DNA of 64,000 nt from Myxococcota bacterium (GTDB lineage Bacteria > Myxococcota_A > UBA796 > UBA2385), in assembly GCA_044344255.1 (NCBI GenBank), contig JBIJDH010000019.1:96001-160000 (forward strand), in the 5' to 3' direction. Below, piece by piece: positions 1-64,000 of this stretch. Made by a program: the position numbers and the translations under genes. The notes under the pieces were generated by a model, which was not told the DNA's origin, searched no databases, and was given only the letters and a program-made list of their open reading frames with translations. Each line of letters starts with the position of its first letter. The stretch's first letter is position 1.

Positions 1-361
1 GGGCGTCGTCGGGGTCGGCGGGCAGGGCCAAGGGGACCACCGCGAGCGACGGCGGGGCCGCGGCGGCGGCCTGTCGGTGGCGGCGGCCCACGAGCCAGCG
101 GCGGAGCTGCCAGAGGCCGAAGCCCAGCACGGCGAGGGCCAGCAGCGCGGCCACCCCCTCGACGAGCCAGAAGAGGAGCACCGGATCGATCCCCACCTCG
201 GGCGCAGCGTCCCGGAGCCGCCCCCAGAGGTACCGGCCGAGGGTGGTGAGGCGCTCCGTGAGCCCGTCGTCCACCCGGCCTTCAATGTCCTCCTCGGCGA
301 AGACCCGCTCCAGCAGGGCCGGATCGGGCAGGGCCCTCCCACCGCTCGGCTCAGCGGGCAT
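1..361 (-). CDS. Membrane protein, probably DUF4129-type (N-terminal part; truncated by window edge)
   Basis: ATG at 361, 3 nt after the stop of the upstream gene. Reads MPAEPSGGRALPDPALLERVFAEEDI...VLLFWLVEGVAALLALAVLGFGLWQLRR (one TM). Its position in an RDD-SpoIIM cluster suggests the family. Confidence 0.55.
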   Translation of the reverse strand, partial: MPAEPSGGRALPDPALLERVFAEEDIEGRVDDGLTERLTTLGRYLWGRLRDAAPEVGIDPVLLFWLVEGVAALLALAVLGFGLWQLRRWLVGRRHRQAAAAAPPSLAVVPLALPADPDDA

Positions 362-364
362 GGC

Positions 365-1270
365 TCAGGCGCCTCGGGCTTCGAGACGCTGGTCGAGGGC
401 CTGCCGGAGGTCTGTGCCCTCCATGAGGCGCCGCTGGTCCTGGTAGAAGGAGCCCCAGAGGATCGTGCCGTAGCTGCCGACGACGCCCATCCCGAGCCCG
501 TTGAGCACGAGGGTGGGCATGACGGCCCACATCGGGGGTGAGATCGCGGCCGGGCTGGTGGCGAGGCCGGCGCTGATGCCCCGCAGCGTGTACCAGAGGG
601 ACACGCAGAGGTTCGGCAGGCCCGTCACCGAGGTGATGGCGAGGCCGACGCCGAGCATGACGTGCAGCAGCAGCACGATGCGGAAGAGGGAGGACCCGCC
701 GGCGCCGTTCGCCGGGCGGTAGTGGGCGACCCGCAAGCAGCGGCGGATGGCGTCGGGGGGCCACTCATCGCCAAAGACCGTGACCGCCGTGAGCGGGGCG
801 AGCGCCATGATCGGGTAGAGGACCCCGAGCCCGCAGATACAGAGCGAGACGATGCCGATGGAGATGTAGATCAGCCAGCCCACCATGCTCGTCAGCCACC
901 ACCGCAGGCGGAGCGCCGCCTTGTAGGCCTCGAAGAGGCTGAGGCTCCGCCCGGCCAGCAGCTCCCGGTAGGCCACCATCTTCGCGAGCTCCGCCCAGAT
1001 GGTGAGCACGACCGCGATCGCCCCCATCACGCCGAGCACGAGGTAGAAGCCCATCATCCGGCTGATGAGCCCCATCGGATCCCGGGACATCTCGGCGGGG
1101 TCGCCCATGATCCCCTTCATCATGCCCTGGTTGGCCACCTGGGCCACCACGCCGAAGAGCGTCGGCACGAGCGCGATGGGCACGAGGGTGCGCCAATGTT
1201 GAAGGAGGAAGCTGAGCGGCTGGTCGGCCAGCTCGGCGGTGGTGGTGGGGCTTGAGGTTTGGAGTCTCAC
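365..1270 (-). CDS. Multi-pass membrane protein of the RDD/SpoIIM/MoxR-type cluster
   Basis: 301 aa with about 6 hydrophobic helices; C-terminal YQDQRRLMEGTDL resembles the Y.D.R.R.EG.DL motif of this family. Confidence 0.75.
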   Translation of the reverse strand: MRLQTSSPTTTAELADQPLSFLLQHWRTLVPIALVPTLFGVVAQVANQGMMKGIMGDPAEMSRDPMGLISRMMGFYLVLGVMGAIAVVLTIWAELAKMVAYRELLAGRSLSLFEAYKAALRLRWWLTSMVGWLIYISIGIVSLCICGLGVLYPIMALAPLTAVTVFGDEWPPDAIRRCLRVAHYRPANGAGGSSLFRIVLLLHVMLGVGLAITSVTGLPNLCVSLWYTLRGISAGLATSPAAISPPMWAVMPTLVLNGLGMGVVGSYGTILWGSFYQDQRRLMEGTDLRQALDQRLEARGA

Positions 1271-1283
1271 GGTCGGCGGCCCC

Positions 1284-2255
1284 TCAGGGTGTGCGCGCGC
1301 GGGGGGGGCCGACGCGCAGCGTGTAGAGCAGGAAGGTGGCCAGCAGGCCGATGCCCAGCGCCGCCTTGACCGGGGTGGGGATGTCCATCCGCGGCGAGAG
1401 GTTGCCCTCGAGGAGGCCGAGCAGCACGAACCAGGGCAGCGTGCCGGCCATCAGCAGGAAGGAGCGCCGCCCGCCCTCGGCGGCCGTGAGGCTGCGGGGG
1501 CGGTTCCCGGAGCCGACGAGGCCGCGAGTGAGCTCGAAGCCCGCCGCACCGGCGACGATGATCAGCGTGAGCTCGAGCGGCCCGTGCCCGCTGATGAAGG
1601 CGAAGACCCGGTCGAGCAGCTCATACCGCCAGCACAGCGCGAGCAGGCTCCCCACCATCGCCCCGTTGAAGAGCAGCAGCAGCGCCGTCCCCACGCCGAA
1701 CAGCCCGCCGAGGGCCCAGGCCTTCATGGCCACGCCCATGTTGTTCGTCGAGATGAAGCTCGAGAGGACCGAGCCGGGCATCGCCTCTCCGAGGTGGTCG
1801 GTCCAGATCGTGCCCCGCCGGAGGCCCGCCACCCCCTCCGCCCCGAAGAAGAGGTCGCCCACCGAGGGCACCGCCCCCGTGAGCACGAAGCCGAACAGCA
1901 GCCCGAACACGAAGAGCGAGAGGGCCGCCCGCACGGCGGGGAGCGAGCCGCGGAACACCTCCGGGTAGCCGGTGCGGAAGAAGCGGAGCAGGCGCGGACC
2001 CCAGGGGGGCTCCACCCCGGTGAACAGCCGGTGGCCCTGGAAGGAGAGGGCGCGCAGCCGGCGCTCGGCCTCTGTGCCCGGGAAGTGGGTGCGAGCCCAG
2101 GCGAAGTCGGAGAGCACCCGACGATGGGCCGCGGCGAGCTGCTCCACCTCGGCGAGGTCAAGGCGCCCGAGCCCGCCGGTCTTCACGCGGCCGAGCAGGC
2201 GCTCAGCGGCCTCCCAGTCGGGGCCGCCACGGCGCAAGAAGGCCGGGTAGTCCAC
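1284..2255 (-). CDS. Stage II sporulation protein M (SpoIIM/DUF95) family membrane protein
   Basis: Motifs FISTNNMGVA, LLFNGAMVG, HGPLELT, GLLEGNLSP. Confidence 0.85.
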   Translation of the reverse strand: MDYPAFLRRGGPDWEAAERLLGRVKTGGLGRLDLAEVEQLAAAHRRVLSDFAWARTHFPGTEAERRLRALSFQGHRLFTGVEPPWGPRLLRFFRTGYPEVFRGSLPAVRAALSLFVFGLLFGFVLTGAVPSVGDLFFGAEGVAGLRRGTIWTDHLGEAMPGSVLSSFISTNNMGVAMKAWALGGLFGVGTALLLLFNGAMVGSLLALCWRYELLDRVFAFISGHGPLELTLIIVAGAAGFELTRGLVGSGNRPRSLTAAEGGRRSFLLMAGTLPWFVLLGLLEGNLSPRMDIPTPVKAALGIGLLATFLLYTLRVGPPRARTP

Positions 2256-2258
2256 CGA

Positions 2259-2984
2259 TCAGCCCGTCACGGCGAAGGCGGCGCGAAGCGAGGGGAGCGG
2301 GCTCTTGAGGTCAGCCCCCTCGGGCAGGAAGCCTGGGTGATCACGCCGAATCCAGGTGAGCAGCTTGCGCGCGAGGTCGAGCTGCGCCGCCACCTCCATG
2401 CCGTCCACCCGCGCGAAGAAGGCCTCGACCAGCACGACGTCCTCGGCGCGGAAGCCCTCGGGGAAGCGGGTGGGCCGGGGGGCGGCGCGCGCCTCCCGCT
2501 CGACCACCACCACGGTGCCGGCGAAACGATCGCCGAGGCGCTGGTGGCGCTCGGTGAGCACCATCGAGGCCACCCCGATGGCGCCCCCGCCGGGGAAGAG
2601 GTCGAGCGGCCGCGCCAGGTTGCGGATGAGAGAGCCCACCACGCCGACGTCTCCGCCGTCAGCGGTCACCACCCGGAGGCCCACGAGGCGCTTGCCGGGG
2701 GTCTGCCCGTTCCAGGCCTGCTCGAAGGCGATGAACCAGCCCATCTCCAGGGTGAACCACCCGACGATGAGGAGGGCGACGAAGATGCCCCACTGGTCGG
2801 TGTCGGCGATGACAGAGCCCATCACGCCGAGGACCTGGAGCACGAGGATCAGCACCAGCGCGATGAGGAGCAGGCAGAGCCAGTCGGCGAGGTAAGCGAG
2901 GCTGCGGCTGCCGGCCGAGGCCAGGGGGAGCTCGAGGGGAACATCGAGGGCGCCGATGAAGCGCCCCTGGTCAGACTCGGGCAT
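2259..2984 (-). CDS. RDD family membrane protein
   Basis: ASAGSRSLAYLAD, GQTPGKRLVGLRVV, IRNLAR.LD, QRLGDRFAGTVVV. Confidence 0.9.
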   Translation of the reverse strand: MPESDQGRFIGALDVPLELPLASAGSRSLAYLADWLCLLLIALVLILVLQVLGVMGSVIADTDQWGIFVALLIVGWFTLEMGWFIAFEQAWNGQTPGKRLVGLRVVTADGGDVGVVGSLIRNLARPLDLFPGGGAIGVASMVLTERHQRLGDRFAGTVVVVEREARAAPRPTRFPEGFRAEDVVLVEAFFARVDGMEVAAQLDLARKLLTWIRRDHPGFLPEGADLKSPLPSLRAAFAVTG

Positions 2985-3091
2985 CTCGGAGCCTCAGGGC
3001 GGGGGGAGATCGGTGCGGTCACCGCGGAGAACATGGCCCATCACCGCACCCGGGGCAAGCGGGGCGCAGTACACTCCCCTCGGAGGTCCCC

Positions 3092-4189
3092 ATGCGCCCA
3101 CCCGCTGCCCTGCTCTCCGCCGCCGGGGCGCTCGCCCTCGCCGCCGCGCTGCTCCCCGCCTGCTCCGGCGACAAGGGCTCGACCGGCGCCGACAGCGCCG
3201 CCGAGGGGGACGCCGACACCGACGCCGACGCCGACGCAGACTCTGACACCGACATCGACGTCGACTGCGAGGCCCGCCTCGCCGAGGGCAAGTTCTTCCC
3301 GGACGGGGCCGTCTGGTTCGAGGACGTGAGCGGCGCACCCACCGACCCCACCTCCGAGGAGGTCATCACCTTCCTCCAGGGCTACGGCTGGGGCCTCGGC
3401 CGCCTCCAGATCGACTTCTCGATCGAGGTGCTCACCGCCGACGCCGACACCCCGAAGATGAGCTTCGACCCCAGCCCCGACTATTTCTACAGCCCGGACT
3501 GCGACCAGCAGGACATCCCCATCCCCGAGGGCGGCGCCCTCGAAGGTGAGGCGGGGTACTCCTGCTCCGACTACGAGAACAGCGACTGCCACCTGATCGT
3601 CGCCGACTGCGACGCCGGCCGCCTCTACGAGATGTGGAAGGCCGACATCGACGGCGCGAATTTCCAGGGGGGCTGCCTCGCCGTCTGGGACATGAACACG
3701 GTCTACGGGCCGGAGGGGCGCGGTGAACAGTGCACGAGCGCCGACGCCGCCGGCTACCCGATCGCGCAGCTCCTCTTCACCGCCGATGAGGTGGCGGCCG
3801 GCCACATCGACCACGCCATCCGCTTCATCCTGCCGAACGACGCCATCCGCGACAGCGGCTTCATCGCGCCGGCCACGCACGCCACCACCGCCGGGGACGA
3901 CCCGCCGAGCGGGGTCCTCTACGGCGCCCACCTTCGCCTGCGCGCCGACTACCCCGTCGACACGCTGCCGAACGAGGCCTCCAAGGTGGTGGCCCGGGCG
4001 CTGCAGACCTACGGGATGTACCTCGCCGACGGCGGCAACGTAGCGCTCACGGCCCGCAGCGACCGCTCCACCACCGCGAAGTGGGCCGACCTCATGGAGT
4101 CGCGTGACCTCGAGGACATCGAGCCCGCCGACTTCGAGCTCCTCGAGATGGGGCCCGAGATCCCGCTCACCTTTGACTGCGCGCGCTGA
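3092..4189 (+). CDS. Uncharacterised lipoprotein with Asp-rich linker and conserved C-terminal domain
   Basis: GGAGG RBS, lipobox LPAC, DADTDADADADSDTD linker; motifs DCHLIV, LYEMW, TSADAAGYPI, IDHAIRF, ALQTYGMYLADGG. Confidence 0.8.
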   Translation: MRPPAALLSAAGALALAAALLPACSGDKGSTGADSAAEGDADTDADADADSDTDIDVDCEARLAEGKFFPDGAVWFEDVSGAPTDPTSEEVITFLQGYGWGLGRLQIDFSIEVLTADADTPKMSFDPSPDYFYSPDCDQQDIPIPEGGALEGEAGYSCSDYENSDCHLIVADCDAGRLYEMWKADIDGANFQGGCLAVWDMNTVYGPEGRGEQCTSADAAGYPIAQLLFTADEVAAGHIDHAIRFILPNDAIRDSGFIAPATHATTAGDDPPSGVLYGAHLRLRADYPVDTLPNEASKVVARALQTYGMYLADGGNVALTARSDRSTTAKWADLMESRDLEDIEPADFELLEMGPEIPLTFDCAR

Positions 4190-4218
4190 GCCCCTCGCCT
4201 CGGGGCGCGCGGCTCAGC
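4185..4218. terminator. GC-rich hairpin between convergent genes, possible terminator
   Basis: gctgagcc (4185-4192) pairs with ggctcagc (4211-4218), with an inner cccc/gggg stem; no U-tract. Confidence 0.3.
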
Positions 4219-4231
4219 CCGTCACTGCCGT

Positions 4232-5161
4232 TCAGCCCGTCACAGCCGCCCAGCCCCGCTCGAGCTCCGCAGGGTCGATCCCCCGCCCGATCACGACCAG
4301 CGCGCTCTCGAGCGGGGGCTCCATCGTACCGGGGCCGAGCTCGAGCCACTGATAGACGCCCTGCGCCACCACCGCCGTGCTGTGGCCAGGGCAGCGGAAG
4401 ATGCCCTTGAGGCGGAGCAGCTCCCAGCCGCGGCGGGAGGCGATGAACTGGAGGTACATCTTGAGCTTCGCGAGCTCGACCGGCCCGCCGCGGAGGCTCT
4501 TGGTCATCACGCCTGCGGAGTGTGTGACCACCTCGGGGATCTGCCAGCGCGCCGGGTCCGCGCCGCCGATTCGCAGGAGAGGCGCCACGTCGACCGCCGC
4601 CCGCTCCGAGCGGGAGAGGGTGGCGAGCGGAGAGACGGCCCGCACCGCGGCCTCGGCCCCCTCGATGTCGTCGGCCTGATCGACGTGGTTGAGCAGCACG
4701 CGGTCGGCGGTGGCGAGCTGGGCGGCCACCTCGGGGTGCTGGTCGAGCTGCGCCACCACCCGCCCGGCGTGGGCCACCGCCACCACCCCGTCCACCCGCG
4801 TCTGAGCGGCGAGGGTGGGGTCGAGCAGGAAGGTCTGCAAGAGCGGGCCGGGCGTCGCCAGGCCGGAGGTCTCGATCACCACCCGCTCGAAGCGCAGGGG
4901 CCTCCACCAACGGGAGCGTCTCTGTAACAAATCGAGGGCGGTGACCCGCAGGTCCTCCCGCACCTCGCAGCAGACGCAGCCGTTGCGGAGCTCGACCACG
5001 CGGTCCGAGGCGCCGACGACGAGCCGCCCGTCAATGCCGAGCGCGCCGAACTCGTTGACGATCACGGCGGTCGGCGGCGTCGCGGGGTCGCTCAGCAGCC
5101 GGTTGAGCAGGGTGGTCTTGCCGGCGCCGAGGAAGCCCGTGAGGAGCGTGACCGGGACCAT
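4232..5161 (-). CDS. COG0523 / CobW-family G3E GTPase (putative metallochaperone)
   Basis: LTGFLGAGKTT, VNEFG, NGCVCC, IETSGLA, C-terminal LLRLKG and LVVIGR. Start overlaps the upstream stop by 1 nt (TGATG). Confidence 0.92.
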   Translation of the reverse strand: MVPVTLLTGFLGAGKTTLLNRLLSDPATPPTAVIVNEFGALGIDGRLVVGASDRVVELRNGCVCCEVREDLRVTALDLLQRRSRWWRPLRFERVVIETSGLATPGPLLQTFLLDPTLAAQTRVDGVVAVAHAGRVVAQLDQHPEVAAQLATADRVLLNHVDQADDIEGAEAAVRAVSPLATLSRSERAAVDVAPLLRIGGADPARWQIPEVVTHSAGVMTKSLRGGPVELAKLKMYLQFIASRRGWELLRLKGIFRCPGHSTAVVAQGVYQWLELGPGTMEPPLESALVVIGRGIDPAELERGWAAVTG

Positions 5162-5691
5162 CAGTCCCCGAGGTAGCCGAGCGCCTTGAGCGCCTCGATC
5201 TCCGCAGGGTCCCCCGTCTTGGCGAGCTCGTCGATGGCCGCCTGGAAGGAGGGATCATCCGGGTACTTCTTCTTCCCGGCGTCGAGCACGCTCACCGCGC
5301 CAGGGCCGTCCCCGGCTGCGCGCAGCTTGTCGGCGAGGGCGCGGTACAGGGCGGGGTTGATCTGCGTCGGGTAGGCGCCGGTGAGCCGCTCGAGGCCGGC
5401 CACCACCTCCGCCCCCTTGCCGCCCTCGGCGAGGCCCTGGAGGCGCAGCGACTCGAAGCGCCAGGCCTTGGCCGGCTCCTTCGAGATGGCCTCGACCTTG
5501 AGGGCCTCATCGGCCTTGGCCACCGCGCCCGCGTAGTCCTTGGCCTGCAGCGCGGCCTCCACGTCCGCCTGCATCGCGGCGGCGTCGGGACCGCTCTCAC
5601 AGCCCGGGAGCGCGGCCAAAGAGAGGGCGAAGGCGAAGGCGAAGAAGAGGGCGCGTGGGCCGCGGAGGGCGCCCGCGAGGGAGGAGGGCAT
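5161..5691 (-). CDS. Helical (TPR-like) lipoprotein ending in an LKALGYLGD tail
   Basis: Lipobox LPGC, Ala-rich amphipathic helices, C-terminus EIEALKALGYLGD. Confidence 0.75.
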   Translation of the reverse strand: MPSSLAGALRGPRALFFAFAFALSLAALPGCESGPDAAAMQADVEAALQAKDYAGAVAKADEALKVEAISKEPAKAWRFESLRLQGLAEGGKGAEVVAGLERLTGAYPTQINPALYRALADKLRAAGDGPGAVSVLDAGKKKYPDDPSFQAAIDELAKTGDPAEIEALKALGYLGD

Positions 5692-5719
5692 GAACGGGCT
5701 CCGAGGGGATGATCCAAAG

Positions 5720-5754
5720 GGACGAGCGGCAGGACGAGAGGCAGGACGAGCAGG
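5720..5754. repeat. About 3 imperfect 12-bp tandem units (ggacgag[c/a]ggca) in the divergent intergenic region
   Basis: ggacgagcggca ggacgagaggca ggacgagcagg read directly. Confidence 0.7.
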
Positions 5755-5817
5755 CGCGCCTCACGGGTCTCTGCGAGGTAGCTCGTCTCCTGCCTGACGA
5801 CTATATGGCCGGCACGC

Positions 5818-8049
5818 ATGAGACCCTCGACCCCTCGCCCTTCGTCCCTCCTCCTGCGCTCAAACGTGCGGTTGGCTGTGCAGCTCTGCCTGTTCAGCCT
5901 GCTGCTCTGGCCCAGCGCGGCCTGGGCTTACATCGGCCCCGGCGCCGGCTTCGCCTTCGCAGGCTCCCTGGCCGTGATGCTGGCGGCCTTCGCCCTCGCG
6001 GTGGGCACGATCCTGCTCTGGCCGATCACCTTCGTGATCCGCACGATCCGGGTGGGCAACCCCTTCAAGCACGCCCTGGCGAAGCGGGTGATCATCATCG
6101 GCCTCGACGGGATGGACCCTGGCATCACCTCCCGCTTCATGGCCGAGGGGCGCCTGCCGAACCTGAAGAAGCTCGCCGATCAGGGGGTCTTCCGCCCGCT
6201 CAACACCTCGAACCCCTCGATGTCGCCGGTCGCCTGGTCGAGCTTCGCCACCGGCGTGGACCCCTCCCGCCACGGCATCTACGACTTCCTCACGCGTGAC
6301 CCCTGCACCTACGCGCCGATGCTGTCCTCCACCGACATCCAGAACGCCGAGAAGGTCTGGAACATCGGCAAGTACATCATCCCGCTCGGAAAGCCCAAGA
6401 TCAAGCTCCTCCAGAAGTCCCAGGCCTTCTGGAAGCTCCTCGGCGAGCGGCACATCCCCTCGATCATCCAGCGCGTGCCGATCACGTTTCCGCCGGTGCC
6501 CTTCCGCGGCCTGCTGCTGTCGGGCATGTGCGTGCCCGACCTGCGGGGGAGCCAGGGCACCTTCAGCTTCTTCTCCACGGCCAGCGCGGACGGCAAGGCC
6601 GCCTTCACCGGCGGGGAGCAGACCGTCCTCCGCCGGAAGGGCGACGTCATCCGCTCCCGCATCGTCGGCCCCGACAACGGCATGGTCAAGGACGGCGGGC
6701 GGATGACCCTGCCCTTCACGATCACGGTGTCCGAGGCCGCGGGTAAGGTCCACGTCGCGATCGACGGCGGCGAGGCCTTTGACCTCCCGCTCAAGGCCTA
6801 CTCCGCCTGGATCCACCTCACCTTCGAGGCCGGCCTCGGCGTGAAGGTGGCGGGTATCGCCCGCTTCTACCTGAACTCGATCTCGCCCGACGTCAACCTC
6901 TACATGACGCCGATCCACATCGACCCGGAGTCTCCGGCGATGCCGATCAGCCACCCTGAGGTCTACGCGGTCTACCTCGCCAAGAAGTTCGGCCCCTACG
7001 CCACCCTCGGCCTCGCCGAAGACACCTGGGCGCTGAACGAGCGGGTCATCGACGAGGGCGCGTTCTTTGACCAGGCGATGGCCTTCTGCGACGAGCGCGA
7101 GAAGATGCTCTTTGACGCCATCGAGCACACCCGCACGGGCCTCGTCACGACCGTCTTCGACACGACCGATCGTGTCCAGCACATGTTCTATCGGTACCTG
7201 GACCCCACCCACCCTGCGAACCGCGACAAGGAGGCCACCGCCTACGCCGACGCCATCCAGCGTGTCTACACACACATGGACGGCATCATCGGCAAGGTGG
7301 CCGAGAAGCTGGGCGACGACGCCGTGCTGATGGTGATGAGCGACCACGGCTTCACGAACTTCCGCCGCGGCGTGAACATCAACTCCTGGCTGCGCGACAA
7401 CGGCTACCTCTTCCTCAAGGACGGCAAGACCACCTCGGGCGAGTGGTTCGAGGACGTCGACTGGTCGCGCACCCGCGCCTTCTCGCTCGGGCTCACCGGG
7501 CTCTTCATCAACCGCAAGGGGCGCGAGCAGTCCGGCATCGTCGAGGAGGGGGAGGCCTACCGCGCCCTCTGTGACGAGCTCGCCGCCGGCCTCGAGGCGC
7601 TGATCGACCCCGAGACGGGCGGCCGCGCCATCCGCCACGTCGAGGCCGCTTACAAGTGCTTCGACGGGCCCTACCGCCTCGACTCCCCCGATCTGCTCAT
7701 CGGCTACGAGGGCGGCTACCGGCACTCCTGGGAGTGCGCGACCGGCTCCTGCACCCCCGAGGTCTTCCGGGACAACACCAAGAGCTGGTCGGGCGACCAC
7801 TGTGTCGATCCCTCGATCGTGCCCGGTGTCTTCTTCTGCAATCGTACGATCCTGGACGAGACGCCGCACATCATGGACATCCCCTTCTCCGTCCTGTCGC
7901 TCTTCGGCGCCAAGCCGCCCGGCTACATGCAGGGGAAGATGCTGTTCGCCAAGGCCGGCGAGCAGGCCGGCGTGCGGGGCCCCCTCGACCCCCGCACCCT
8001 CTCCCAGTCGGGCTCGGCGCCCGGCGCGCTCGTCTCGAAGGAGCGCTGA
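5818..8049 (+). CDS. Alkaline phosphatase superfamily (NPP/type I phosphodiesterase-like) protein with signal peptide, YIGPG motif and TM anchor
   Basis: Catalytic set GLDG, SPVAWS, DRVQH, SDHG, SGDH; N-terminus ...SAAWA-YIGPGAG-hydrophobic helix-RTIR. Confidence 0.88.
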   Translation: MRPSTPRPSSLLLRSNVRLAVQLCLFSLLLWPSAAWAYIGPGAGFAFAGSLAVMLAAFALAVGTILLWPITFVIRTIRVGNPFKHALAKRVIIIGLDGMDPGITSRFMAEGRLPNLKKLADQGVFRPLNTSNPSMSPVAWSSFATGVDPSRHGIYDFLTRDPCTYAPMLSSTDIQNAEKVWNIGKYIIPLGKPKIKLLQKSQAFWKLLGERHIPSIIQRVPITFPPVPFRGLLLSGMCVPDLRGSQGTFSFFSTASADGKAAFTGGEQTVLRRKGDVIRSRIVGPDNGMVKDGGRMTLPFTITVSEAAGKVHVAIDGGEAFDLPLKAYSAWIHLTFEAGLGVKVAGIARFYLNSISPDVNLYMTPIHIDPESPAMPISHPEVYAVYLAKKFGPYATLGLAEDTWALNERVIDEGAFFDQAMAFCDEREKMLFDAIEHTRTGLVTTVFDTTDRVQHMFYRYLDPTHPANRDKEATAYADAIQRVYTHMDGIIGKVAEKLGDDAVLMVMSDHGFTNFRRGVNINSWLRDNGYLFLKDGKTTSGEWFEDVDWSRTRAFSLGLTGLFINRKGREQSGIVEEGEAYRALCDELAAGLEALIDPETGGRAIRHVEAAYKCFDGPYRLDSPDLLIGYEGGYRHSWECATGSCTPEVFRDNTKSWSGDHCVDPSIVPGVFFCNRTILDETPHIMDIPFSVLSLFGAKPPGYMQGKMLFAKAGEQAGVRGPLDPRTLSQSGSAPGALVSKER

Positions 8050-8050
8050 G

Positions 8051-10132
8051 ATGCGGCCCGGCGCCCCTCCGCACGCCCCCCGCTCGCCCTGGCGACGGGT
8101 CGGCCTCTCCGCCGCCGCCACGCTCGGCTTCGGCCTCGGCCTCCTGCCCGCCTGCGACACGCCCCCGCCCGCCGGGCCCGGCGTCTTCGTGCTCGGCGTG
8201 GACGGCATGGACCCCGTCATCCTCCGCCGCCTGATCGACGCCGGCCGGATGCCGAACCTCGCCAAGCTGGCGGCCAACGGGAGCTTCCAGGAGCTCGGCA
8301 CCTCGAACCCGCCCCAGAGCCCCGTCGCCTGGTCAAACTTCGTCACCGGCGAGGATCCAGGCGGGCACGGCATCTACGACTTCGTCCACCGCGACCCCAA
8401 GACCTACCTCCCCACCTCCTCGGCCACCCCGGCCCCCGGCGAGCCGCCCTCCTCCATCGACGTCTTCGGCTACTACCTGCCGATCGGCGGCGATGACGTG
8501 GTGAACAACCGCTCCGGCACCCCCTGGTGGGACTCCCTCCACGGCGCCGGGGTCGACGTCGAGGTCTACCGCATCCCCGGGAACTACCCGCCCACCCCCT
8601 CCGAGGCCCGCACCCTCTCCGGGATGGGCACCGTCGACATGCGCGGCGGCTACGGCATCTACTCCTGGTTCACCGATCAGGCGGTGACCTCGAAGGAGGC
8701 GCTCAAGGGGGACATCCAGCTCGTCACCGTCGAGGACTACGACCTCGACGGCAAGGGCGACACCGTGAAGGGCAAGCTCAAGGGGGCCCCCGACATCTTC
8801 CACCTGCCCCCCGGCCAGATCCCGACAGAGAGCGACTACCTCACCGCCGCCTTCACCGTGTCGATCGACCCCACCGAGGACGTCGCCTTCATCCGCTTCG
8901 GCTCCCCGGGCGACGGCGGCGCCGAGGCGCTGCTGCGCGAGGGCGAGTGGACCGACTGGATGAACGTCAGCTTTGACGCCCTGCCCGCCGGCGCCCTCCC
9001 CCTCGCCGGTGCGGTGCGCTTCTACGCCAAGGAGCTGCGCCCCGCCTTCAAGCTCTACGCCTCCCCGGTCAACATGTCGGCCGAGGAGCCGCCCCAGCCC
9101 ATCTCCACCCCCGACGAGTTCGCCCCCGACCTCGCCCTCGCGGTGGGCGGCGGCTTCTACACCCAGGGGATGCCCGAGGAGACCAACGCCCTCCGCGACG
9201 GCACCTTCACCGACGACGACTACGAGCGGCAGGTCCACCTCGTGATGGAGGACGCCGAGCGCATGCTCAGCGTGGCCCTCGACCGCTTCCAGCCGGGCGA
9301 CGCCACCTTCTTCTACCTCTCCGACATCGACCTCCAGTGCCACATGCTCTGGCGCCACGGCGACCCGAAGCAGCCCGGCGGCCTCGCCCACCCCGCCTAC
9401 GAGCCCGAGTCCGCCCAGGCCCACGCCGACGACATCGACGGCTACTACGAGAACGTCGACCGCCTCGTCGGCAAGATCGTGAGCGGGCTGCCCGCCGACT
9501 CCCTCCTCCTCGTGATGAGCGACCACGGCTTCCAGCCTTTCACCCGCAAGGTCCACCTGAACAGTTGGCTCCGGGACAACGGCTACCTGACCCTCAAGGA
9601 CGGCAAGCGGGAGGGCCACATCGCGCACGGTGACGTGGACTGGTCGAAGACCCGCGCCTACGCCCTCGGCTTCAACGCGATCTACCTGAACCTCCAGGGT
9701 CGCGAGCGGGACGGCATCGTCTCCCCCGCGGAGGCCGGCAAGACCATGGCCGAGCTCCAGGCCGCCCTCACCGCCTTCACCGACCCCAAGGACGGCGCCA
9801 AGGTGGTGCTCCGGGTGGACAGAGGCGCCGACATCTACCACGGCGCCCGTGTCTCCGAGTCACCTGACCTCGTCGTCGGCTACGACCGCGGCTACGGGCA
9901 CTCCGACGAGTCCACGCTCGGCGAGCTGCCCGAGGCCGAGCTCGAGGACAACACCTCGAAGTGGTCGGGCAACCACCTCATGGCCCCCGAGGTCGTGCCC
10001 GGCGTGCTCCTCTCGAGCCGCCCCCTGCAAGGCAGCGGCTACGACCTCACCGACGTCACCGCCACGCTCTACGCCTGGTACGGCCTCGCCCCGCACGCCG
10101 GGATGATCGGCCAGCCCATCCTGACCCCCTAA
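8051..10132 (+). CDS. Alkaline phosphatase superfamily (NPP-like) lipoprotein, paralogue of the upstream gene
   Basis: ATG 8051 lies 1 nt after the upstream stop; lipobox LPAC (Cys codon 8153); GVDG, SPVAWS, DLQCH, SDHG, SGNH. Confidence 0.88.
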   Translation: MRPGAPPHAPRSPWRRVGLSAAATLGFGLGLLPACDTPPPAGPGVFVLGVDGMDPVILRRLIDAGRMPNLAKLAANGSFQELGTSNPPQSPVAWSNFVTGEDPGGHGIYDFVHRDPKTYLPTSSATPAPGEPPSSIDVFGYYLPIGGDDVVNNRSGTPWWDSLHGAGVDVEVYRIPGNYPPTPSEARTLSGMGTVDMRGGYGIYSWFTDQAVTSKEALKGDIQLVTVEDYDLDGKGDTVKGKLKGAPDIFHLPPGQIPTESDYLTAAFTVSIDPTEDVAFIRFGSPGDGGAEALLREGEWTDWMNVSFDALPAGALPLAGAVRFYAKELRPAFKLYASPVNMSAEEPPQPISTPDEFAPDLALAVGGGFYTQGMPEETNALRDGTFTDDDYERQVHLVMEDAERMLSVALDRFQPGDATFFYLSDIDLQCHMLWRHGDPKQPGGLAHPAYEPESAQAHADDIDGYYENVDRLVGKIVSGLPADSLLLVMSDHGFQPFTRKVHLNSWLRDNGYLTLKDGKREGHIAHGDVDWSKTRAYALGFNAIYLNLQGRERDGIVSPAEAGKTMAELQAALTAFTDPKDGAKVVLRVDRGADIYHGARVSESPDLVVGYDRGYGHSDESTLGELPEAELEDNTSKWSGNHLMAPEVVPGVLLSSRPLQGSGYDLTDVTATLYAWYGLAPHAGMIGQPILTP

Positions 10133-10167
10133 GCACCGCACCCCACGTACCGCCCTCAGGAGCCCCC

Positions 10168-10371
10168 ATGTTCGGCTTCGGCAAGAACGTCAGCGTCAAG
10201 ATCGACAAGGACCTCCACGCCCGCGTGGCCAAGGTGGCCGACGTGGCCGGCTACGCCACCGTGGAGGAGTTCATCCAGCACATCCTCGAGAAGGAGATGC
10301 TGCACTTCGAGGACACCAAGAACGACGCCGACATCCGCGCGAAGCTCAAGGGCCTCGGCTACATCTCCTAA
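10168..10371 (+). CDS. 67-aa protein with ribbon-helix-helix-like N-terminus and LKGLGYIS tail
   Basis: AGGAG RBS; MFGFGKNVSVKIDKDLHARVAKVADVAGYATVEEFIQHILEKEM...IRAKLKGLGYIS; typical host codon usage. Confidence 0.8.
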   Translation: MFGFGKNVSVKIDKDLHARVAKVADVAGYATVEEFIQHILEKEMLHFEDTKNDADIRAKLKGLGYIS

Positions 10372-10413
10372 GCCACCGCTCCGGCGCAGCGCACCACCGA
10401 TGGGCACCGTCCA

Positions 10414-11232
10414 GTGAACACGTTCAACCGAATCGCGAGCGCCATCTTCGACGTGCTGCTCGCGCCGCTGGGTCACACGCGGCCGTGGTTTGACCTGCTC
10501 CTCTGGCCGGTGCTGGCGGGCATCGTCGCCCTGCTCGTCTACAAGGCGATCAGCAACCAGGCGGGCATCACGCGGGCCAAGAACTTCATCCAGGTGCACC
10601 TCCTCGAGGTGGTGCTCTTCAAGGATGACCTTCGGGTCGTGCTCCCCGCGACGATGAAGGCCCTCGGCTACAACGTGCTGTACCTCGGCAACAACATCCT
10701 CCCGATGGTGGTGATGTTCGCGCCGATGACGGCGATCCTCGTCCAGCTCGTCTCGAACTACGGCTACGCCCCGCTGCCCGTCGGCGAGACCACGCTGCTG
10801 GTGGTCGAGCTCGACCGGGACAGCGCCGTGAAGCCGGCAGACGTCTCGCTCGTGCTCCCGCCGGGCGTCTCCCTCGACGCGCCCCCGGTGCGCACCGCCG
10901 ACGGCGAGGTCGCCTGGCGCCTCCGCCTCGACGCCCCGGGCGACCACGTGCTCCAGCTCCACGCCGGCGCCGAGACCGAGGAGAAGCTCCTCCAGGTGGG
11001 CGGCGAGGCGCGTAAGGTCTCCCCCCTACGCACGAAGTCGTGGGAGGCGCTGCTCTACCCAGCCGAGCCCGTCCCCGCCGCCGACTCCTTCGTCGCCAGC
11101 ATCCGCATCGACCGCCAAGACCAGGACCTCGGCCTCTTCCCCGCGGGAGAGAGCGGGATCCTGGGCTGGTTCTTCGGCTTCTCCCTCCTCGCCGGCCTCC
11201 TGCTCAAGGACCGCTTCGGCGTCACCCTCTAG
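10414..11232 (+). CDS. 3-TM membrane protein with extracytoplasmic beta-rich domain; possible EMC3/TMCO1 (Oxa1/YidC superfamily)-like topology
   Basis: Amphipathic N-helix, TM1 (LLWPVLAGIVALLVY), soluble helical hairpin, TM2 (LPMVVMFAPMTAILVQL), soluble domain, TM3 (GWFFGFSLLAGLLLK). The ORF is solid; the family call is tentative. Confidence 0.65.
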   Translation: MNTFNRIASAIFDVLLAPLGHTRPWFDLLLWPVLAGIVALLVYKAISNQAGITRAKNFIQVHLLEVVLFKDDLRVVLPATMKALGYNVLYLGNNILPMVVMFAPMTAILVQLVSNYGYAPLPVGETTLLVVELDRDSAVKPADVSLVLPPGVSLDAPPVRTADGEVAWRLRLDAPGDHVLQLHAGAETEEKLLQVGGEARKVSPLRTKSWEALLYPAEPVPAADSFVASIRIDRQDQDLGLFPAGESGILGWFFGFSLLAGLLLKDRFGVTL

Positions 11233-11239
11233 GGGTCCC

Positions 11240-11869
11240 ATGTCTGGCTTCCTCTCTTCTCTGTTCGGCGGCGGCAAGGCCAAGTACGGCGAGCCCCTCA
11301 TCATCGTCTCGGGGCTCCCCCGCTCGGGCACCTCGATGATGATGAAGATGCTGGAGGCGGGCGGTCTGCCGATCATGACCGACTCCATCCGCACCGCCGA
11401 CATCGACAACCCGAAGGGCTACTACGAGTACGAGCGGGTCAAGGACCTCGAGAAGGAGACGGACAAGTCCTACATCAAGGAGGGCCGAGGCAAGGTGCTC
11501 AAGGTCATCTCCTTCCTCTTGAAGGACCTGCCCGACGAGAACGCCTACAAGATCATCTTCATGCGGCGAGACCTCGGTGAGGTCATCGCGTCGCAGAACA
11601 AGATGATCAAGCACAGAGGCGAGAAGGACGACAGCGACGACAAGATGATGATCGACGCCTACATGAACCACCTCGCGGCGGTTCGGATCATGGTGCGCAA
11701 GCGGCCTAATTTCGAGATGGTGGAGATCCGCTACGACACCACCGTTCAGGATCCCAAGGAGGCCGCCCGCCAGGTCAACGTCTTCTTAGGCGGCAAGCTC
11801 AATGAGGCGGCGATGGGCCAGATGGTCGACGCCGACCTCTACCGCAACAAGAAGGGCGCCACCGTCTGA
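11240..11869 (+). CDS. PAPS-dependent sulfotransferase family protein (cytoplasmic)
   Basis: 5'-PSB loop VSGLPRSGTSMMM, NPKGYYE, 3'-PB-like IIFMRRDLGEVIASQ; no signal peptide. Confidence 0.85.
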   Translation: MSGFLSSLFGGGKAKYGEPLIIVSGLPRSGTSMMMKMLEAGGLPIMTDSIRTADIDNPKGYYEYERVKDLEKETDKSYIKEGRGKVLKVISFLLKDLPDENAYKIIFMRRDLGEVIASQNKMIKHRGEKDDSDDKMMIDAYMNHLAAVRIMVRKRPNFEMVEIRYDTTVQDPKEAARQVNVFLGGKLNEAAMGQMVDADLYRNKKGATV

Positions 11870-11916
11870 GGCGGCGGCGCGGCGCCTGAGGCGGCCGGTG
11901 CACCCGTAGCGGCCGC

Positions 11917-14121
11917 TCAAGCCCCCCGCGGGTCCTCGAGCGGGCCGGGCGCCTCCATCAGCCCCGGAGCCTCCAGCAGCCGGTCGGCGAGGCGGGTCCA
12001 GCGCTCATCCCCGCCGCGGGTGGTGACGGCGGTCTCGATGGCCCAGGGGTCTCCCACCACGCAGCAGAACTTCCGGGCGCGGGTGATGGCCGTATAGAGC
12101 AGGTTCCGCCGCAGCATGATGCGGTGGGAGCGGTGCATCGCCACGACGACCGCGGGGTACTCGCTCCCCTGGCTCTTGTGGATGGAGATGGCGTATGCGA
12201 GCTCGACGTCATCGAGCTTCTCACCGCTCACCTCCACCATGTGGCCCTCGAAGTCGATCAGCAGGGAGCGCTCCCGCGCCTCGACGATGCGCCCCGTCTC
12301 GCCGTTAAAGACCTCGTTGTCGTAGTCGTTGCGCACCTGGATGACGCGGTCCCCCTGGCGGTAGCGGCGCTCCCCGCGCTGGAGGGCGGGGCCGCTGGGG
12401 TTGAGCACCCCCTGGAGGCGCTCGTTCAAGGCCTCGGTGCCGAGCAGGCCGTTGTGCATGGGGGTCAGCACCTGCACGTCGCGGAGGGGGTCGAAGCCCT
12501 TGGCCGGCAGCCGTTTGGACACGATCTCCAGCAGGGCCGCCTGGGCCTGGAGCGCCTCCTCCCGCAGCACGATGAAGAAGTCCGGCGCCCCGGCCCCCTC
12601 CGGGGAGACGTCGCGCTCTCCGCTCTCGGGGGCCTCGCCGCCGTTGATGCGCCAGGCGTTACGCACGATGCCGGACAGGGCCGCCTGCCGGTAGACCTGG
12701 GTGAGCGTCGCCACCGGCACCTCGCCGGAGCTCACCATCTCACCCAGCACCCGCCCGGGGCCCACGCTCGGGAGCTGGTCGGCGTCGCCCACGAAGATGA
12801 GGCGGCAGCCGCTCGGCAGCGCGGCCAGCAGGCTCTCCATCAGGCGGATGTCCACCATCGAGGCCTCGTCTACGAGCACGGCCTGGGCGGGCAGGGGGTT
12901 GCGCAGGTCGCGGGTGAAGGCGCCCGTGCGCGGGTTGAACTCCAGCAGGCGGTGCAGCGTCTTCGCCTCCTGCCCGGTGGTCTCGGCGAGGCGGCGGGCG
13001 GCGCGGCCGGTGGGGGCGGTGAGCAGCCAGGCCTCGCCCCGCAGGGCCGCGAGGTGCACGAGGGCGCGGACGATGGTGGTCTTGCCGGTGCCCGGCCCGC
13101 CGGTGATCACGACGAGCCCGTGCTGGAAGGCCGCCTCGACCGCTCGCTTCTGGTCACTGTTCAGCGTGAGGCGGATCGCGGCCTCGGCCACCGCCACGTC
13201 GACGCGGGAGGGCCGCCCGGCGGCGACGAGGTCACGCAGCCCCTCGGCCACCCGCGCCTCGGCCCGCTCGAGCTCCGGGCTGTAGACGGGACGCCCCGCG
13301 GGGTCGGCGGCGGGGTGGACGACCACGCGGCCCTGCCGCTGGACCCGCAGCAGCGCGGCCGCGGCCTCCTCGCGGGGCACGGCGAGGTGGTTGGCCCGAG
13401 TCAGCAGCTCGCCCTCGGGCACGAAGCAGTGGCCCTGCCCCTCCGCCTCCTCGAGGAGGTAGACCACGGCCGCCTCCGCGCGGGCGGGGTCGCTCCGGCT
13501 GATGCCCTGGATGAGGGCGATGCGGTCGGCCGTGCGGAAGCCGACGCCGCGGATCTCCGAGGCCAGCCGGTAGGGCTCCTTCGAGACCACCCCCATCGTG
13601 CTCTTGCCGTAGCGCTCGAGGATGCGGTTCGCGAGGGCCTGTCCGATGCCGAGGCCGCGCAGCGAGGCCAGGACCTCGCGGTTCAGGCGGTCCTTGCTCC
13701 ACTGGGCGAGGATCTGCTCCGCCCGCTTGGGGCCGATGCCCGAGACCTCCTGGAGCTTCTCCGGCTCTTCGTCGAGGATGCGCAGGGTGTCGAGGCCGAA
13801 GCGGTCGACCACGCGCTTGGCGAACTCGGGGCCGAGCCCCTTGATGCTCGCGCTCGAGAGGTAACGCTCGAGGCCGAGGATCGTCTTTGGATCATCGACG
13901 AGGAGCTGGTCGACCTTGAAGCGCCGGCCGTATTGGCTGTGCTCTGTCCACTTCCCGACCATCGCGAGGTGCTGCCCCGCCGAGACGTGGCCGATCGGCC
14001 CCACGGCGATCACCTCGCGGCGGTCGGCCCCCCGCACGCGCGCGACCGCGAAGCCGCTGTCGGCGGCCTGGTAGGTGAAGCCGATGAGCTCCCCCTCCAG
14101 GCGGTCGTCCCAGGCGCTCAC
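11917..14121 (-). CDS. recD2: ATP-dependent RecD-like DNA helicase (RecD2)
   Basis: HhH repeats (IKGLGP, VSGIGP), ITGGPGTGKTT, LVDEASM, GDADQLPSVG, YAISIHKSQGSE, LLYTAITRA. Confidence 0.95.
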   Translation of the reverse strand: MSAWDDRLEGELIGFTYQAADSGFAVARVRGADRREVIAVGPIGHVSAGQHLAMVGKWTEHSQYGRRFKVDQLLVDDPKTILGLERYLSSASIKGLGPEFAKRVVDRFGLDTLRILDEEPEKLQEVSGIGPKRAEQILAQWSKDRLNREVLASLRGLGIGQALANRILERYGKSTMGVVSKEPYRLASEIRGVGFRTADRIALIQGISRSDPARAEAAVVYLLEEAEGQGHCFVPEGELLTRANHLAVPREEAAAALLRVQRQGRVVVHPAADPAGRPVYSPELERAEARVAEGLRDLVAAGRPSRVDVAVAEAAIRLTLNSDQKRAVEAAFQHGLVVITGGPGTGKTTIVRALVHLAALRGEAWLLTAPTGRAARRLAETTGQEAKTLHRLLEFNPRTGAFTRDLRNPLPAQAVLVDEASMVDIRLMESLLAALPSGCRLIFVGDADQLPSVGPGRVLGEMVSSGEVPVATLTQVYRQAALSGIVRNAWRINGGEAPESGERDVSPEGAGAPDFFIVLREEALQAQAALLEIVSKRLPAKGFDPLRDVQVLTPMHNGLLGTEALNERLQGVLNPSGPALQRGERRYRQGDRVIQVRNDYDNEVFNGETGRIVEARERSLLIDFEGHMVEVSGEKLDDVELAYAISIHKSQGSEYPAVVVAMHRSHRIMLRRNLLYTAITRARKFCCVVGDPWAIETAVTTRGGDERWTRLADRLLEAPGLMEAPGPLEDPRGA

Positions 14122-14124
14122 GGG

Positions 14125-15660
14125 CTACCGCGAATAGACTTCGTAGCGCTCGATGTGGTAGGTGCCCATCGCCCGCACCACCAGCCGCTTCTGGAGCTTC
14201 TGCTCCAGCGTCTCGAGGCTCGCCATCTCCTCCCCGTACATCATGTCCGCCACCGTGGGGCTGGCGTTGACGTAGATGGTGGGGCGGGCCGGGTTGCGGT
14301 TGGCCTCGCGGCGGACCTCGCGCAGGATGTCGAAGACCACCGTGGTGCGGGAGCGGGTGTAGCCGCGGCCCTCACAGTAGGTGCAGGGCTCCGAGATGCT
14401 GCGGATGAGGTCGTCCTGCACCCGCTTGCGCGTCATCTCGACGAGGCCGAGCTCCGAGATGCGCAGCACGTTGGTGCGGGCGCGGTCCTTCTTCAGCTCC
14501 TCCTCGAGGGCCCGGTAGACACGGTCGCGGTTCTGCGCCTTCTCCATGTCGATGAGGTCGAGGACGATGATGCCGCCGATGTTGCGGAGGCGGAGCTGGT
14601 AGACGATCTCCTTGACCGCCTCGAGGTTGATCGCGAGGGTGGTGTCCTCGAGCGAAGTGTTGCCGACGAACTTGCCGGAGTTCACGTCGATCGCGGTGAG
14701 CGCCTCGGTCTGGTCGAGGATCAAGTAGCCGCCGCTCTTCAGCCAGACCTTGCGGCCGAGGCTGCGGATGATCTCCGTCTCGATGCCGAAGGTGTCAAAG
14801 ACGGGGTCGTTGCCGCGGTAGAGCTGCACCCGCTCGCGGAGCACGGGCATGAAGTCCTTCATGAACTCCATGACCTCGTCGAAGAGCGAGCGGTCATCGA
14901 CCACCATGCGCTCCACCTCCTCGTTGAAGGCGTCGCGGACGACGCGCAGCACGAGGTCGTGGTCGGCGTGGATGAGCGAGGGGGCGCGGGCGGTGGAGGC
15001 CCCCTCCTGGATCTTGGCCCAGGTGCCGATGAGGTAGTCGATGTCCTGCTTGAGCGCGGTCATCGGCTGGCCGTCGCAGACGGTGCGGACGATGAAGCCG
15101 GCGCCCTTGGGGCGGTTCTTCTCGACGAATTCGCGGAGCTTGCGGCGCTCGCGGTCGCGGTCGATGCGGCGCGAGATGCCCACGTGGTCGACCGTCGGCA
15201 TGAAGACCATGTACCGACCGGGCAACGTGATGTGGGTGGTGATGCGGGCCCCCTTGGTGCCGATGGGGTCCTTCGCCACCTGGACCATGATCTCCTGGCC
15301 CTCCTTGATGAGGTCCTGGATCGGCGGCTGGCCGGCGCGCGGCTGCGAGCGGGGCGCGGCCTCGGCGACCGTGGCCTCCGGATCGTCGATCTCCTCCTCG
15401 GGGCCCGCGTTGTCGATGAATTCCGGGTAGATGTCGCCGACGTAGAGGAAGGCGGCGCGCTCGAGCCCAATGTCGACGAAGGCCGCCTGCATGCCGGGGA
15501 GCACGCGCACGACCTTCCCGAAATAGACATTTCCGACTTGGCTCTTGTTGTCTCCTCGGTCGACGTGCAGCTCGGCGAGCTGCCCGTTCTCCATCAGCGC
15601 GACGCGGGTCTCCCTCCCGGTCCGGTTGACGATGATCTCGTTACCCAAAGCGTACTCCAT
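14125..15660 (-). CDS. rng: Ribonuclease G (Rne/Rng family); start ATG 15660 or TTG 15648
   Basis: S1 domain VLPGMQAAFVDIG, KDPIGTKGARIT, LKSGGYL, IDVNSGKF, LRNIGGIIVLD, CTYCEG; no long RNase E C-terminal scaffold. Confidence 0.93.
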   Translation of the reverse strand: MEYALGNEIIVNRTGRETRVALMENGQLAELHVDRGDNKSQVGNVYFGKVVRVLPGMQAAFVDIGLERAAFLYVGDIYPEFIDNAGPEEEIDDPEATVAEAAPRSQPRAGQPPIQDLIKEGQEIMVQVAKDPIGTKGARITTHITLPGRYMVFMPTVDHVGISRRIDRDRERRKLREFVEKNRPKGAGFIVRTVCDGQPMTALKQDIDYLIGTWAKIQEGASTARAPSLIHADHDLVLRVVRDAFNEEVERMVVDDRSLFDEVMEFMKDFMPVLRERVQLYRGNDPVFDTFGIETEIIRSLGRKVWLKSGGYLILDQTEALTAIDVNSGKFVGNTSLEDTTLAINLEAVKEIVYQLRLRNIGGIIVLDLIDMEKAQNRDRVYRALEEELKKDRARTNVLRISELGLVEMTRKRVQDDLIRSISEPCTYCEGRGYTRSRTTVVFDILREVRREANRNPARPTIYVNASPTVADMMYGEEMASLETLEQKLQKRLVVRAMGTYHIERYEVYSR

Positions 15661-16030
15661 GAGGCCGCCGGGGCGCCCGGCCAGGAGCGGGCGCGCGGGG
15701 GACCCACTGCCGCGAGGAGCGGGGGGCCCAACACACGGTCGGCGCGCGCCGGATACCGGCACCGCCAAGCGGCCTTTCGGGTTGGTAGGATGAAGTTCAA
15801 GTAGAAAAAAGCCAGATAGTTCGAAATTTCCAGACCCGGACCAAATGCGTCGGGGACGGAAGCGATGTGAGGATGCGTAGAAGCAGAGAAGCCAGGATGG
15901 GGGGATCAGAGAAGTGAGAAGAGGGATTCGGGGAAGGGGGGAGGACGCAGGTCCTCTGCTCCTCGGTCATGCCACGGCGAGCGGGTTTCGTCAACGCCAG
16001 GGGGCCGCTCCGTGGTACATCTCCGCCGTC

Positions 16031-18190
16031 ATGGCCTCCACCCTCCGCCCGCACCGCCTCCTCCCGCTCCTGGCCCTCGGCCTGCCGCTCGCCGCGGGCG
16101 CCGGGGGGCCGCCGGTCGATCCCTACGAGGAGACCGATGAGACCGAGCTCTTCCGCGCCGAGCAGAAGGTGGTCACCGTGGCCTCGCGCTACGCGCAGAC
16201 GGTCCGCCAGGCCCCGAGCATCGTCACCCTGATCACGGCGCTCGAGATCCGCAACCGCGGCTACCGCACGCTGGCTGATCTCCTCGCCGACGTGCCGGGC
16301 GTGCATGTCACGATGGCCAAGGAGGGGCGCTCCCTCGCCTGGTTCCGCGGGGTGATCAGCCCGGACAACAACAAGATCCTGCTGCTCGTAGACGGCGTGC
16401 CCTGGTACGACGGCGTCTACACCCACGCCTGGATCGACGACTACATCCCCCTCTCCAACGTCAAGCAGGTCGAGATTATCAAGGGCCCGGGCTCGGCGGT
16501 CTACGGCTCGAACGCCTTCGCCGGCGTGATCAACGTGGTCACCTTCGGCGCCAAAGACCTGCAGGGCGGCTTCGTCCGCGCCGAGGTGGGCAGCGACGGC
16601 CGCGGCAGCGTCTCGGCCATCGCCGCCGACCGCGTGGGCCTCCGCGGCACCGAGATCCAGGTCCGCAGCTTCGCCCGTTACCTCGACCTCGACGGCGACG
16701 GCATCAACCTCACGCCCAAGGGCGAGCCGAGCGTGGTCGGCACGAACCCCCGCCGCTCGATCAACGGCAGCTTCGGCCTCAAGGTGGGCGGGCTCGACCT
16801 CGGCGTCGACTTCGTCGACTATCGGCACACCTACTTCACGAACGCCCAGAACGACGCGTTCGACGTCCTCTTCCAGGACGACAGTCAATATCAGTTCGCC
16901 TACCGCAACCAATTCGTTCACGCGCGCTACGAGGCCTTCCTCGGCTCGCTGGGCACGGTCACGCCCTACGGCTACGCGCAGCGCTACGACAACCCGGGCC
17001 TCTACGCCTTCTTCCAGCCCACCACCACCGTCGAGAACGAGGACGGCAGCTTCACCACCGAGCTGCACAGCACCCTCGTCTCCGCCCAGAAGGTGACCGA
17101 GCGCTACGGCTTCGGCGCCGAGCTCCGCCTACACCCGAGCCCCGACCACACCACCGTCGGCGGGCTGGGCGGCGAGGCCACCCACGTCACCACCCTCGAG
17201 GACTTCCGCTTCGAGGACTTCGAGCCCGATCCGGTCACCCCCTCCGGCTTCCGCGTCGACGACGACCGCCGCGCCATCACCGACTTCTTCGCCTTCGCCC
17301 AGCACACCTGGACGACCACCTGGTGGATGGAGCTCACGGGCGGCCTGCGCGCCGACTACCAGAACTTCTACGGCTTCTTCTTGAGCCCGCGCGCCGGCGT
17401 CCTGCTCATCCCCACCGAGGACACCACCGTCAAGGTGCTCTACGGCCGCGCCTTCCGCGCCCCCAACGCCCGCGAGCTGCTCGTGGTGGTCGGCAAGAAC
17501 GGTGAAGGGAGCAATCTGTTCACCGCCGGCAACCCGGCGCTCCAGCCCGAGTCGATCGACACCATCGAGACCGAGCTCACGCTCACCCCCATCTCCCGGC
17601 TCGAGCTGCGCACGGCGGCCTTCGGCTCCTTCATCCAGGACGAGATCAACACGATCTCCGGCAACGACCCCGTCCTCGGCGACTACTACGTCACCAACCG
17701 CGGCGAGTCGAGGGCCTTCGGGGCCGAGGCCGAGGTGAAGGCGACGGTGGCCACAGTGGAGCTGGGGGCCGACTACGCCTGGACTCACGCCATCGACACC
17801 GACACCGAGTTTCGCCAGTACGGCGTGCCGGTGCACATGGCCCACGCCCGCGCCACCTGGACGGTCACCAAGGGCCTGCGCCTCGCCGCCCTCGGCAAGT
17901 TCGTCGGCACGCAGCCCAGGGCCGAGTGGAGCCCCGACGCCGGCCTGCCCGACGGCGAGCCCTACGCGACCATCGACCTCGCCGCCTCCACCGACGTGCT
18001 CGCCAACGACCGGCTGCGGGTCGACCTCAGCGTCCACAACGTCGTGGACAACAACACCGAGCACCTCATCTACCTCGACGACGCCAACGCCACGACCACC
18101 GACGACGCGGGCGCCGTGGTGGCGAAGTACCCCTACGACATCCAGGCCGAGGGCCGGGTCTTCACGGCCGCCGTCGAGATGCGCTTCTGA
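16031..18190 (+). CDS. TonB-dependent outer membrane receptor
   Basis: Signal peptide; plug VTVASR...APSIVTLIT...LLLVDG...QVEIIKGPGSAVYGSNAFAGVINVVT; YGRAFRAP; LQPESI; C-terminal Phe. Confidence 0.93.
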   Translation: MASTLRPHRLLPLLALGLPLAAGAGGPPVDPYEETDETELFRAEQKVVTVASRYAQTVRQAPSIVTLITALEIRNRGYRTLADLLADVPGVHVTMAKEGRSLAWFRGVISPDNNKILLLVDGVPWYDGVYTHAWIDDYIPLSNVKQVEIIKGPGSAVYGSNAFAGVINVVTFGAKDLQGGFVRAEVGSDGRGSVSAIAADRVGLRGTEIQVRSFARYLDLDGDGINLTPKGEPSVVGTNPRRSINGSFGLKVGGLDLGVDFVDYRHTYFTNAQNDAFDVLFQDDSQYQFAYRNQFVHARYEAFLGSLGTVTPYGYAQRYDNPGLYAFFQPTTTVENEDGSFTTELHSTLVSAQKVTERYGFGAELRLHPSPDHTTVGGLGGEATHVTTLEDFRFEDFEPDPVTPSGFRVDDDRRAITDFFAFAQHTWTTTWWMELTGGLRADYQNFYGFFLSPRAGVLLIPTEDTTVKVLYGRAFRAPNARELLVVVGKNGEGSNLFTAGNPALQPESIDTIETELTLTPISRLELRTAAFGSFIQDEINTISGNDPVLGDYYVTNRGESRAFGAEAEVKATVATVELGADYAWTHAIDTDTEFRQYGVPVHMAHARATWTVTKGLRLAALGKFVGTQPRAEWSPDAGLPDGEPYATIDLAASTDVLANDRLRVDLSVHNVVDNNTEHLIYLDDANATTTDDAGAVVAKYPYDIQAEGRVFTAAVEMRF

Positions 18191-18220
18191 GCCGCCTCGG
18201 CCGCGGTCCGTACACGTCGG

Positions 18221-19489
18221 TCAGTACACGTCGGTCAAGTAGGTGATGCCGAGGCACATCTCATCGCCGGTGCCCTCGCCCCACTGGGCGTCCTGGTCGG
18301 TGGTGTTGTCCCAGCTACACTCGAGGCGGAACACGTCGCCCTGCTGCACCTGGACGGGCTCCTCCATCCAGTAGGTGCGCTGCCAGGCGAAGTCCCAGTC
18401 GGAGATGCTGGCCATGCAGGTCTCCGTACCGTCGGCGTGGGCGATGCTCATCCTCGCGGTGCGGCCCATCTGGTGCATGTGCAGCGCGCTCGAGTGGAGG
18501 AAGAAGCCGCCGTCTCCCGCCGAGATCGGGTACTCGAAGGTGTGCGACACCCCCGCCTCGCCGGCGGGGATCTCCATGCCGTTGCCCATCACCCAGGCGA
18601 TGTCGGTCCAGGGCTGGATGTAAGCGCCGTGCTCCACCGAGTCTTCGAGCTGGAGGTCGATGGTGGTGAGGTCTTCGCCCGTGGTGGTCGCGGTGTTGTA
18701 GTGCATCTGCATGACCACCAGCGAGCCCGGCTCCATGCGGATCCCCGTGCCCTCGGGGAAGACGTTGGTGCCGCCGCCGGGGGCCCAGGAGCCCAGCCAG
18801 CCCGTGTTGGAGAGGGACTCGATCGAGTCGGGGCCGGGGCCGCCGTAGCAGGTGTAGCCGGGGGCGGGATCGGCCTCGTCGAGGGCGCGGTAGGGGGCGT
18901 CATCGCCGGGCTCGACGATGAAGAGCACGACGTGGTGCAAGATCTCGAGGTTTCCGGGGCGGATGTCGAAGCCCGTCACGTAGCGGGCCGTGTCCCCCGG
19001 CCACTCGGCGAGGAAGCAGCGATAGTCGTCGGGCGCGGCCGTGGGCGTGTAGGTGATCGGCATCGGCAGCTCGAGGTCTACCCGCGCCAGCGCCTCGTCG
19101 CGCCAGGGCTCCACCGCGAAGTGGTCCGCGGGGTCGCCCTCGGGGCCGCCCGCCTCCGACCAGGCGACGATGGTGTCGATCTCCTCGTCGGTGAGCGAGG
19201 GGTCTCCCAGGTAGTCGTTGCAGCCGGGGTCAGCCTTCCAGGGCGGCATCCGGCGCGTCACCACCGAGGCCGCCACCGCCTCGCGGATGGCCTTCACCGC
19301 CTCGTAGTCCGAGAGCGGGAAGCCCCCGATCTCCCCCGCGGTGTGACAGCCCACGCAGCGCGAGGCCACGATGGGCTCGACGTCGCCGTACCAGGTGGGT
19401 GCGTCGGGATCCGCGCTCGCCGGCGCGCTGTCGCCGCTCTTCGAGTCGGAGCCAGAGCCAGAGCAGGCGGCGAGCAGGAGCCAGAGCAT
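18221..19489 (-). CDS. Lipoprotein with c-type heme motif and copper type II (PHM/DBH-like) monooxygenase domains
   Basis: LAAC lipobox, CVGCH, MPPW, HHVVL, QMHYN, LHMH, WDFAWQ, DEMC. Confidence 0.85.
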   Translation of the reverse strand: MLWLLLAACSGSGSDSKSGDSAPASADPDAPTWYGDVEPIVASRCVGCHTAGEIGGFPLSDYEAVKAIREAVAASVVTRRMPPWKADPGCNDYLGDPSLTDEEIDTIVAWSEAGGPEGDPADHFAVEPWRDEALARVDLELPMPITYTPTAAPDDYRCFLAEWPGDTARYVTGFDIRPGNLEILHHVVLFIVEPGDDAPYRALDEADPAPGYTCYGGPGPDSIESLSNTGWLGSWAPGGGTNVFPEGTGIRMEPGSLVVMQMHYNTATTTGEDLTTIDLQLEDSVEHGAYIQPWTDIAWVMGNGMEIPAGEAGVSHTFEYPISAGDGGFFLHSSALHMHQMGRTARMSIAHADGTETCMASISDWDFAWQRTYWMEEPVQVQQGDVFRLECSWDNTTDQDAQWGEGTGDEMCLGITYLTDVY

Positions 19490-19648
19490 GGGTCACCGGA
19501 GCGCGGGGGAGACGAACCGCGGTCGCCCTCGGCTAACCCGCCGGCGAGCCGCGGCGAAGGCGGCGACACCGCCGCCGAAGGCCCACCTGGGGGCTCAAGG
19601 GGACGCCTCCTGGGGACAAGGGGTCCACGCGCTCGCCACCTCGCAGAC

Positions 19649-19677
19649 TTGACCAGCTTGGTCAGGAGCGCTACGCT
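19649..19677 (+). promoter_or_regulatory. Sigma70-type promoter of the TA operon with overlapping palindromic operator
   Basis: TTGACC (19649-54), 17-nt spacer, TACGCT (19672-77), ATG 6 nt later; inverted repeat TGACCA-gct-TGGTCA at 19650-19664. Confidence 0.75.
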
Positions 19678-19683
19678 CTCGAC

Positions 19684-19926
19684 ATGAACCCCGTGAACAT
19701 CTACGAAGCCAAGACCCACCTCTCTGAGCTGGTCCAGCGTGCTGCGGGCGGCGAAGAGATCGTGATCGCGCGCAACGGGAAGCCTGCCGCTCGACTGGTC
19801 GCGTTGGCGGCCCAGCCCGCGCGTCAGCCAGGCGGATGGGAGGGCCGGGTCTGGGTCTCGTCGGACTTCGAGGAAGCCGACGACACGATCGCTGCGCTCA
19901 TGCTCGGCGGCGACAACCCGGTATGA
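19684..19926 (+). CDS. Phd/YefM family antitoxin
   Basis: VNIYEAKTHLSELV...GEEIVIARNGKPAARLV; ATGA overlap with the toxin gene. Confidence 0.93.
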   Translation: MNPVNIYEAKTHLSELVQRAAGGEEIVIARNGKPAARLVALAAQPARQPGGWEGRVWVSSDFEEADDTIAALMLGGDNPV

Positions 19927-20300
19927 GGCTCCTGCTCGACAGCCACGTCTTCCTTTGGTGGAAGGCGGCGGACCCGCGCCTCTCCCCCCAGATGGTGCGC
20001 GCGATCGCGGAGGCAGACGAGGTCTACGTCAGCGCTGCCACGGCCTGGGAATTGGGCCTCAAGGTCAGCCTTGGGAAGCTCCGGCTCCCGGAGTCCGTGG
20101 AGGACGGCGTCGCGGCAGCGGGGTTCACGGAGCTCTCCGTCCAGTTCCGTCACACACGGGAGGCCATCGCCCTGCCGCTCCACCATCACGATCCCTTCGA
20201 TCGAATGCTCGTGGCTCAGGCCCGCTGCGAAGGTCTCACGCTGATGACACACGACGACAAGATCACCCGATATGAAGTTTCAATATTGCGCGTTTCCTGA
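19923..20300 (+). CDS. vapC: VapC family PIN-domain toxin
   Basis: MRLLLDSHVFLWW, SAATAWE, HHDPFDRMLVAQA, LMTHD. Confidence 0.93.
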   Translation: MRLLLDSHVFLWWKAADPRLSPQMVRAIAEADEVYVSAATAWELGLKVSLGKLRLPESVEDGVAAAGFTELSVQFRHTREAIALPLHHHDPFDRMLVAQARCEGLTLMTHDDKITRYEVSILRVS

Positions 20301-20316
20301 CCAGCCGAGCAGGCTG

Positions 20317-21069
20317 TTAAATGGAACAGCCGTCCGAGAGGCATGTGTAGCCTTCGCTCGAAGTGGAGGCACATTGTGGATAGCCGGGATCGAGGCAGTC
20401 GTCGCTCGTATGACAGGTATCCATTGCAGCGCGGCACGCGAGGGACCGTCTGCTGCCGCACCCGTCAGAGAAGGTAGAGTATCCGCACTGCCCAGATTCG
20501 CAGGAATCGTTCTCGGCACACGACGCGTAGATGCAGCCAGATAGCCCGAAGTTTCCGCTCAAACTGGAGGGAGCACAGATCTCAGTGGAGCTGGAGCCAT
20601 TGGAGGCACAGTCGGCGTCGGTCTCGCAGGCATAGACACAGCCGCAGTAGGTCTCGGTGAATTCAAAATTGGTCGATGAGATGCAGTGTCCATTGGGCCG
20701 CTCGGCGCAGTCTTCGTCTCCGGTGCACAGGAGGCGGTCCTCCGTGCCCTCGCAGGCCGACGCCGCGGTTCCTACGGAGACTGCCACAGCCGCACGTCGG
20801 TTGATCGCACCGTCCGCGCAACGCTCAAAGCCGGTGGGGGCGCCGCGGTCGTCGATGGAGGCGGGCGACTCGCAAGGAGGAGCGGTAGGGCCGGTCTCTT
20901 CGCCTCTCTCACCCTTCTCACAGGCCTCTGAGCCAATCGTAAGGAAGACGAGGAGGCAGAGGCGACCGAACGGACCGCAGGTGGAGACGGGCTCATGCAT
21001 GACCCATGATACGCCATCCGGTCGCTGAAACTTCCAACAGATCTGGTGCCATCTGTCTTGCTGGCACAA
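20317..21069 (-). CDS. Cys-rich putative exported protein with atypical (lower GC) codon usage; start uncertain, possibly near 21000
   Basis: Open frame with hydrophobic LCLLVFLTIG..AC and many C-x2-D-x-D-C units; frequent A/T third positions. Confidence 0.6.
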   Translation of the reverse strand: MCQQDRWHQICWKFQRPDGVSWVMHEPVSTCGPFGRLCLLVFLTIGSEACEKGERGEETGPTAPPCESPASIDDRGAPTGFERCADGAINRRAAVAVSVGTAASACEGTEDRLLCTGDEDCAERPNGHCISSTNFEFTETYCGCVYACETDADCASNGSSSTEICAPSSLSGNFGLSGCIYASCAENDSCESGQCGYSTFSDGCGSRRSLACRAAMDTCHTSDDCLDPGYPQCASTSSEGYTCLSDGCSI

Positions 21070-21164
21070 TCGCAGCCCGGCCCACGTCAGCGAGACCCCC
21101 GGCCCTCCGCGGATCGCCCCGCGCCAACCCGCCTCCGCCCCCAGTCACTCGGCCTCTCAGCCCC

Positions 21165-22088
21165 TCAGCCATCCCGCATCCAGGCCACCGCCGCGGCGAG
21201 CCCCTCCGCGAGCGGCGTCTTCGGCGCCCAGCCGAGGACCTCGCGGGCGCGGGAGATGTCGGCGTGGGTGCGCGGCACGTCCCCGCGCTGCTCGGGGTGA
21301 CGCTCGACGGTGAGGGGGCGGCCGACGGCGACCGAGACCGCGGCGACGAGGCCGTCGAGGCTGATCGGCGCGCCGCCGCCGATGTTGAGCACAGCCCAGC
21401 GCTGGGGGCGGTCGATGGCGGCGAGGAGGGCGTCGACGGCGTCGTCAGCGTAGGTGTAGTCGCGGAGGCTGCTGCCGTCGCCGTAGAGGGGCAGGGGCTC
21501 GTGGGCCAGGGCCCGGCGGAGGAAGCGGCTGATCGCCATCGCCGGTCGCTGGCGCGGCCCGTAGACGGTGAAGAAGCGGAGGCAGGTGACCGGCACCGAA
21601 GAGCCCATCGCCGCGGCATAGCCAAGGAGCTCCCCCGCCTTCTTGGTCGCGGCGTAGGGGCTGTGCGGGGCGTCGGTGGGGTCCTCCTCACGGAAGGGGC
21701 CGCCGGCGCGGGAGCCATAGACCGAAGAAGAGCTGGCGAAGACCACCCGCGCCCCGAGGCGGCGGGCGGCCTCGAGGACGACGGCGGTGCCGTCGATGTT
21801 CACGGAGCTGTAGAGGAGCGGGTCGAGCAGCGACTCCCGCACCCCGGCCCGCGCCGCGAGGTGGACGATGACCGGCGCCCCCTCGGCCGCCGCGGTCACC
21901 GCGCCGAGGTCGCGGACGTCCGCGGGCACGAACTCTGCGTCGAGCCCGCGCAGGTTGTGCGCCTTGATCGCTGGATCGTAGGCGTCGTCAAGGTTGTCGA
22001 GCACGGTGACCGTGTCACCCCGCGAGAGCAGCCGCCGCACGAGGTGGGAGCCGATGAAGCCGGCGCCGCCAGTGACGAGCACCTTCAT
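21165..22088 (-). CDS. NAD-dependent nucleotide-sugar epimerase/dehydratase (UDP-glucuronate 4-epimerase-like)
   Basis: GGAGFIG, HLAARAGVR, ASSSSVYG, YAATK, LRFFTVYGPRQRP.MA. Confidence 0.9.
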   Translation of the reverse strand: MKVLVTGGAGFIGSHLVRRLLSRGDTVTVLDNLDDAYDPAIKAHNLRGLDAEFVPADVRDLGAVTAAAEGAPVIVHLAARAGVRESLLDPLLYSSVNIDGTAVVLEAARRLGARVVFASSSSVYGSRAGGPFREEDPTDAPHSPYAATKKAGELLGYAAAMGSSVPVTCLRFFTVYGPRQRPAMAISRFLRRALAHEPLPLYGDGSSLRDYTYADDAVDALLAAIDRPQRWAVLNIGGGAPISLDGLVAAVSVAVGRPLTVERHPEQRGDVPRTHADISRAREVLGWAPKTPLAEGLAAAVAWMRDG

Positions 22089-22125
22089 GCGCAGGCCCCC
22101 CGCGGATGGACCGAAGCCACCGGCC

Positions 22126-23460
22126 TCAACGGAGCACCCGGTAGCGCTCGGCGAGCTTGGACTGGCGGGTCTGGCGGCTGGTGAGCGCGCCGTCGATCCA
22201 GACGCGGCGCACCGACTGGCGGGCCTGGAGCGGGTCGCCCGTGGCCTCGAAGAAGGTGGCCGGCGCCCCGACGGCGAGCTGGCCATAGCCCTCGCCCAGG
22301 CCGAGCAGCCCGCCTGCGCCGCTCGTGAGCGCCGTGATCGCCGTCTCCCAGCGGAGGCCGTGCGCCACGGTGACGCCAGCGTCCACCCGCAGGCCGCGCG
22401 AGAAGTGGTTGGCGCCCGAGCGGAAGGCGAGCTTCACCCCGGCCTCGTCGAGGCGCCGCGCGTTGTCGTAGCGGGCGTGCAGGGTCTCGAAGCTGTCGGG
22501 CTGCACCATCAGCGGGCCGAGCAGCACGCCCAAGCCAGAGGCCGCGAGCTCCCGGGCCACGAGGTGCCCCTCGGCGCAGCCCACCAGCGCGCCCTTCAGC
22601 TTGTGGTCCCGGAGGAGCGCGACCGCGGCAAGGATGTCGTCGGCCCGCTCGGCCTTGACGAGGGTGAGGAGCTTGCCGCGCTTCCAGTCCCGCAGGGCGC
22701 GGTCGCGGGGGGATGCGTCTTTGTCGTCGGGGGGCTCGTCCTTGTCGTCCTTGTCGTCCTGCGCCTTGTCTCGGCGGCGCCGCCCCTTCTTTTCGTCGTC
22801 CTCGTCCTCGTCCTCGTCCTCGGGCAGCTTGGTGGCGTCGAGCAGCTCGCGCAGCTTCATCGCCACGCCCATCCGGCTCTTGGGGCCGCTCGGGTGGGCC
22901 TCTCCCGCCCCGCCGAGGTTGACGCAGAGGCCGATCGGGGCGCGGATCAGGGCCTCCTCGAGGGTGCGGCCGGCGGAGCGCACGAGCCCGGCCTGCCCGG
23001 TGATGAGGTGGTTCGCCTCTGGCTGGAGGAGGAGCGCCGTGATGCCGGCCACCCGCGTCACCGGGACGACCTCGGAGAGGGGGTTGTAGCCCTCCCAGGC
23101 GCGGGCGTCGGGGGTGACGGCGTCGCTCGACTCGTCCTCGTCGTGGGTGCCCTGCTCGAGGCCAATCTCGAACATGCCCACCGTGCAGCCGGCGTCGGTG
23201 AAGCCGGGGCAGAGCCAGGCGCCGCCGAGGTCTTCGCCGCTCGTGACCGCTTCGCCCAGGGCGGCGATCTTCCCGCCCTCCACGCGAACCCCGCCGCGCC
23301 CGAGCGCGCCGCCCGGCAGGACGAGGGTGGCGTTTCGAAGCGTGAAGTCCGCGGCGGCGAAGCGCCCGCCGACGGGCTCGGCCTCCCTCGCCGCCGCGAG
23401 GCCCAGGCGCGGGGCGAGCAGGCCGGCGGCGCCGAGCGCGAGGAGCTGGCGGCGGTTCAT
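22126..23460 (-). CDS. Amidohydrolase-fold protein with Tat-like signal and degenerate metal site
   Basis: MNRRQLLALGAAG; PGFTDAGCTVG where DxHxH is expected; SRMG; GQLAVGAPAT; VWIDG. Confidence 0.8.
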   Translation of the reverse strand: MNRRQLLALGAAGLLAPRLGLAAAREAEPVGGRFAAADFTLRNATLVLPGGALGRGGVRVEGGKIAALGEAVTSGEDLGGAWLCPGFTDAGCTVGMFEIGLEQGTHDEDESSDAVTPDARAWEGYNPLSEVVPVTRVAGITALLLQPEANHLITGQAGLVRSAGRTLEEALIRAPIGLCVNLGGAGEAHPSGPKSRMGVAMKLRELLDATKLPEDEDEDEDDEKKGRRRRDKAQDDKDDKDEPPDDKDASPRDRALRDWKRGKLLTLVKAERADDILAAVALLRDHKLKGALVGCAEGHLVARELAASGLGVLLGPLMVQPDSFETLHARYDNARRLDEAGVKLAFRSGANHFSRGLRVDAGVTVAHGLRWETAITALTSGAGGLLGLGEGYGQLAVGAPATFFEATGDPLQARQSVRRVWIDGALTSRQTRQSKLAERYRVLR

Positions 23461-23473
23461 CCCCGCCGGTGAG

Positions 23474-24694
23474 TCAGGGCCGGCCATCGGGATCTCCCTC
23501 CACCGCTCGATCGTAGACGAGCTGTCCGTCGATCCAGGTGCGGCTGACGAGCGTGGTGGTGTCGAGCGGGTGCCGGCTGAAGAGGGCCATGTCGGCGTCC
23601 TTCCCGGGGCTGAGCGTGCCCACCCGCCCCTCCACGCCGAGGAGGGTGGCGGGGTCGAGGGTGATGGTCTCGAGCGCGTCGGCCTCGCTCATCCCGGTGC
23701 CCACGAGCTTGGCGGCCTCGGTGTAGAGGCGCTGCACGGTGTTGGCCGAGTCGGAGTGCATCGCGACCCGCACGCCGGCTTGCTTGTTGAGCAGCGCGTT
23801 CTCGGGGACGGCGTCCCAGGCCTCCATCTTGAAGCCCCACCAATCTGGCCAGGTGGCCACGCCGGTGCCGTGGGCGGCGAGGAGGTCGCGCACCTTGTAA
23901 GCCTCGAGCCCGTGCTGGAAGCTCGCCACCTTCACGCCGTACTGGTCCATGACCCGGTAGATGCCCTCGATGTCATCGGCCCGGTAGCAGTGCACGTGGA
24001 CGCGGATCTCGCCGTCGAGCACGTCGAGCAGCACCTCCTGGTCGAGGTCCATCGGGGGGCGATCCTTCGTGCGGGCGCGCTCCGTCCGATAGTCGAGCGC
24101 CCCCTGGAAGGCCGCCCGCATCGCCGCCATGTTGCCCATCCGCGTGCTCGGGCCGTCCTCGTCGGCGGCGTAGACCCGCTTCGGGTTCTCGCCGCAGGCC
24201 ATCTTGATGCCGCGCGGCGCCCCCTCGAAGATCATCCCCTTGAGCGTGCGCGAGGGCCGGAGCTTCAGCACCGCCGACTGCCCGCCGATGAGGTTGGCGC
24301 TGCCCGGCAGCACCTGGATGGTGGTGACGCCCCCCGCGCGGGCCCGAGACAGCGCAGGGTCCTCGACGTGGAAGCTGTCGCCGGCCCACACCCGCGGGGT
24401 GGTGGGGGCGGTGGCCTCGTTGCCGTCGTCGTTCCCGCCGGAGCCCGGCCAGGAGTAGACGCCCATGTGGGAGTGGACGTCGATGATGCCGGGGAGGAGG
24501 AACTGCCCCGCCCCGTCCACCACCGTGGCTGTCCCGGGCGGCACGGGGAGCCCGGCGCCGAGGGCCTCGATCTTGCCCCCGGTGACGAGGACGGTGGCGT
24601 CGGCGACGGGCGGCCCGGAGATCGGCAGCGCCGTCACGTGGACGATAGCGAGGTCGGCGGCCCAGGCCGCAGCGAGGAGGGAGATCAGGAGCAT
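23474..24694 (-). CDS. Amidohydrolase family protein (imidazolonepropionase-like), secreted
   Basis: PGIIDVHSH, LPGSANLIGG, KMACGENPKR, VHCY, FQH, HSD, GKDAD. Confidence 0.9.
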   Translation of the reverse strand: MLLISLLAAAWAADLAIVHVTALPISGPPVADATVLVTGGKIEALGAGLPVPPGTATVVDGAGQFLLPGIIDVHSHMGVYSWPGSGGNDDGNEATAPTTPRVWAGDSFHVEDPALSRARAGGVTTIQVLPGSANLIGGQSAVLKLRPSRTLKGMIFEGAPRGIKMACGENPKRVYAADEDGPSTRMGNMAAMRAAFQGALDYRTERARTKDRPPMDLDQEVLLDVLDGEIRVHVHCYRADDIEGIYRVMDQYGVKVASFQHGLEAYKVRDLLAAHGTGVATWPDWWGFKMEAWDAVPENALLNKQAGVRVAMHSDSANTVQRLYTEAAKLVGTGMSEADALETITLDPATLLGVEGRVGTLSPGKDADMALFSRHPLDTTTLVSRTWIDGQLVYDRAVEGDPDGRP

Positions 24695-24749
24695 CGGCGC
24701 AGGGCCTCCTCGTTGAAGGGCCGCGCTCGCCCGCTCTCCGCTCCCCGGC

Positions 24750-25331
24750 TCATCCGACGAGGCCGTCGAGGAGGCGATGGAGGTCGGTCGGGAGCTGGTG
24801 GCCGCGGTAGCGGATGAGGCCGTCTTGATCGAGGATCAAGACGAGGGGGATCGACTCGACCCGGAAGGCCCGGCTGAGCGCCCCCATAGGATCGAGCAGC
24901 ACCCGGCCGCCGACGCCGATGCGCGGCGCGGCGTCCGCGACGAGCGCCGCCGACTCCCCGGCGTTGACCGAGAGGAACTCGACGGTGTCCCCATAGGAGG
25001 CCGCGGCGGCCGCCACGGCCGGGGCCTCGGCCCGACAGGGGCCGCACCAGGAGGCCCAGAAGACCACCACCGTCGGCTTTCCCCCATGATCGGCGAGGCG
25101 GTAGGTCTCCCCCGAGAGGGCGGGGGCCTCGATCTCGGGGGCGGTGTTGCCCTCCGCCGAGCCCACCGGCGGCCCGCCGCAGCCGATGACGCCGACGAGG
25201 CTGACGAGGCCGATCAGCAGCAGCCCGAGCGAGCGAGCGCGCGACCACCGGGCCGTCTGCGCCGCCGCGGGCGCCGTCGCGGAGGGGGTACAGGCGTCGC
25301 GGGGGGCGCCGGGGAGGGGGGCTCGGGGCAT
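24750..25331 (-). CDS. TlpA/ResA-like thiol-disulfide oxidoreductase (start uncertain)
   Basis: VVFWASWCGPCRAEAP, cis-Pro VESIP, N-terminal hydrophobic/lipoprotein anchor. Confidence 0.88.
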   Translation of the reverse strand: MPRAPLPGAPRDACTPSATAPAAAQTARWSRARSLGLLLIGLVSLVGVIGCGGPPVGSAEGNTAPEIEAPALSGETYRLADHGGKPTVVVFWASWCGPCRAEAPAVAAAAASYGDTVEFLSVNAGESAALVADAAPRIGVGGRVLLDPMGALSRAFRVESIPLVLILDQDGLIRYRGHQLPTDLHRLLDGLVG

Positions 25332-25378
25332 GGGCGACGATGCTATCACGCTCGACCGGGCGCCCCCGCCGGGCTCGC

Positions 25379-26101
25379 CTACCGGCCGTTCACCCCCCAG
25401 TCATAGCGCTGGTAGGACACGGAGAGGCCCCCCGCGCTCACCGCCGCCTGCTGCTCGGGGCTGAGCCAGGGGAAGAGGAAGTTGAGCGCCGCCTCCTGCT
25501 TGCCGGAGACCCCGGGGAGGTCTCGCTGTGACTGCGCCTCGAAGTCCTTGCCGTACCAGTCGAAGATCGAGCTCAGCTCAACCTTGTGGGCCCCGAGGTC
25601 GAAGCGGAGGGCGTTGCTGCCGGCCCAGGCGCGCGCGGCCTGGTCGAGCTCCGCCGAGAGGCCCGCCGCCGTGAAGGCCCGCGGCGAGAGCGGCGGGCAG
25701 CCGAGGCTCGCGCAGTTGAGCGCCGCGTGGACGCGGGGGTCACCCAGCGGGCGCAGCGTCTTGTGCTCGATGTCGTTGAGGGTGAGCTCCCGCCCGGCGA
25801 CCGTGAAGCGGCGGCGGTCCCAGGGGTCTCCGCCGGCGATGTCCTTGATCGACTTCACCGGCCACGCGTCGGCGATCATGTCGATGGTGAGCGCGTTGTA
25901 GGCGTTGATCCAGAAGGCCGTCTTCGCGGCGCGATCGCTCGGCTCGGGGGCGGCGGCGAGCGCGGCCACCGTGCGGTCCAGCGCGCCCGAGGCCCGAATG
26001 GCGGCGTAGTCCACCCGACCGTCCCGCAGGTGCCGGTCGAGGGCGGCCTGGTAGGGGGCGTCGTCGAAGGCGAGGGCGGCGGTCACGAGCAGCAGCAGCA
26101 T
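25379..26101 (-). CDS. DUF547 domain-containing secreted protein
   Basis: VDY, AFWINAYNA, TLNDIEH, DPRVHAALNCASLGCPPL, LSSIFDWY..DF, YDW. Confidence 0.9.
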   Translation of the reverse strand: MLLLLVTAALAFDDAPYQAALDRHLRDGRVDYAAIRASGALDRTVAALAAAPEPSDRAAKTAFWINAYNALTIDMIADAWPVKSIKDIAGGDPWDRRRFTVAGRELTLNDIEHKTLRPLGDPRVHAALNCASLGCPPLSPRAFTAAGLSAELDQAARAWAGSNALRFDLGAHKVELSSIFDWYGKDFEAQSQRDLPGVSGKQEAALNFLFPWLSPEQQAAVSAGGLSVSYQRYDWGVNGR

Positions 26102-26238
26102 GGGGCTCCCGGGGGCGACGGGCCCGGCGGCGGGCCCCGATCCTGGTATCGTCAATGTGGGCCGTCGGTTACCGCCCGCCCCCCCGGCCACGCCAACCCT
26201 GTCCCCTGGGCGAACCACCCCGCCCCCTGGCCGAACCC

Positions 26239-26325
26239 ATGAAGCTCCTGCTCGTCGCTGGCATCCTCGTCGTCCTGCTCGTGCCTGTCGCCGTCTTCGG
26301 CCTGCTGACCGCGGAGTCGCGTTGA
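26239..26325 (+). CDS. 28-aa single-helix membrane peptide (not in ORF track)
   Basis: MKLLLVAGILVVLLVPVAVFGLLTAESR*; mostly G/C third positions; stop overlaps the TTG start of the next gene (TTGA). Confidence 0.6.
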   Translation: MKLLLVAGILVVLLVPVAVFGLLTAESR

Positions 26326-26648
26326 TCCCCTTCTGCGTCGAGCCCTGGCAGCTCATCGTCGGCGAGGTCCTGCCCCAGCAGATCGTCGACATGCGGAGCG
26401 CAGAGCGCTTCCATCGAGGCCACCTGCCCGGGGCCCGCTGCCTCAGCTACGAGGCCTTCCAGGGCGAGGCGCTCACCCTCCTCGATCGCGGCCAGAGCGT
26501 GCTGGTGGTCGATCCCCAGGGCGCGCGGGCCGCCGAGATGGCCACCTGGCTGCGGGCCCGCGGCTACGACGCGGGCTACCTCGAGGGCGGCATGGCGAGC
26601 TGGACCGGCCCCCTCACCCAGGGCCCTGGCCGCCGCCCAGATCCCTGA
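26322..26648 (+). CDS. Rhodanese-like domain protein (active-site Cys replaced by Asp)
   Basis: GGAG RBS before TTG; IVDMR...F..GHLPGA, VLVVDPQGARA, LEGGMASW. Confidence 0.85.
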   Translation: MIPFCVEPWQLIVGEVLPQQIVDMRSAERFHRGHLPGARCLSYEAFQGEALTLLDRGQSVLVVDPQGARAAEMATWLRARGYDAGYLEGGMASWTGPLTQGPGRRPDP

Positions 26649-26683
26649 CCAGCGCTGAGCCCCCACGGAGCGGCCCCACCGAG

Positions 26684-27076
26684 ATGCGCGTCCCCTTCGC
26701 CACCCCCTTCGACGAGGCCATCGCCCGCTCGGGCGTCGCCGCGCTCTTCACGGCCGACCACCGCGGCGAGCTGCGCCTCACCTCCGACCGCAGCCGCGAC
26801 GTCTGGAACCTCCTCACCGGCCCGCCGCGCCCCGGCTGGGCCCACTGCCTCTACCGCGACCGCGGCACCGGCTTTGTCCAGTACGTGCTCGCCACGAGCC
26901 CAGACCTCTGCGCCAGCCATCCCCGGGCCGACATCCGCGTCTACGCCGACCAGGACAGCGCCCTCGCCGCCCTCGATGCGTGGGGCCGGCCCCCGATCGC
27001 CGCCGAGCCCTGGCCCGAGGCCGCGCCGCCGCTCAGCCCGCCCGAGGCGGCGCCCCCGGCCCCGCCGGTGGGCTGA
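26684..27076 (+). CDS. Hypothetical protein
   Basis: 130-aa ORF with host-like codon usage and upstream GGAG; Pro-rich tail overlaps the convergent MFS gene. Confidence 0.6.
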   Translation: MRVPFATPFDEAIARSGVAALFTADHRGELRLTSDRSRDVWNLLTGPPRPGWAHCLYRDRGTGFVQYVLATSPDLCASHPRADIRVYADQDSALAALDAWGRPPIAAEPWPEAAPPLSPPEAAPPAPPVG

Positions 27077-28340
27077 GCGCGGCACGGCTCCGCGAGACGG
27101 CCCCGGTGAGCCAGCCCACCACCGGCAGCAGGCTCAGGCTCAGCGCCACCGTGAAGACGACGATGCGCTCCATGCCCTCGAGCCGATCGGTGACAGCGGC
27201 GTCGAGCAGGAGCGAGGAGATCATCGCCCCCGCCGCCGCCGCGAGGTGCTGCACCGCTGACTGCGCCGACTGGAAGCGGGCCCGCTCGTCCGGGCCCGGG
27301 ATGAGCGAGGAGAGGGACTGGAAGGCAACGTTCCGCACCGACATCGACCCCATCATCAGCGGGAAGAGCAGCACCGCGGGGATGAAGGGGTGATCGGAGT
27401 AGAAGCCGAGCGGGACGATGAAGGCGAGCAGCAGGCTGCCCGCCGCGAAGAGCACGAAGGAGCCGTACCGATCGACGAGCGGCCCCGCGATCCGCAGGCA
27501 CACGAAGGAGGTCGCCCCGCCGAGCATGTAGAGCAGCCCGAGGTGCTCGCGGGGATAGCCCACGTTCATCAGCAAGAAGGGGGAGATGTTGGGGATGAGC
27601 GCGAAGCCGGCGGCGTTCATCACCCCGGTGGCGGCGAGGCAGGCCACCACCGTCCGCCGGCCGACGAGCTCGCGGAGCGGGGTGACCGGACCGCCGCGAC
27701 CGATGTGGCCCCGCATCGGCGGGAGCAGCGTCGCCGCCGCCACCAGCACCGCGAGGCCGAGCCCGGCGACCACGAAGAAGGGGAGGCGCCAGCCGCCGAG
27801 CGTGGCGAGCTCGAGCCCGGCCGGCACGCCGAGCACCGAGGCGATCGAGAAGGCGCCCATCACCACGCCCATCGCCCGCCCCCGGCGGGAGGCGGGGACG
27901 GCGTCGGCGACGATCGAGAGCGACAGCGCCGTGGCCGGGCCGCCGAAGACGCCGGCGAGGACGCGGGCGGCGAGCAGCGAGGGCAGGCTCCACGACAGGG
28001 CCCCGAGCGCCGTGCCGACGCCGAGGCCCGCCATCGCCACGAGCAGGGCCCGCCGACGGTCAAAGCGGTCGAGGAAGGTGGAGCAGAGGATGCCGCTGAT
28101 CGCCGCCGCGGCGGTGTAGGAGCCGCCGATGACCCCGAGGTGGGCCGGCGCGATGCCGAGCTCCCGCGCGAAGTCCGGCCCGAGCGGCATCACCATCATG
28201 AAGTCGAGGATGTTGACGAACTGCACGGCGGCGATGACGAGCAGCAGCCGCGACTCGGCCTTCGTCGCCTCGGGGGGTGGGCTGGCCTCCGGTGGGCGGG
28301 CGGCGGGGGCCGCCTCGGGCGGGGTCTCAGGTGTCGTCAC
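27033..28340 (-). CDS. Major facilitator superfamily transporter
   Basis: About 12 TM; QFVNILDFMMVMPLGP, motif A DRFDRR, RGRAMG, GWR.PF. Confidence 0.92.
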   Translation of the reverse strand: MTTPETPPEAAPAARPPEASPPPEATKAESRLLLVIAAVQFVNILDFMMVMPLGPDFARELGIAPAHLGVIGGSYTAAAAISGILCSTFLDRFDRRRALLVAMAGLGVGTALGALSWSLPSLLAARVLAGVFGGPATALSLSIVADAVPASRRGRAMGVVMGAFSIASVLGVPAGLELATLGGWRLPFFVVAGLGLAVLVAAATLLPPMRGHIGRGGPVTPLRELVGRRTVVACLAATGVMNAAGFALIPNISPFLLMNVGYPREHLGLLYMLGGATSFVCLRIAGPLVDRYGSFVLFAAGSLLLAFIVPLGFYSDHPFIPAVLLFPLMMGSMSVRNVAFQSLSSLIPGPDERARFQSAQSAVQHLAAAAGAMISSLLLDAAVTDRLEGMERIVVFTVALSLSLLPVVGWLTGAVSRSRAALSPPAGPGAPPRAG

Positions 28341-28468
28341 GGGCAGCCCCTCTTCGGCGGCGCCGCCCTAACCCACCCCTCAGGCCTTGCGGGTGGTCAC
28401 CGCGGTGCGCAGATCGGCCCGACCGCGGCGCCGCCGGAGCTCTCTCCGGACCGACCCGGGAGGTGGAC

Positions 28469-28999
28469 GTGGGTGGAATCTCGCAGCTCGTGGGTCAGCT
28501 CCTCTCTCGAATGGGCGTCTCGCTGAGCGGCCCACAGCTTGTGCTCGTGTTGGCCGTCGTCTCCGCGCTGATGCTCCCCGGCTTCGTCCGCAACGCGCGG
28601 GTCTCGGTCGCCCGCAGCCACCTCGCGCGGGCCCGCCTGCTCAGCGGTCCGGAGCGCCAGGCCGCCGAAGACTCCGTCCTCCGCGCCGCTGGCGAGCAGC
28701 CCGCGGTGCTGGTCGCCGTCGCCGAGGAGGCGCTGCGCCTCGGCCGCGAGGGGCTCGCCCGCGCGGCCACCGAGCGCCTCGGCGCCACCGGCAAGGAGCG
28801 CAAGGCCTACCGCGCGCTCCAGCGGAGCCTCGCCCCGCCCGCCCCGAAGGAGGCCCTGCTCGAGGAGGTGCTCGTCGTGGTCGAGCGGCTCATCGACGAG
28901 GGGCGCACCGAGGAGGCCGCCCGCCGGCTCGACATCGCCCGCCAGCGCTGGCCCGACGCCCCCACCGTCGAGGCCCTCCAGGCGACCCGGCCGGCCTGA
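28469..28999 (+). CDS. Hypothetical membrane-anchored helical protein
   Basis: GGAGG RBS before GTG 28469; one TM (LVLVLAVVSALMLPGFV) then TPR-like helices. Confidence 0.6.
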   Translation: MGGISQLVGQLLSRMGVSLSGPQLVLVLAVVSALMLPGFVRNARVSVARSHLARARLLSGPERQAAEDSVLRAAGEQPAVLVAVAEEALRLGREGLARAATERLGATGKERKAYRALQRSLAPPAPKEALLEEVLVVVERLIDEGRTEEAARRLDIARQRWPDAPTVEALQATRPA

Positions 29000-29009
29000 C
29001 CGCCCCCGC

Positions 29010-30305
29010 TCAACTCCAACGGGTGACGTGCCAGGCCTTCTTGCCACGCCGCAGCGCGATCAGGCGGCCGTGGAGGAGGTCTTCGGTGGTCAGTCGATAG
29101 TCGCCCCCCACGGTGCGGCCGTTGACGGCCACCGCCCCGCCCTGGAGGAACTCCCGGGCCTCCCGCTTCGACTTCACCAGGGTGGTGAGCGTCAGCGCGT
29201 CGACGAGGGGCAGCCCCCCCTCGAGCAGGGCGCGGGCGTGCTCGGTGGAGGGGGCGCCGGCCAGCACCTCATCGAGGGTGTCGGCGGGCAGGGCCGCGAG
29301 CTCCCCCGAGAAGAGCGCCCGCCCCGCCGCCTCGGCCTGGTCGCGCGCCGCCTCGCCGTGCACGAAGGCGGTGACGTTCCGCGCCAGGGCCCGCTGGGCG
29401 ACCCGCGCGCTGCGGTCCCCGGCGTGGGCGGCCTCGATCTCCAGCACACCCGCCTCAGAGAAGGTGGTGAAGATGCGCAAGAAGCGCAGCACGTCGTCGT
29501 CGGAGGTGTTGAGCCAGAACTGGTAGAAGGCGTAGGGGCTCGTACGATCGGGGCTCAGCCAGATCGCACCCGACTCGGTCTTGCCGAACTTGCCACCGTC
29601 CGCCTTGGTGACCAGCGGCGAGACGAGGGCGAAGGCCTCGTTCTGCCCCGCCGGCAGGATGCGGCGACAGAGGTCGGCCCCCGACACGATGTTGCCCCAC
29701 TGGTCAGAGCCGCCCATCTGCAGGGTGACGCCCTCATGCTCCCGGAGGTGCAGGAAGTCGTAGGCCTGGAGGATCATGTAGCTGAATTCGGTGTAGGACA
29801 GGCCCTGGTTGCGCGTGAGACGGTCACGCACAGAGTCCCGCTGCACCATCGCGTTGACGCTGAAGTGCTTGCCGACGTCGCGCAGCACCCGGATGTAGCC
29901 GAGCCCGCCGAGCCAGTCGTGGTTGTTGACCACGATCCCTCGGTTGGGGGCGAGGTCGAGGATGCGCTCGTAGATCTTACGCTGGCCCGCGATGTTCGTC
30001 TCTACCCCCGCCTCGTCGAGGAGCTGCCGCTCGGCCGACTTGCCCGAGGGATCGCCGATGAGGCCGGTGCCGCCGCCCACCACCACCACCGCCTGGTGCC
30101 CCGCCTGCTGGAAGTGCCAGAGCAGCTTGATGCTGACGAGGTTGCCGATGGTCAGGGAGTCCGCGGTGGGGTCAAAGCCGATGTAGGCCCGCCGGCTGCC
30201 GCTGCTGAGGTGGGCCCGGAGCTCCGCCTCGTGGCTGAGGTCATGGATGAGGCCGCGCCAGCGGAGCTCGGCGATGAAGTCCTGGTTCGGGATGAAGTGT
30301 GTCAT
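29010..30305 (-). CDS. tyrS: Tyrosine--tRNA ligase
   Basis: YIGFDPTADSLTIGN (HIGH variant), EFSYMILQAYDF, QMGGSDQWGN, KFGKT, C-terminal S4 domain RRGKK. Confidence 0.97.
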   Translation of the reverse strand: MTHFIPNQDFIAELRWRGLIHDLSHEAELRAHLSSGSRRAYIGFDPTADSLTIGNLVSIKLLWHFQQAGHQAVVVVGGGTGLIGDPSGKSAERQLLDEAGVETNIAGQRKIYERILDLAPNRGIVVNNHDWLGGLGYIRVLRDVGKHFSVNAMVQRDSVRDRLTRNQGLSYTEFSYMILQAYDFLHLREHEGVTLQMGGSDQWGNIVSGADLCRRILPAGQNEAFALVSPLVTKADGGKFGKTESGAIWLSPDRTSPYAFYQFWLNTSDDDVLRFLRIFTTFSEAGVLEIEAAHAGDRSARVAQRALARNVTAFVHGEAARDQAEAAGRALFSGELAALPADTLDEVLAGAPSTEHARALLEGGLPLVDALTLTTLVKSKREAREFLQGGAVAVNGRTVGGDYRLTTEDLLHGRLIALRRGKKAWHVTRWS

Positions 30306-30311
30306 CCGCGG

Positions 30312-30320
30312 AGCCTAGCA
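30312..30320 (-). promoter_or_regulatory. Extended -10 element 6 nt upstream of the tyrS ATG (leaderless promoter)
   Basis: Minus strand TGc-TAGGCT-ccgcgg-ATG. Confidence 0.6.
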
Positions 30321-30391
30321 CGCCAGCCCCGGGCTCGGCGAACCCTCCCCCTCTCGCGGTCGGCCCTCCGTGCGGCCCCTATTCCCGGCCG

Positions 30392-30994
30392 TCAAAACTC
30401 CCGGCTGTCAATCCGCCGCAGCCCGTCGGCCTCGGCCATCTCGATGAGCTCGTCTCGGAAGCGCTTGTACCAGAGCCACTGGGCGACCTCTCGCATCGCG
30501 AAGACGATGGGGATGGTGATGATGAACATGCTGCCCACCGAGCCCAGGATCCAGCTCACGAAGAAGAAGAGGATGTGCTCGCCGGGGTACTTCATGACGT
30601 GCCGCAGAGAGAGCTTCGCGCAGTCGATGGGGTCGTGCCGCCCCTCCACCACCAGCGGGAAGAACAGCACCAGCGCGATGCCGATCGCCGCGCTCAAGAG
30701 GCCGCCCGAGGCCCCGCCGAGCCAGAAGGGCACGATGTAGAGCAGCACCGCCACACAGTCGGCGCCGATCCGATCCATCTGGATGAGGCCGCCGATCCGC
30801 GGGCCCCGCCCCTCCTCCACCGCGGCCCGCGCCTCGCGAAGCACGTTGACGATGAGGACCGTCCCGACGCCGCAGGTGAACACGAAGGCGAAGAAGAAGG
30901 CCCCAAAGAACAGGAACCAAGACAGGATGTCGCGGCTCACCACCGTCCAGGCCTGCTTGTGAACATCTACGGGGGACAGGGCGGTCTCAGACAT
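30392..30994 (-). CDS. Hypothetical integral membrane protein
   Basis: GGAGG RBS; about 5 hydrophobic segments. Confidence 0.7.
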   Translation of the reverse strand: MSETALSPVDVHKQAWTVVSRDILSWFLFFGAFFFAFVFTCGVGTVLIVNVLREARAAVEEGRGPRIGGLIQMDRIGADCVAVLLYIVPFWLGGASGGLLSAAIGIALVLFFPLVVEGRHDPIDCAKLSLRHVMKYPGEHILFFFVSWILGSVGSMFIITIPIVFAMREVAQWLWYKRFRDELIEMAEADGLRRIDSREF

Positions 30995-31030
30995 CGGGCC
31001 TCCAGCCCAGCCGCCCTATCCCGAGCCCGC

Positions 31031-31723
31031 CTACTTCGCCGGGGGAGGGCTGCCCACAGCGCCATCGGCTGTGGCAGTGCCGACGGCGGCTCCGTCGGCG
31101 GGGGCGCCCTCGGCCGGGACGGCGGCGGCAGCGGCAGCGGCAGCGGCGGCAGCGGCGGCCTCCTCGGCGAGGCGCTTGGCGTCGGCCTCGGTGACCTGCT
31201 TCATCGCGGCGAGGCCCTTCTCGAAGTCCCCCCCCACCATCTCATCCATCGGCATGACGAGGCCGAAGGCCTTGGACATGAAGTTGTTGTGACCGGTCAT
31301 CGCCCAGACCACCTTGGAGCCCTCCCCCTCGGGGGAGACCGTGAAGGTGGTGACGTTCTCCGCCTCAAAGGGGGTGAGGAAGTGCAGATCGATCACCACC
31401 TCGGCGGGCGGAGTCGAACCCTTGATCGTCATCTTCCCGCTGCCCACCTCGTCGTTACCGTCCCAGGCGTAGGCCGCGCCGACCCCCGTCTCGGGCCCCG
31501 TGTAGGTGGTCTTCATCTGGGGATCGATCTTCGCCCAGGGCGACCAGGCCTCCCACTTGTGGAAGTCGTTGATGTGGCTGAAGACCAGCTCCGGCGACGC
31601 CGACACCGAGGTGGTGCGCTGCACCTTGAAGTCCGCCGGCTGCATGGCGATCACGCCGACGAGCGCGGCGACGAGCACGCCGGCCCCGAGCGCGATCTTG
31701 GGGAGGATGGACGACTTGGACAT
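31031..31723 (-). CDS. SRPBCC (polyketide cyclase/START-like) family protein with N-terminal anchor and poly-Ala tail
   Basis: DFHKWEAWSPW...DP, GVGAAYAWDGN..VG.G.M, MD.MVGGDFEKGL; GAGG RBS. Confidence 0.88.
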   Translation of the reverse strand: MSKSSILPKIALGAGVLVAALVGVIAMQPADFKVQRTTSVSASPELVFSHINDFHKWEAWSPWAKIDPQMKTTYTGPETGVGAAYAWDGNDEVGSGKMTIKGSTPPAEVVIDLHFLTPFEAENVTTFTVSPEGEGSKVVWAMTGHNNFMSKAFGLVMPMDEMVGGDFEKGLAAMKQVTEADAKRLAEEAAAAAAAAAAAAAVPAEGAPADGAAVGTATADGAVGSPPPAK

Positions 31724-31921
31724 GCGGACCTCGATCAAGAGAGAAGATTCCCGAACTATCCGCGCCCCCCGATCCGGGTCCAGGGATGATCGCGCACAAT
31801 TTGACAGAACAAATCGGAGGGACGATCGGGGTCGCCCGCGAATCGGCGCCAGCGCTCCGCCCGCCGCAGCGGCGGTGGCGGCCCAGATCCAATAGGCAGG
31901 CCCGTCACCGGAGCCCCCTCG

Positions 31922-34111
31922 ATGTTGTCCCTCGCGATCGCCCTGTCCCCGCTCTGCCTCTCCGGCTTCACCCTGCTGGTCGACACGGCGCACGCCGACG
32001 AGGCGGACCCTCGCCTCTGGCTCGAGGAGGTCGAAGGCCAGAAGGCCCTCGACTGGGTGCGCGCGGGCAACGCGCAGACGCTGGAGGCCTTCGCGAAGGG
32101 CCCTCGTTTCACGAGCACGCGGGACCGCCTTCGCGCCTCGCTCGACTCCGACGCCCGCATCCCCTACGTCGAGGAGCGAGGGGACTACCTCTACAACTTC
32201 TGGGTGGACGGCGCCCACCCCCAGGGCCTCTGGCGCCGCACCACCTGGGCCGAGTACCGCAAGGCGGAGCCCCAGTGGGAGCTCATCCTAGACCTCGACG
32301 CCCTCTCCGAGAAGGAGGGCCAGCGCTGGGTCTGGCACGGGTCCAACTGCCTCGCCCCCGACTGGAGCCGCTGCATGGTGGAGCTCTCCCCGGGCGGCTC
32401 CGACACCGGCGTGCTGCGTGAGTTCGACGTCTCCGCCAAGACCTTCGTCGCCGACGGCTTCGTGCTCCCCCCCAGCAAGGGTGAGGCCGACTGGCTCGAC
32501 CGCGACCACCTCCTCCTCGCGACCGACTTCGGAGAGGGCTCCTTGACCGACTCCGGATACGCTCGCACCGTGCGCATCTGGACCCGCGGCACCGCCTACA
32601 CCGCCGCCGCCCCCCTCTTCGAGGGCCAGAGACAAGACGTGTCCGTGGGCGGCTGGCACGACGACACCCCCGGCTTCGAGCGGGACTTCGTCTATCGCGC
32701 CCTCACCTTCTACACGGGCCTCCTCTACGAGCGCGTGAAAGGAAAGCTCGTTCAAGTCGAGAAGCCCGATGACTGCGAGGCCAGCGTCTATGGCGATCAC
32801 ATCTACTTCCGCCCCCGCACCGACTGGGCGGTGGGCGGCGTCACCCACAAGGGCGGCTCCCTGCTCGTGGCGCCCTACAAGGCCTGGATGAAGGGGGAGC
32901 GGAGGGTCGAGGCGCTCTTCACCCCCACAGACTCCACCAGCCTCCAGGGCTGGACCGCCACCCGCGGCCAGGTGGCCCTGGAGATCTTGGAGGACGTGCG
33001 CTCCCGCGTCGAGCTCGTCACCCCTCCCCAGGGCCGAAAGAACCGGAAGAAGGGATGGACCCACGCCCCCCTCCAAGGGATCCCCAAGCTCGGCACCGTC
33101 TCCGTCTCCGCGGTTGACGCCGATGCGTCGGACGCGCTCTGGATCGTGGTCACCGACTACCTCACGCCGAGCACGCTCAGCCTCCAGGAGCCTGGCGCCG
33201 CCCCCGAGGTGCTCAAGCGGGGCCCCTCCTTCTTCAAGACCGACGGCCTCACCGTCGAGCAGCACTTCGCGACCTCCAAAGACGGCACCCGCGTCCCCTA
33301 TTTTCAGGTCGGCCCCACCGCCGTCCCCACGGGTGGGCTCCCCACGCTGCTCTACGGGTACGGCGGCTTCGAGGTCTCCCTCACACCCGGCTATCAGTCC
33401 GGCTTCGGCATCGGCTGGCTCGAGCAGGGCGGGGTCTATGTGGTCGCCAACATCCGCGGCGGCGGGGAGTACGGGCCGCGGTGGCATCAGGCCGCGCTGC
33501 GCGAGAAGCGGCACGCCGCCTATGAAGACTTCGCCGCCGTCGGAGAGGATCTCGTGAAGCGCGGCGTCACCCGCAAGGAGAAGCTCGGCGTCATGGGTGG
33601 CTCCAACGGCGGCCTGCTGATGGGCAACATGTACACGACCTACCCCGACCACTGGGGGGCGGTGGTCTGTCAGGTGCCGCTGCTCGACATGAAGCGTTAC
33701 TCCGGCCTGCTCGCCGGGGCGAGCTGGATGGGCGAATACGGAGACCCGAGCGTCCCCGAAGACTGGGCCTTCCTCCAGCGCTACTCGCCCTACCACAACA
33801 TGGACGCCGCGAAGGCCTATCCGCCCATCCTCTTCACCACGAGCACCCGCGACGACCGCGTCCACCCCGGCCACGCCCGTAAGATGGCGTCCCTGATCGA
33901 CTCCCTCGACAAGCCGATGTTCTACTACGAGAACATCGAGGGCGGGCACGGCGGCGCCGCCAACAACGAGCAGCGGGCCTTCATGTGGGCGCTGAGCTTC
34001 GAGTTCCTGTGGCAGACCCTCGCGCCCCCGCAGGTCCCGCCCCCGCAGGTCGCTCCCCCGCAGGTCCCGCCCCCGCAGGTCACTCCCCGATCGTCGCCGA
34101 CTGCGCCGTGA
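31922..34111 (+). CDS. Prolyl oligopeptidase (S9A) family serine peptidase, secreted
   Basis: DP.LWLEE, SKDGTRVPYF, YGYGGF, NIRGGGEYG, GGSNGG, DDRVHP, EGGH. Confidence 0.95.
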   Translation: MLSLAIALSPLCLSGFTLLVDTAHADEADPRLWLEEVEGQKALDWVRAGNAQTLEAFAKGPRFTSTRDRLRASLDSDARIPYVEERGDYLYNFWVDGAHPQGLWRRTTWAEYRKAEPQWELILDLDALSEKEGQRWVWHGSNCLAPDWSRCMVELSPGGSDTGVLREFDVSAKTFVADGFVLPPSKGEADWLDRDHLLLATDFGEGSLTDSGYARTVRIWTRGTAYTAAAPLFEGQRQDVSVGGWHDDTPGFERDFVYRALTFYTGLLYERVKGKLVQVEKPDDCEASVYGDHIYFRPRTDWAVGGVTHKGGSLLVAPYKAWMKGERRVEALFTPTDSTSLQGWTATRGQVALEILEDVRSRVELVTPPQGRKNRKKGWTHAPLQGIPKLGTVSVSAVDADASDALWIVVTDYLTPSTLSLQEPGAAPEVLKRGPSFFKTDGLTVEQHFATSKDGTRVPYFQVGPTAVPTGGLPTLLYGYGGFEVSLTPGYQSGFGIGWLEQGGVYVVANIRGGGEYGPRWHQAALREKRHAAYEDFAAVGEDLVKRGVTRKEKLGVMGGSNGGLLMGNMYTTYPDHWGAVVCQVPLLDMKRYSGLLAGASWMGEYGDPSVPEDWAFLQRYSPYHNMDAAKAYPPILFTTSTRDDRVHPGHARKMASLIDSLDKPMFYYENIEGGHGGAANNEQRAFMWALSFEFLWQTLAPPQVPPPQVAPPQVPPPQVTPRSSPTAP
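34022..34081 (+). repeat. 4 x 15-bp in-frame tandem repeat encoding (A/P)PPQV
   Basis: gcgcccccgcaggtc ccgcccccgcaggtc gctcccccgcaggtc ccgcccccgcaggtc. Confidence 0.9.
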
Positions 34112-35207
34112 CGGCGCGGGTGGCCAGCGGCGAGAGGTCGCAGGCCGCGGTGGAGACCTGGGCCGTCGGCGCCTCGGCGTAGGGGTCGACCGCCTCGATT
34201 CGGAGGCCGCAGGCCTCTCCGATCGGGCTGTCGAAGAGGACGGCGAAGTGGCGCTCGAAGTGGTGGTGGCCCGGCCGATAGACGAGCTGAAAGACCGAGC
34301 GGAGGTCGAAGTCCACCCCATCGAGGCGGCCGGAGGCCCGGACGAAGGCCCCGGGCGCCGTCGCGGTGACGTTGTCGCCGAGGCGCAGCGAGAGGGTGAT
34401 CTCTCCCCCCTCGAAGGTGAGGTGATGCACGTCTTCGGCCCAGGCGGGGTCCTCGCAGGCCCCAAGCTCGATCGCGCCGACCTCCCAGCGCTCCACCTCG
34501 GGGCTGCGCAGCGTGAAGGACAGGCCCGCCCCCGTGGCCGCGTCCCGGAGCAGCCCGTTGACCGTGAGCGGCTCCGGGAGCTCCCCCTCGGCGCCGACGA
34601 GCAGCAGGCTGTGCTCGAGGAGGAAGGGATCGCCCCGCTCCATCGGCTGGACCCCGACGAGCGAGGTGTAGGTGGAGCCTGCGGCGCTGCTCGTCGACAC
34701 CGTGGTCGCGCCGAGGCCGGCCATCGCCGGGCCGGGGCTGGAGAGGCCGCGCAGCGTGCAGACCGGCAGGCTGAGCGCGTACTCCCCAGGGTCCGTCGGC
34801 AGGGCGTAGCTCCCCTCCACGACGCGCAGGAGAGCCTTCCCGGCGAGCTCCTCCTCGAGACTGCGGTCCTCGTTCCAGGCGCTGCAGTACACGGCCTCCG
34901 GGCCCACCTCGACCCGACCGCCCCAGCCCTCCTCCCCCGACCAGGCCTCCGCCCCGGGGCAGGCCGACCAGTCATAAGCCGGCTCCGGCGCCCCCGTGTC
35001 TCCCCCGCCGTCGGTGCCGTCGGTGCCGTCGGTGCCGTCGGTGCCGTCACTCCCATCGGTGCCGTCGGTCCCGTCGGTGCCGTCTCCTTCTCCCTCTCCC
35101 CCTCCCTCGGCGCCGCTCCCCTTCCCGCAGCCCAGCAGGGCGCAGAGGGGGACGACGAGGAGAGGGAGAGCGAGGGCGGCGGCGGCGATAGACCGAGGGG
35201 CTGTCAC
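34080..35207 (-). CDS. Hypothetical lipoprotein with GTD repeat linker
   Basis: GGAG RBS before GTG 35207; lipobox LLGC; (GTD)n linker; C-terminal YRPGHHHFERHF. Confidence 0.7.
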   Translation of the reverse strand: MTAPRSIAAAALALPLLVVPLCALLGCGKGSGAEGGGEGEGDGTDGTDGTDGSDGTDGTDGTDGTDGGGDTGAPEPAYDWSACPGAEAWSGEEGWGGRVEVGPEAVYCSAWNEDRSLEEELAGKALLRVVEGSYALPTDPGEYALSLPVCTLRGLSSPGPAMAGLGATTVSTSSAAGSTYTSLVGVQPMERGDPFLLEHSLLLVGAEGELPEPLTVNGLLRDAATGAGLSFTLRSPEVERWEVGAIELGACEDPAWAEDVHHLTFEGGEITLSLRLGDNVTATAPGAFVRASGRLDGVDFDLRSVFQLVYRPGHHHFERHFAVLFDSPIGEACGLRIEAVDPYAEAPTAQVSTAACDLSPLATRAVTAQSATIGE

Positions 35208-35253
35208 GGGGAGGCTCCGAGGTCGCGCGGCGGTGAGCGCCGCGGCGCGCCGA

Positions 35254-37017
35254 TCAAGGGGACGACAGGAGGACATAGAGCGCGCCGCCCTGACGAGCGC
35301 CGGTGGACTCGCGGGTGGCGCCGATGAGGAGGTCGGGGATGCCGTCGTTGTCCGCGTCTCCGAAGCCGACCCCGCGCCCCGCGCCGTCCCGCTTCTGCTC
35401 GGACGCGAGGCTGAGCGTGGCGTCCTCGGTGCCGAGGCTGCCGCTGATCGCCCCTGCGTACAGATAGGCGGCGCCGCCGCCCGGGCCGGTGACCGAGGCC
35501 TCCCCCGCGCCGACGAGCAGCGCGTCGCGGCCGTCCAGGTCGAGGTCGGCGGTGTCGATAGAGGAGCCGAAGGCGGAGCCGGAGTCTCCCGAGAGGATGG
35601 CCACGGCCTCGGACAGGCGGGTCGTGCCGGCGGCCGGCCCTGGCACCACCCAGACGCGGCCGGCCCCCGAGGCGGCGGAGAGCCCGCCGATGATGGCGTC
35701 GGAGAGGCCGTCCCCGTCGAGGTCACCCATGGTGAGGGCCTCTCCCGCATAGTCATAAGCCGAGGCCCCCACCAGCTTGCCGTCCGAGCCCGACAGCTCA
35801 TAGGTGCCCGAGACCGGCCCATAGACCACGTGGACCGCGCCGGCGTAGGGGCCCCCCTCGCTGTCGTAGCTGGCGGTGATCAGCAGGTCGCCCACGCCGT
35901 CCCCGTTGAGGTCTCCGCCCGCCTTATCGACGCGGCCTGTCTCGCTGTTGGTGGAGGCGCCCACGAGCTCGGCGTCGAAGTCGGTCTGGATCTCCAGGTC
36001 CATCGTGTCGAGCGGCCCATAGAACAGATAGACCGAGCCCGACATCGGCCCGCCGGTGGTGGCCTCTCCCGCGGCGATCATGGCGTCGAAGACGCCGTCC
36101 CCGTTCAGATCTGCGAGGTCGCCCCCGTGCCCACACTCCACCGGCGCCGCGCACTGGCCGCGGAAGTCCGCCTCGCTAAAATTCAGCTCCTCGGTCACCG
36201 GGCCGAAGACGATGACGGCGTCATAGGCCGAGGCGTCGGGTGAGCCGAGCAGGACATCATCGAAGCCGTCGGCGTTGACGTCGCCCACGGCCACGGTGCG
36301 ACCACCCTCGTAGCTCCCCGAGCCGCCCTTGATCTCGATCGAGCTGTCACCCAGCGCCTCCCAGCCGCTGACCGGGCCGGGGATGACCCAGGCGCTGCCC
36401 TGGTAGCTGTGCGCCCACATCGCGCCGATGACGATGTCGTCGTCGCCATCACCGTCGAGGTCTCCCACGTCCATGTGGGCGCCGGCGTCGCCGGCGGGAT
36501 CGGTGCCCCACCGCTTGGCGTCCGCGTCGGCGAGCCCGCCCTCGGGGAGGCAGGTGTCGTCGTCACCGCCGCAGTCGGCGTCGAGCCCGTCGCCGCAGGC
36601 GTCGGCGGCCCCGGGGTAGACCGCCGCGTCGTCATCATCGCAGTCATCGCCGTCGGGGCAAGCCGTCGCCTCGTGACCGTCGCCGTCGAGGTCAAAGCCG
36701 TCGTCGACGAGGAGGTCACAATTGTCGTCGTGACCGTTACAGAGCTCCTCCGCGGCGGGGTGGACGTCGGCGTCCGTGTCGTCACAGTCCCCCGCCTGGG
36801 TGACCCAGCCGGGCGGCGGGGTCTTGGCCTCCTCTTGGGTGGCCTCGTCTCCCCAGCCGTCCCCGTCCCCGTCCTTGTAGACGAGGGTGGGATCGGCCTT
36901 CCCGCCAGACACCCCCCCGCTTCGGCACCCCGCCAGCAGGCTGCCGCTGAGGAGGAGCGCGAAGGGCGCGCGGCCCCAGAGTGGACGGAGGCGGGCGGGA
37001 GGGATGGGGGAGCGCAT
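35254..37017 (-). CDS. Lipoprotein with MopE-like metal-binding repeats and FG-GAP (integrin-alpha-like) propeller
   Basis: LAGC lipobox; DCDD...HPAAEELCNG.DDNCD; repeated GDLDGDG.DD.IIGA units. Confidence 0.88.
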   Translation of the reverse strand: MRSPIPPARLRPLWGRAPFALLLSGSLLAGCRSGGVSGGKADPTLVYKDGDGDGWGDEATQEEAKTPPPGWVTQAGDCDDTDADVHPAAEELCNGHDDNCDLLVDDGFDLDGDGHEATACPDGDDCDDDDAAVYPGAADACGDGLDADCGGDDDTCLPEGGLADADAKRWGTDPAGDAGAHMDVGDLDGDGDDDIVIGAMWAHSYQGSAWVIPGPVSGWEALGDSSIEIKGGSGSYEGGRTVAVGDVNADGFDDVLLGSPDASAYDAVIVFGPVTEELNFSEADFRGQCAAPVECGHGGDLADLNGDGVFDAMIAAGEATTGGPMSGSVYLFYGPLDTMDLEIQTDFDAELVGASTNSETGRVDKAGGDLNGDGVGDLLITASYDSEGGPYAGAVHVVYGPVSGTYELSGSDGKLVGASAYDYAGEALTMGDLDGDGLSDAIIGGLSAASGAGRVWVVPGPAAGTTRLSEAVAILSGDSGSAFGSSIDTADLDLDGRDALLVGAGEASVTGPGGGAAYLYAGAISGSLGTEDATLSLASEQKRDGAGRGVGFGDADNDGIPDLLIGATRESTGARQGGALYVLLSSP

Positions 37018-37079
37018 CCGGGCAGGATAGCGCAGGCCGGTCATCGGGGGCCACTGTTCTCGACGACGGAGGGACGGGC

Positions 37080-37940
37080 ATGCGGGAGGCGGAGCGAGGG
37101 GCGTGGACCACCGAGGCGGAGCGGGTCATCGCCGCCCAGGCGGGCGAGGCGGCGGCCCTGGAGGCCCTCCTGCTCGGCGTCGCCCCCCGCGTGCGCCGCT
37201 TCGCCGGCTCGCTCTGCGACGACCCCGCCGACGCCGACGAGGTCGCCCAGGAGGCCCTGCTGAGCGCGGTCGTCGCCCTCCCGGGCCTGCGGGACCCCGC
37301 CGCCTTCCCCGCTTGGATCTTCGCCTTGACCCGGCGGCAGGCCGGCCGCCTCCGCAGGCGCGCCCGCCGCCGCCCCGAGGAGCCCTCCGAGGCCGCCGAG
37401 CGGGTGGCCGGGCGAGGAGATCCCGAGGGGGAGGCCTCCGCTGGCGAGCTGGGCGGGGCCTTCACCGCCGCGCTCGGCCGGCTGCCCGAGGGCCAGCGCG
37501 CGGTGGTGGTCTTACGAGACGTCGAGGGGCTCAGCGCCCAGGAGGTGGCCACCGCCCTCGACATCGAGGTCTCCACCGTCAAGACGCGCCTCCACCGCGG
37601 CCGAGCGGCCCTGCGCGCCGAGCTCTCCCCGCTGCTCTCTCCGCAGCCCCCCGCGCTGGAGTCCGCCGACGGTCGCCCGGCCGCCGCCTGCCCCGACGTG
37701 GTGAGCCGCTTCTCCCGTTACCTCGAGGGGGACATCGACCCCCAGACCTGCGACACGCTGCACGCCCACGTAGAAGGCTGCCCCGCCTGCAACGCGGCCT
37801 GCGCCTCGCTGCGCCGCTCGGTCTCCCTCTGCCACCGGGCGGGCCGAGAGGGCACGCTGCAGCCGGCCTTGCAGCGGCGGGTGCGCGAGGCGCTCCAGGC
37901 CGTCATCTCGGGCTCCGAAAATTTCTCGGCTCCGGGGTGA
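37080..37940 (+). CDS. ECF sigma-70 factor with fused C-terminal zf-HC2-like Cys-rich domain
   Basis: Region 2 DADEVAQE...FPAWIF; region 4 LPEGQRAVVVLRDVEGLS..EVA..L....TVKTRLHRGR; tail CPDV...YLEG...HVEGCPAC..C..C. Confidence 0.9.
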   Translation: MREAERGAWTTEAERVIAAQAGEAAALEALLLGVAPRVRRFAGSLCDDPADADEVAQEALLSAVVALPGLRDPAAFPAWIFALTRRQAGRLRRRARRRPEEPSEAAERVAGRGDPEGEASAGELGGAFTAALGRLPEGQRAVVVLRDVEGLSAQEVATALDIEVSTVKTRLHRGRAALRAELSPLLSPQPPALESADGRPAAACPDVVSRFSRYLEGDIDPQTCDTLHAHVEGCPACNAACASLRRSVSLCHRAGREGTLQPALQRRVREALQAVISGSENFSAPG

Positions 37941-38008
37941 ACCCTTCTTGGTCGAGCGGGCTCCTCCTCACCGAATGCAGCTCAGCTCGACCATCCTGGG
38001 AGCCCATC

Positions 38009-38425
38009 GTGGACATCACCCTCTCCTTCCCCGGCGGAAAGCGTGTAGACGCCCACTTCGGCGCCTTCACCGTCACCACCGACCAGCCCCTCGACCTCGG
38101 CGGTGAGGACAGCGCGCCTGCGCCCTATGACCTCTTCCTCGCCTCGCTGGCTACCTGCGCCGGCATCTTCGCCCTCGGCTTCTGTCAGGCCCGCGGCCTC
38201 AAGACCGAGGGCCTCGCGGTGCGACAGACCGTCGAGCTCGACCCCACCACCCACCTCGCCACCACCGTCCACCTCACCGTCACACCCCCGATCGACTTCC
38301 CCGAGAAGTACCGCAGCACCCTGCTGCGCGTGGTCGAGGGCTGCAAGGTCAAGAAGTCTCTCATCAGTCCCCCTCAATTCGAAGTCTCTATCGCCCCCCT
38401 GGAGGATTCATGTGTCGTCGCGTGA
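38009..38425 (+). CDS. OsmC family protein
   Basis: TDQP..LGG..SAPAPYDLFLASLATCAG, FC..R, FPEKY, CKVKK; GGAG RBS before GTG. Confidence 0.9.
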   Translation: MDITLSFPGGKRVDAHFGAFTVTTDQPLDLGGEDSAPAPYDLFLASLATCAGIFALGFCQARGLKTEGLAVRQTVELDPTTHLATTVHLTVTPPIDFPEKYRSTLLRVVEGCKVKKSLISPPQFEVSIAPLEDSCVVA

Positions 38426-38589
38426 CCTGTGATCGGTGCGGCAAGCCCACCTGGGCCGGCTGCGGAGCCCACGTCGAGCAGGTGCTGGGCGACGTCGCCG
38501 CCAAGGATCGCTGCGCCTGCAAAGGCGAGGCCGCGGCCCCGAGCGCCAGCTCTCCCCTCGCCGCGCTGCGCAAGCTCTTCGGCGGCTGA
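38410..38589 (+). CDS. 59-aa Cys-rich small protein (not in ORF track)
   Basis: GGAGG RBS at 38401; MCRRVTCDRCGKPTWAGCGAHVEQVLGDVAAKDRCACKGE...LRKLFGG. Confidence 0.8.
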   Translation: MCRRVTCDRCGKPTWAGCGAHVEQVLGDVAAKDRCACKGEAAAPSASSPLAALRKLFGG

Positions 38590-38591
38590 GC

Positions 38592-39197
38592 TTAGATCTC
38601 GGACAGGCTGACCTCGGCCACGAAATCCATCGTGTGACCGTCGGCGGTCTTCGACCCCTCGAAGGCGAACTCGATCGGGGCGCTGCCGGTCCAGGTGCCG
38701 GTGATCGGGCTCGAGAAGGGCCCGAACTCGCCCATCCCCACGAAGGAGCTGCCGTCCTCCACGGAGAGGCCGATGTTCAAGGTGCCGTCGGCGTAGTCCG
38801 GGGCGCCCGCGGGGGCCCAGGTGCAGGAGAAGGTCCCGCTGCCGCCGACGCCCACGAAGGTGACCGCCGCTTCTCCCGTACAGGTGAAGTCGACGCCGTC
38901 GATCACGGCGGTCACCACGGCGGGGCCGCTCCAGTCGCCGGTGAAGTCGGCGGGGCCGGTGCCGCCGTCGGTGCCGCCCCCGTCGGCGTCCGCGTCGGCG
39001 TCCGCGTCGGCGTCACTGTCGGCGTCCGCGTCGGCGTCAGCGTCACTGTCGGCGTCGGTGTCCGCGTCGGACTCCTCTCCGTTGGCCGCGGCCCCGCCGT
39101 CCGCGGTCGGTTCACAGGCGGCCTGCTCCTGGGTGCAGGCGGCGAGGCTGAGCAGCAAGGCGGCGGACACCGCCGAGAGAGGGGAGAGCAGGCGCAT
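38592..39197 (-). CDS. Hypothetical lipoprotein with DADADSD linker
   Basis: LAAC lipobox; long (DA/DS)n repeat; upstream TGG-TAGGCT -10 and GGAG. Confidence 0.75.
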   Translation of the reverse strand: MRLLSPLSAVSAALLLSLAACTQEQAACEPTADGGAAANGEESDADTDADSDADADADADSDADADADADADGGGTDGGTGPADFTGDWSGPAVVTAVIDGVDFTCTGEAAVTFVGVGGSGTFSCTWAPAGAPDYADGTLNIGLSVEDGSSFVGMGEFGPFSSPITGTWTGSAPIEFAFEGSKTADGHTMDFVAEVSLSEI

Positions 39198-39231
39198 TCG
39201 GGCTCCGGAGTGGCTCAGCCTACCATGGGGC

Positions 39232-40146
39232 TCACGAGACGTTGATGATCTCGACCTGCCGCGGGTCCATGCCGAGGCGGCGCTGGCCGGGGCGCGCCAT
39301 CACCACCTGCGCGGCCTGCTCCACCCCGGCTTGGGCGAGGTCTCTCCGCGCGCGGGAGATGTAGGTGTCGAGATGCTTCTTCTCGATCCCCGTCCGGCGG
39401 GCGAGGCGGTCGGTGTCGGCCCAGCCTTGATCGTGGGCGGGGGCGTCCCGGTCTTGCTGGCGCTCGATCGCCAACACCCAGAGCACGAACCAGTGCTGCC
39501 GCTCGCCGAGGTCGAGCGCTCGATCCCCTTGGACGACCGCGAGGCTCACGTGCTCTTGATCGCGGGAGATCGTGAAGCGCAGCCGGGCGGTGCCGAGGGC
39601 GACGGGCTCCTCGGTGGCCCCCACCGTCGTCCGGGAGCCCTCCGGCAGGAAGAGGCGGAAGGCGCCCCCAGCCTCGACGAGATCGCCGTCCGAGAGGGGG
39701 CGGAGCGCGTCGTCCTGCTCCATCATCCACTGGCCGAGCGCCGTGCGGAACAGCGTCGCGACCGGCGCCTCGGCGTTGGGCAGGAAGAGGAGATCGCCGG
39801 TGGCGACCGCCGGGGCCCCCTCCCCGACCGGCAAGGCGAAGGCGGTGGGCGGGCCGTCGTCGTCGAGCTCCCACTCCCCGGCCTCCGGGTGGCCGAAGCA
39901 GAGGGTGTCCCCCCGACGGAGGCCCCGCTCCTCCTGCGGCGCGAGGCGCTGCCCCGACAGGGCGCTGCCGTTGCGGCTGCCGAGGTCGCGCAGCGTCCAC
40001 CGCCCGCCGCCCCAGGCGAGGACCGCGTGCTCTCGGGAGACACGGAGGTGCTCGCTGCGGATGAGGCAGTGCGGCTCCCGCCCGACGAGCGTTCGAGCGG
40101 CGAGGAGGACGACGGCGCCATCGGCGCGGCGGAGGAGGCGGCCCAT
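39232..40146 (-). CDS. FHA domain protein with C-terminal HTH-like region
   Basis: FHA motifs VGR, VSREHA, LRDLGSRNGS; tail LARRTGIEKKHLDTYISRARRDL. Confidence 0.85.
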   Translation of the reverse strand: MGRLLRRADGAVVLLAARTLVGREPHCLIRSEHLRVSREHAVLAWGGGRWTLRDLGSRNGSALSGQRLAPQEERGLRRGDTLCFGHPEAGEWELDDDGPPTAFALPVGEGAPAVATGDLLFLPNAEAPVATLFRTALGQWMMEQDDALRPLSDGDLVEAGGAFRLFLPEGSRTTVGATEEPVALGTARLRFTISRDQEHVSLAVVQGDRALDLGERQHWFVLWVLAIERQQDRDAPAHDQGWADTDRLARRTGIEKKHLDTYISRARRDLAQAGVEQAAQVVMARPGQRRLGMDPRQVEIINVS

Positions 40147-40332
40147 TCGCCCATCGTAGGCCGCTCGGCCCTCGGTTTCAAGGTCCGGGGCGCGCCGCGC
40201 TGTGGGCGCGTGTGGGTGCCCGCCGGCCGCTCGCGGCGATAGAGCTTCTGGGTCGGGAAGAACACCGCGGAATCGGCGAGACAGTACGCCCCGGGCCGGA
40301 TATCCCTCACCGTCGTCGGATGTGGAGTCACC

Positions 40333-40860
40333 ATGATCGCGCTGCTGCTCGCCCTCACCTCGACCGCCTCGGCCGGGTTCCCCACCTTCAACGTCTGTGG
40401 GTCCCCGATCCCCTGCACGAAGCTCACGATCGGCGAGCCCCTGGGCATTCACGACCCCCCGAGCTGGGCCCTCGACAGCAAGGGCAACCTTGACCTCTCG
40501 GCCGCCGAGAGCGCGATGAAGACGGCCAGCGCCTCGCTCTCCAAGGGTGGCGCCGAGGCGGACGCCGCGAAGGCCCTCCTCTTCGCCGGCCAGGTCTACT
40601 TCGGTGAGCTCGCCGTCGCCCTCGACAAGCAGGCCGCCAGCCTCGCCGCCCTCTCGTTGAGCAGCACCACCCCCACCTGGTCGCTCACCTCCGGCAGCTG
40701 GTCCTTCAACCGCCAGTCGCTCGTCGTCGGCAGCGCGTCCCGCGTCGCCCGGAGCATCTCCACCGCCACCGAGCAGCGGATGTTCGTCCTGATCTTCTCC
40801 GAGGGCGCCGATCAGGCGGCCAACCTCGAGCTCGGGGCGGCGGACTACCTCGGCAAGTAA
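40333..40860 (+). CDS. Hypothetical secreted protein
   Basis: GGAG RBS, signal peptide MIALLLALTSTASA, host codon usage. Confidence 0.7.
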   Translation: MIALLLALTSTASAGFPTFNVCGSPIPCTKLTIGEPLGIHDPPSWALDSKGNLDLSAAESAMKTASASLSKGGAEADAAKALLFAGQVYFGELAVALDKQAASLAALSLSSTTPTWSLTSGSWSFNRQSLVVGSASRVARSISTATEQRMFVLIFSEGADQAANLELGAADYLGK

Positions 40861-40891
40861 GCCGTTCAGCGTAGGTCCTACAGCGTAGGCT

Positions 40892-43267
40892 CTACAGCGG
40901 TCGACAGAGCCGAAAGCCCACGCTCTGCGCCCGCTCGAGCGGAGAGACCCACCCGCGGGTGGCGAGGCGGACGAGCTGCGGGTGGGCGGACCAGCAGCCG
41001 CCGCGCAGCACCGGGTAGGCCCGAAAGGCCGCGGTGTCCCCGCCCCAGACGTTCTCGGTCCACTCGCGGATGCCGCCGGCGAGGTCGCCGACGCCGAAGG
41101 GGCTCTCATCGACGGGGCAGGCGCCGACCACCCAGGGGTTCGCGCGGGCCCCCTCGGCGTGGCTGTGCCGGTAGCAGGCCCAGGTGGGGTCGAGGAAGTC
41201 GCCCCAGGGGAAGCAGCGCCCGTCCGCCCCGCGGGCGGCGCGCTCCCAGACGTCCTCGCGGGGTAGCTGCCAGTCGAGCCCGTCGCGCCGGGAGAGCCAG
41301 TCCGCGTACGCGCGCGCAGCGGGCTGATCGATCAGGAAGACCGGCCAGTCGAGAAGCCAGACGTCGCCCTCGGCGTCGGGGACGAGGGAGAAACGCCGCC
41401 CATCCCATCCGTAATGGAGGGCCCCGAGGCCGCCGTCGGCGCCGAGGCGCTCACGGGGGGCGTGGCGCAGGGCCTCGTCGACGCGGCCCTCTTCGACGAG
41501 GGCGTGCAAGAAGGTGAGGTACTCCCGGTTGGTGACCGGGAGCCGCTTCATCACGCAGCCCTCCACCCAGCCGCGGCCGCTGGGGGCGGTGTTGGCGGCC
41601 TCGGGATCGCCGCCGAGCGCGGTCCAGCCGGGGGTGACGAGCCGATCCTCTGGCCCGAGCTCCCCGCTTCGCGGCAGGCGTAGGGGCCGCGGCGAGGCCT
41701 CTCCGGGCGCCCGCCCCTCTTCGTGCTGGAGGCGGCGGATGGAGACCGGGTGGAGGACCGTCGCGTGGCCCTCCGCCTCGATATGGAGGAGGTAGCTACC
41801 TTTTGGGAGGGAGACCTCCGAGAGGGGCGTGGGGCCGAGCTCCCGCTGGAAGACCGGCTGCAGGCGCCGGAGGCGGAGCTCGTACCGATAGAGGCGCACC
41901 TGCGCGCCCGGCGGATCGGTGACCAGGGAGAGGGTGCCCTCGCCGCGGAGATAGGCGGCGTGCGCGCCTTGGTCGTGGGCGCGGAGGTGCAGCTCCGCCT
42001 CGGCGGCGGCGGCGGCGTCCCCTCGGGCCTCCGCCCGCTCGTGCTCGAGCCGGAAGTGGTCCGCCAGGCGGAGGTGGGCCTCGGGGAGGCCGGGGGCATG
42101 GGTGAAGATCGCGTTCAAGACCTGCAGCCGCTGCGCATCGAGGAGGCGGGCCTCCTGCTCCTGGGCCTGCGCCTCGTCCTCCTCTGCCCACAGGTCGGCC
42201 TTCCGCTCCTCGGCCTCGGTGGCCCCGACCGCCCGCTGGAGCTCCGCCGCCCGCGCGCGTCGCTCCTGGGCCTCGGCGCGGAGCCGGGCGACCGAGGCGG
42301 CCATCTCGTCAGCCTGCTCGACGAGGCGGAGGCCGATCTCCCGCCGGCGCGCCCCGTCCAACCACCGGCTGAGCTCGAGGGCGAAGGCGCGGCCGTCGGC
42401 GGGGCGGTCTCCGGGCTCGGGGGCGGTCGAGGCGTCGATCAGCTCATGGAGGGCATCGACCTGATCCCGGTCTTCACCGATCGTCAGCCGGAGGATGCGC
42501 CCGAGCGCGAAGACGTCGGCTTGCGGCCCGAGGCCGTCCGCCTCCCCGCGCGCCTGCTCGGGCGCCATGAAGCCGGGGGTGCCGATCACCCCGCGGGTGA
42601 GGCCCGCCCCGCCGACCGTCCCCAGCAGGCCCTCCTCCGGCTCGGCCCCGATCTCCCGCGCGATGCCCCAGTCGAGCACGATGACCTCGCCGAGCTCCCC
42701 CACGCGGATGTTGTCGGGCTTGAGGTCGCGGTGGACCACCCCGCGGGCGTGCGCGTAGCCGACGGCCTCCGCCACCCGCACCAGCACCTGCAGCCGCGCG
42801 CGCAGCGTCCAGGGGCTCGGACGGCCCATCAGCCGCGCCCGCTCCACCTCGCGGAGCACCTCGGAGAAGGGCGCCCCCTCCACCCGCTTCATGGTGTAGT
42901 AGAGCCGCCCGTCGGCCAACGCGCCGATCTCGTGCACCGGGACGATGCCCGGGTGCTGCAGCCGGGCGGTGAGCCGGGCCTCCCGAAAGAAGCGCTCCCG
43001 CACCGCGGGGTGCTGGGCGATGGTCGGTAAGATCGCCTTCAGGGCGACGACACAGTCGAGCCGCGCGTCGCGGGCCGACCAGACCTCGCCCATCCCGCCG
43101 GCGCCGATACGCTCGAGCAGCGTCAGGTGCGCCGGACCGGGCCCTGCGTCGGCCCCCGCCGCGGCCGCAGCGCCTTCAGACCAGGAGCCCCCGGTGGTCT
43201 CCGCCACCGTCGGCGCGGCGCCCGAGGGCGGCCTCGACGGCCCATCGGGGTTCACCGGCAGCGCCAT
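40892..43267 (-). CDS. Ser/Thr protein kinase fused to coiled coil, PEGA-like and FGE-sulfatase (SUMF1) domains
   Basis: [63 protein letters not shown]. Confidence 0.92.
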
Positions 43268-43288
43268 CGATCGCCTCCTCTTCGCCGC

Positions 43289-44605
43289 TCAGTGCGCCGC
43301 GAGCTCGGCCCTCACCGCCGCCGGTCGGGCACGCACCCAGTCCCGCATCGCGGCCTGGGCGTCCCGACACCCGTAATCACCATAGTTGCTGCGCGGATCG
43401 GCCCGACAGTCGGCCTCGATGGCGGCGGTGGTCTCGTCCACATAGGCGGCGAGGTCGATGCCCTCCCAGGTGACGAGCACGGCCTCGATGGCGAGGTCGA
43501 GGGCGGCGCTGCACTCGGAGGAGGCGCGGCAGTCGATGCCGAGCCGGCCATAGAGGGACTGATAGACCTCCACCTCGGGCCTGCCGTCTTTGTAGAAGCT
43601 CTGATCGGGGCCCCAGGGTGTCAGCCACCACAGGCCGTCGGCGGTGCCGTGATAGAGCTGAAAGTTGTTCCCGTTCGTCGCGTAGGCGTCCACGTTGGAG
43701 GTGGCAATCTCCCAGGCCATTAATGCGAGGAGCTCATCGCGGTGGAAGCGCTCACCGAGCATCGTATAGAAGGTGGCGGGTGTCGCCGCCTCGACGGCCT
43801 CGATCAGGGCGAGGAGATCGCTGCGATCTTCGACCTCGCCCATCGTCTCGGAGACCCCGAAATTGTCCTCCCGCCCGTTGTAGAGGTCAGCGCCATAGCC
43901 GCCCGAATAGAGGTTGCCCTCGGGCTCGTCGGGGAAGGCCCGCTCGAGGAATTCTTCGTCCTGGGTCTCGACGACGCCGTAGAGGCCGAAGAGCTCGTCG
44001 TTCACCCACACGTTGGCGTAGCCGTGCCGGGGCCCCGGGATGCCGAGCGCGTCTCCCAGGTGGTAGGCCACGTGCTCGGCGGCCATGGTGGGGTCTTGGA
44101 TCATCGAGTTGAGCGTGAGCCGCTTGACTCCGTGGAGCCGCGCGGCCTCATCCCACTCGTGGAAGTCGATCTTGAAGGAGGCCTTCTCCTCGAGGGTGCG
44201 GAAGGAGCCCGACTCGCTTCCCTTCAGGTGCAGGCCGGCGTCCAGGGTGGTGCCGCCGAAGGTGACGTCGGCGTGGACGTCGGCGCGAGGATCAGCGGTG
44301 AGCGCGGCCACGTCGTCGTCGTCGAGCGTGATGCAGAAGGCGAGGATCGTCCCGGCGTAGAGGAAGCCGTCTTGGGCCGCCTCGAGGTCGAGGCCCTCGG
44401 GCACCTGGTCACAAGGACCGTCACCACCGCCGTCGGTGCCATCCGTTCCATCGGCGCCGTCACCGCCGTCGGTGCCGTCGGTGCCATCCCCGCTGTCCGT
44501 GGCGCCGTCGTCGCCTCCCCCCGGCCACCCTTGCTCCTTGTCGTCTGAGCAGGCGATCGAAGAGGCACAGGCGAGGGTGAGGAGGACAGCGCTCGTGATC
44601 TTCAA
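43289..44605 (-). CDS. CotH kinase family lipoprotein (start TTG 44605 uncertain)
   Basis: LKG...SFR...KASFKIDF, KRLTLN..QDP...E, GLY..VE, NVDAY..NGNNF.LY, PWGPDQSF; SIAC lipobox and GTD linker. Confidence 0.85.
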   Translation of the reverse strand: MKITSAVLLTLACASSIACSDDKEQGWPGGGDDGATDSGDGTDGTDGGDGADGTDGTDGGGDGPCDQVPEGLDLEAAQDGFLYAGTILAFCITLDDDDVAALTADPRADVHADVTFGGTTLDAGLHLKGSESGSFRTLEEKASFKIDFHEWDEAARLHGVKRLTLNSMIQDPTMAAEHVAYHLGDALGIPGPRHGYANVWVNDELFGLYGVVETQDEEFLERAFPDEPEGNLYSGGYGADLYNGREDNFGVSETMGEVEDRSDLLALIEAVEAATPATFYTMLGERFHRDELLALMAWEIATSNVDAYATNGNNFQLYHGTADGLWWLTPWGPDQSFYKDGRPEVEVYQSLYGRLGIDCRASSECSAALDLAIEAVLVTWEGIDLAAYVDETTAAIEADCRADPRSNYGDYGCRDAQAAMRDWVRARPAAVRAELAAH

Positions 44606-44646
44606 CGGGAGGCTCGCGGAGGGAGGGTCATCGGTGAATCGGCGGA

Positions 44647-45948
44647 TCAGCGCCGGCAGGCCCGGGCCGCCTCGCGGAGGGCCGGCGGCCGCACCGCCAA
44701 GCTGTCCTGTATCTGGATAATCTCGGCGCGCCATTCTTCGCGATCGAGTTGCGGATCGGCGGCGACGGGGTCCCAGAGGAAGGCGCCGAGCTCGCCCACC
44801 TCGTCGGCGAGGGCCGCCGAGTCGAGCTCCGCGGCCACCACCGACATCCGCTCGCAGTACCGCTCCGGGTAGAGATCCTGGAGCCGCGCGCCGAAGACCG
44901 GGGGGTGCAGCGCGAAGTCGGGGGAGTCGAGGGTGAAGAGGCCCTCCGTCGGATCGGGCAGGGCCCAGAGCTGGAAGGCCTGGCCGCTGGAGGCGGGGAT
45001 CAGGCGGAGGCGCCCGTCCGCGGGGTCCTGATAGACCGAGTAGCCCACGGACTGGGTCGCGAAGCCCTGCACGTCGGGCAGCGCGAGGCCGAGGGCGAGG
45101 GCCGTGAGCCACTCATCGACGTCGATCCAAGACTCGACACAGGCCCGGGCCGCGTCTTCGTCGGCCTCCTCGCCGCAGGCCATCAGGGGGACGAGGCCGT
45201 CGAGCAGGGCCCGAGGGGACGTGTCGCCCACCGCCTCGTACTGCCCTGAGTAGTCGGCCTCGGCCTCGCCCTGGTAGGAGAGGTCGGAGCGCTCCCCGCA
45301 GGAGTCGGTGCTCTCGAAGAGGGGGCCGCTCGTGTCCTCGAAACGCGACGAGAGGTAAGCGCGGCTGCTCCGCTCCTCCGCCAAGGGATAGACCCCCTGG
45401 AGCTTGTCATTGACCCACAGCGCGGTGTACCCACCCCGCGGGGCCGCGAGGCCGAGGCGGCGGGCCACCCGGTTCGCCAGCAGGGATCGCGCGAGGGAGC
45501 GGTCCCCGCCGGTCCCGGCGAGGACGAGGGCCTCCTCACCGCCCAGGCCGCCCTCAGTGGGGTCAAAGCGGAGCCGGAAGCCGGTGCGCTCCCCCTTGGC
45601 CGCCGAGGCGGCGAGGGCGTCCAAGCCCTGGAGCTCCACGCCCACGCTGGAGAAGGACAGGGTGTCGCCCGTGGAGGGGTCCTTGAACTCCAGCTCGGTG
45701 GCGAGGGGCTCGGCGGCGAAGCAGGGGTCCGCCCCGCCGTCCGCCGCGTCGAGGAGGGCGGCCTCCCAGTCCTCCCCCGCGTCGATGCTCAGGTGCATCA
45801 GCGAGAGGGCGTCCTCGTCCCAGAGGGGGTCATCGCCGCGGATGAGCGAGGGCGCCCCGGGCTCGGCGCAGGCGGCCGAGACGAGGAGCGAGAGCAGCGA
45901 CAGCCGGGGGAGCGCCATCCGGGGAGACCTCGAAACAGGCGAGCTCAT
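44647..45948 (-). CDS. CotH-like lipoprotein with degenerate catalytic motifs (start 45948 or 45918)
   Basis: GDRSLARS.LA....GL.APR..Y..LWVN...GVY.LAE and IDVDEWL; no K.G, NNY or PWD motif. Confidence 0.72.
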   Translation of the reverse strand: MSSPVSRSPRMALPRLSLLSLLVSAACAEPGAPSLIRGDDPLWDEDALSLMHLSIDAGEDWEAALLDAADGGADPCFAAEPLATELEFKDPSTGDTLSFSSVGVELQGLDALAASAAKGERTGFRLRFDPTEGGLGGEEALVLAGTGGDRSLARSLLANRVARRLGLAAPRGGYTALWVNDKLQGVYPLAEERSSRAYLSSRFEDTSGPLFESTDSCGERSDLSYQGEAEADYSGQYEAVGDTSPRALLDGLVPLMACGEEADEDAARACVESWIDVDEWLTALALGLALPDVQGFATQSVGYSVYQDPADGRLRLIPASSGQAFQLWALPDPTEGLFTLDSPDFALHPPVFGARLQDLYPERYCERMSVVAAELDSAALADEVGELGAFLWDPVAADPQLDREEWRAEIIQIQDSLAVRPPALREAARACRR

Positions 45949-48900
45949 GGGGTGCCTCCCAGCGGGCAGGGGCCCGCCTCACGGAGCACGAGCCCGTGGG
46001 CGACGGCCGATGAGGTGGGGCCGGGCACGTCCCCGCGGGAGAGGTGCCCGTAGCCGACGGTGGCGAGGCCGAGCACGCTGCCCCAGCCGGTGGCGCCGGC
46101 GTCAACCCGGCCGAGGGCGCCGAGCCACCAGGCGCCCTCGGGCCGCCAGGTGGCCGAGGCCGCCGCGTCCCAGCCGAGGCCGACAGCGGGCTCGGGCTCC
46201 CAGTCCCGCTCCCGGCTCCACTGCGGCCCGACCCCGCCGGCCGCGCAGAACGCGAGCTCACGCGGGTTCCAGCCGAGGGTGGCCCGCGCTCGCGCGCTCG
46301 TGAAGGCGGCGGGCGTGTAGACCCCGGCCTCTCCGGCCCAGGCGCCGCCCACCCAGTCGCTGTGGCGGGTGTGGAGGCCGTCGAGGCCCAGCTCGACCGG
46401 CAGCTCACGGACCTGAAAGGGGACCCGCAGCCAGAACACGCCGCCGACCCAGGGGGTGGGATCGAGGGAGAGGCCCTGTAGCGCCCCGGCCCGCCCGACC
46501 CCGCCCAGCGTGAGGCCGCTCTGACCGCGCAGGCCCGCGCGGAGGTCGATCCAGTTGTCCGTGACCCGCCCCGCGTCCTCCGCGGGGTCTCCCGCGAGGC
46601 TGAACCAGGAGTCGATCACCGGGGCGCGGGAGCCGCTGAGCGCCAGCTCCCAGAGGTGACGCGCCCGCCAGCGCAGCTCGCCGTACCCGACCACCGTGGC
46701 CGGCGAGGCCATCCCGAGGGGGGAGCTGCCGACCACCGCCCGCCAGGCGAGGGGGCCCTCGGTGGGAGAGGCGGCGTCGAGGGCCAGCGAGACCCCGGCG
46801 TCTCCACCGAGGTCATCGGAGACCGCGAGCGGGAGGGCCTCGAGCCGGAGGCGGAGGGGATCGGCCGCCACCCACTCCGCGTTGACGTCGGCGCCCACGA
46901 GCCGGAGGCCGCCGACGCCGAGGGTCTCGGGTCGCCCGCCGACGAGGCCGGAGGCGGTGACGACCCAGCGAGGCTCGACCCCGACCTCCGCGCGGAGGGC
47001 TCTCACGTCAACCGGCGGGCTCTTGCCGGGGGCCTCCTCGAGGCCGACCACCACCCCGACGGGGGCGGCGGGGACATGGGCCGCGTCATCCGGCCCGAGG
47101 CGTCGGATCACGAGGCGGGGGCCGGGGTGGAGCCGCTCATCGACCGGCTCGACCGCCTTGACGTCGAGGATGGGCATCGGATCGGGCAGGCGCCGGAGCC
47201 GGAGGACCTCGGGGACGGTCGGATCGGCCTCGACCTGCACGAGCGCGCGGGAGGCGGCCAGGGGGTGCCCCATCGCGACCTCGACGCGGGCGAGCTCCGC
47301 GCCGAGGCGGGGGTCCTTGGTCTCGGTCCAGGCGGCCTCGAGCCGGCGCGCCGCCGCGCCCGGCCGCCCGAGGGCGCGGTAGGCCCCCGCCTCGCCGATG
47401 ATGCGCGTCACATCGGAACCTTCTTCCTTGTCTGCGAGCGCGGCGCGAAAGGCCACCGCGGCGGCGCGCGGCCGACCGACCTCCGACCAGGCCGCGCCGA
47501 GGGCGAGCTGGTCGAGGGCGGTCGGCGCCTGGAGCTGACGGGACACATTGGCCACAGCCTTGCGCGCCCCGGCTCGATCTCCGGCTTGCATCCGAGCCTT
47601 CGCGGCCTCGAGCTCGAGGTGGAGCTCGGCCGATCGGAGGGCCGGCGCCACCCACTCCCCCATCGGCGCTCCGCTGCCGAGGGCCGCGCGGAGGGAGGGG
47701 AGCACCGCGGGGAGCTGGCCCGTGGCGTAGCCGACGGTGAGGGCGGCGCCGAGCACGCCCTCTTCGACCGGGGCGAGGCGGAGGGCCTCCTGAACCGCGA
47801 TCAGGGCGGCGGGGTGGTTCTTGGCGGCCATGTGGCAGTCGGCCAGGGTCAGCCAGGGGGCGGGGCGGGTGGGCTGCGCCTCGAGCAGCGGGGTGAGGAG
47901 GGCGCGCGCCCCGACGACGTCGCTCTCCCGCAGGGCCTGCTGGACCGCGGCGAGGGTCCTTCGTTCGGCCAGCTCTTCCCCGAAGGTGCGGCCGGGGGCG
48001 ACCGATCGGCCGGCGAGGTCCTTGGCGGCGATCACCTGGGCGGCACCGTCAAAGTCACCGCGGCCCATGCGGGCCACCGCGAGCCCGGCCCAGGCGTCCA
48101 CGTTGCGCCCATCGAGATCGACGGCCCCCTGGTACATCGCCTCCGCCGCCTCGAACTGCCAGTGATCGAGGTAGAGCCCGCCCAGGTTGCCGAGGGCCCA
48201 GGTGTCGGGGCTGACCTCGAGGGCGCGGGCGATGAGCTCGAAGGCCTCCAAGTCCTCCCCGCGCTCGCGGGCGAGGTTGGCGCGTTGACCGAGGATCCGC
48301 CCGCGGGCCGCGGTCACCTCGCGGCGGAGCACGGGGTCGTGCTGACCGGCGAGGCCGTCGAGCAAGGCGTCGGCGGCGTCGAGGTCGGCCGTCTCCCCGC
48401 GCAGCAGGTGCGTGTTGGCGAGGCCGAGGCTCGACCAGCCGCCATCATCCCCGGCGGCGATCGAGCGGGTGTAGGCCCGGACCGCCGCCTCCTCCATCCG
48501 CTGCTCGAGGAAGAGGTCGCCGAGGGCGTGCAGCACCGCCGCGTCATCGGGGGCACGGCGCTCGAGGGCCGCGGTGCGGGCCTCCGCCTCGCCGCGGTCC
48601 CCCTCCCGCCACAGGGCGCGGATCCGGGCGGTCTCCTCGAGGAGGGAGAGGCGGTCGACGAGCCCGGGATCGACCTTCTTCTGAGAGGAGACGACCGCGT
48701 GGGCCTCATCCCAGCGGTCGAGGCTGGCGAGCAGGCGGACCAAGGCGGAGAGGGCCTCGGCGTGGCCGGGATCGAGCGAGAGGGCGACCGAGAAGGCCTC
48801 CCGGGCCGCGTCCGGGTGCCGATCGGCCCACAGGGCCCCGCCAGCCGCCACCCAGCTCGGCAGGGCGGTGGGATCGAGGGCGATCGCCTGGAGGAGGGCG

Positions 48901-50210
48901 TCGCTGCCGAGGCCGAGCTCCCCGGTCTCTCGTAAGGCCTGGCCGTGCTCGGCGAGGCGGGAGGCCAGCCAGTGCTGGAGCGCGCGCCGCTCCCAGGGCG
49001 CGTCCTCCTTCGGGAGGGCGTGGAGCAAGGGCTCGATCGCCCGACCCGGCTGGCGGGTGGTGGAGGCGAGCCCGATGAGGAGCTGGATGGCCTCAGTGTC
49101 TTCGGGGCGCTCGGCCACCTGGAGCTCGATGTCCTGCAGGGCCTCGTTCATCCGCCCGGCGTCGATCGCGGCGTGCACCCGCGCCCGCTGCCGCGCCGGG
49201 CCGCCTGCGCGGAGGGCGGGGTCGTCGGCGGAGAGGTAGGTCCCGGCTCGCTCTTCCTGATCGGCGCGCAGCAGCGCGAGGCCGGTCTTCCGGCGGAGGT
49301 CGAGGTCAGCCGGGCGGATGTCGCTCGCCTGCTCGAAGAGGCGGGCCGCTTGGACCGGCTGACCGAGAGACTCGGCGAGGGAGGCCGCGCGGAGCAGCAG
49401 CGGCACCTTGTCCGAGGAGGCGGCGACGCGGCCGAGAGACTCGTCGAGGCTGCGGAGGGCCACCTCGGGCCGCCCCAGCGCCACCAGCCAGTCGGCGCAG
49501 TCGACGAACTCGTCGGGCTGTCGGCAGGTCGGCGGCGCGCTCGAGCCGGCGATCGCCCGGGCGAAGGTCGGCTGGCCCTCGCGGATCAGGATCGCGACCT
49601 CGAGCTCGACCGGGACACGCTCCGCGGCGAGGGCCTTGGCCTGGACGAGGGCGGCCTTGGCGACAGGGAGCGCGCCGTCGTAGAGGGCGGCCTCGGCGAG
49701 CAGGGTCCACGCCTGGGCCTTGACCGCCGCGGAGGCCCCCGGCGCCTGGGTGATGCCTTGGGCGTCCGACACCGCCCAGGGGCGGCTGCGATCGACCCGC
49801 AGCCAGGCCCGATCGAGGTGGAGCCGCATCGGCATGGGGTCGGGGTTGCCCGGGCGGTCCCGGGCGGCCTTCATGATCTCCGTCCAGGCACTCCGCGGCG
49901 GCAGCGAGAGCAGGAGCGCGTCGAGGCGACGGGCGGCCTCGGCACCCACGACCGGATCCCCCAGCAAGGTGGAGAGCACGGCCACCGCGAGGTCGAGGCC
50001 GGCCTCTCCCTCCTGGACGAGCTGCTCGGCCCAGGCGAGGCGATCGGCGGGGCGGTGGCCCTTGGGGGCGGAGCGGAGGACGGCGGGCGCCGCGACCGAG
50101 GCGGCGGGCGCCGCGGCGGTGGAGGCTCCCGACGACACGTCGGGCGCGGCGACCGCGTCAGGGCCGACGCCCAGCAGCAACACACCGAGCAGGGCGGGGA
50201 AGAGTCGCAT
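45945..50210 (-). CDS. bcsC: Cellulose synthase outer-membrane export protein BcsC-like (TPR repeats plus C-terminal beta-barrel)
   Basis: Signal peptide, long TPR array, C-terminal VGSSPLG, RAPVIDSWFSLAG, G.YTP; fourth gene of the bcs operon. Confidence 0.75.
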   Translation of the reverse strand: MRLFPALLGVLLLGVGPDAVAAPDVSSGASTAAAPAASVAAPAVLRSAPKGHRPADRLAWAEQLVQEGEAGLDLAVAVLSTLLGDPVVGAEAARRLDALLLSLPPRSAWTEIMKAARDRPGNPDPMPMRLHLDRAWLRVDRSRPWAVSDAQGITQAPGASAAVKAQAWTLLAEAALYDGALPVAKAALVQAKALAAERVPVELEVAILIREGQPTFARAIAGSSAPPTCRQPDEFVDCADWLVALGRPEVALRSLDESLGRVAASSDKVPLLLRAASLAESLGQPVQAARLFEQASDIRPADLDLRRKTGLALLRADQEERAGTYLSADDPALRAGGPARQRARVHAAIDAGRMNEALQDIELQVAERPEDTEAIQLLIGLASTTRQPGRAIEPLLHALPKEDAPWERRALQHWLASRLAEHGQALRETGELGLGSDALLQAIALDPTALPSWVAAGGALWADRHPDAAREAFSVALSLDPGHAEALSALVRLLASLDRWDEAHAVVSSQKKVDPGLVDRLSLLEETARIRALWREGDRGEAEARTAALERRAPDDAAVLHALGDLFLEQRMEEAAVRAYTRSIAAGDDGGWSSLGLANTHLLRGETADLDAADALLDGLAGQHDPVLRREVTAARGRILGQRANLARERGEDLEAFELIARALEVSPDTWALGNLGGLYLDHWQFEAAEAMYQGAVDLDGRNVDAWAGLAVARMGRGDFDGAAQVIAAKDLAGRSVAPGRTFGEELAERRTLAAVQQALRESDVVGARALLTPLLEAQPTRPAPWLTLADCHMAAKNHPAALIAVQEALRLAPVEEGVLGAALTVGYATGQLPAVLPSLRAALGSGAPMGEWVAPALRSAELHLELEAAKARMQAGDRAGARKAVANVSRQLQAPTALDQLALGAAWSEVGRPRAAAVAFRAALADKEEGSDVTRIIGEAGAYRALGRPGAAARRLEAAWTETKDPRLGAELARVEVAMGHPLAASRALVQVEADPTVPEVLRLRRLPDPMPILDVKAVEPVDERLHPGPRLVIRRLGPDDAAHVPAAPVGVVVGLEEAPGKSPPVDVRALRAEVGVEPRWVVTASGLVGGRPETLGVGGLRLVGADVNAEWVAADPLRLRLEALPLAVSDDLGGDAGVSLALDAASPTEGPLAWRAVVGSSPLGMASPATVVGYGELRWRARHLWELALSGSRAPVIDSWFSLAGDPAEDAGRVTDNWIDLRAGLRGQSGLTLGGVGRAGALQGLSLDPTPWVGGVFWLRVPFQVRELPVELGLDGLHTRHSDWVGGAWAGEAGVYTPAAFTSARARATLGWNPRELAFCAAGGVGPQWSRERDWEPEPAVGLGWDAAASATWRPEGAWWLGALGRVDAGATGWGSVLGLATVGYGHLSRGDVPGPTSSAVAHGLVLREAGPCPLGGTP

Positions 50211-51325
50211 CAGGAGGCACCTGGCTGGGACCCGGGCGGGGAGTCGGCGAGCGCCACCCCGAACCAGAGCCAATTGGCGGCAAAGTAGTCGTGCTGCTCA
50301 TCACAGGCGAGCTGGTCGGCCCAGAGGGGGGCGAGGGTCTGCTCCCAGACGCGGGCGGCGGCCTCGGGGGCGCGGGCCCGCCAGGTCGGCAGCAGGGCGG
50401 CGTAGAGGCCTGGATAGGGCCAGGCGTCCAAGGGGGCGCCCTCGACCGTCATGCGGGCGGGGAGCATCCCCTCAGCGGTGTACCGCTGGGCCAGCGGGTC
50501 CATCCGCTGGAGCAGGGCGGTGGCCCGCGGATCGCCGCTCCAGCGGGCGTCCGCCTCGATGTTCCAGGGCACCCGCAGGGCGTCGAAGCTGACCACACCG
50601 GTGGCCTGGGCGTCGGCGGGAGGCGCCACCGGCGAGCCGGTGCTGCGATCGAGCCAGGCCCAGTCCGGGGGGAGGCCCGCCGGCCCGATCAGTCGATCCA
50701 TCAGGACGTAGCTGTCATCGAGCAGGCGGCCCCAATCGTGGTCCGGATCGGCGCCCACGAAGGTTCGGAGCGCGAAGGGCAGGAAGTAGGAGGGGTTCAC
50801 CCGGATGAGCGCCCCCTCTTTGGCCCACGGTCCGGGCAGCAGCACCCGGGTGCCCGCGACCTCGAGGGTCTCCCGCTCCCAGACCTCCCGGAGCAGCGCC
50901 CGGGCCTCGGTGGCGAGGGCGGGCCGCTCCCAGCGCTCCGCGGCGAGCAGCAGCGACCAGGCGATGAGGATGTCGGCGTCCGACGCGGGGGAAGGGTCTT
51001 TGACACCACGGCGGAGCCAGCCCTTGCGCCCCCACAGCCACGCGGGGAGCTGATCCCGCTCCCCGCCCTGAAGCTCAGCCAGGGTCCAGCCTCGGATCGT
51101 GTCGAACCGTGCCTCGTCGCCCATCCACAAGGCGCGGAGCATGGCGTAGGCCTGCCCCTCGCTGGTGGTGGACCGATCACGGGAGGGGTCGATCACCCGG
51201 CCCCCGCGAATGAAGGTCCGGGCATAACAACGCCAGGCGACCTGCAGCTCCGCCGCGGCCACCTCCCCTCCCTCGCTGGCGCGCGCGGGGCTGACCAGCA
51301 GAGCGCCGGCCAGGGCCCAGCTCAT
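50210..51325 (-). CDS. bcsZ: Glycoside hydrolase family 8 endoglucanase BcsZ
   Basis: TTSEGQAYAML, LPAWLWG, ASDAD, NPSY, LPPDW, SFDALRV. Confidence 0.92.
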   Translation of the reverse strand: MSWALAGALLVSPARASEGGEVAAAELQVAWRCYARTFIRGGRVIDPSRDRSTTSEGQAYAMLRALWMGDEARFDTIRGWTLAELQGGERDQLPAWLWGRKGWLRRGVKDPSPASDADILIAWSLLLAAERWERPALATEARALLREVWERETLEVAGTRVLLPGPWAKEGALIRVNPSYFLPFALRTFVGADPDHDWGRLLDDSYVLMDRLIGPAGLPPDWAWLDRSTGSPVAPPADAQATGVVSFDALRVPWNIEADARWSGDPRATALLQRMDPLAQRYTAEGMLPARMTVEGAPLDAWPYPGLYAALLPTWRARAPEAAARVWEQTLAPLWADQLACDEQHDYFAANWLWFGVALADSPPGSQPGAS

Positions 51326-53532
51326 GTGCGGCCACCGCGGTTGCGCGCGAAGATCGAGACCGCCTTGCCGAAGGCCACCGCCGCAGCGACGAGGGAGATC
51401 CCGAGCAGCCACCAGTTCTTACGCAGGGTGTTCATCCACGTCACCCGCACCGGCTCCTCCCCCATCGGCCGCCGCGCCGCGACCGAGACGGGGCGAATGC
51501 CTCCGCTCTCCGGCAGGGCCACGGCGTTGCCGGAGAGCCGGGCGAGGCGGCTGGGATCGGAGAGGCTCTGCACCGCCCCTTGCAGGTCCGCGTCCGTGCC
51601 CGCTCGGAGCACGAGGGCGAGGCGGTCCTTGTTCTCGGGGCGGATGAGCTGCTCGATGGTCGCGAAGGCGCGCTCGTTGCCGACGTTGAGCAGCCCGGCG
51701 CCCGCGCCATCGGAGAGGGCCCGATCCAGGTCGCCCTGCAGGGTGACCCGGCCGCTGGACACCAGCTCGTCGAAGGCGCTGTTGCCGCCCTCGCCCACCA
51801 GCACCAGCGCCTGCTGGTTGGCGCGCTCCCCGAGGAGGCCCTTCCGGCCCGCGAAGAGGCCGATGCTGGGCTGCTCGTCCATGTTCCGGCTGGCGAGCTC
51901 CGCCACGATCTGGAGGCCCGCGCTGGCGTCGGCCCACGAGGGGGCGTCATCGATCACCACCAGGGTGCCGCCGGCGCTGGCCGGCTCCGCGAAGGGCCAG
52001 AGGTCGAAGCGCAGCAGGCCGAGATCGGGCACCATCGCGGTGTAGTAGCGGGGGCTCTCGATGGAGGAGGACCCATGCACCGTCGCCCAGATCGCCTTGT
52101 CCGAGGTGCGGCGGCAGGGATCGAAGTCCTCCGGATAGAGGTGGAACACCACCTCCAGGTTGGACTTCTGCTCGGTGAGGTCGGCGGGGAGCGTCACGCG
52201 GAGGTGGCGGAGCTGCTCGCCTTCCCGGCTGTCGAGGGCGGAGCTGCGGAGCACGATCCCGTTGAGCCGGACCTCGACGGTCGACAGCCGCAGGTCGAGC
52301 TGCGCGCCGTACGAATACACGAGGTCGAAGACCCCGCCTTCGGGGTTGATGTGACCGTCCCCCTCGAAGATCAGGGGGACCTCCACCGCCTCGGAGTAGT
52401 AGCCCCGAACCGTGGTGTCCTTGATTCCGAGGTCGCTCAGGGTGAAGGCCTCGTCGTGATACGGCACCGGCCGCGGGTCGCGGTTGTTGGCGGGCGGCGT
52501 CGCACGATCCACCGCGCGGATCTGGCTCCGCGAGCCCGAGAGCAGCTCGTAGCGGTACCGCGAGGCCACCGCCTGGGCGGCCCGCTTCAGGCCGGCCTCG
52601 TCGGCGCCAGTGACGATGAGGATCGCCCGAGAGGGCGCCCCCGGGGCCGGCACCACCACCACGAGGCCCTCCCCCGCGGGGATGGATGTGGGGCCGAGGA
52701 GCGAGGCGATGAGCGGGTTCTCGTCGATTCGGCCCACGATCAAGCCGTGGCTCTGGAGGAGGGAGGGGTCGGCCACCGGCTCCTGGAGGCGCAGCGTGCG
52801 GTAGCCGGAGATGCGGCCGAGGCCGACCGCGACGGTGCCGAGGGCCTCCACGGTCGCCGCCGAGGGGGAGCCCTGTCCGATGAGGGAGAGCTCCACCGGG
52901 CCGTAGCCGAGCGGATCGTAGAAGGGCGCGGGGAAGAGCGCGAGATCGGGCACGATCGGCGCCTCGACGACGTCGAAGCGGAGCACCGAGGTGCGGCTCA
53001 CCCGGGTCCAGAGCGCGGGGTCGAAGGGGTCCTCACACTCGTCTACGAGGTGCTGCACGACCGATATCTTGAGCTTGTTGTAGTCGACCAGCAGGTGGCG
53101 GGGGATCGCCAACCGGAGGGTGCCGCCCTGCGCGGTGGCCGCGTCGAGCGTGACCGTGGCGGCGGCCTGATCGTTCACCTGGACCGTGAGCGAGCTCCGC
53201 CCGGGGTCGAGGGCCGAGCTGTGGTCAAAGGCGATCTCCACCACGGGGTCGGCCTGCAGGGTCCAGGCGTTCGGCACCGTGAAGGTGAGGGTGCGGGTGG
53301 CCTCGAGCCCCTGCAGCATCGGGTCGGTTTGCACCTGCAGATCGCGCTCGAACTGGATCTCGCGGAGGCCTGCCGCGGCCGGTGCGGCCACCACGGGCGC
53401 CGAGCCCTCCAACACCGCCGCGGGCTCCGCCGACGCGGCCGCGGGCGCGGCCTCCGCAGGGGCCTGGGCATGCGCAGCCGAGAGGAAGAGGGGAGAGGAG
53501 CAGGTCAGCAGGAACAGCGACAGTGGGCTCAT
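51322..53532 (-). CDS. bcsB: Cellulose synthase periplasmic subunit BcsB
   Basis: Signal peptide, two CBD/flavodoxin-like repeats, CEDP.DP.LW, DL..FP.PF.D, single C-terminal TM. Confidence 0.88.
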   Translation of the reverse strand: MSPLSLFLLTCSSPLFLSAAHAQAPAEAAPAAASAEPAAVLEGSAPVVAAPAAAGLREIQFERDLQVQTDPMLQGLEATRTLTFTVPNAWTLQADPVVEIAFDHSSALDPGRSSLTVQVNDQAAATVTLDAATAQGGTLRLAIPRHLLVDYNKLKISVVQHLVDECEDPFDPALWTRVSRTSVLRFDVVEAPIVPDLALFPAPFYDPLGYGPVELSLIGQGSPSAATVEALGTVAVGLGRISGYRTLRLQEPVADPSLLQSHGLIVGRIDENPLIASLLGPTSIPAGEGLVVVVPAPGAPSRAILIVTGADEAGLKRAAQAVASRYRYELLSGSRSQIRAVDRATPPANNRDPRPVPYHDEAFTLSDLGIKDTTVRGYYSEAVEVPLIFEGDGHINPEGGVFDLVYSYGAQLDLRLSTVEVRLNGIVLRSSALDSREGEQLRHLRVTLPADLTEQKSNLEVVFHLYPEDFDPCRRTSDKAIWATVHGSSSIESPRYYTAMVPDLGLLRFDLWPFAEPASAGGTLVVIDDAPSWADASAGLQIVAELASRNMDEQPSIGLFAGRKGLLGERANQQALVLVGEGGNSAFDELVSSGRVTLQGDLDRALSDGAGAGLLNVGNERAFATIEQLIRPENKDRLALVLRAGTDADLQGAVQSLSDPSRLARLSGNAVALPESGGIRPVSVAARRPMGEEPVRVTWMNTLRKNWWLLGISLVAAAVAFGKAVSIFARNRGGRT

Positions 53533-56300
53533 GGGACAACCGGACCAAGGATGGTGGGGGGCAGGCCGAGGCGGGCGGAGACGTCGCCGAGGGTGCGGCG
53601 AACGCTGGCGAGCCGAGCGGTGGAGAGGGGGTCGTTCGGGCGAAGTTCGAAGAGGTGGCCGGCGTCCTCGAGCTCGACGAGGGCGAGGAGCAGCTGGTCC
53701 TCCGCGATCCGGGTATCGGCGTCCGTCCGCGCGAGCTGGCCGAGGCGAAAGACCGAGCGTGTGGCCTGCAGGCGGCTCGACCAGGTGGGCAACAGCGCCT
53801 GCTGCGACTGCTGGGCCTGCTCGAGCTCATCGGCGAGGCCCACCACAGCGCGATAGGCGTTGGTGAGGGTGGCCATGCGGGTCTGATAGCTCGGGCCGGT
53901 CCAACGCTCGATGGGCATGAAGACGCCGAGGGCCGCCACCGCTGGGCTCGCGTTGAAGGCCAGCACCGCGCCGAAAGCGAGCAGCGCGAGGCCGAAGGCC
54001 GGCCCCAGGACGCCGGCCCGGCGCGGCGCGAGGCCCCGCTCGGCGAGGGCGCTCACCCGCGGCGCCCCGCACTCTTCGCAGGCGCTGTCCGCCGCCGGGT
54101 ACGGGTGGCCGCAGGCGCGGCAGGGGAGGCGGCCCGTCACCGTGCGAGAGCGGCCGACGTCGAGCACCCGCCGGAGGAAGCTGCCGTTGCCCATCGCCAC
54201 CGAGAAGGGGACGGTGAGCACCGCGAGGAAGGAGCGCACGGGCTGATCTTCGACGTAGCGCTCCCCCAACCAGGGGGAGGCCGAGCCGAAGACGAGGCGG
54301 CTGACCGCCTCGCGCTCGTCGGAGGCGAGGGGCATGAACTGGAGCCGGACGGTGCGCACCCCGTCGGTCTCCAGCCGCTGGAAGACCACGTCCGCCGGCA
54401 ACAACAGACCGTGCGCCGCGCCATCGTCCACAAAGACAGAGACGGTGGAGGGGAGGGTGAGCTCTCCGCTCACCCGCACCTGAAGGCCGGTGGTGGAGAG
54501 GTCGACGGTGGTGCCACGCCACCGCTCCTCGCGCTCCACCCCTTGGATGCCCACCGGGAGCGCCCGGTGGACGCGGTGCCGCTGCCGCCGCTGAGCAGGT
54601 TCGAAGGCGGAGGCGGCCGCCACCAGCAGCACGATGATGTTGAACAGGTTCCAGACACCGGCGATGATGATGGTGTCCCGCTCGGTCGGGTAGGCCTCGA
54701 TCCGCGGGCCCATCGCCACCAGCGCGCCGAAGGCGCAGCCGAGCAGCACGAGGGTCGGCAGCGCGTTCCGCCAGTCGAAGGTGGCCTGCTCCGCCTGCCC
54801 GCCCTTGTCGGTCACGTTGAAGCGCCCCCGCTTGGGGGCGATGATGGCGAAGACGGTGACCAGCGCCAGGTAAGGCGCCATCACGGTCTCAAAGACCTCG
54901 GCCCAGAAGCTGTGCCGCGTGGACCGGTTGACCAACGAAGCCCCCACCCACGACAGCGCGAGGTGCGGCGCGCTGTAGAGCAGCACCTCCCGAACGTCGC
55001 CGATGACGGGGTGCAGCCCGAAGACGAGGTAGAGCACGGGCGTGAAGAGGAAGATCAGGCGCGGCAGTCCGAACATGAAGTGCCAGGACGCGCACAGATA
55101 GTTGAGCCGCTGCGCGAGGCTGAGCCCCGACTTGAGCAGCGGGTTGTCGGTGCGGAAGATCTGCGCCATGCCGCGGGCCCAGCGGATCCGCTGCGTGATG
55201 TACTGGGCCTGCCGCTCCGTGGCGAGCCCCGCCGCCAGCGGGATGTCCAGGTAGGCGGAGCGCCAGCCCTTCGCGTGCATCTTCAGCGCGGTGTGCGCGT
55301 CCTCGGTGAGGGTCTCCTCGGCCATGCCGCCGACATCGAGCAGGGCCTCCCTCGACAAGAGCGCGCAAGATCCACAGAAGAAGGCCGAGTTCCAGAAGTC
55401 GTTCCCCGGCTGAACCACGTGGTAGAAGAACTTCTGTTCACTCGGGACCACCCCCGCGAGGTGGAGGTTTCGCTCGAAGTGGTCGGGGTTGTAGAAGTGA
55501 TGCGGCGTCTGGACGAGCGCCATCTTCTTCTCTGCGAGGAAGAAGCCCACCGTCGAGGTGAGGAACTCCCGCGAAGGGACATGGTCGGCGTCGAACATCG
55601 CCACCAGCTCTCCCTCGGTCTGGTGGAGCGCGTGGTTGATGTTGCCGGCCTTGGCGCCCTTGTTGTCGGGCCGCGTCAAGTACCGGCAGCCGAGCCGCTC
55701 GGCCAGCTCCTTCATCTCCGGCCGGCGCCCGTCGTCGAGCAACCACACCGTCTTCTTCGGGTAGTCCATCGCCAGGGCCCCCGCGACGGTGTCGTGGAGG
55801 ATGTCGACGGACTCGTTGTACGTGGGGATGTAGACGTCTACGGTGGGGAGCAGCGCCGGATCGTCGGGGAGGGCGAGGGGGACCCGCCGCTTGGTGATCG
55901 CGGTCTGGAAGTAGCCGCCGAGCAGCACCGTGTAGGCGTAGGCCTCGGCGCCGAACAGGAGGAGGCCGGAGATGGCGTCGGGGGTGGCGGCCCACTCGAC
56001 GGTGTTGCTCAGGCGGTACCAGAGGTAGCGGGTGGAGACCGCCACCGACAGCGCCGCGACCGCGAGGCGGTCCTGAGGCCGCCACCGAACGATCAGCAGG
56101 CCAATGCCGACCAGCACCGCCGAGAGGGCGACGTGCTGCCGCGTCGGCATGTCCGCGAGCACGTAGAGGACCATGGGGAAGGCCAGGGCCCCGACCACGA
56201 TGGCAGAGAGCAACCTCGAACCCGCACCGAACACCGGGACGTCGCTCTCGCCGACGGTGGCTGGGGTGGACGAGGCGGCGCTGGGGGTCGGCGGAGACAT
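53529..56300 (-). CDS. bcsA: Cellulose synthase catalytic subunit BcsA with PilZ domain and extra C-terminal zinc ribbon/TM extension
   Basis: PTYNE, DDG, AKAGN, DADH, QTPH, FFCGS, TED, QRIRW, FNVTDK; PilZ RQRHR and DLSTTG. Confidence 0.95.
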   Translation of the reverse strand: MSPPTPSAASSTPATVGESDVPVFGAGSRLLSAIVVGALAFPMVLYVLADMPTRQHVALSAVLVGIGLLIVRWRPQDRLAVAALSVAVSTRYLWYRLSNTVEWAATPDAISGLLLFGAEAYAYTVLLGGYFQTAITKRRVPLALPDDPALLPTVDVYIPTYNESVDILHDTVAGALAMDYPKKTVWLLDDGRRPEMKELAERLGCRYLTRPDNKGAKAGNINHALHQTEGELVAMFDADHVPSREFLTSTVGFFLAEKKMALVQTPHHFYNPDHFERNLHLAGVVPSEQKFFYHVVQPGNDFWNSAFFCGSCALLSREALLDVGGMAEETLTEDAHTALKMHAKGWRSAYLDIPLAAGLATERQAQYITQRIRWARGMAQIFRTDNPLLKSGLSLAQRLNYLCASWHFMFGLPRLIFLFTPVLYLVFGLHPVIGDVREVLLYSAPHLALSWVGASLVNRSTRHSFWAEVFETVMAPYLALVTVFAIIAPKRGRFNVTDKGGQAEQATFDWRNALPTLVLLGCAFGALVAMGPRIEAYPTERDTIIIAGVWNLFNIIVLLVAAASAFEPAQRRQRHRVHRALPVGIQGVEREERWRGTTVDLSTTGLQVRVSGELTLPSTVSVFVDDGAAHGLLLPADVVFQRLETDGVRTVRLQFMPLASDEREAVSRLVFGSASPWLGERYVEDQPVRSFLAVLTVPFSVAMGNGSFLRRVLDVGRSRTVTGRLPCRACGHPYPAADSACEECGAPRVSALAERGLAPRRAGVLGPAFGLALLAFGAVLAFNASPAVAALGVFMPIERWTGPSYQTRMATLTNAYRAVVGLADELEQAQQSQQALLPTWSSRLQATRSVFRLGQLARTDADTRIAEDQLLLALVELEDAGHLFELRPNDPLSTARLASVRRTLGDVSARLGLPPTILGPVVP

Positions 56301-56524
56301 CGTCGGGTCCAGTTCTGAGGAGCGGAGGGAGGAGAGGCCGGAGGGCTTCGACCTCAGCGAGCTCACCGGAGCACGACGTGATCTGAGACCCCAGGCGACG
56401 CCAAGAGGCGCCGCACCGTCCACCGACCACCCGCTCACCGGGCTCGCCGCCGGACGAGCCGTCGGTCGAGGCGCCCACCGCTCCGGCCAGCGCAACCGAC
56501 TTCTACACCGGGGTTCAAGAGCGC

Positions 56525-56586
56525 CGCAATGACAAATCGTTACAACGCGAGGTCACTCTAGTGTTGACACATGCTCACACCTATGC
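56525..56586. promoter_or_regulatory. AT-richer patch in the divergent bcsA/oleA intergenic region, likely promoter zone
   Basis: Perfect TTGACA at 56564-56569 inside the near-palindrome gtgttgacac; no convincing -10 at canonical spacing. Confidence 0.4.
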
Positions 56587-56790
56587 GCGACTCCGCGCGC
56601 CCCGCTCAGCCGCAGGGCGCTATCTGTTCGACGGCGTCGAGTTCGCCGACGGACGTCAGGCACCCGCGGCGCGGTGGGATGGGGCGCGCGCTGCACCCGC
56701 GGGCCGGACTCCACCCCGGCGTTCCGTTCAATTTCCTGACAGGGGATCCCGGCGCGGCGCGATCGGGCGATCGGGTTAGCAGGCGCCGCC

Positions 56791-57807
56791 ATGCTGTTCC
56801 ACAACGTCTCCATCATCGGCGTCGACTGCGTCGATGCGCCCCACCGGGTCTCCACTGCGGAGCTCTCGGCCCGCCTCGGGTCCAAGCTCACCGCGCTCGG
56901 CATGCCCGCGAACCTGCTGGAGCTGCTCACCGGGATCAAGGCGCGCCGCTTCTGGGATGAGGGCGTGCAGCCCTCCGAGGTGGCGGCGATGGCGGGCGAG
57001 CGCGTGCTGGCGCGCACCGGCGTCGAACGCGCCCGCGTGGGCGTGGTGGTCAGCACCTCGGTCTGCAAAGACTTCGTCGAGCCCTCCGTCGCCAGCACCG
57101 TGCACGGCCGCCTCGGCCTCTCGGCGGAGTGCCTCAACTTTGACCTCGGCAACGCCTGCCTCGCCTTCTTGAACGCCATCGACGTGGTGGGCGCCCTCAT
57201 CGAGCGCGGCCAGGTCGACTACGGCCTGATCGTAGACGGCGAGGGCAGCCGCGCCATCACCGAGGCCACGATCGAGCGCCTCGGCCGCCCCGAGTCCACC
57301 GCCGACGACCTCAAGGCGCAGATCGCCTCCCTCACCCTCGGCTCGGGCGCCGCCGCGATGCTGCTCGGCCGGTCTGACCTCTCCCCGGGCGGCCACCGCT
57401 ACCGGGGCTCGGTGAGCCTCGCGGCCAGCCGCCACAACGGCCTCTGCCGCGGCCAGGCCGACCAGATGATCACCGACTCCGGCGCCCTGCTCACGGCCGG
57501 CCTCGAGCTCGCCCGCCAGACCTGGGAGCGCGCCCGCGTGGCCCTCGACTGGGAGGCCGATCGCCTCGACGAGGTGGTGATCCATCAGGTCAGCCGCACC
57601 CACACCGTGCAGCTCGCCCGCGCGCTCGGCATCGACACCGCACGAATGCACGCCATCTATCCGGAGCTCGGGAACGTCGGCCCCGCCTCCGTCCCCATCA
57701 CGCTCGCCAAGGCGGAGGCCCTCGGGCGGCTCCGCCCGGGGGCGCGCGTGGGCCTGCTCGGCATCGGCAGCGGGCTGAACTGCACCATGGCCGAAGTGAT
57801 CTGGTAG
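56791..57807 (+). CDS. oleA: OleA acyl-CoA:acyl-CoA alkyltransferase (thiolase/FabH-like)
   Basis: MLFHNVSI, TGIKARRFW, EPSVAS, NFDLGNACLAF, HQVS, GNVGPASVP, GIGSGLNC. Confidence 0.93.
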   Translation: MLFHNVSIIGVDCVDAPHRVSTAELSARLGSKLTALGMPANLLELLTGIKARRFWDEGVQPSEVAAMAGERVLARTGVERARVGVVVSTSVCKDFVEPSVASTVHGRLGLSAECLNFDLGNACLAFLNAIDVVGALIERGQVDYGLIVDGEGSRAITEATIERLGRPESTADDLKAQIASLTLGSGAAAMLLGRSDLSPGGHRYRGSVSLAASRHNGLCRGQADQMITDSGALLTAGLELARQTWERARVALDWEADRLDEVVIHQVSRTHTVQLARALGIDTARMHAIYPELGNVGPASVPITLAKAEALGRLRPGARVGLLGIGSGLNCTMAEVIW

Positions 57808-57809
57808 AC

Positions 57810-58688
57810 ATGCTCGCCGAGCACCTGTACCCCTTCCGCGGAAAGACCACCTCCATCGGTGGCTTCCAGATGCACTACCTCGACGAGGGGCAGGGCCGGC
57901 CCGTGCTCATGGTGCACGGCAACCCGACGTGGTCGTTCTACTACCGCAACGTGGTGCTCGCGCTCCGCGACCGCCAGCGGTGCATCGTCCCCGACCACAT
58001 CGGCTGCGGCCTCTCCGAGAAGCCCCCGCTGTCGGACTACCCCTACACCCTCGAGCGGCGGGTGGCCGACCTCGGCGCCTTGATCGACGGGCTCGAGCTC
58101 ACCGGCCCGATCGACCTCATCGTCCACGACTGGGGCGGCATGATCGGCCTCGCCTGGGCGGCCCGCCACCCCGAGCGGGTGGGGCGCATCGTGCTGCTCA
58201 ACACGGGGGCCTTCCCGAAGCCCTCCACCAAGCGGATGCCCCCCGCGCTCTCGATGGCCCGCGACACCCGCCTCGGCGGCTGGCTGGTCCTCCGCTGGAA
58301 CGCCTTCGCCTGGGCGGCCACGCGGGTGACCACCACCAAGCCGCTGCCCCCGGACGTGAAGGCCGGCTACCTCCACCCCTACGACAGCCCCGCGAACCGC
58401 ATCGCGACCCTGCGCTTCGTGGTCGACATCCCCCTCAGCCCGGCTGACCCTGGCTACGCCCTCGTCGCCGAGACCGCCACGCTGCTGCACGGGCTCCGGG
58501 GTCACCCCATCCTCGCCTGCTGGGGCGAGCGCGACTGGGTCTTCGACCACCACTTCCTGCGCGTCTTCACCGAGACCTGGCCACAGATGGAGGTCCACCG
58601 CTACCCCGACGCCGGCCACTACGTGCTCGACGACGAGCAGGAGTCGGTCATCGGGCACATCCGCCGCTTCCTCGGGGCCCCGGCGTGA
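57810..58688 (+). CDS. oleB: OleB beta-lactone decarboxylase (haloalkane dehalogenase-like alpha/beta hydrolase)
   Basis: HGNPTWSFYYR, PDHIGCGLS, HDWGG, LLNT, FV.DIP, GHYVL. Confidence 0.92.
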   Translation: MLAEHLYPFRGKTTSIGGFQMHYLDEGQGRPVLMVHGNPTWSFYYRNVVLALRDRQRCIVPDHIGCGLSEKPPLSDYPYTLERRVADLGALIDGLELTGPIDLIVHDWGGMIGLAWAARHPERVGRIVLLNTGAFPKPSTKRMPPALSMARDTRLGGWLVLRWNAFAWAATRVTTTKPLPPDVKAGYLHPYDSPANRIATLRFVVDIPLSPADPGYALVAETATLLHGLRGHPILACWGERDWVFDHHFLRVFTETWPQMEVHRYPDAGHYVLDDEQESVIGHIRRFLGAPA

Positions 58689-60346
58689 GCGCGGAGGTCA
58701 CCGCCAACATCGCCTCCTGGCTGCCCTATCAGGCGCGGCGTCAGCCCCACACGGTCGCCCTCTTCTTCCCCCACACGGTCGACCGAAACGGCCGCGTGGC
58801 CCACACCCACGCCACCTACGCCCAGCTCGATCACGACAGCGACATCATCGCGGCCGGCCTCCAGGCGGTGGGCATCGACAAGGGTCGCCGCGTGGCCCTG
58901 ATGGTCAAGCCCAGCCTCGAGTTCTTCGCGCTCACCTTCGCCATCTTCAAGACCGGCGCCGTCCCTGTGCTGGTTGACCCCGGCATCGGCCTCAAGCACC
59001 TCAAGGCCTGCCTCGGGGAGGCCCAGCCCGAGGCCTTCATCGGCATCCCCGAGGCCCACGCCGCCCGCGTGCTGCTCGGCTGGGCGGGCGCGACGGTGAA
59101 GACCCTCGTGACGGTCGGCCCCCGCTGGTTCTGGGGCGGGCTCAGCCTCGAAGACGTCAAGGCCCGCGGGCGCGCCGCGCCGCCCTTCCAGATGGCCGAG
59201 ACGGATCCCTCCGACATGGCCGCCGTGCTCTTCACGAGCGGCGCCACGGGCGTGCCCAAGGGGGCGATCTACACCCACGGCACCTTCCTGGCCCAGGTCG
59301 ACATCATCCGCGAGACCTACGACATCCGGCCCGGCGAGATCGATCTCCCCACCTTCCCCCTCTTCGCCCTCTTCGACCCCGCCCTCGGCATGACCACCGT
59401 GATCCCCGACATGGACTTCGCCAAGCCCGCCTCGGTCGATCCGCGCAAGATCATCGCCGCCATCGAGGACTTCGGCGTCACCAACATGTTCGGCTCACCG
59501 GCGCTGCTCGACACGGTGAGCCGCTACGGAGCCGCGCAGAACATCCGCCTCCCCACCTTGAAGCGGGTGATCTCCGCTGGCGCGCCGGTCTCCCCGGTGA
59601 TCATCGAGCGGGTGATGAGCCTGCTCGAGCCCGACGCCCTGCTGCACACGCCCTACGGCGCCACCGAGTCGCTGCCGGTGGCCTCGATCAGCTCGGAGAC
59701 CATCCTCGGCGAGACCCGAGAGGCCACCGACCGCGGCGCCGGCATCTGCGTGGGGCGGCCCGTCTCCGGGGCCGAGGTGCGCATCATCCGCATCACCGAC
59801 AAGCCCATCACCGAGTGGAGCGACGAGCTGCTCGTCGGGCCCGACGAGGTGGGGGAGATCACGGTGCGGGGGCCGATGGTGAGCCTCTCCTACTGGAACC
59901 GCCCCGCCGCCACCGAGGCCGCCAAGATCCGGGACGGCGAGACCATCATCCACCGCATGGGCGACCTCGGCTACTTCGACGAGCAGGGCCGCCTCTGGTT
60001 CTGCGGTCGGAAGGCGCACCGCGTGGCCACCGCCAAGGGCACGCTCTTCACCGACCCCTGCGAGGGGGTCTTCAATACGCACCCCGCCGTCCGCCGCACC
60101 GCCCTCGTCGCCCTCCAGCGGGCCTCCGGCGTCGAGCCTGCGATCTGCGTCGAGCTGGAGGCCGACCGCCCCGCCCCGGAGTGGTCGGGCCTCGTCGCCG
60201 AGCTCGCGCAGCTTGGGGCGGCCTACCCCCACACCCGGGAGATTCACCATTTCCTGCGCCACCCCGGGTTTCCGGTGGATATCCGCCACAACGCCAAGAT
60301 CGATCGCGAGAAGCTGTCCGTCTGGGCGACGGCCCGTCTACAGTAA
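58685..60346 (+). CDS. oleC: OleC beta-lactone synthetase (AMP-dependent ligase)
   Basis: NIA, DPGIG, FTSGATGVPKG, FPLFALF, TPYGATE, HRMGD, FCGRK, PVDIRHNAKI. Confidence 0.93.
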   Translation: MSAEVTANIASWLPYQARRQPHTVALFFPHTVDRNGRVAHTHATYAQLDHDSDIIAAGLQAVGIDKGRRVALMVKPSLEFFALTFAIFKTGAVPVLVDPGIGLKHLKACLGEAQPEAFIGIPEAHAARVLLGWAGATVKTLVTVGPRWFWGGLSLEDVKARGRAAPPFQMAETDPSDMAAVLFTSGATGVPKGAIYTHGTFLAQVDIIRETYDIRPGEIDLPTFPLFALFDPALGMTTVIPDMDFAKPASVDPRKIIAAIEDFGVTNMFGSPALLDTVSRYGAAQNIRLPTLKRVISAGAPVSPVIIERVMSLLEPDALLHTPYGATESLPVASISSETILGETREATDRGAGICVGRPVSGAEVRIIRITDKPITEWSDELLVGPDEVGEITVRGPMVSLSYWNRPAATEAAKIRDGETIIHRMGDLGYFDEQGRLWFCGRKAHRVATAKGTLFTDPCEGVFNTHPAVRRTALVALQRASGVEPAICVELEADRPAPEWSGLVAELAQLGAAYPHTREIHHFLRHPGFPVDIRHNAKIDREKLSVWATARLQ

Positions 60347-60355
60347 GATGGGGCC

Positions 60356-60389
60356 GACGACAGAGAGGACAAGACGACAGAGAGGACAA
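60356..60389 (+). repeat. Exact 17-bp tandem duplication containing the oleD ribosome binding site
   Basis: gacgacagagaggacaa x2 immediately before g-ATG. Confidence 0.9.
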
Positions 60390-60390
60390 G

Positions 60391-61386
60391 ATGAGGGTGC
60401 TCGTGACCGGCGGCGGTGGTTTCCTGGGGCGCGCAGTGGTGCGCTTGTGTCAGGCGCGCGGCTGGGCGGTTCGCACCCTCGCTCGAAGGGACGCGCCCGA
60501 TCTGCGCGCCCAGGGTGTGGAGGTGCTGCAGGGCGACATCAACGACGGGCCCGCCGTGCACGCCGCCGTGGACGGCTGCGAGGGTGTCATCCACACCGCG
60601 GCCAAGGCGGGGGTCTGGGGCTCGAGGGCAGCCTACTATCGGGCCAACGTGTTCGGGACGGAGAACGTGCTCTTCGCGGTGGCCAAACACGGGACGCCCC
60701 GCCTCGTCTACACGAGCACCCCCTCGGTGGTGCACGGCGGCGGCGACATCGCGGGCGCCGACGAGTCGCTGCATTACCCCGCCGAGCACGAGACCCACTA
60801 CCCCGCCACCAAGGCCATCGCCGAGAAGATGGTGCTGGCCGCCAATTCAGCGAGCCTCTCCACGGTGGCGCTGCGCCCGCACCTCATCTGGGGCCCCGGC
60901 GACAACCACCTCGCCCCCCGCATCCTCGACCGCGCTCGCCGCGGCCGCCTCGCCTTCGTGGGCGACGGCACGAACCTCGTCGACACCACTTACATCGACA
61001 ACGCGGCCGAGGCGCACCTCCTCGCCCTCGATCGCCTCTCCCCCGGCGCGCCCTGCGCCGGCAAGGCCTACTTCATCACCAACGGCGAGCCTCGCCCCCT
61101 GCGCGACATCATCAACGGCATCCTCGCCGCCGCCGGGCTCCCGCCCAACCACCGCGCGGTCTCCCCGGCCCTCGCGAAGGCCGTCGGCGCCGTGCTGGAG
61201 GGGATCTACGGCCTCTTCCAGGTAGAGGCCGAGCCCCCGATGACCCGCTTCGTCGCGAGCCAGCTCTCCACCGCGCACTGGTACGACATCGGAGCCGCTC
61301 GCCGTGACCTCGGCTACATCCCCCGCGTCACCATCGACGAGGGGATGAAGCGGCTCGCCGCGGCCTATCGGGAGGCGCCCCCCTGA
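60391..61386 (+). CDS. oleD: OleD 2-alkyl-3-oxoalkanoate reductase (3-beta-HSD-like SDR)
   Basis: VTGGGGFLG, HTAAKAGVWG, YTSTPSVV, YPATKA, LRPHLIWGPGD, EPPMTRF. Confidence 0.93.
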   Translation: MRVLVTGGGGFLGRAVVRLCQARGWAVRTLARRDAPDLRAQGVEVLQGDINDGPAVHAAVDGCEGVIHTAAKAGVWGSRAAYYRANVFGTENVLFAVAKHGTPRLVYTSTPSVVHGGGDIAGADESLHYPAEHETHYPATKAIAEKMVLAANSASLSTVALRPHLIWGPGDNHLAPRILDRARRGRLAFVGDGTNLVDTTYIDNAAEAHLLALDRLSPGAPCAGKAYFITNGEPRPLRDIINGILAAAGLPPNHRAVSPALAKAVGAVLEGIYGLFQVEAEPPMTRFVASQLSTAHWYDIGAARRDLGYIPRVTIDEGMKRLAAAYREAPP

Positions 61387-61425
61387 CCCGCCCCGTGTCC
61401 GCGCCCCCTTCGGGCGGGCGTCGGC

Positions 61426-61905
61426 TCAAGAGCCGAAGGGGTCCATCGACCCACAGTTGTCGACGCTGAAGGCGGCGTCCCCCGCGTCGCCCTCGAGGGT
61501 GACGGTGCCGACGATCATCGCGCCGCTCGCGGCGGCGGTGGTCTCGAAGGAGAAGGTCTCCCGGAGACTGGTGGTGCCCTCGACGTTGGCGAAGAGCTCG
61601 AGGCCGCCCAACGGGTCCTCCGGATAGAAGTTGACGTAGACGCCGTCCGCCGGTGTGTTGAAGCCGACCCCGTCCTCGACGGCCGAACAAGAGAGGGCGA
61701 AGCTCGACAGGATCACGCGGACCGCCCCATCTGCCCCCTCGTCTTCAAAGGCGCGCCCGTCTACGAGGGCGGCCTCGCCGCCGCTCCACGTCACGCTGCC
61801 CTCCACGCCCGCCCCGCCCTCGGCGCCGCCCTTGCCGCCGCCGTCCGAACAGGCCACCAAGGACAACAGGGATATCAGGGACACCAGCAGGAACAACGAT
61901 CGCAT
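61426..61905 (-). CDS. Hypothetical lipoprotein
   Basis: GGAGG RBS, lipobox LVAC, Gly-rich linker. Confidence 0.7.
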   Translation of the reverse strand: MRSLFLLVSLISLLSLVACSDGGGKGGAEGGAGVEGSVTWSGGEAALVDGRAFEDEGADGAVRVILSSFALSCSAVEDGVGFNTPADGVYVNFYPEDPLGGLELFANVEGTTSLRETFSFETTAAASGAMIVGTVTLEGDAGDAAFSVDNCGSMDPFGS

Positions 61906-62020
61906 CGGAGCCTCCGAGGGTTGAACGGGCCGCCCGCTGGACCGTTCTGGCCGCGCCTCCCCTCTATCGGGGGTGGCCCTTACGCGCCCCGACCGCCCCT
62001 TACACGCCCTCTCCGCCGTA

Positions 62021-62710
62021 TCAGATCGCCCGCAGGGCCTCGACGTCGAGGACCGTGACCCGCCCGCGGCCCCCCTCGATCCAGCCGCTCTTCTCGAAGC
62101 GCGCGACCACCCGGGAGACGGTGTACTGGTTCGAGCCCACGAGCTCGGCCAGGTCTTGTCGGGTCAGTCGGAGCTCGGGCCGGAGCTGGGCGGCCTCGGC
62201 CCGGCACGCGAGGCGGACGAGCACATGGGCGACCCTCCGCTCCACGCTCTCCGTCGTCATCTCGTGGAGCCGGTCGCGCAGCTCCTCCATCCGGCCGGAG
62301 AGGATCTGGAGGGCGTTCCGTGACACCACCGGGAGCTCGGCGACGAGCGCCGTCAGCGCGGCCCGGTCAAAGGCGAGCAGGGTGGCGTCCTCGATCACCT
62401 CGGCGGAGCCCGGATAGGCCCTGGCACCGCCGAGGATCGCGCAGCCCAGCACATCGCCGGCGCCGGCGAGGTTGAGCACCAGGAGCTGCCCCTCCGCGCC
62501 CTGGCGGGTGACCCGCGCTCGACCCTCCACGAGCACGAAGAGCGTCTCGGCGGCCGCGCGCTCGTGGAAGAGCCAGGTCCCCACGGGCGCCCGCCGCCGA
62601 ACGCCGAGGGCGAGGACCCGACCGAGCTCCGCCTCCACGAGCCCCGCGAAGAGCGGCCCCCGCGACAAGAGCCGGAGCTCCGGGCGGAGCGTGACGCCGC
62701 CCTCCTTCAT
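62021..62710 (-). CDS. Crp/Fnr family transcriptional regulator (NnrR/DNR-like; no FNR Cys cluster)
   Basis: cNMP-binding fold (LFAGL, LVEGRARV, GDVLG), VERRVA, HTH LTRQDLAELVGSNQYTVSR. Confidence 0.9.
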   Translation of the reverse strand: MKEGGVTLRPELRLLSRGPLFAGLVEAELGRVLALGVRRRAPVGTWLFHERAAAETLFVLVEGRARVTRQGAEGQLLVLNLAGAGDVLGCAILGGARAYPGSAEVIEDATLLAFDRAALTALVAELPVVSRNALQILSGRMEELRDRLHEMTTESVERRVAHVLVRLACRAEAAQLRPELRLTRQDLAELVGSNQYTVSRVVARFEKSGWIEGGRGRVTVLDVEALRAI

Positions 62711-63147
62711 TCGTTCACGCGCTCCACCCCGGGGAGGCGGCTGAGGTCGACGTCCGCCAGCGTGTTGGCGCGCGCCCAGGTGTCGCACATCTGCTGCAGG
62801 TCTTTGTACATGTCATGGAGCGCACAGGGCGCCGCCTCGTTGCAGCGCGCGAAGCCGAAGGCGCAGTGGGTGGTCTTGAGCTCGATGTCGGCGGCGACCA
62901 GCACGTCGATCACGCGCACGCTCGCCGCGGGCCGCGCGAGCCGGAAGCCGCCGTGGTGGCCCTTCTGCCCGAGCAGGAGGCCGTTCTGCACGAGCCGACG
63001 CAGCACCTTGGCCAGGAAGGCAGGGGGCACGTTGGCCTGCAGGGCGAGATCACGGGCGGTGAGCCAACCGTCGGCGGGGAGGGCCGCGAGGCAGACCGCC
63101 GCGCGCAGCGCATACTCACCGGAGGTCGGCAGGACGGAGTGGATCAT
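62707..63147 (-). CDS. Rrf2 family transcriptional regulator with Cys3His motif
   Basis: EYALRA, P..FLAKVL..L, GHHGGFRLAR, CAFGFARCNEAAPCALH. Confidence 0.92.
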   Translation of the reverse strand: MIHSVLPTSGEYALRAAVCLAALPADGWLTARDLALQANVPPAFLAKVLRRLVQNGLLLGQKGHHGGFRLARPAASVRVIDVLVAADIELKTTHCAFGFARCNEAAPCALHDMYKDLQQMCDTWARANTLADVDLSRLPGVERVNE

Positions 63148-63163
63148 CGGCGCAGTCTAACGT

Positions 63164-63781
63164 TCAGGGGCCTCGGGAGAGCGACTCGATCGCGGCCTGG
63201 AGCGCAGCGCGACCCTCGGCCCCCTCCGAGCGGGCCACGATCCGCCCCTCCCCGTCCACGAGCGTGAGGACCGAGGTGTGGGCGAAGCCCCCGCCCTCGA
63301 GCGGCCGATAGCGGACGTGCAGCGCCGCCGCGACCTCGATGACCCGATCCTCCGGCACCGCGCCGAGCGTCCACCGGCCGTCGAGGCCGTGCTGCTCCAC
63401 CACCGCGCGGAGGGCCGCCGGGTCATCCCGGGTGGGGTCGAGCGACACCAGCACGACCCGCAGCGCTGCCCGCGCCCGGGGGGACAGCTCCGCCTCGATC
63501 GACTGGATGTCCTGGATGAGCAGCGGACAGGCCATCGGGCAGCTCGTATAGAACATCGAGAGGAGCACCGGCTGGCCGCGGCCCACGTCGAGGCGCACCC
63601 CCTCCCCCGCCTGATTGAGCACCGGCAGGTCGAGAGAATACAGCGAGGCGCCCTCGGCCCGAGAGGGCAGCGTCGCCGTCGCCGTCGCCGTCGCCGACGC
63701 CGCCGACGAAGACGAAGACGGCGCGGCCTCCGGCGGCGGGCCGGGGTCACAGGCGAAGAGGGCGAGCCAGAGCCACATCAT
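63164..63781 (-). CDS. SCO family copper chaperone lipoprotein
   Basis: LFAC lipobox, MFYTSCPMACP (CxxxC), SLDPTRD, FAHTS; ATGA overlap with the upstream gene. Confidence 0.9.
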   Translation of the reverse strand: MMWLWLALFACDPGPPPEAAPSSSSSAASATATATATLPSRAEGASLYSLDLPVLNQAGEGVRLDVGRGQPVLLSMFYTSCPMACPLLIQDIQSIEAELSPRARAALRVVLVSLDPTRDDPAALRAVVEQHGLDGRWTLGAVPEDRVIEVAAALHVRYRPLEGGGFAHTSVLTLVDGEGRIVARSEGAEGRAALQAAIESLSRGP

Positions 63782-64000
63782 GGGAGATCCCAGGCGCAGC
63801 GGAAGCCGAGGCTGCGCACCGTCGAGGAGGCCGAGAGAGAGGCACGAAAAGCCGTGCGCATGAAGCTCGCGTAGTCGCCTGTGCCTGCGGTCCCCGCGGC
63901 GCCGCCCCCGCAGAAGCGGACGGCCCCCTCCCCCTCCGTCCCCCGGGCGTCTGTCGAGAGCAAGGAGGCGCTCCAGTCCTCCACCCACTCCCAGACGAGG
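63778..64000 (-). CDS. FGE-sulfatase (NirV-like) protein, C-terminal fragment (truncated by window edge)
   Basis: LVWEWVEDW...FCGGGA...DYASFMRTAFRASL....TVRSLGFRCA. Confidence 0.8.
   Translation of the reverse strand, partial: LVWEWVEDWSASLLSTDARGTEGEGAVRFCGGGAAGTAGTGDYASFMRTAFRASLSASSTVRSLGFRCAWDLP

Follow-up and report, generated by a model that had tools for sequence, protein, structure and literature searches.

A conserved, undescribed bacterial gene cassette that may relay sulfate across the membrane on tyrosine carriers

What does a bacterium do with two paralogous AlkP-type enzymes, a sulfotransferase-fold protein, two proteins with tyrosine-bearing tails and a small membrane protein, all encoded side by side? 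The original prediction took this locus of a Myxococcota bacterium for a trans-membrane sulfate relay. Seven open reading frames lie at the predicted places in the window (the whole stretch of 64,000 nucleotides that was analysed); in the L-G pair, divergent from A1, the L stop overlaps the G start at 5161. The features are as follows.

4232..5161, minus strand: G, a COG0523/CobW-family GTPase with a GCVCC motif (Pfam cobW, E 3e-45)
5161..5691, minus strand: L, a TPR-like lipoprotein (Cys31) ending LKALGYLGD, with Y173 at 5173-5175
5777..5805, no strand assigned: conserved boxes GGTAGC (5777-5782) and GACTATA (5799-5805), from 14 aligned intergenic regions
5818..8049, plus strand: A1 (enzyme 1), the predicted inner AlkP/NPP-like enzyme, with Ser136 at 6223-6225
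5929..5949, plus strand: predicted mature N-terminal YIGPGAG of A1, containing Tyr38
8051..10132, plus strand: A2 (enzyme 2), the predicted exported AlkP/NPP-like enzyme, with Cys35, and Ser90 at 8318-8320
10168..10371, plus strand: S, a 67-aa ribbon-helix-helix-like protein ending LKGLGYIS, with Y65 at 10360-10362
10414..11232, plus strand: M, a putative Oxa1-superfamily (DUF106/Ylp1/EMC3-like) 3-TM protein with a profile match to 5C8J MJ0480
11240..11869, plus strand: ST, a small cytoplasmic PAPS-dependent sulfotransferase-fold protein with the 5'-PSB loop GLPRSGTS

This layout, including two AlkP paralogues with full catalytic sets, is as predicted: the reading frames are in place and the catalytic residues are invariant among orthologues (A1 D97, S136, D451/H455, D509/H510 and H661 in 46 of 46, a set selected by the motif Y[IV]GPG; A2 D51, S90, D427/H431, D491/H492 and H642 in 42 of 42). 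The paralogues are about 35% identical. Pfam recognizes CobW and CobW_C in G, TPR in L, Phosphodiest in both A1 and A2, and Sulfotransfer_1 and _3 in ST; the M of this cassette has no Pfam match of its own. Of 39 well-covered loci, spread over several phyla, 38 have the full set of A1, A2, S and M, so the predicted synteny holds for these four genes, while ST, predicted as the fifth core gene, is interchangeable and occurs in 32 of the 39, as does L. Among 41 related genomes, orthologues of A1, S, M and ST are found in one identical set of 11. G is lineage-restricted (linked in 18 of the 39 loci) and is rejected as a core member; it falls below all NCBIfam equivalog cut-offs and is possibly an accessory Zn chaperone for the two-metal enzymes. 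Locus comparison likewise removes from the unit both RecD2 (11917-14121) and the upstream lipoprotein (3092-4189). Judging by their sequence, the two boxes, whose columns are invariant or near-invariant in the 14 aligned regions, are probably back-to-back -10 elements of divergent promoters; a sigma-70 consensus scan gives no match at them, and the promoter/terminator scan gives nothing above shuffles. The cassette, the LGY tail and the YIGPG/YIDPG peptide are all undescribed in the literature searched (subscription journals and supplements lay outside its scope).

The enzymes keep the active-site features of the two-metal type. Across the wider family the ligand set D, DxxxH, DH, H is present in 123-127 of 127 members, and the nucleophile position, aligned with the Thr of the SLTFP motif in Xac NPP, holds Ser in 117 and Thr in 10. 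The formylglycine motif C/S-x-P-x-R is absent from A1 and A2, which have SPVAW there instead, and fold comparison places A1 nearest to two-metal phosphoesterases (SPAP/PafA and NPP, 9-14% identity), not to sulfatases. The position of N111 in Xac NPP, an Asn that presumably binds a phosphoryl oxygen, is Phe in 126 of the 127 (HMMER alignment and column count).

Membrane sides were derived from sequence, fusions and a tree. The order read from the A1 sequence is a cleavable signal, an outer Tyr peptide, one TM helix, a basic stretch and a cytoplasmic catalytic domain, in agreement with the predicted signal, hydrophobic helix and basic residues; the AxA-type cleavage site stands before Y38, and 40 of 46 orthologues have Ala at -3 as well as at -1. 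A2 was predicted to be a lipoprotein and hence extracytoplasmic. Its export is firm, and lipidation is not obligatory, because several A2 orthologues carry Sec or Tat signals instead of a lipobox (that of Cys35 is slightly atypical, LPAC). The cleavage-site and TM pattern, the tree and natural fusions all argue for catalytic domains on opposite faces, as originally proposed, and we are highly confident of the membrane sides assigned to the components. In the tree, the A1 clade (support 1.0) consists of the one-TM forms, and the two-TM forms group with A2 and with proteins that carry a signal; ten proteins without a signal also sit inside the A2-side clade, which is therefore not purely "outer".

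On the cleavage-site evidence, the mature N-terminus of A1 is the invariant Tyr38, on the outer face. In YIGPGAG the Y, G, P, G, A and G are invariant in the 46 orthologues, themselves chosen by Y[IV]GPG; among distant representatives matching the looser [YF]-x-[GD]-P-G, the first residue is Tyr in 49 of 49 (one TM before the catalytic domain in 36, two in 13). The Tyr-TM module is mobile, occurring on one-TM A1, on two-TM forms and as stand-alone microproteins. Among 80 metagenome loci of the wider family, 22 have such a microprotein ahead of a signal-less paralogue; M is not detected in those 22 loci, many of which are on short contigs. In the A1 model Tyr38 has pLDDT < 50 and a single straight helix spans residues 4-42, and AlphaFold of mature A1 gives no docking of Tyr38. 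Complex prediction of A2, M and Zn with A1 residues 38-89 scored 0.00 in two runs and counts neither way. Tyr38 is a candidate membrane shuttle residue.

M was predicted to be insertase-like, and as to identity the profile search bears this out: M matches MJ0480 (5C8J) at E 6.8e-6 over TM1-coil-TM2 plus TM3, and EMC3_TMCO1 (PF01956) matches 2 of 29 M members (best E 3e-4). On this profile evidence M is an Oxa1-superfamily (Ylp1-like) homologue. A hydropathy window counts two TM helices; the model and the Ylp1 homology give three, the model (pLDDT 88.5) having a three-TM core, a cytoplasmic coiled coil and an outer Ig-like insert. Fold searches of M are filled by Ig-like and generic helical-hairpin matches, so the Oxa1 fold is without structural confirmation. 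An acidic outer loop (KR 12 / DE 20) and an N-terminal fusion to an exported enzyme suggest an N-out/C-in orientation. A housekeeping YidC is encoded elsewhere in the genome.

Both small proteins end in a conserved tail. In S, L60, L63, G64 and Y65 are invariant (37 of 37); in L, L-x-x-L-G-Y is invariant in 34 of 34 at a mean column identity of 41%. The Tyr of both predicted Tyr-bearing tails is invariant in larger sets too (S Y65 in 58 of 58, L Y173 in 35 of 35): the position is always Tyr and never Phe, which is tolerated at other Tyr positions. S has a weak match to NikR (E 0.011), RHH/CopG clusters in the Atlas and a near-invariant Lys in its strand. From these tails, S is a candidate cytoplasmic Tyr carrier (Y65) and L a candidate periplasmic one (Y173). 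The part of the original prediction that had such tails carry sulfate across the membrane fails, because S is inside and L outside; Tyr38 is the better candidate for the crossing. Genome-wide, 17 of the 6188 called proteins have a strict C-terminal LGY match; 200 tail shuffles give 0.79 on average (maximum 4), so the tail is not a product of chance. An (L)GY tail is found on 32 of the 46 other AlkP-type ("sulfatase") proteins of the genome, 28 of them with Thr and 2 with Ser at the nucleophile position and 2 being fragments; C/S-x-P-x-R occurs in none of the 32. The genome has just two CxPxR sulfatases, both without the LGY tail, and A1 and A2 of this cassette also have none. The idea that LGY-tailed genes occur only where the cassette does was ruled out: LGY-stop genes are present in 37 of 41 genomes and the cassette in 11, so most tailed enzymes must work without it.

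ST ties the cassette to sulfate. Sulfotransfer_3 and _1 score over the Pfam cut-off (45 and 35.6 bits) and GLPRSGTS is invariant in 33 of 33; the best PDB matches, TPST1/2 at E 3e-4, run through the 25-residue PSB loop only. In well-covered loci without ST, its slot is taken by a ~300-aa AlkP in 5 of 7, and in 4 of these 5 that protein sits between ATP sulfurylase and APS kinase. The two never share a locus (56 loci). The ~300-aa AlkP is not cassette-specific, being present in 26 of 41 genomes, with a copy in the host outside the cassette. Sat and CysC lie inside the cassette in four Planctomycete loci; together with the presence of ST in the same 11 genomes as the core, this supports the predicted sulfate link. 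LGY-tailed CysC and CysD are encoded beside family members at loci L248, L170, L173 and L183. The 95%-complete host has CysD/CysNC, and APS/PAPS reductase gives no match there. APS kinase does not discriminate, because it is present in 40 of 41 genomes.

It would appear that A1 and A2 probably act as transferases in a sulfuryl relay, with sulfate carried outward on protein tyrosines to decorate the surface. PAPS would come from CysD/CysNC encoded elsewhere in the genome, and ST would use it to sulfate Tyr65 of S, from which the sulfuryl group would pass to Ser136 of cytoplasmic A1 and on to Tyr38 at the end of its short N-terminal tail. That tail would move through a presumed hydrophilic groove in M, the Oxa1-like protein, and yield the group to Ser90 of periplasmic A2. 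A2 would then charge Tyr173 of L, the LGY tails of ~30 exported "sulfatase-like" proteins with a Thr nucleophile, or both, and from there the group would reach envelope glycans or glycolipids. The original prediction had A2 modify the envelope acceptor itself; it probably feeds many separate LGY-tailed transferases instead. We give an even chance to the cassette as a trans-membrane sulfuryl relay of alternating Tyr carriers and Ser-nucleophile AlkP enzymes; sulfate as the cargo is fairly probable, and covalent Tyr-O-sulfate carriers together with the role of M could as easily hold as fail. More tentative still is the full picture, in which a YidC/EMC3-superfamily member now serves as the channel for a peptide that bears the group: a Tyr tail would cycle between AlkP sites on the two membrane faces, activated sulfate would be exported with no PAPS transporter, and a large clade of mis-annotated Thr-nucleophile "sulfatases", charged through their LGY tails, would be periplasmic sulfotransferases in many bacteria and archaea.

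The relay draws support from the sharing of the same 11 genomes by A1, S, M and ST, and from fusions that link successive steps. ST is fused to A1 (P0123), A1 to S (P0130), a family member to M (P0158) and a family member to a sulfatase-like LGY domain (P0207), and M is fused to a sulfatase-like protein in 5 of 80 metagenome loci; on the best explanation, these fusions join steps that would follow one another. It is also supported by the Halobacterium salinarum proteins Agl30 and Agl31 (VNG1056C/VNG1057C), AlkP-superfamily members required in vivo for glycan sulfation (PMC11980604); hand decoding of the cloning primers listed in Table 1 of that paper shows that both end L-x-x-L-G-Y. It is weakened by the phosphoesterase folds nearest to A1, by the spread of LGY genes to 37 of 41 genomes, and by the 80 metagenome loci of the wider family, in which the ST profile has no match and PAPS-making genes are recognized in 5 (annotation not exhaustive).

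Three other readings compete. The cassette might be tied to PAPS and envelope sulfation with no tyrosine carrier at all, the LGY helix being a docking or oligomerisation tag only, S an ordinary RHH autoregulator and M a dedicated insertase for the N-out tail of A1, and sulfate crossing with a small carrier or a lipid one, or through direct contact between enzymes. The resemblance of S to CopG/NikR proteins, strand Lys included, speaks for this, as does the descent of M from protein insertases that handle substrates with short translocated tails; 14 of the 49 Tyr peptides lie within 15 residues of the called start, without a signal peptide, and the native tail of CysD also ends in helix-GY. We nevertheless find this doubtful, since Phe never replaces Tyr at the tail position of S and L, no palindrome is conserved among the 14 intergenic regions, a housekeeping YidC is encoded elsewhere, and the Tyr of the TM module persists even as the motif changes from YIDPG to Y[AG]GPD.

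The relay architecture could also be right and its cargo a phospho-group (nucleotidyl, phosphoglycerol, phosphoethanolamine or similar), ST then modifying or regulating a component. LtaS, EptA and BcsG, exported AlkPs with a Thr nucleophile, move just such groups, the NPP-type ligand sets are complete, the nearest folds are phosphoesterases, and many family loci have no sulfate gene nearby. Against this stand the matching genome distribution of ST and its fusion to A1, the presence of Sat and CysC within some cassettes, Phe at the presumed phosphoryl-binding Asn position, and the precedent of Agl30/31, which together make a phospho cargo unlikely. Least probable to us is that A1 and A2 do no more than hydrolyse, as phosphodiesterases of PAP/PAPS or nucleotides that remove sulfotransferase by-products and scavenge outside: Pfam Phosphodiest and NPP are indeed the closest named families, but simple hydrolysis accounts neither for the obligate association with an insertase homologue and a partner that has a Tyr tail (38 of 39 loci) nor for the invariant outer Tyr, the stand-alone microproteins and the fusions.

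If the sulfuryl relay is real, it gives prokaryotes a route for sulfating envelope polymers outside the cytoplasm while PAPS is made inside, and offers a donor hypothesis for Agl30 and Agl31. A large set of annotated sulfatases, 32 in this genome alone, would be reassigned. Tyrosine-shuttle chemistry would widen from acyl groups to sulfate, and an Oxa1-family protein would have a role beyond protein insertion.

Known systems match parts of this arrangement. NodPQ-NodH and RaxPQ-RaxST combine PAPS supply with a PAPS-fold sulfotransferase, and RaxST sulfates a peptide Tyr; in both, the product is sulfated in the cytoplasm and then exported, and neither has an AlkP pair or an insertase homologue. 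NPP and PafA/SPAP (PF01663; PDB 2GSN, 7N1S, 3Q3Q, 5TJ3) share with A1 and A2 the fold, the two-metal ligands and a Ser/Thr nucleophile, but the cassette enzymes differ in their low identity (9-14%), ~250 residues of inserts, the Phe at the NPP Asn position, and their occurrence as an obligate pair of paralogues, one on each membrane face. Ylp1/MJ0480, EMC3 and TMCO1 have, in an order identical to that of M, an amphipathic helix, TM1, coiled coil, TM2 and TM3; M is bacterial (PMC5868721 describes DUF106 as archaeal and eukaryotic) and has an Ig-like outer insert, and its gene sits in an enzyme cassette, where fusions to enzymes also occur. PMC13390465, in the part available, concerns ordinary sulfotransferases and was set aside. 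Agl30 and Agl31 resemble the dispersed LGY-tailed enzymes of this genome rather than the tailless A1 and A2; the available text of PMC11980604 describes no donor, carrier or membrane relay for them and no in vitro assay, and its main text contains neither the word PAPS nor the word donor. Parallels are also seen in DltB/DltX/DltD and PatA/PatB, which as described in the available part of PMC12148441 likewise have a cytoplasmic donor, a membrane-tethered peptide Tyr as carrier (an acyl shuttle, free in DltX and fused in PatA, much as the Tyr-TM module has free and fused forms), an extracytoplasmic enzyme with a Ser intermediate and an envelope acceptor. No MBOAT or SGNH protein and no FxYxxF motif is found among the seven cassette proteins, nor an AT3 protein; in their place are AlkP-fold enzymes, an N-terminal Tyr (YIGPG) as against the C-terminal FxYxxF of Dlt/Pat, an Oxa1-like protein where the channel would be, and a cargo that is probably sulfate.

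At 4232..11869 of the window, all seven originally predicted reading frames were recovered at their predicted positions and form the following cassette.

G, minus strand, CobW-family GTPase (Pfam)
L, minus strand, TPR-like lipoprotein
A1 and A2, plus strand, two paralogous AlkP/NPP-like enzymes of the Phosphodiest family (Pfam)
S, plus strand, 67-aa ribbon-helix-helix-like protein
M, plus strand, membrane protein with no Pfam match
ST, plus strand, sulfotransferase-fold protein (Pfam)

A1 and A2 share about 35% identity. Their metal ligands and Ser nucleophile, alignable with those of Xac NPP, are invariant in 46 A1 and 42 A2 orthologues, in keeping with the full catalytic sets first attributed to both. 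A 365-aa lipoprotein with an acidic, low-complexity DxD linker and no Pfam match (3092-4189, plus strand) adjoins the cassette here and in locus L050. The window also holds a run of three membrane genes, RDD, SpoIIM and one other (365-2984, minus strand), RecD2 and RNase E/G (11917-15660, minus strand), a TonB-dependent receptor with a copper-monooxygenase-like lipoprotein (15914-19489), and a small gene pair resembling, by eye, an antitoxin and PIN toxin (19684-20300).

The paralogues very probably act on opposite faces of the membrane, as proposed from the outset. Because a signal (ending AxA in 40 of 46 orthologues) is followed in A1 by YIGPGAG, a single TM helix and then a run of basic residues, the predicted topology puts its catalytic domain in the cytoplasm; A2 would lie outside, since its orthologues bear lipoprotein, Sec or Tat signals. 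Natural fusions agree with this assignment: ST-A1 (P0123), A1-S (P0130), and exported family members joined to the N-terminus of M (P0158) or to an LGY-tailed sulfatase-like domain (P0207), an LGY tail being a C-terminal ending of the L-x-x-L-G-Y type.

By record titles, close relatives are uncultured Myxococcota/Deltaproteobacteria, and the 56 loci from a scan with the M alignment belong to Myxococcota, Binatia, Planctomycetota, Acidobacteriota and PVC. Synteny of the core, originally suggested as a check, is borne out in the 39 well-covered M loci (those with 6.5 kb or more upstream of M and 1 kb or more downstream): all 39 have S and 38 have both paralogues (L095 has one), while L and ST are each found in 32 and G in 18. 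Full-length orthologues of A1, S, M and ST occur in the same 11 of 41 related genomes, ST tracking the others even from another contig; this co-occurrence is descriptive, the 41 genomes being kin. Six loci (L067, L071, L073, L051, L062, L063) are titled Klebsiella or Enterobacterales, by appearance probably wrongly; their cassette proteins are 57-91% identical to the Myxococcota-like ones of the window.

M is, judged by sequence, an insertase homologue, which upholds the original prediction. A profile of 29 M sequences matches MJ0480/Ylp1 (PDB 5C8J, E 6.8e-6) across TM1, coiled coil, TM2 and TM3, and 2 of the 29 match EMC3_TMCO1. The M model (pLDDT 88.5) has the helix order of Ylp1 plus an Ig-like insert outside; fold searches with this model did not confirm the insertase fold. 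The accessible text of PMC5868721 describes a three-TM core and hydrophilic groove for the Ylp1/EMC3-type family. A normal YidC is encoded elsewhere in the host genome, so M would be a dedicated extra copy.

The tail position is Tyr in every S (58/58) and every L (35/35), unlike other Tyr positions, where Phe is tolerated. A third Tyr, missed originally, is A1 Tyr38, the first residue after the predicted signal cleavage, on the predicted outer face. A Y-x-[GD]-P-G peptide precedes the catalytic domain in 49 of 150 distant representatives, separated from it by one TM in 36 and by two in 13. In a midpoint-rooted FastTree phylogeny of 127 cores (113 drawn from the 150 representatives, 14 from loci; one protein was moved to the two-TM class by eye and one dropped), one-TM forms cluster with A1 (37 sequences, support 1.0, the peptide missing in 2), and two-TM forms sit in the other clade with A2, among 60 signal-bearing and 10 signal-less proteins. 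In 22 of 80 metagenome loci (10 YIDPG-type, 12 Y[AG]GPD-type) the module is encoded as a Tyr-TM microprotein of its own, immediately 5' of the gene for a signal-less paralogue; in L181 the genes for this pair share one run with those for a sulfatase-like protein and a paralogue exported by Tat. In 12 loci (L189, L197, L200, L203, L206, L210, L215, L226, L229, L236, L237, L240) ORFs of ~65-70 aa with LY[AG]GPDQ and one TM stand directly 5' of the signal-less paralogue, usually with an LGY-tailed phosphodiesterase-like gene next, and M was not seen. In the PVC-type loci L096, L102 and L104, A2 bears a degenerate tail with Tyr kept (LKALDYI, IKSLDYI, MRSLPYI), and L was not detected in the available DNA.

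ST, which co-occurs with the core and is found fused to it, links the cassette to sulfate. Its slot is taken by a ~300-aa AlkP in 5 of the 7 well-covered loci lacking it, in 4 of these between ATP sulfurylase and APS kinase and beside a second RHH-LGY gene. A signal-less ~300-aa AlkP with a WTAP motif (host contig C18, 29895-30713; L079, 3629-4585) occurs in 26 of the 41 relatives, and in Planctomycetes between Sat and CysC; it may be a PAPS-using loader. Sat and LGY-tailed CysC stand beside the cassette in L248, and LGY-tailed CysD (LR[AS]LGYM) beside family members in three loci:

L170, 2135-2932, LGY-tailed CysD
L173, 2938-3879, LGY-tailed CysD
L183, 5853-6653, LGY-tailed CysD

Ordinary CysD (host contig C70, 266835-267755, minus strand) likewise has a helix-GY terminus, KKKEGYF. 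Given these two kinds of CysD ending, the C-terminus of ATP sulfurylase may be the origin of the LGY tail. The host genome (95% completeness) encodes CysD/CysNC and gave no match to APS/PAPS reductase. A third, ~430-aa signal-less Phosphodiest paralogue replaces ST, 5' of A1, in L194, L211, L220, L227, L231, L235 and L249.

LGY-tailed AlkP proteins are candidate clients. Strict C-terminal LGY tails number 17 in the genome against 0.79 by shuffling, and 32 of its 46 other AlkP-type proteins are tailed. Their nucleophile is Thr in 28 and Ser in 2 (2 are fragments), 22 have a hydrophobic N-terminus with gene starts as called here, and the formylglycine motif is absent from all 32; both CxPxR sulfatases found in the genome are untailed. 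The FGE-sulfatase domain PF03781 has 48 matches there, against only these two sulfatases. LGY-stop genes occur in 37 of the 41 genomes (control matches: 1 in total), so most clients would work without the cassette, a point against the relay model. In three relatives a lone A2-like gene within a polysaccharide-export locus is directly 5' of an LGY-tailed enzyme (neighbours by eye), which is membrane-anchored. Lone A2-like genes in or near such loci are found in L041 (10054-13752), L042 (1-3879), L045 (3414-7750), L043, L044 and L049, the last three with altered catalytic motifs. According to the accessible parts of PMC11980604, H. salinarum N-glycan sulfation requires Agl30 and Agl31, of the same superfamily as the tailed proteins; the donor is not named in those parts, and the two ends, hand-decoded from cloning primers there, are HLEDLGYL and LEELGYT.

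The most likely path would lead from PAPS through ST to S Tyr65 and on to A1 Ser136, then to the Tyr38 tail, which would travel through M and deliver to A2 Ser90; from there the cargo would pass to L Tyr173 or client LGY tails, to a client Thr and to an envelope glycan. Sulfate is the rather probable cargo, a covalent Tyr relay has about an even chance, and the complete scheme, in which M acts as a cycling channel, is doubtful. The nearest folds to A1 are phosphoesterases, which counts against a sulfate relay, although 126 of 127 family members have Phe where NPP has its phosphoryl-binding Asn. The ST profile matched 0 of the 80 metagenome loci, so the sulfate link is not universal; PAPS genes were identified in 5 of the 80. 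The A1 model, in which residues 4-42 form a straight helix and Tyr38 is of low confidence, counts against a relay, and so does the fact that no M was seen in the 22 microprotein loci. The ribbon-helix-helix-like S could be a plain regulator rather than the Tyr65 carrier of the relay.

The literature searched, with coverage mostly outside subscription journals, yielded no account of the cassette or of its motifs. As described in the accessible text of PMC12148441, DltX and PatA show a membrane peptide with a Tyr in free and fused form, the same pattern as in the Tyr-TM module here. If the relay model is right, the cassette would share the working principle of the Dlt/Pat shuttles without being a member of them.
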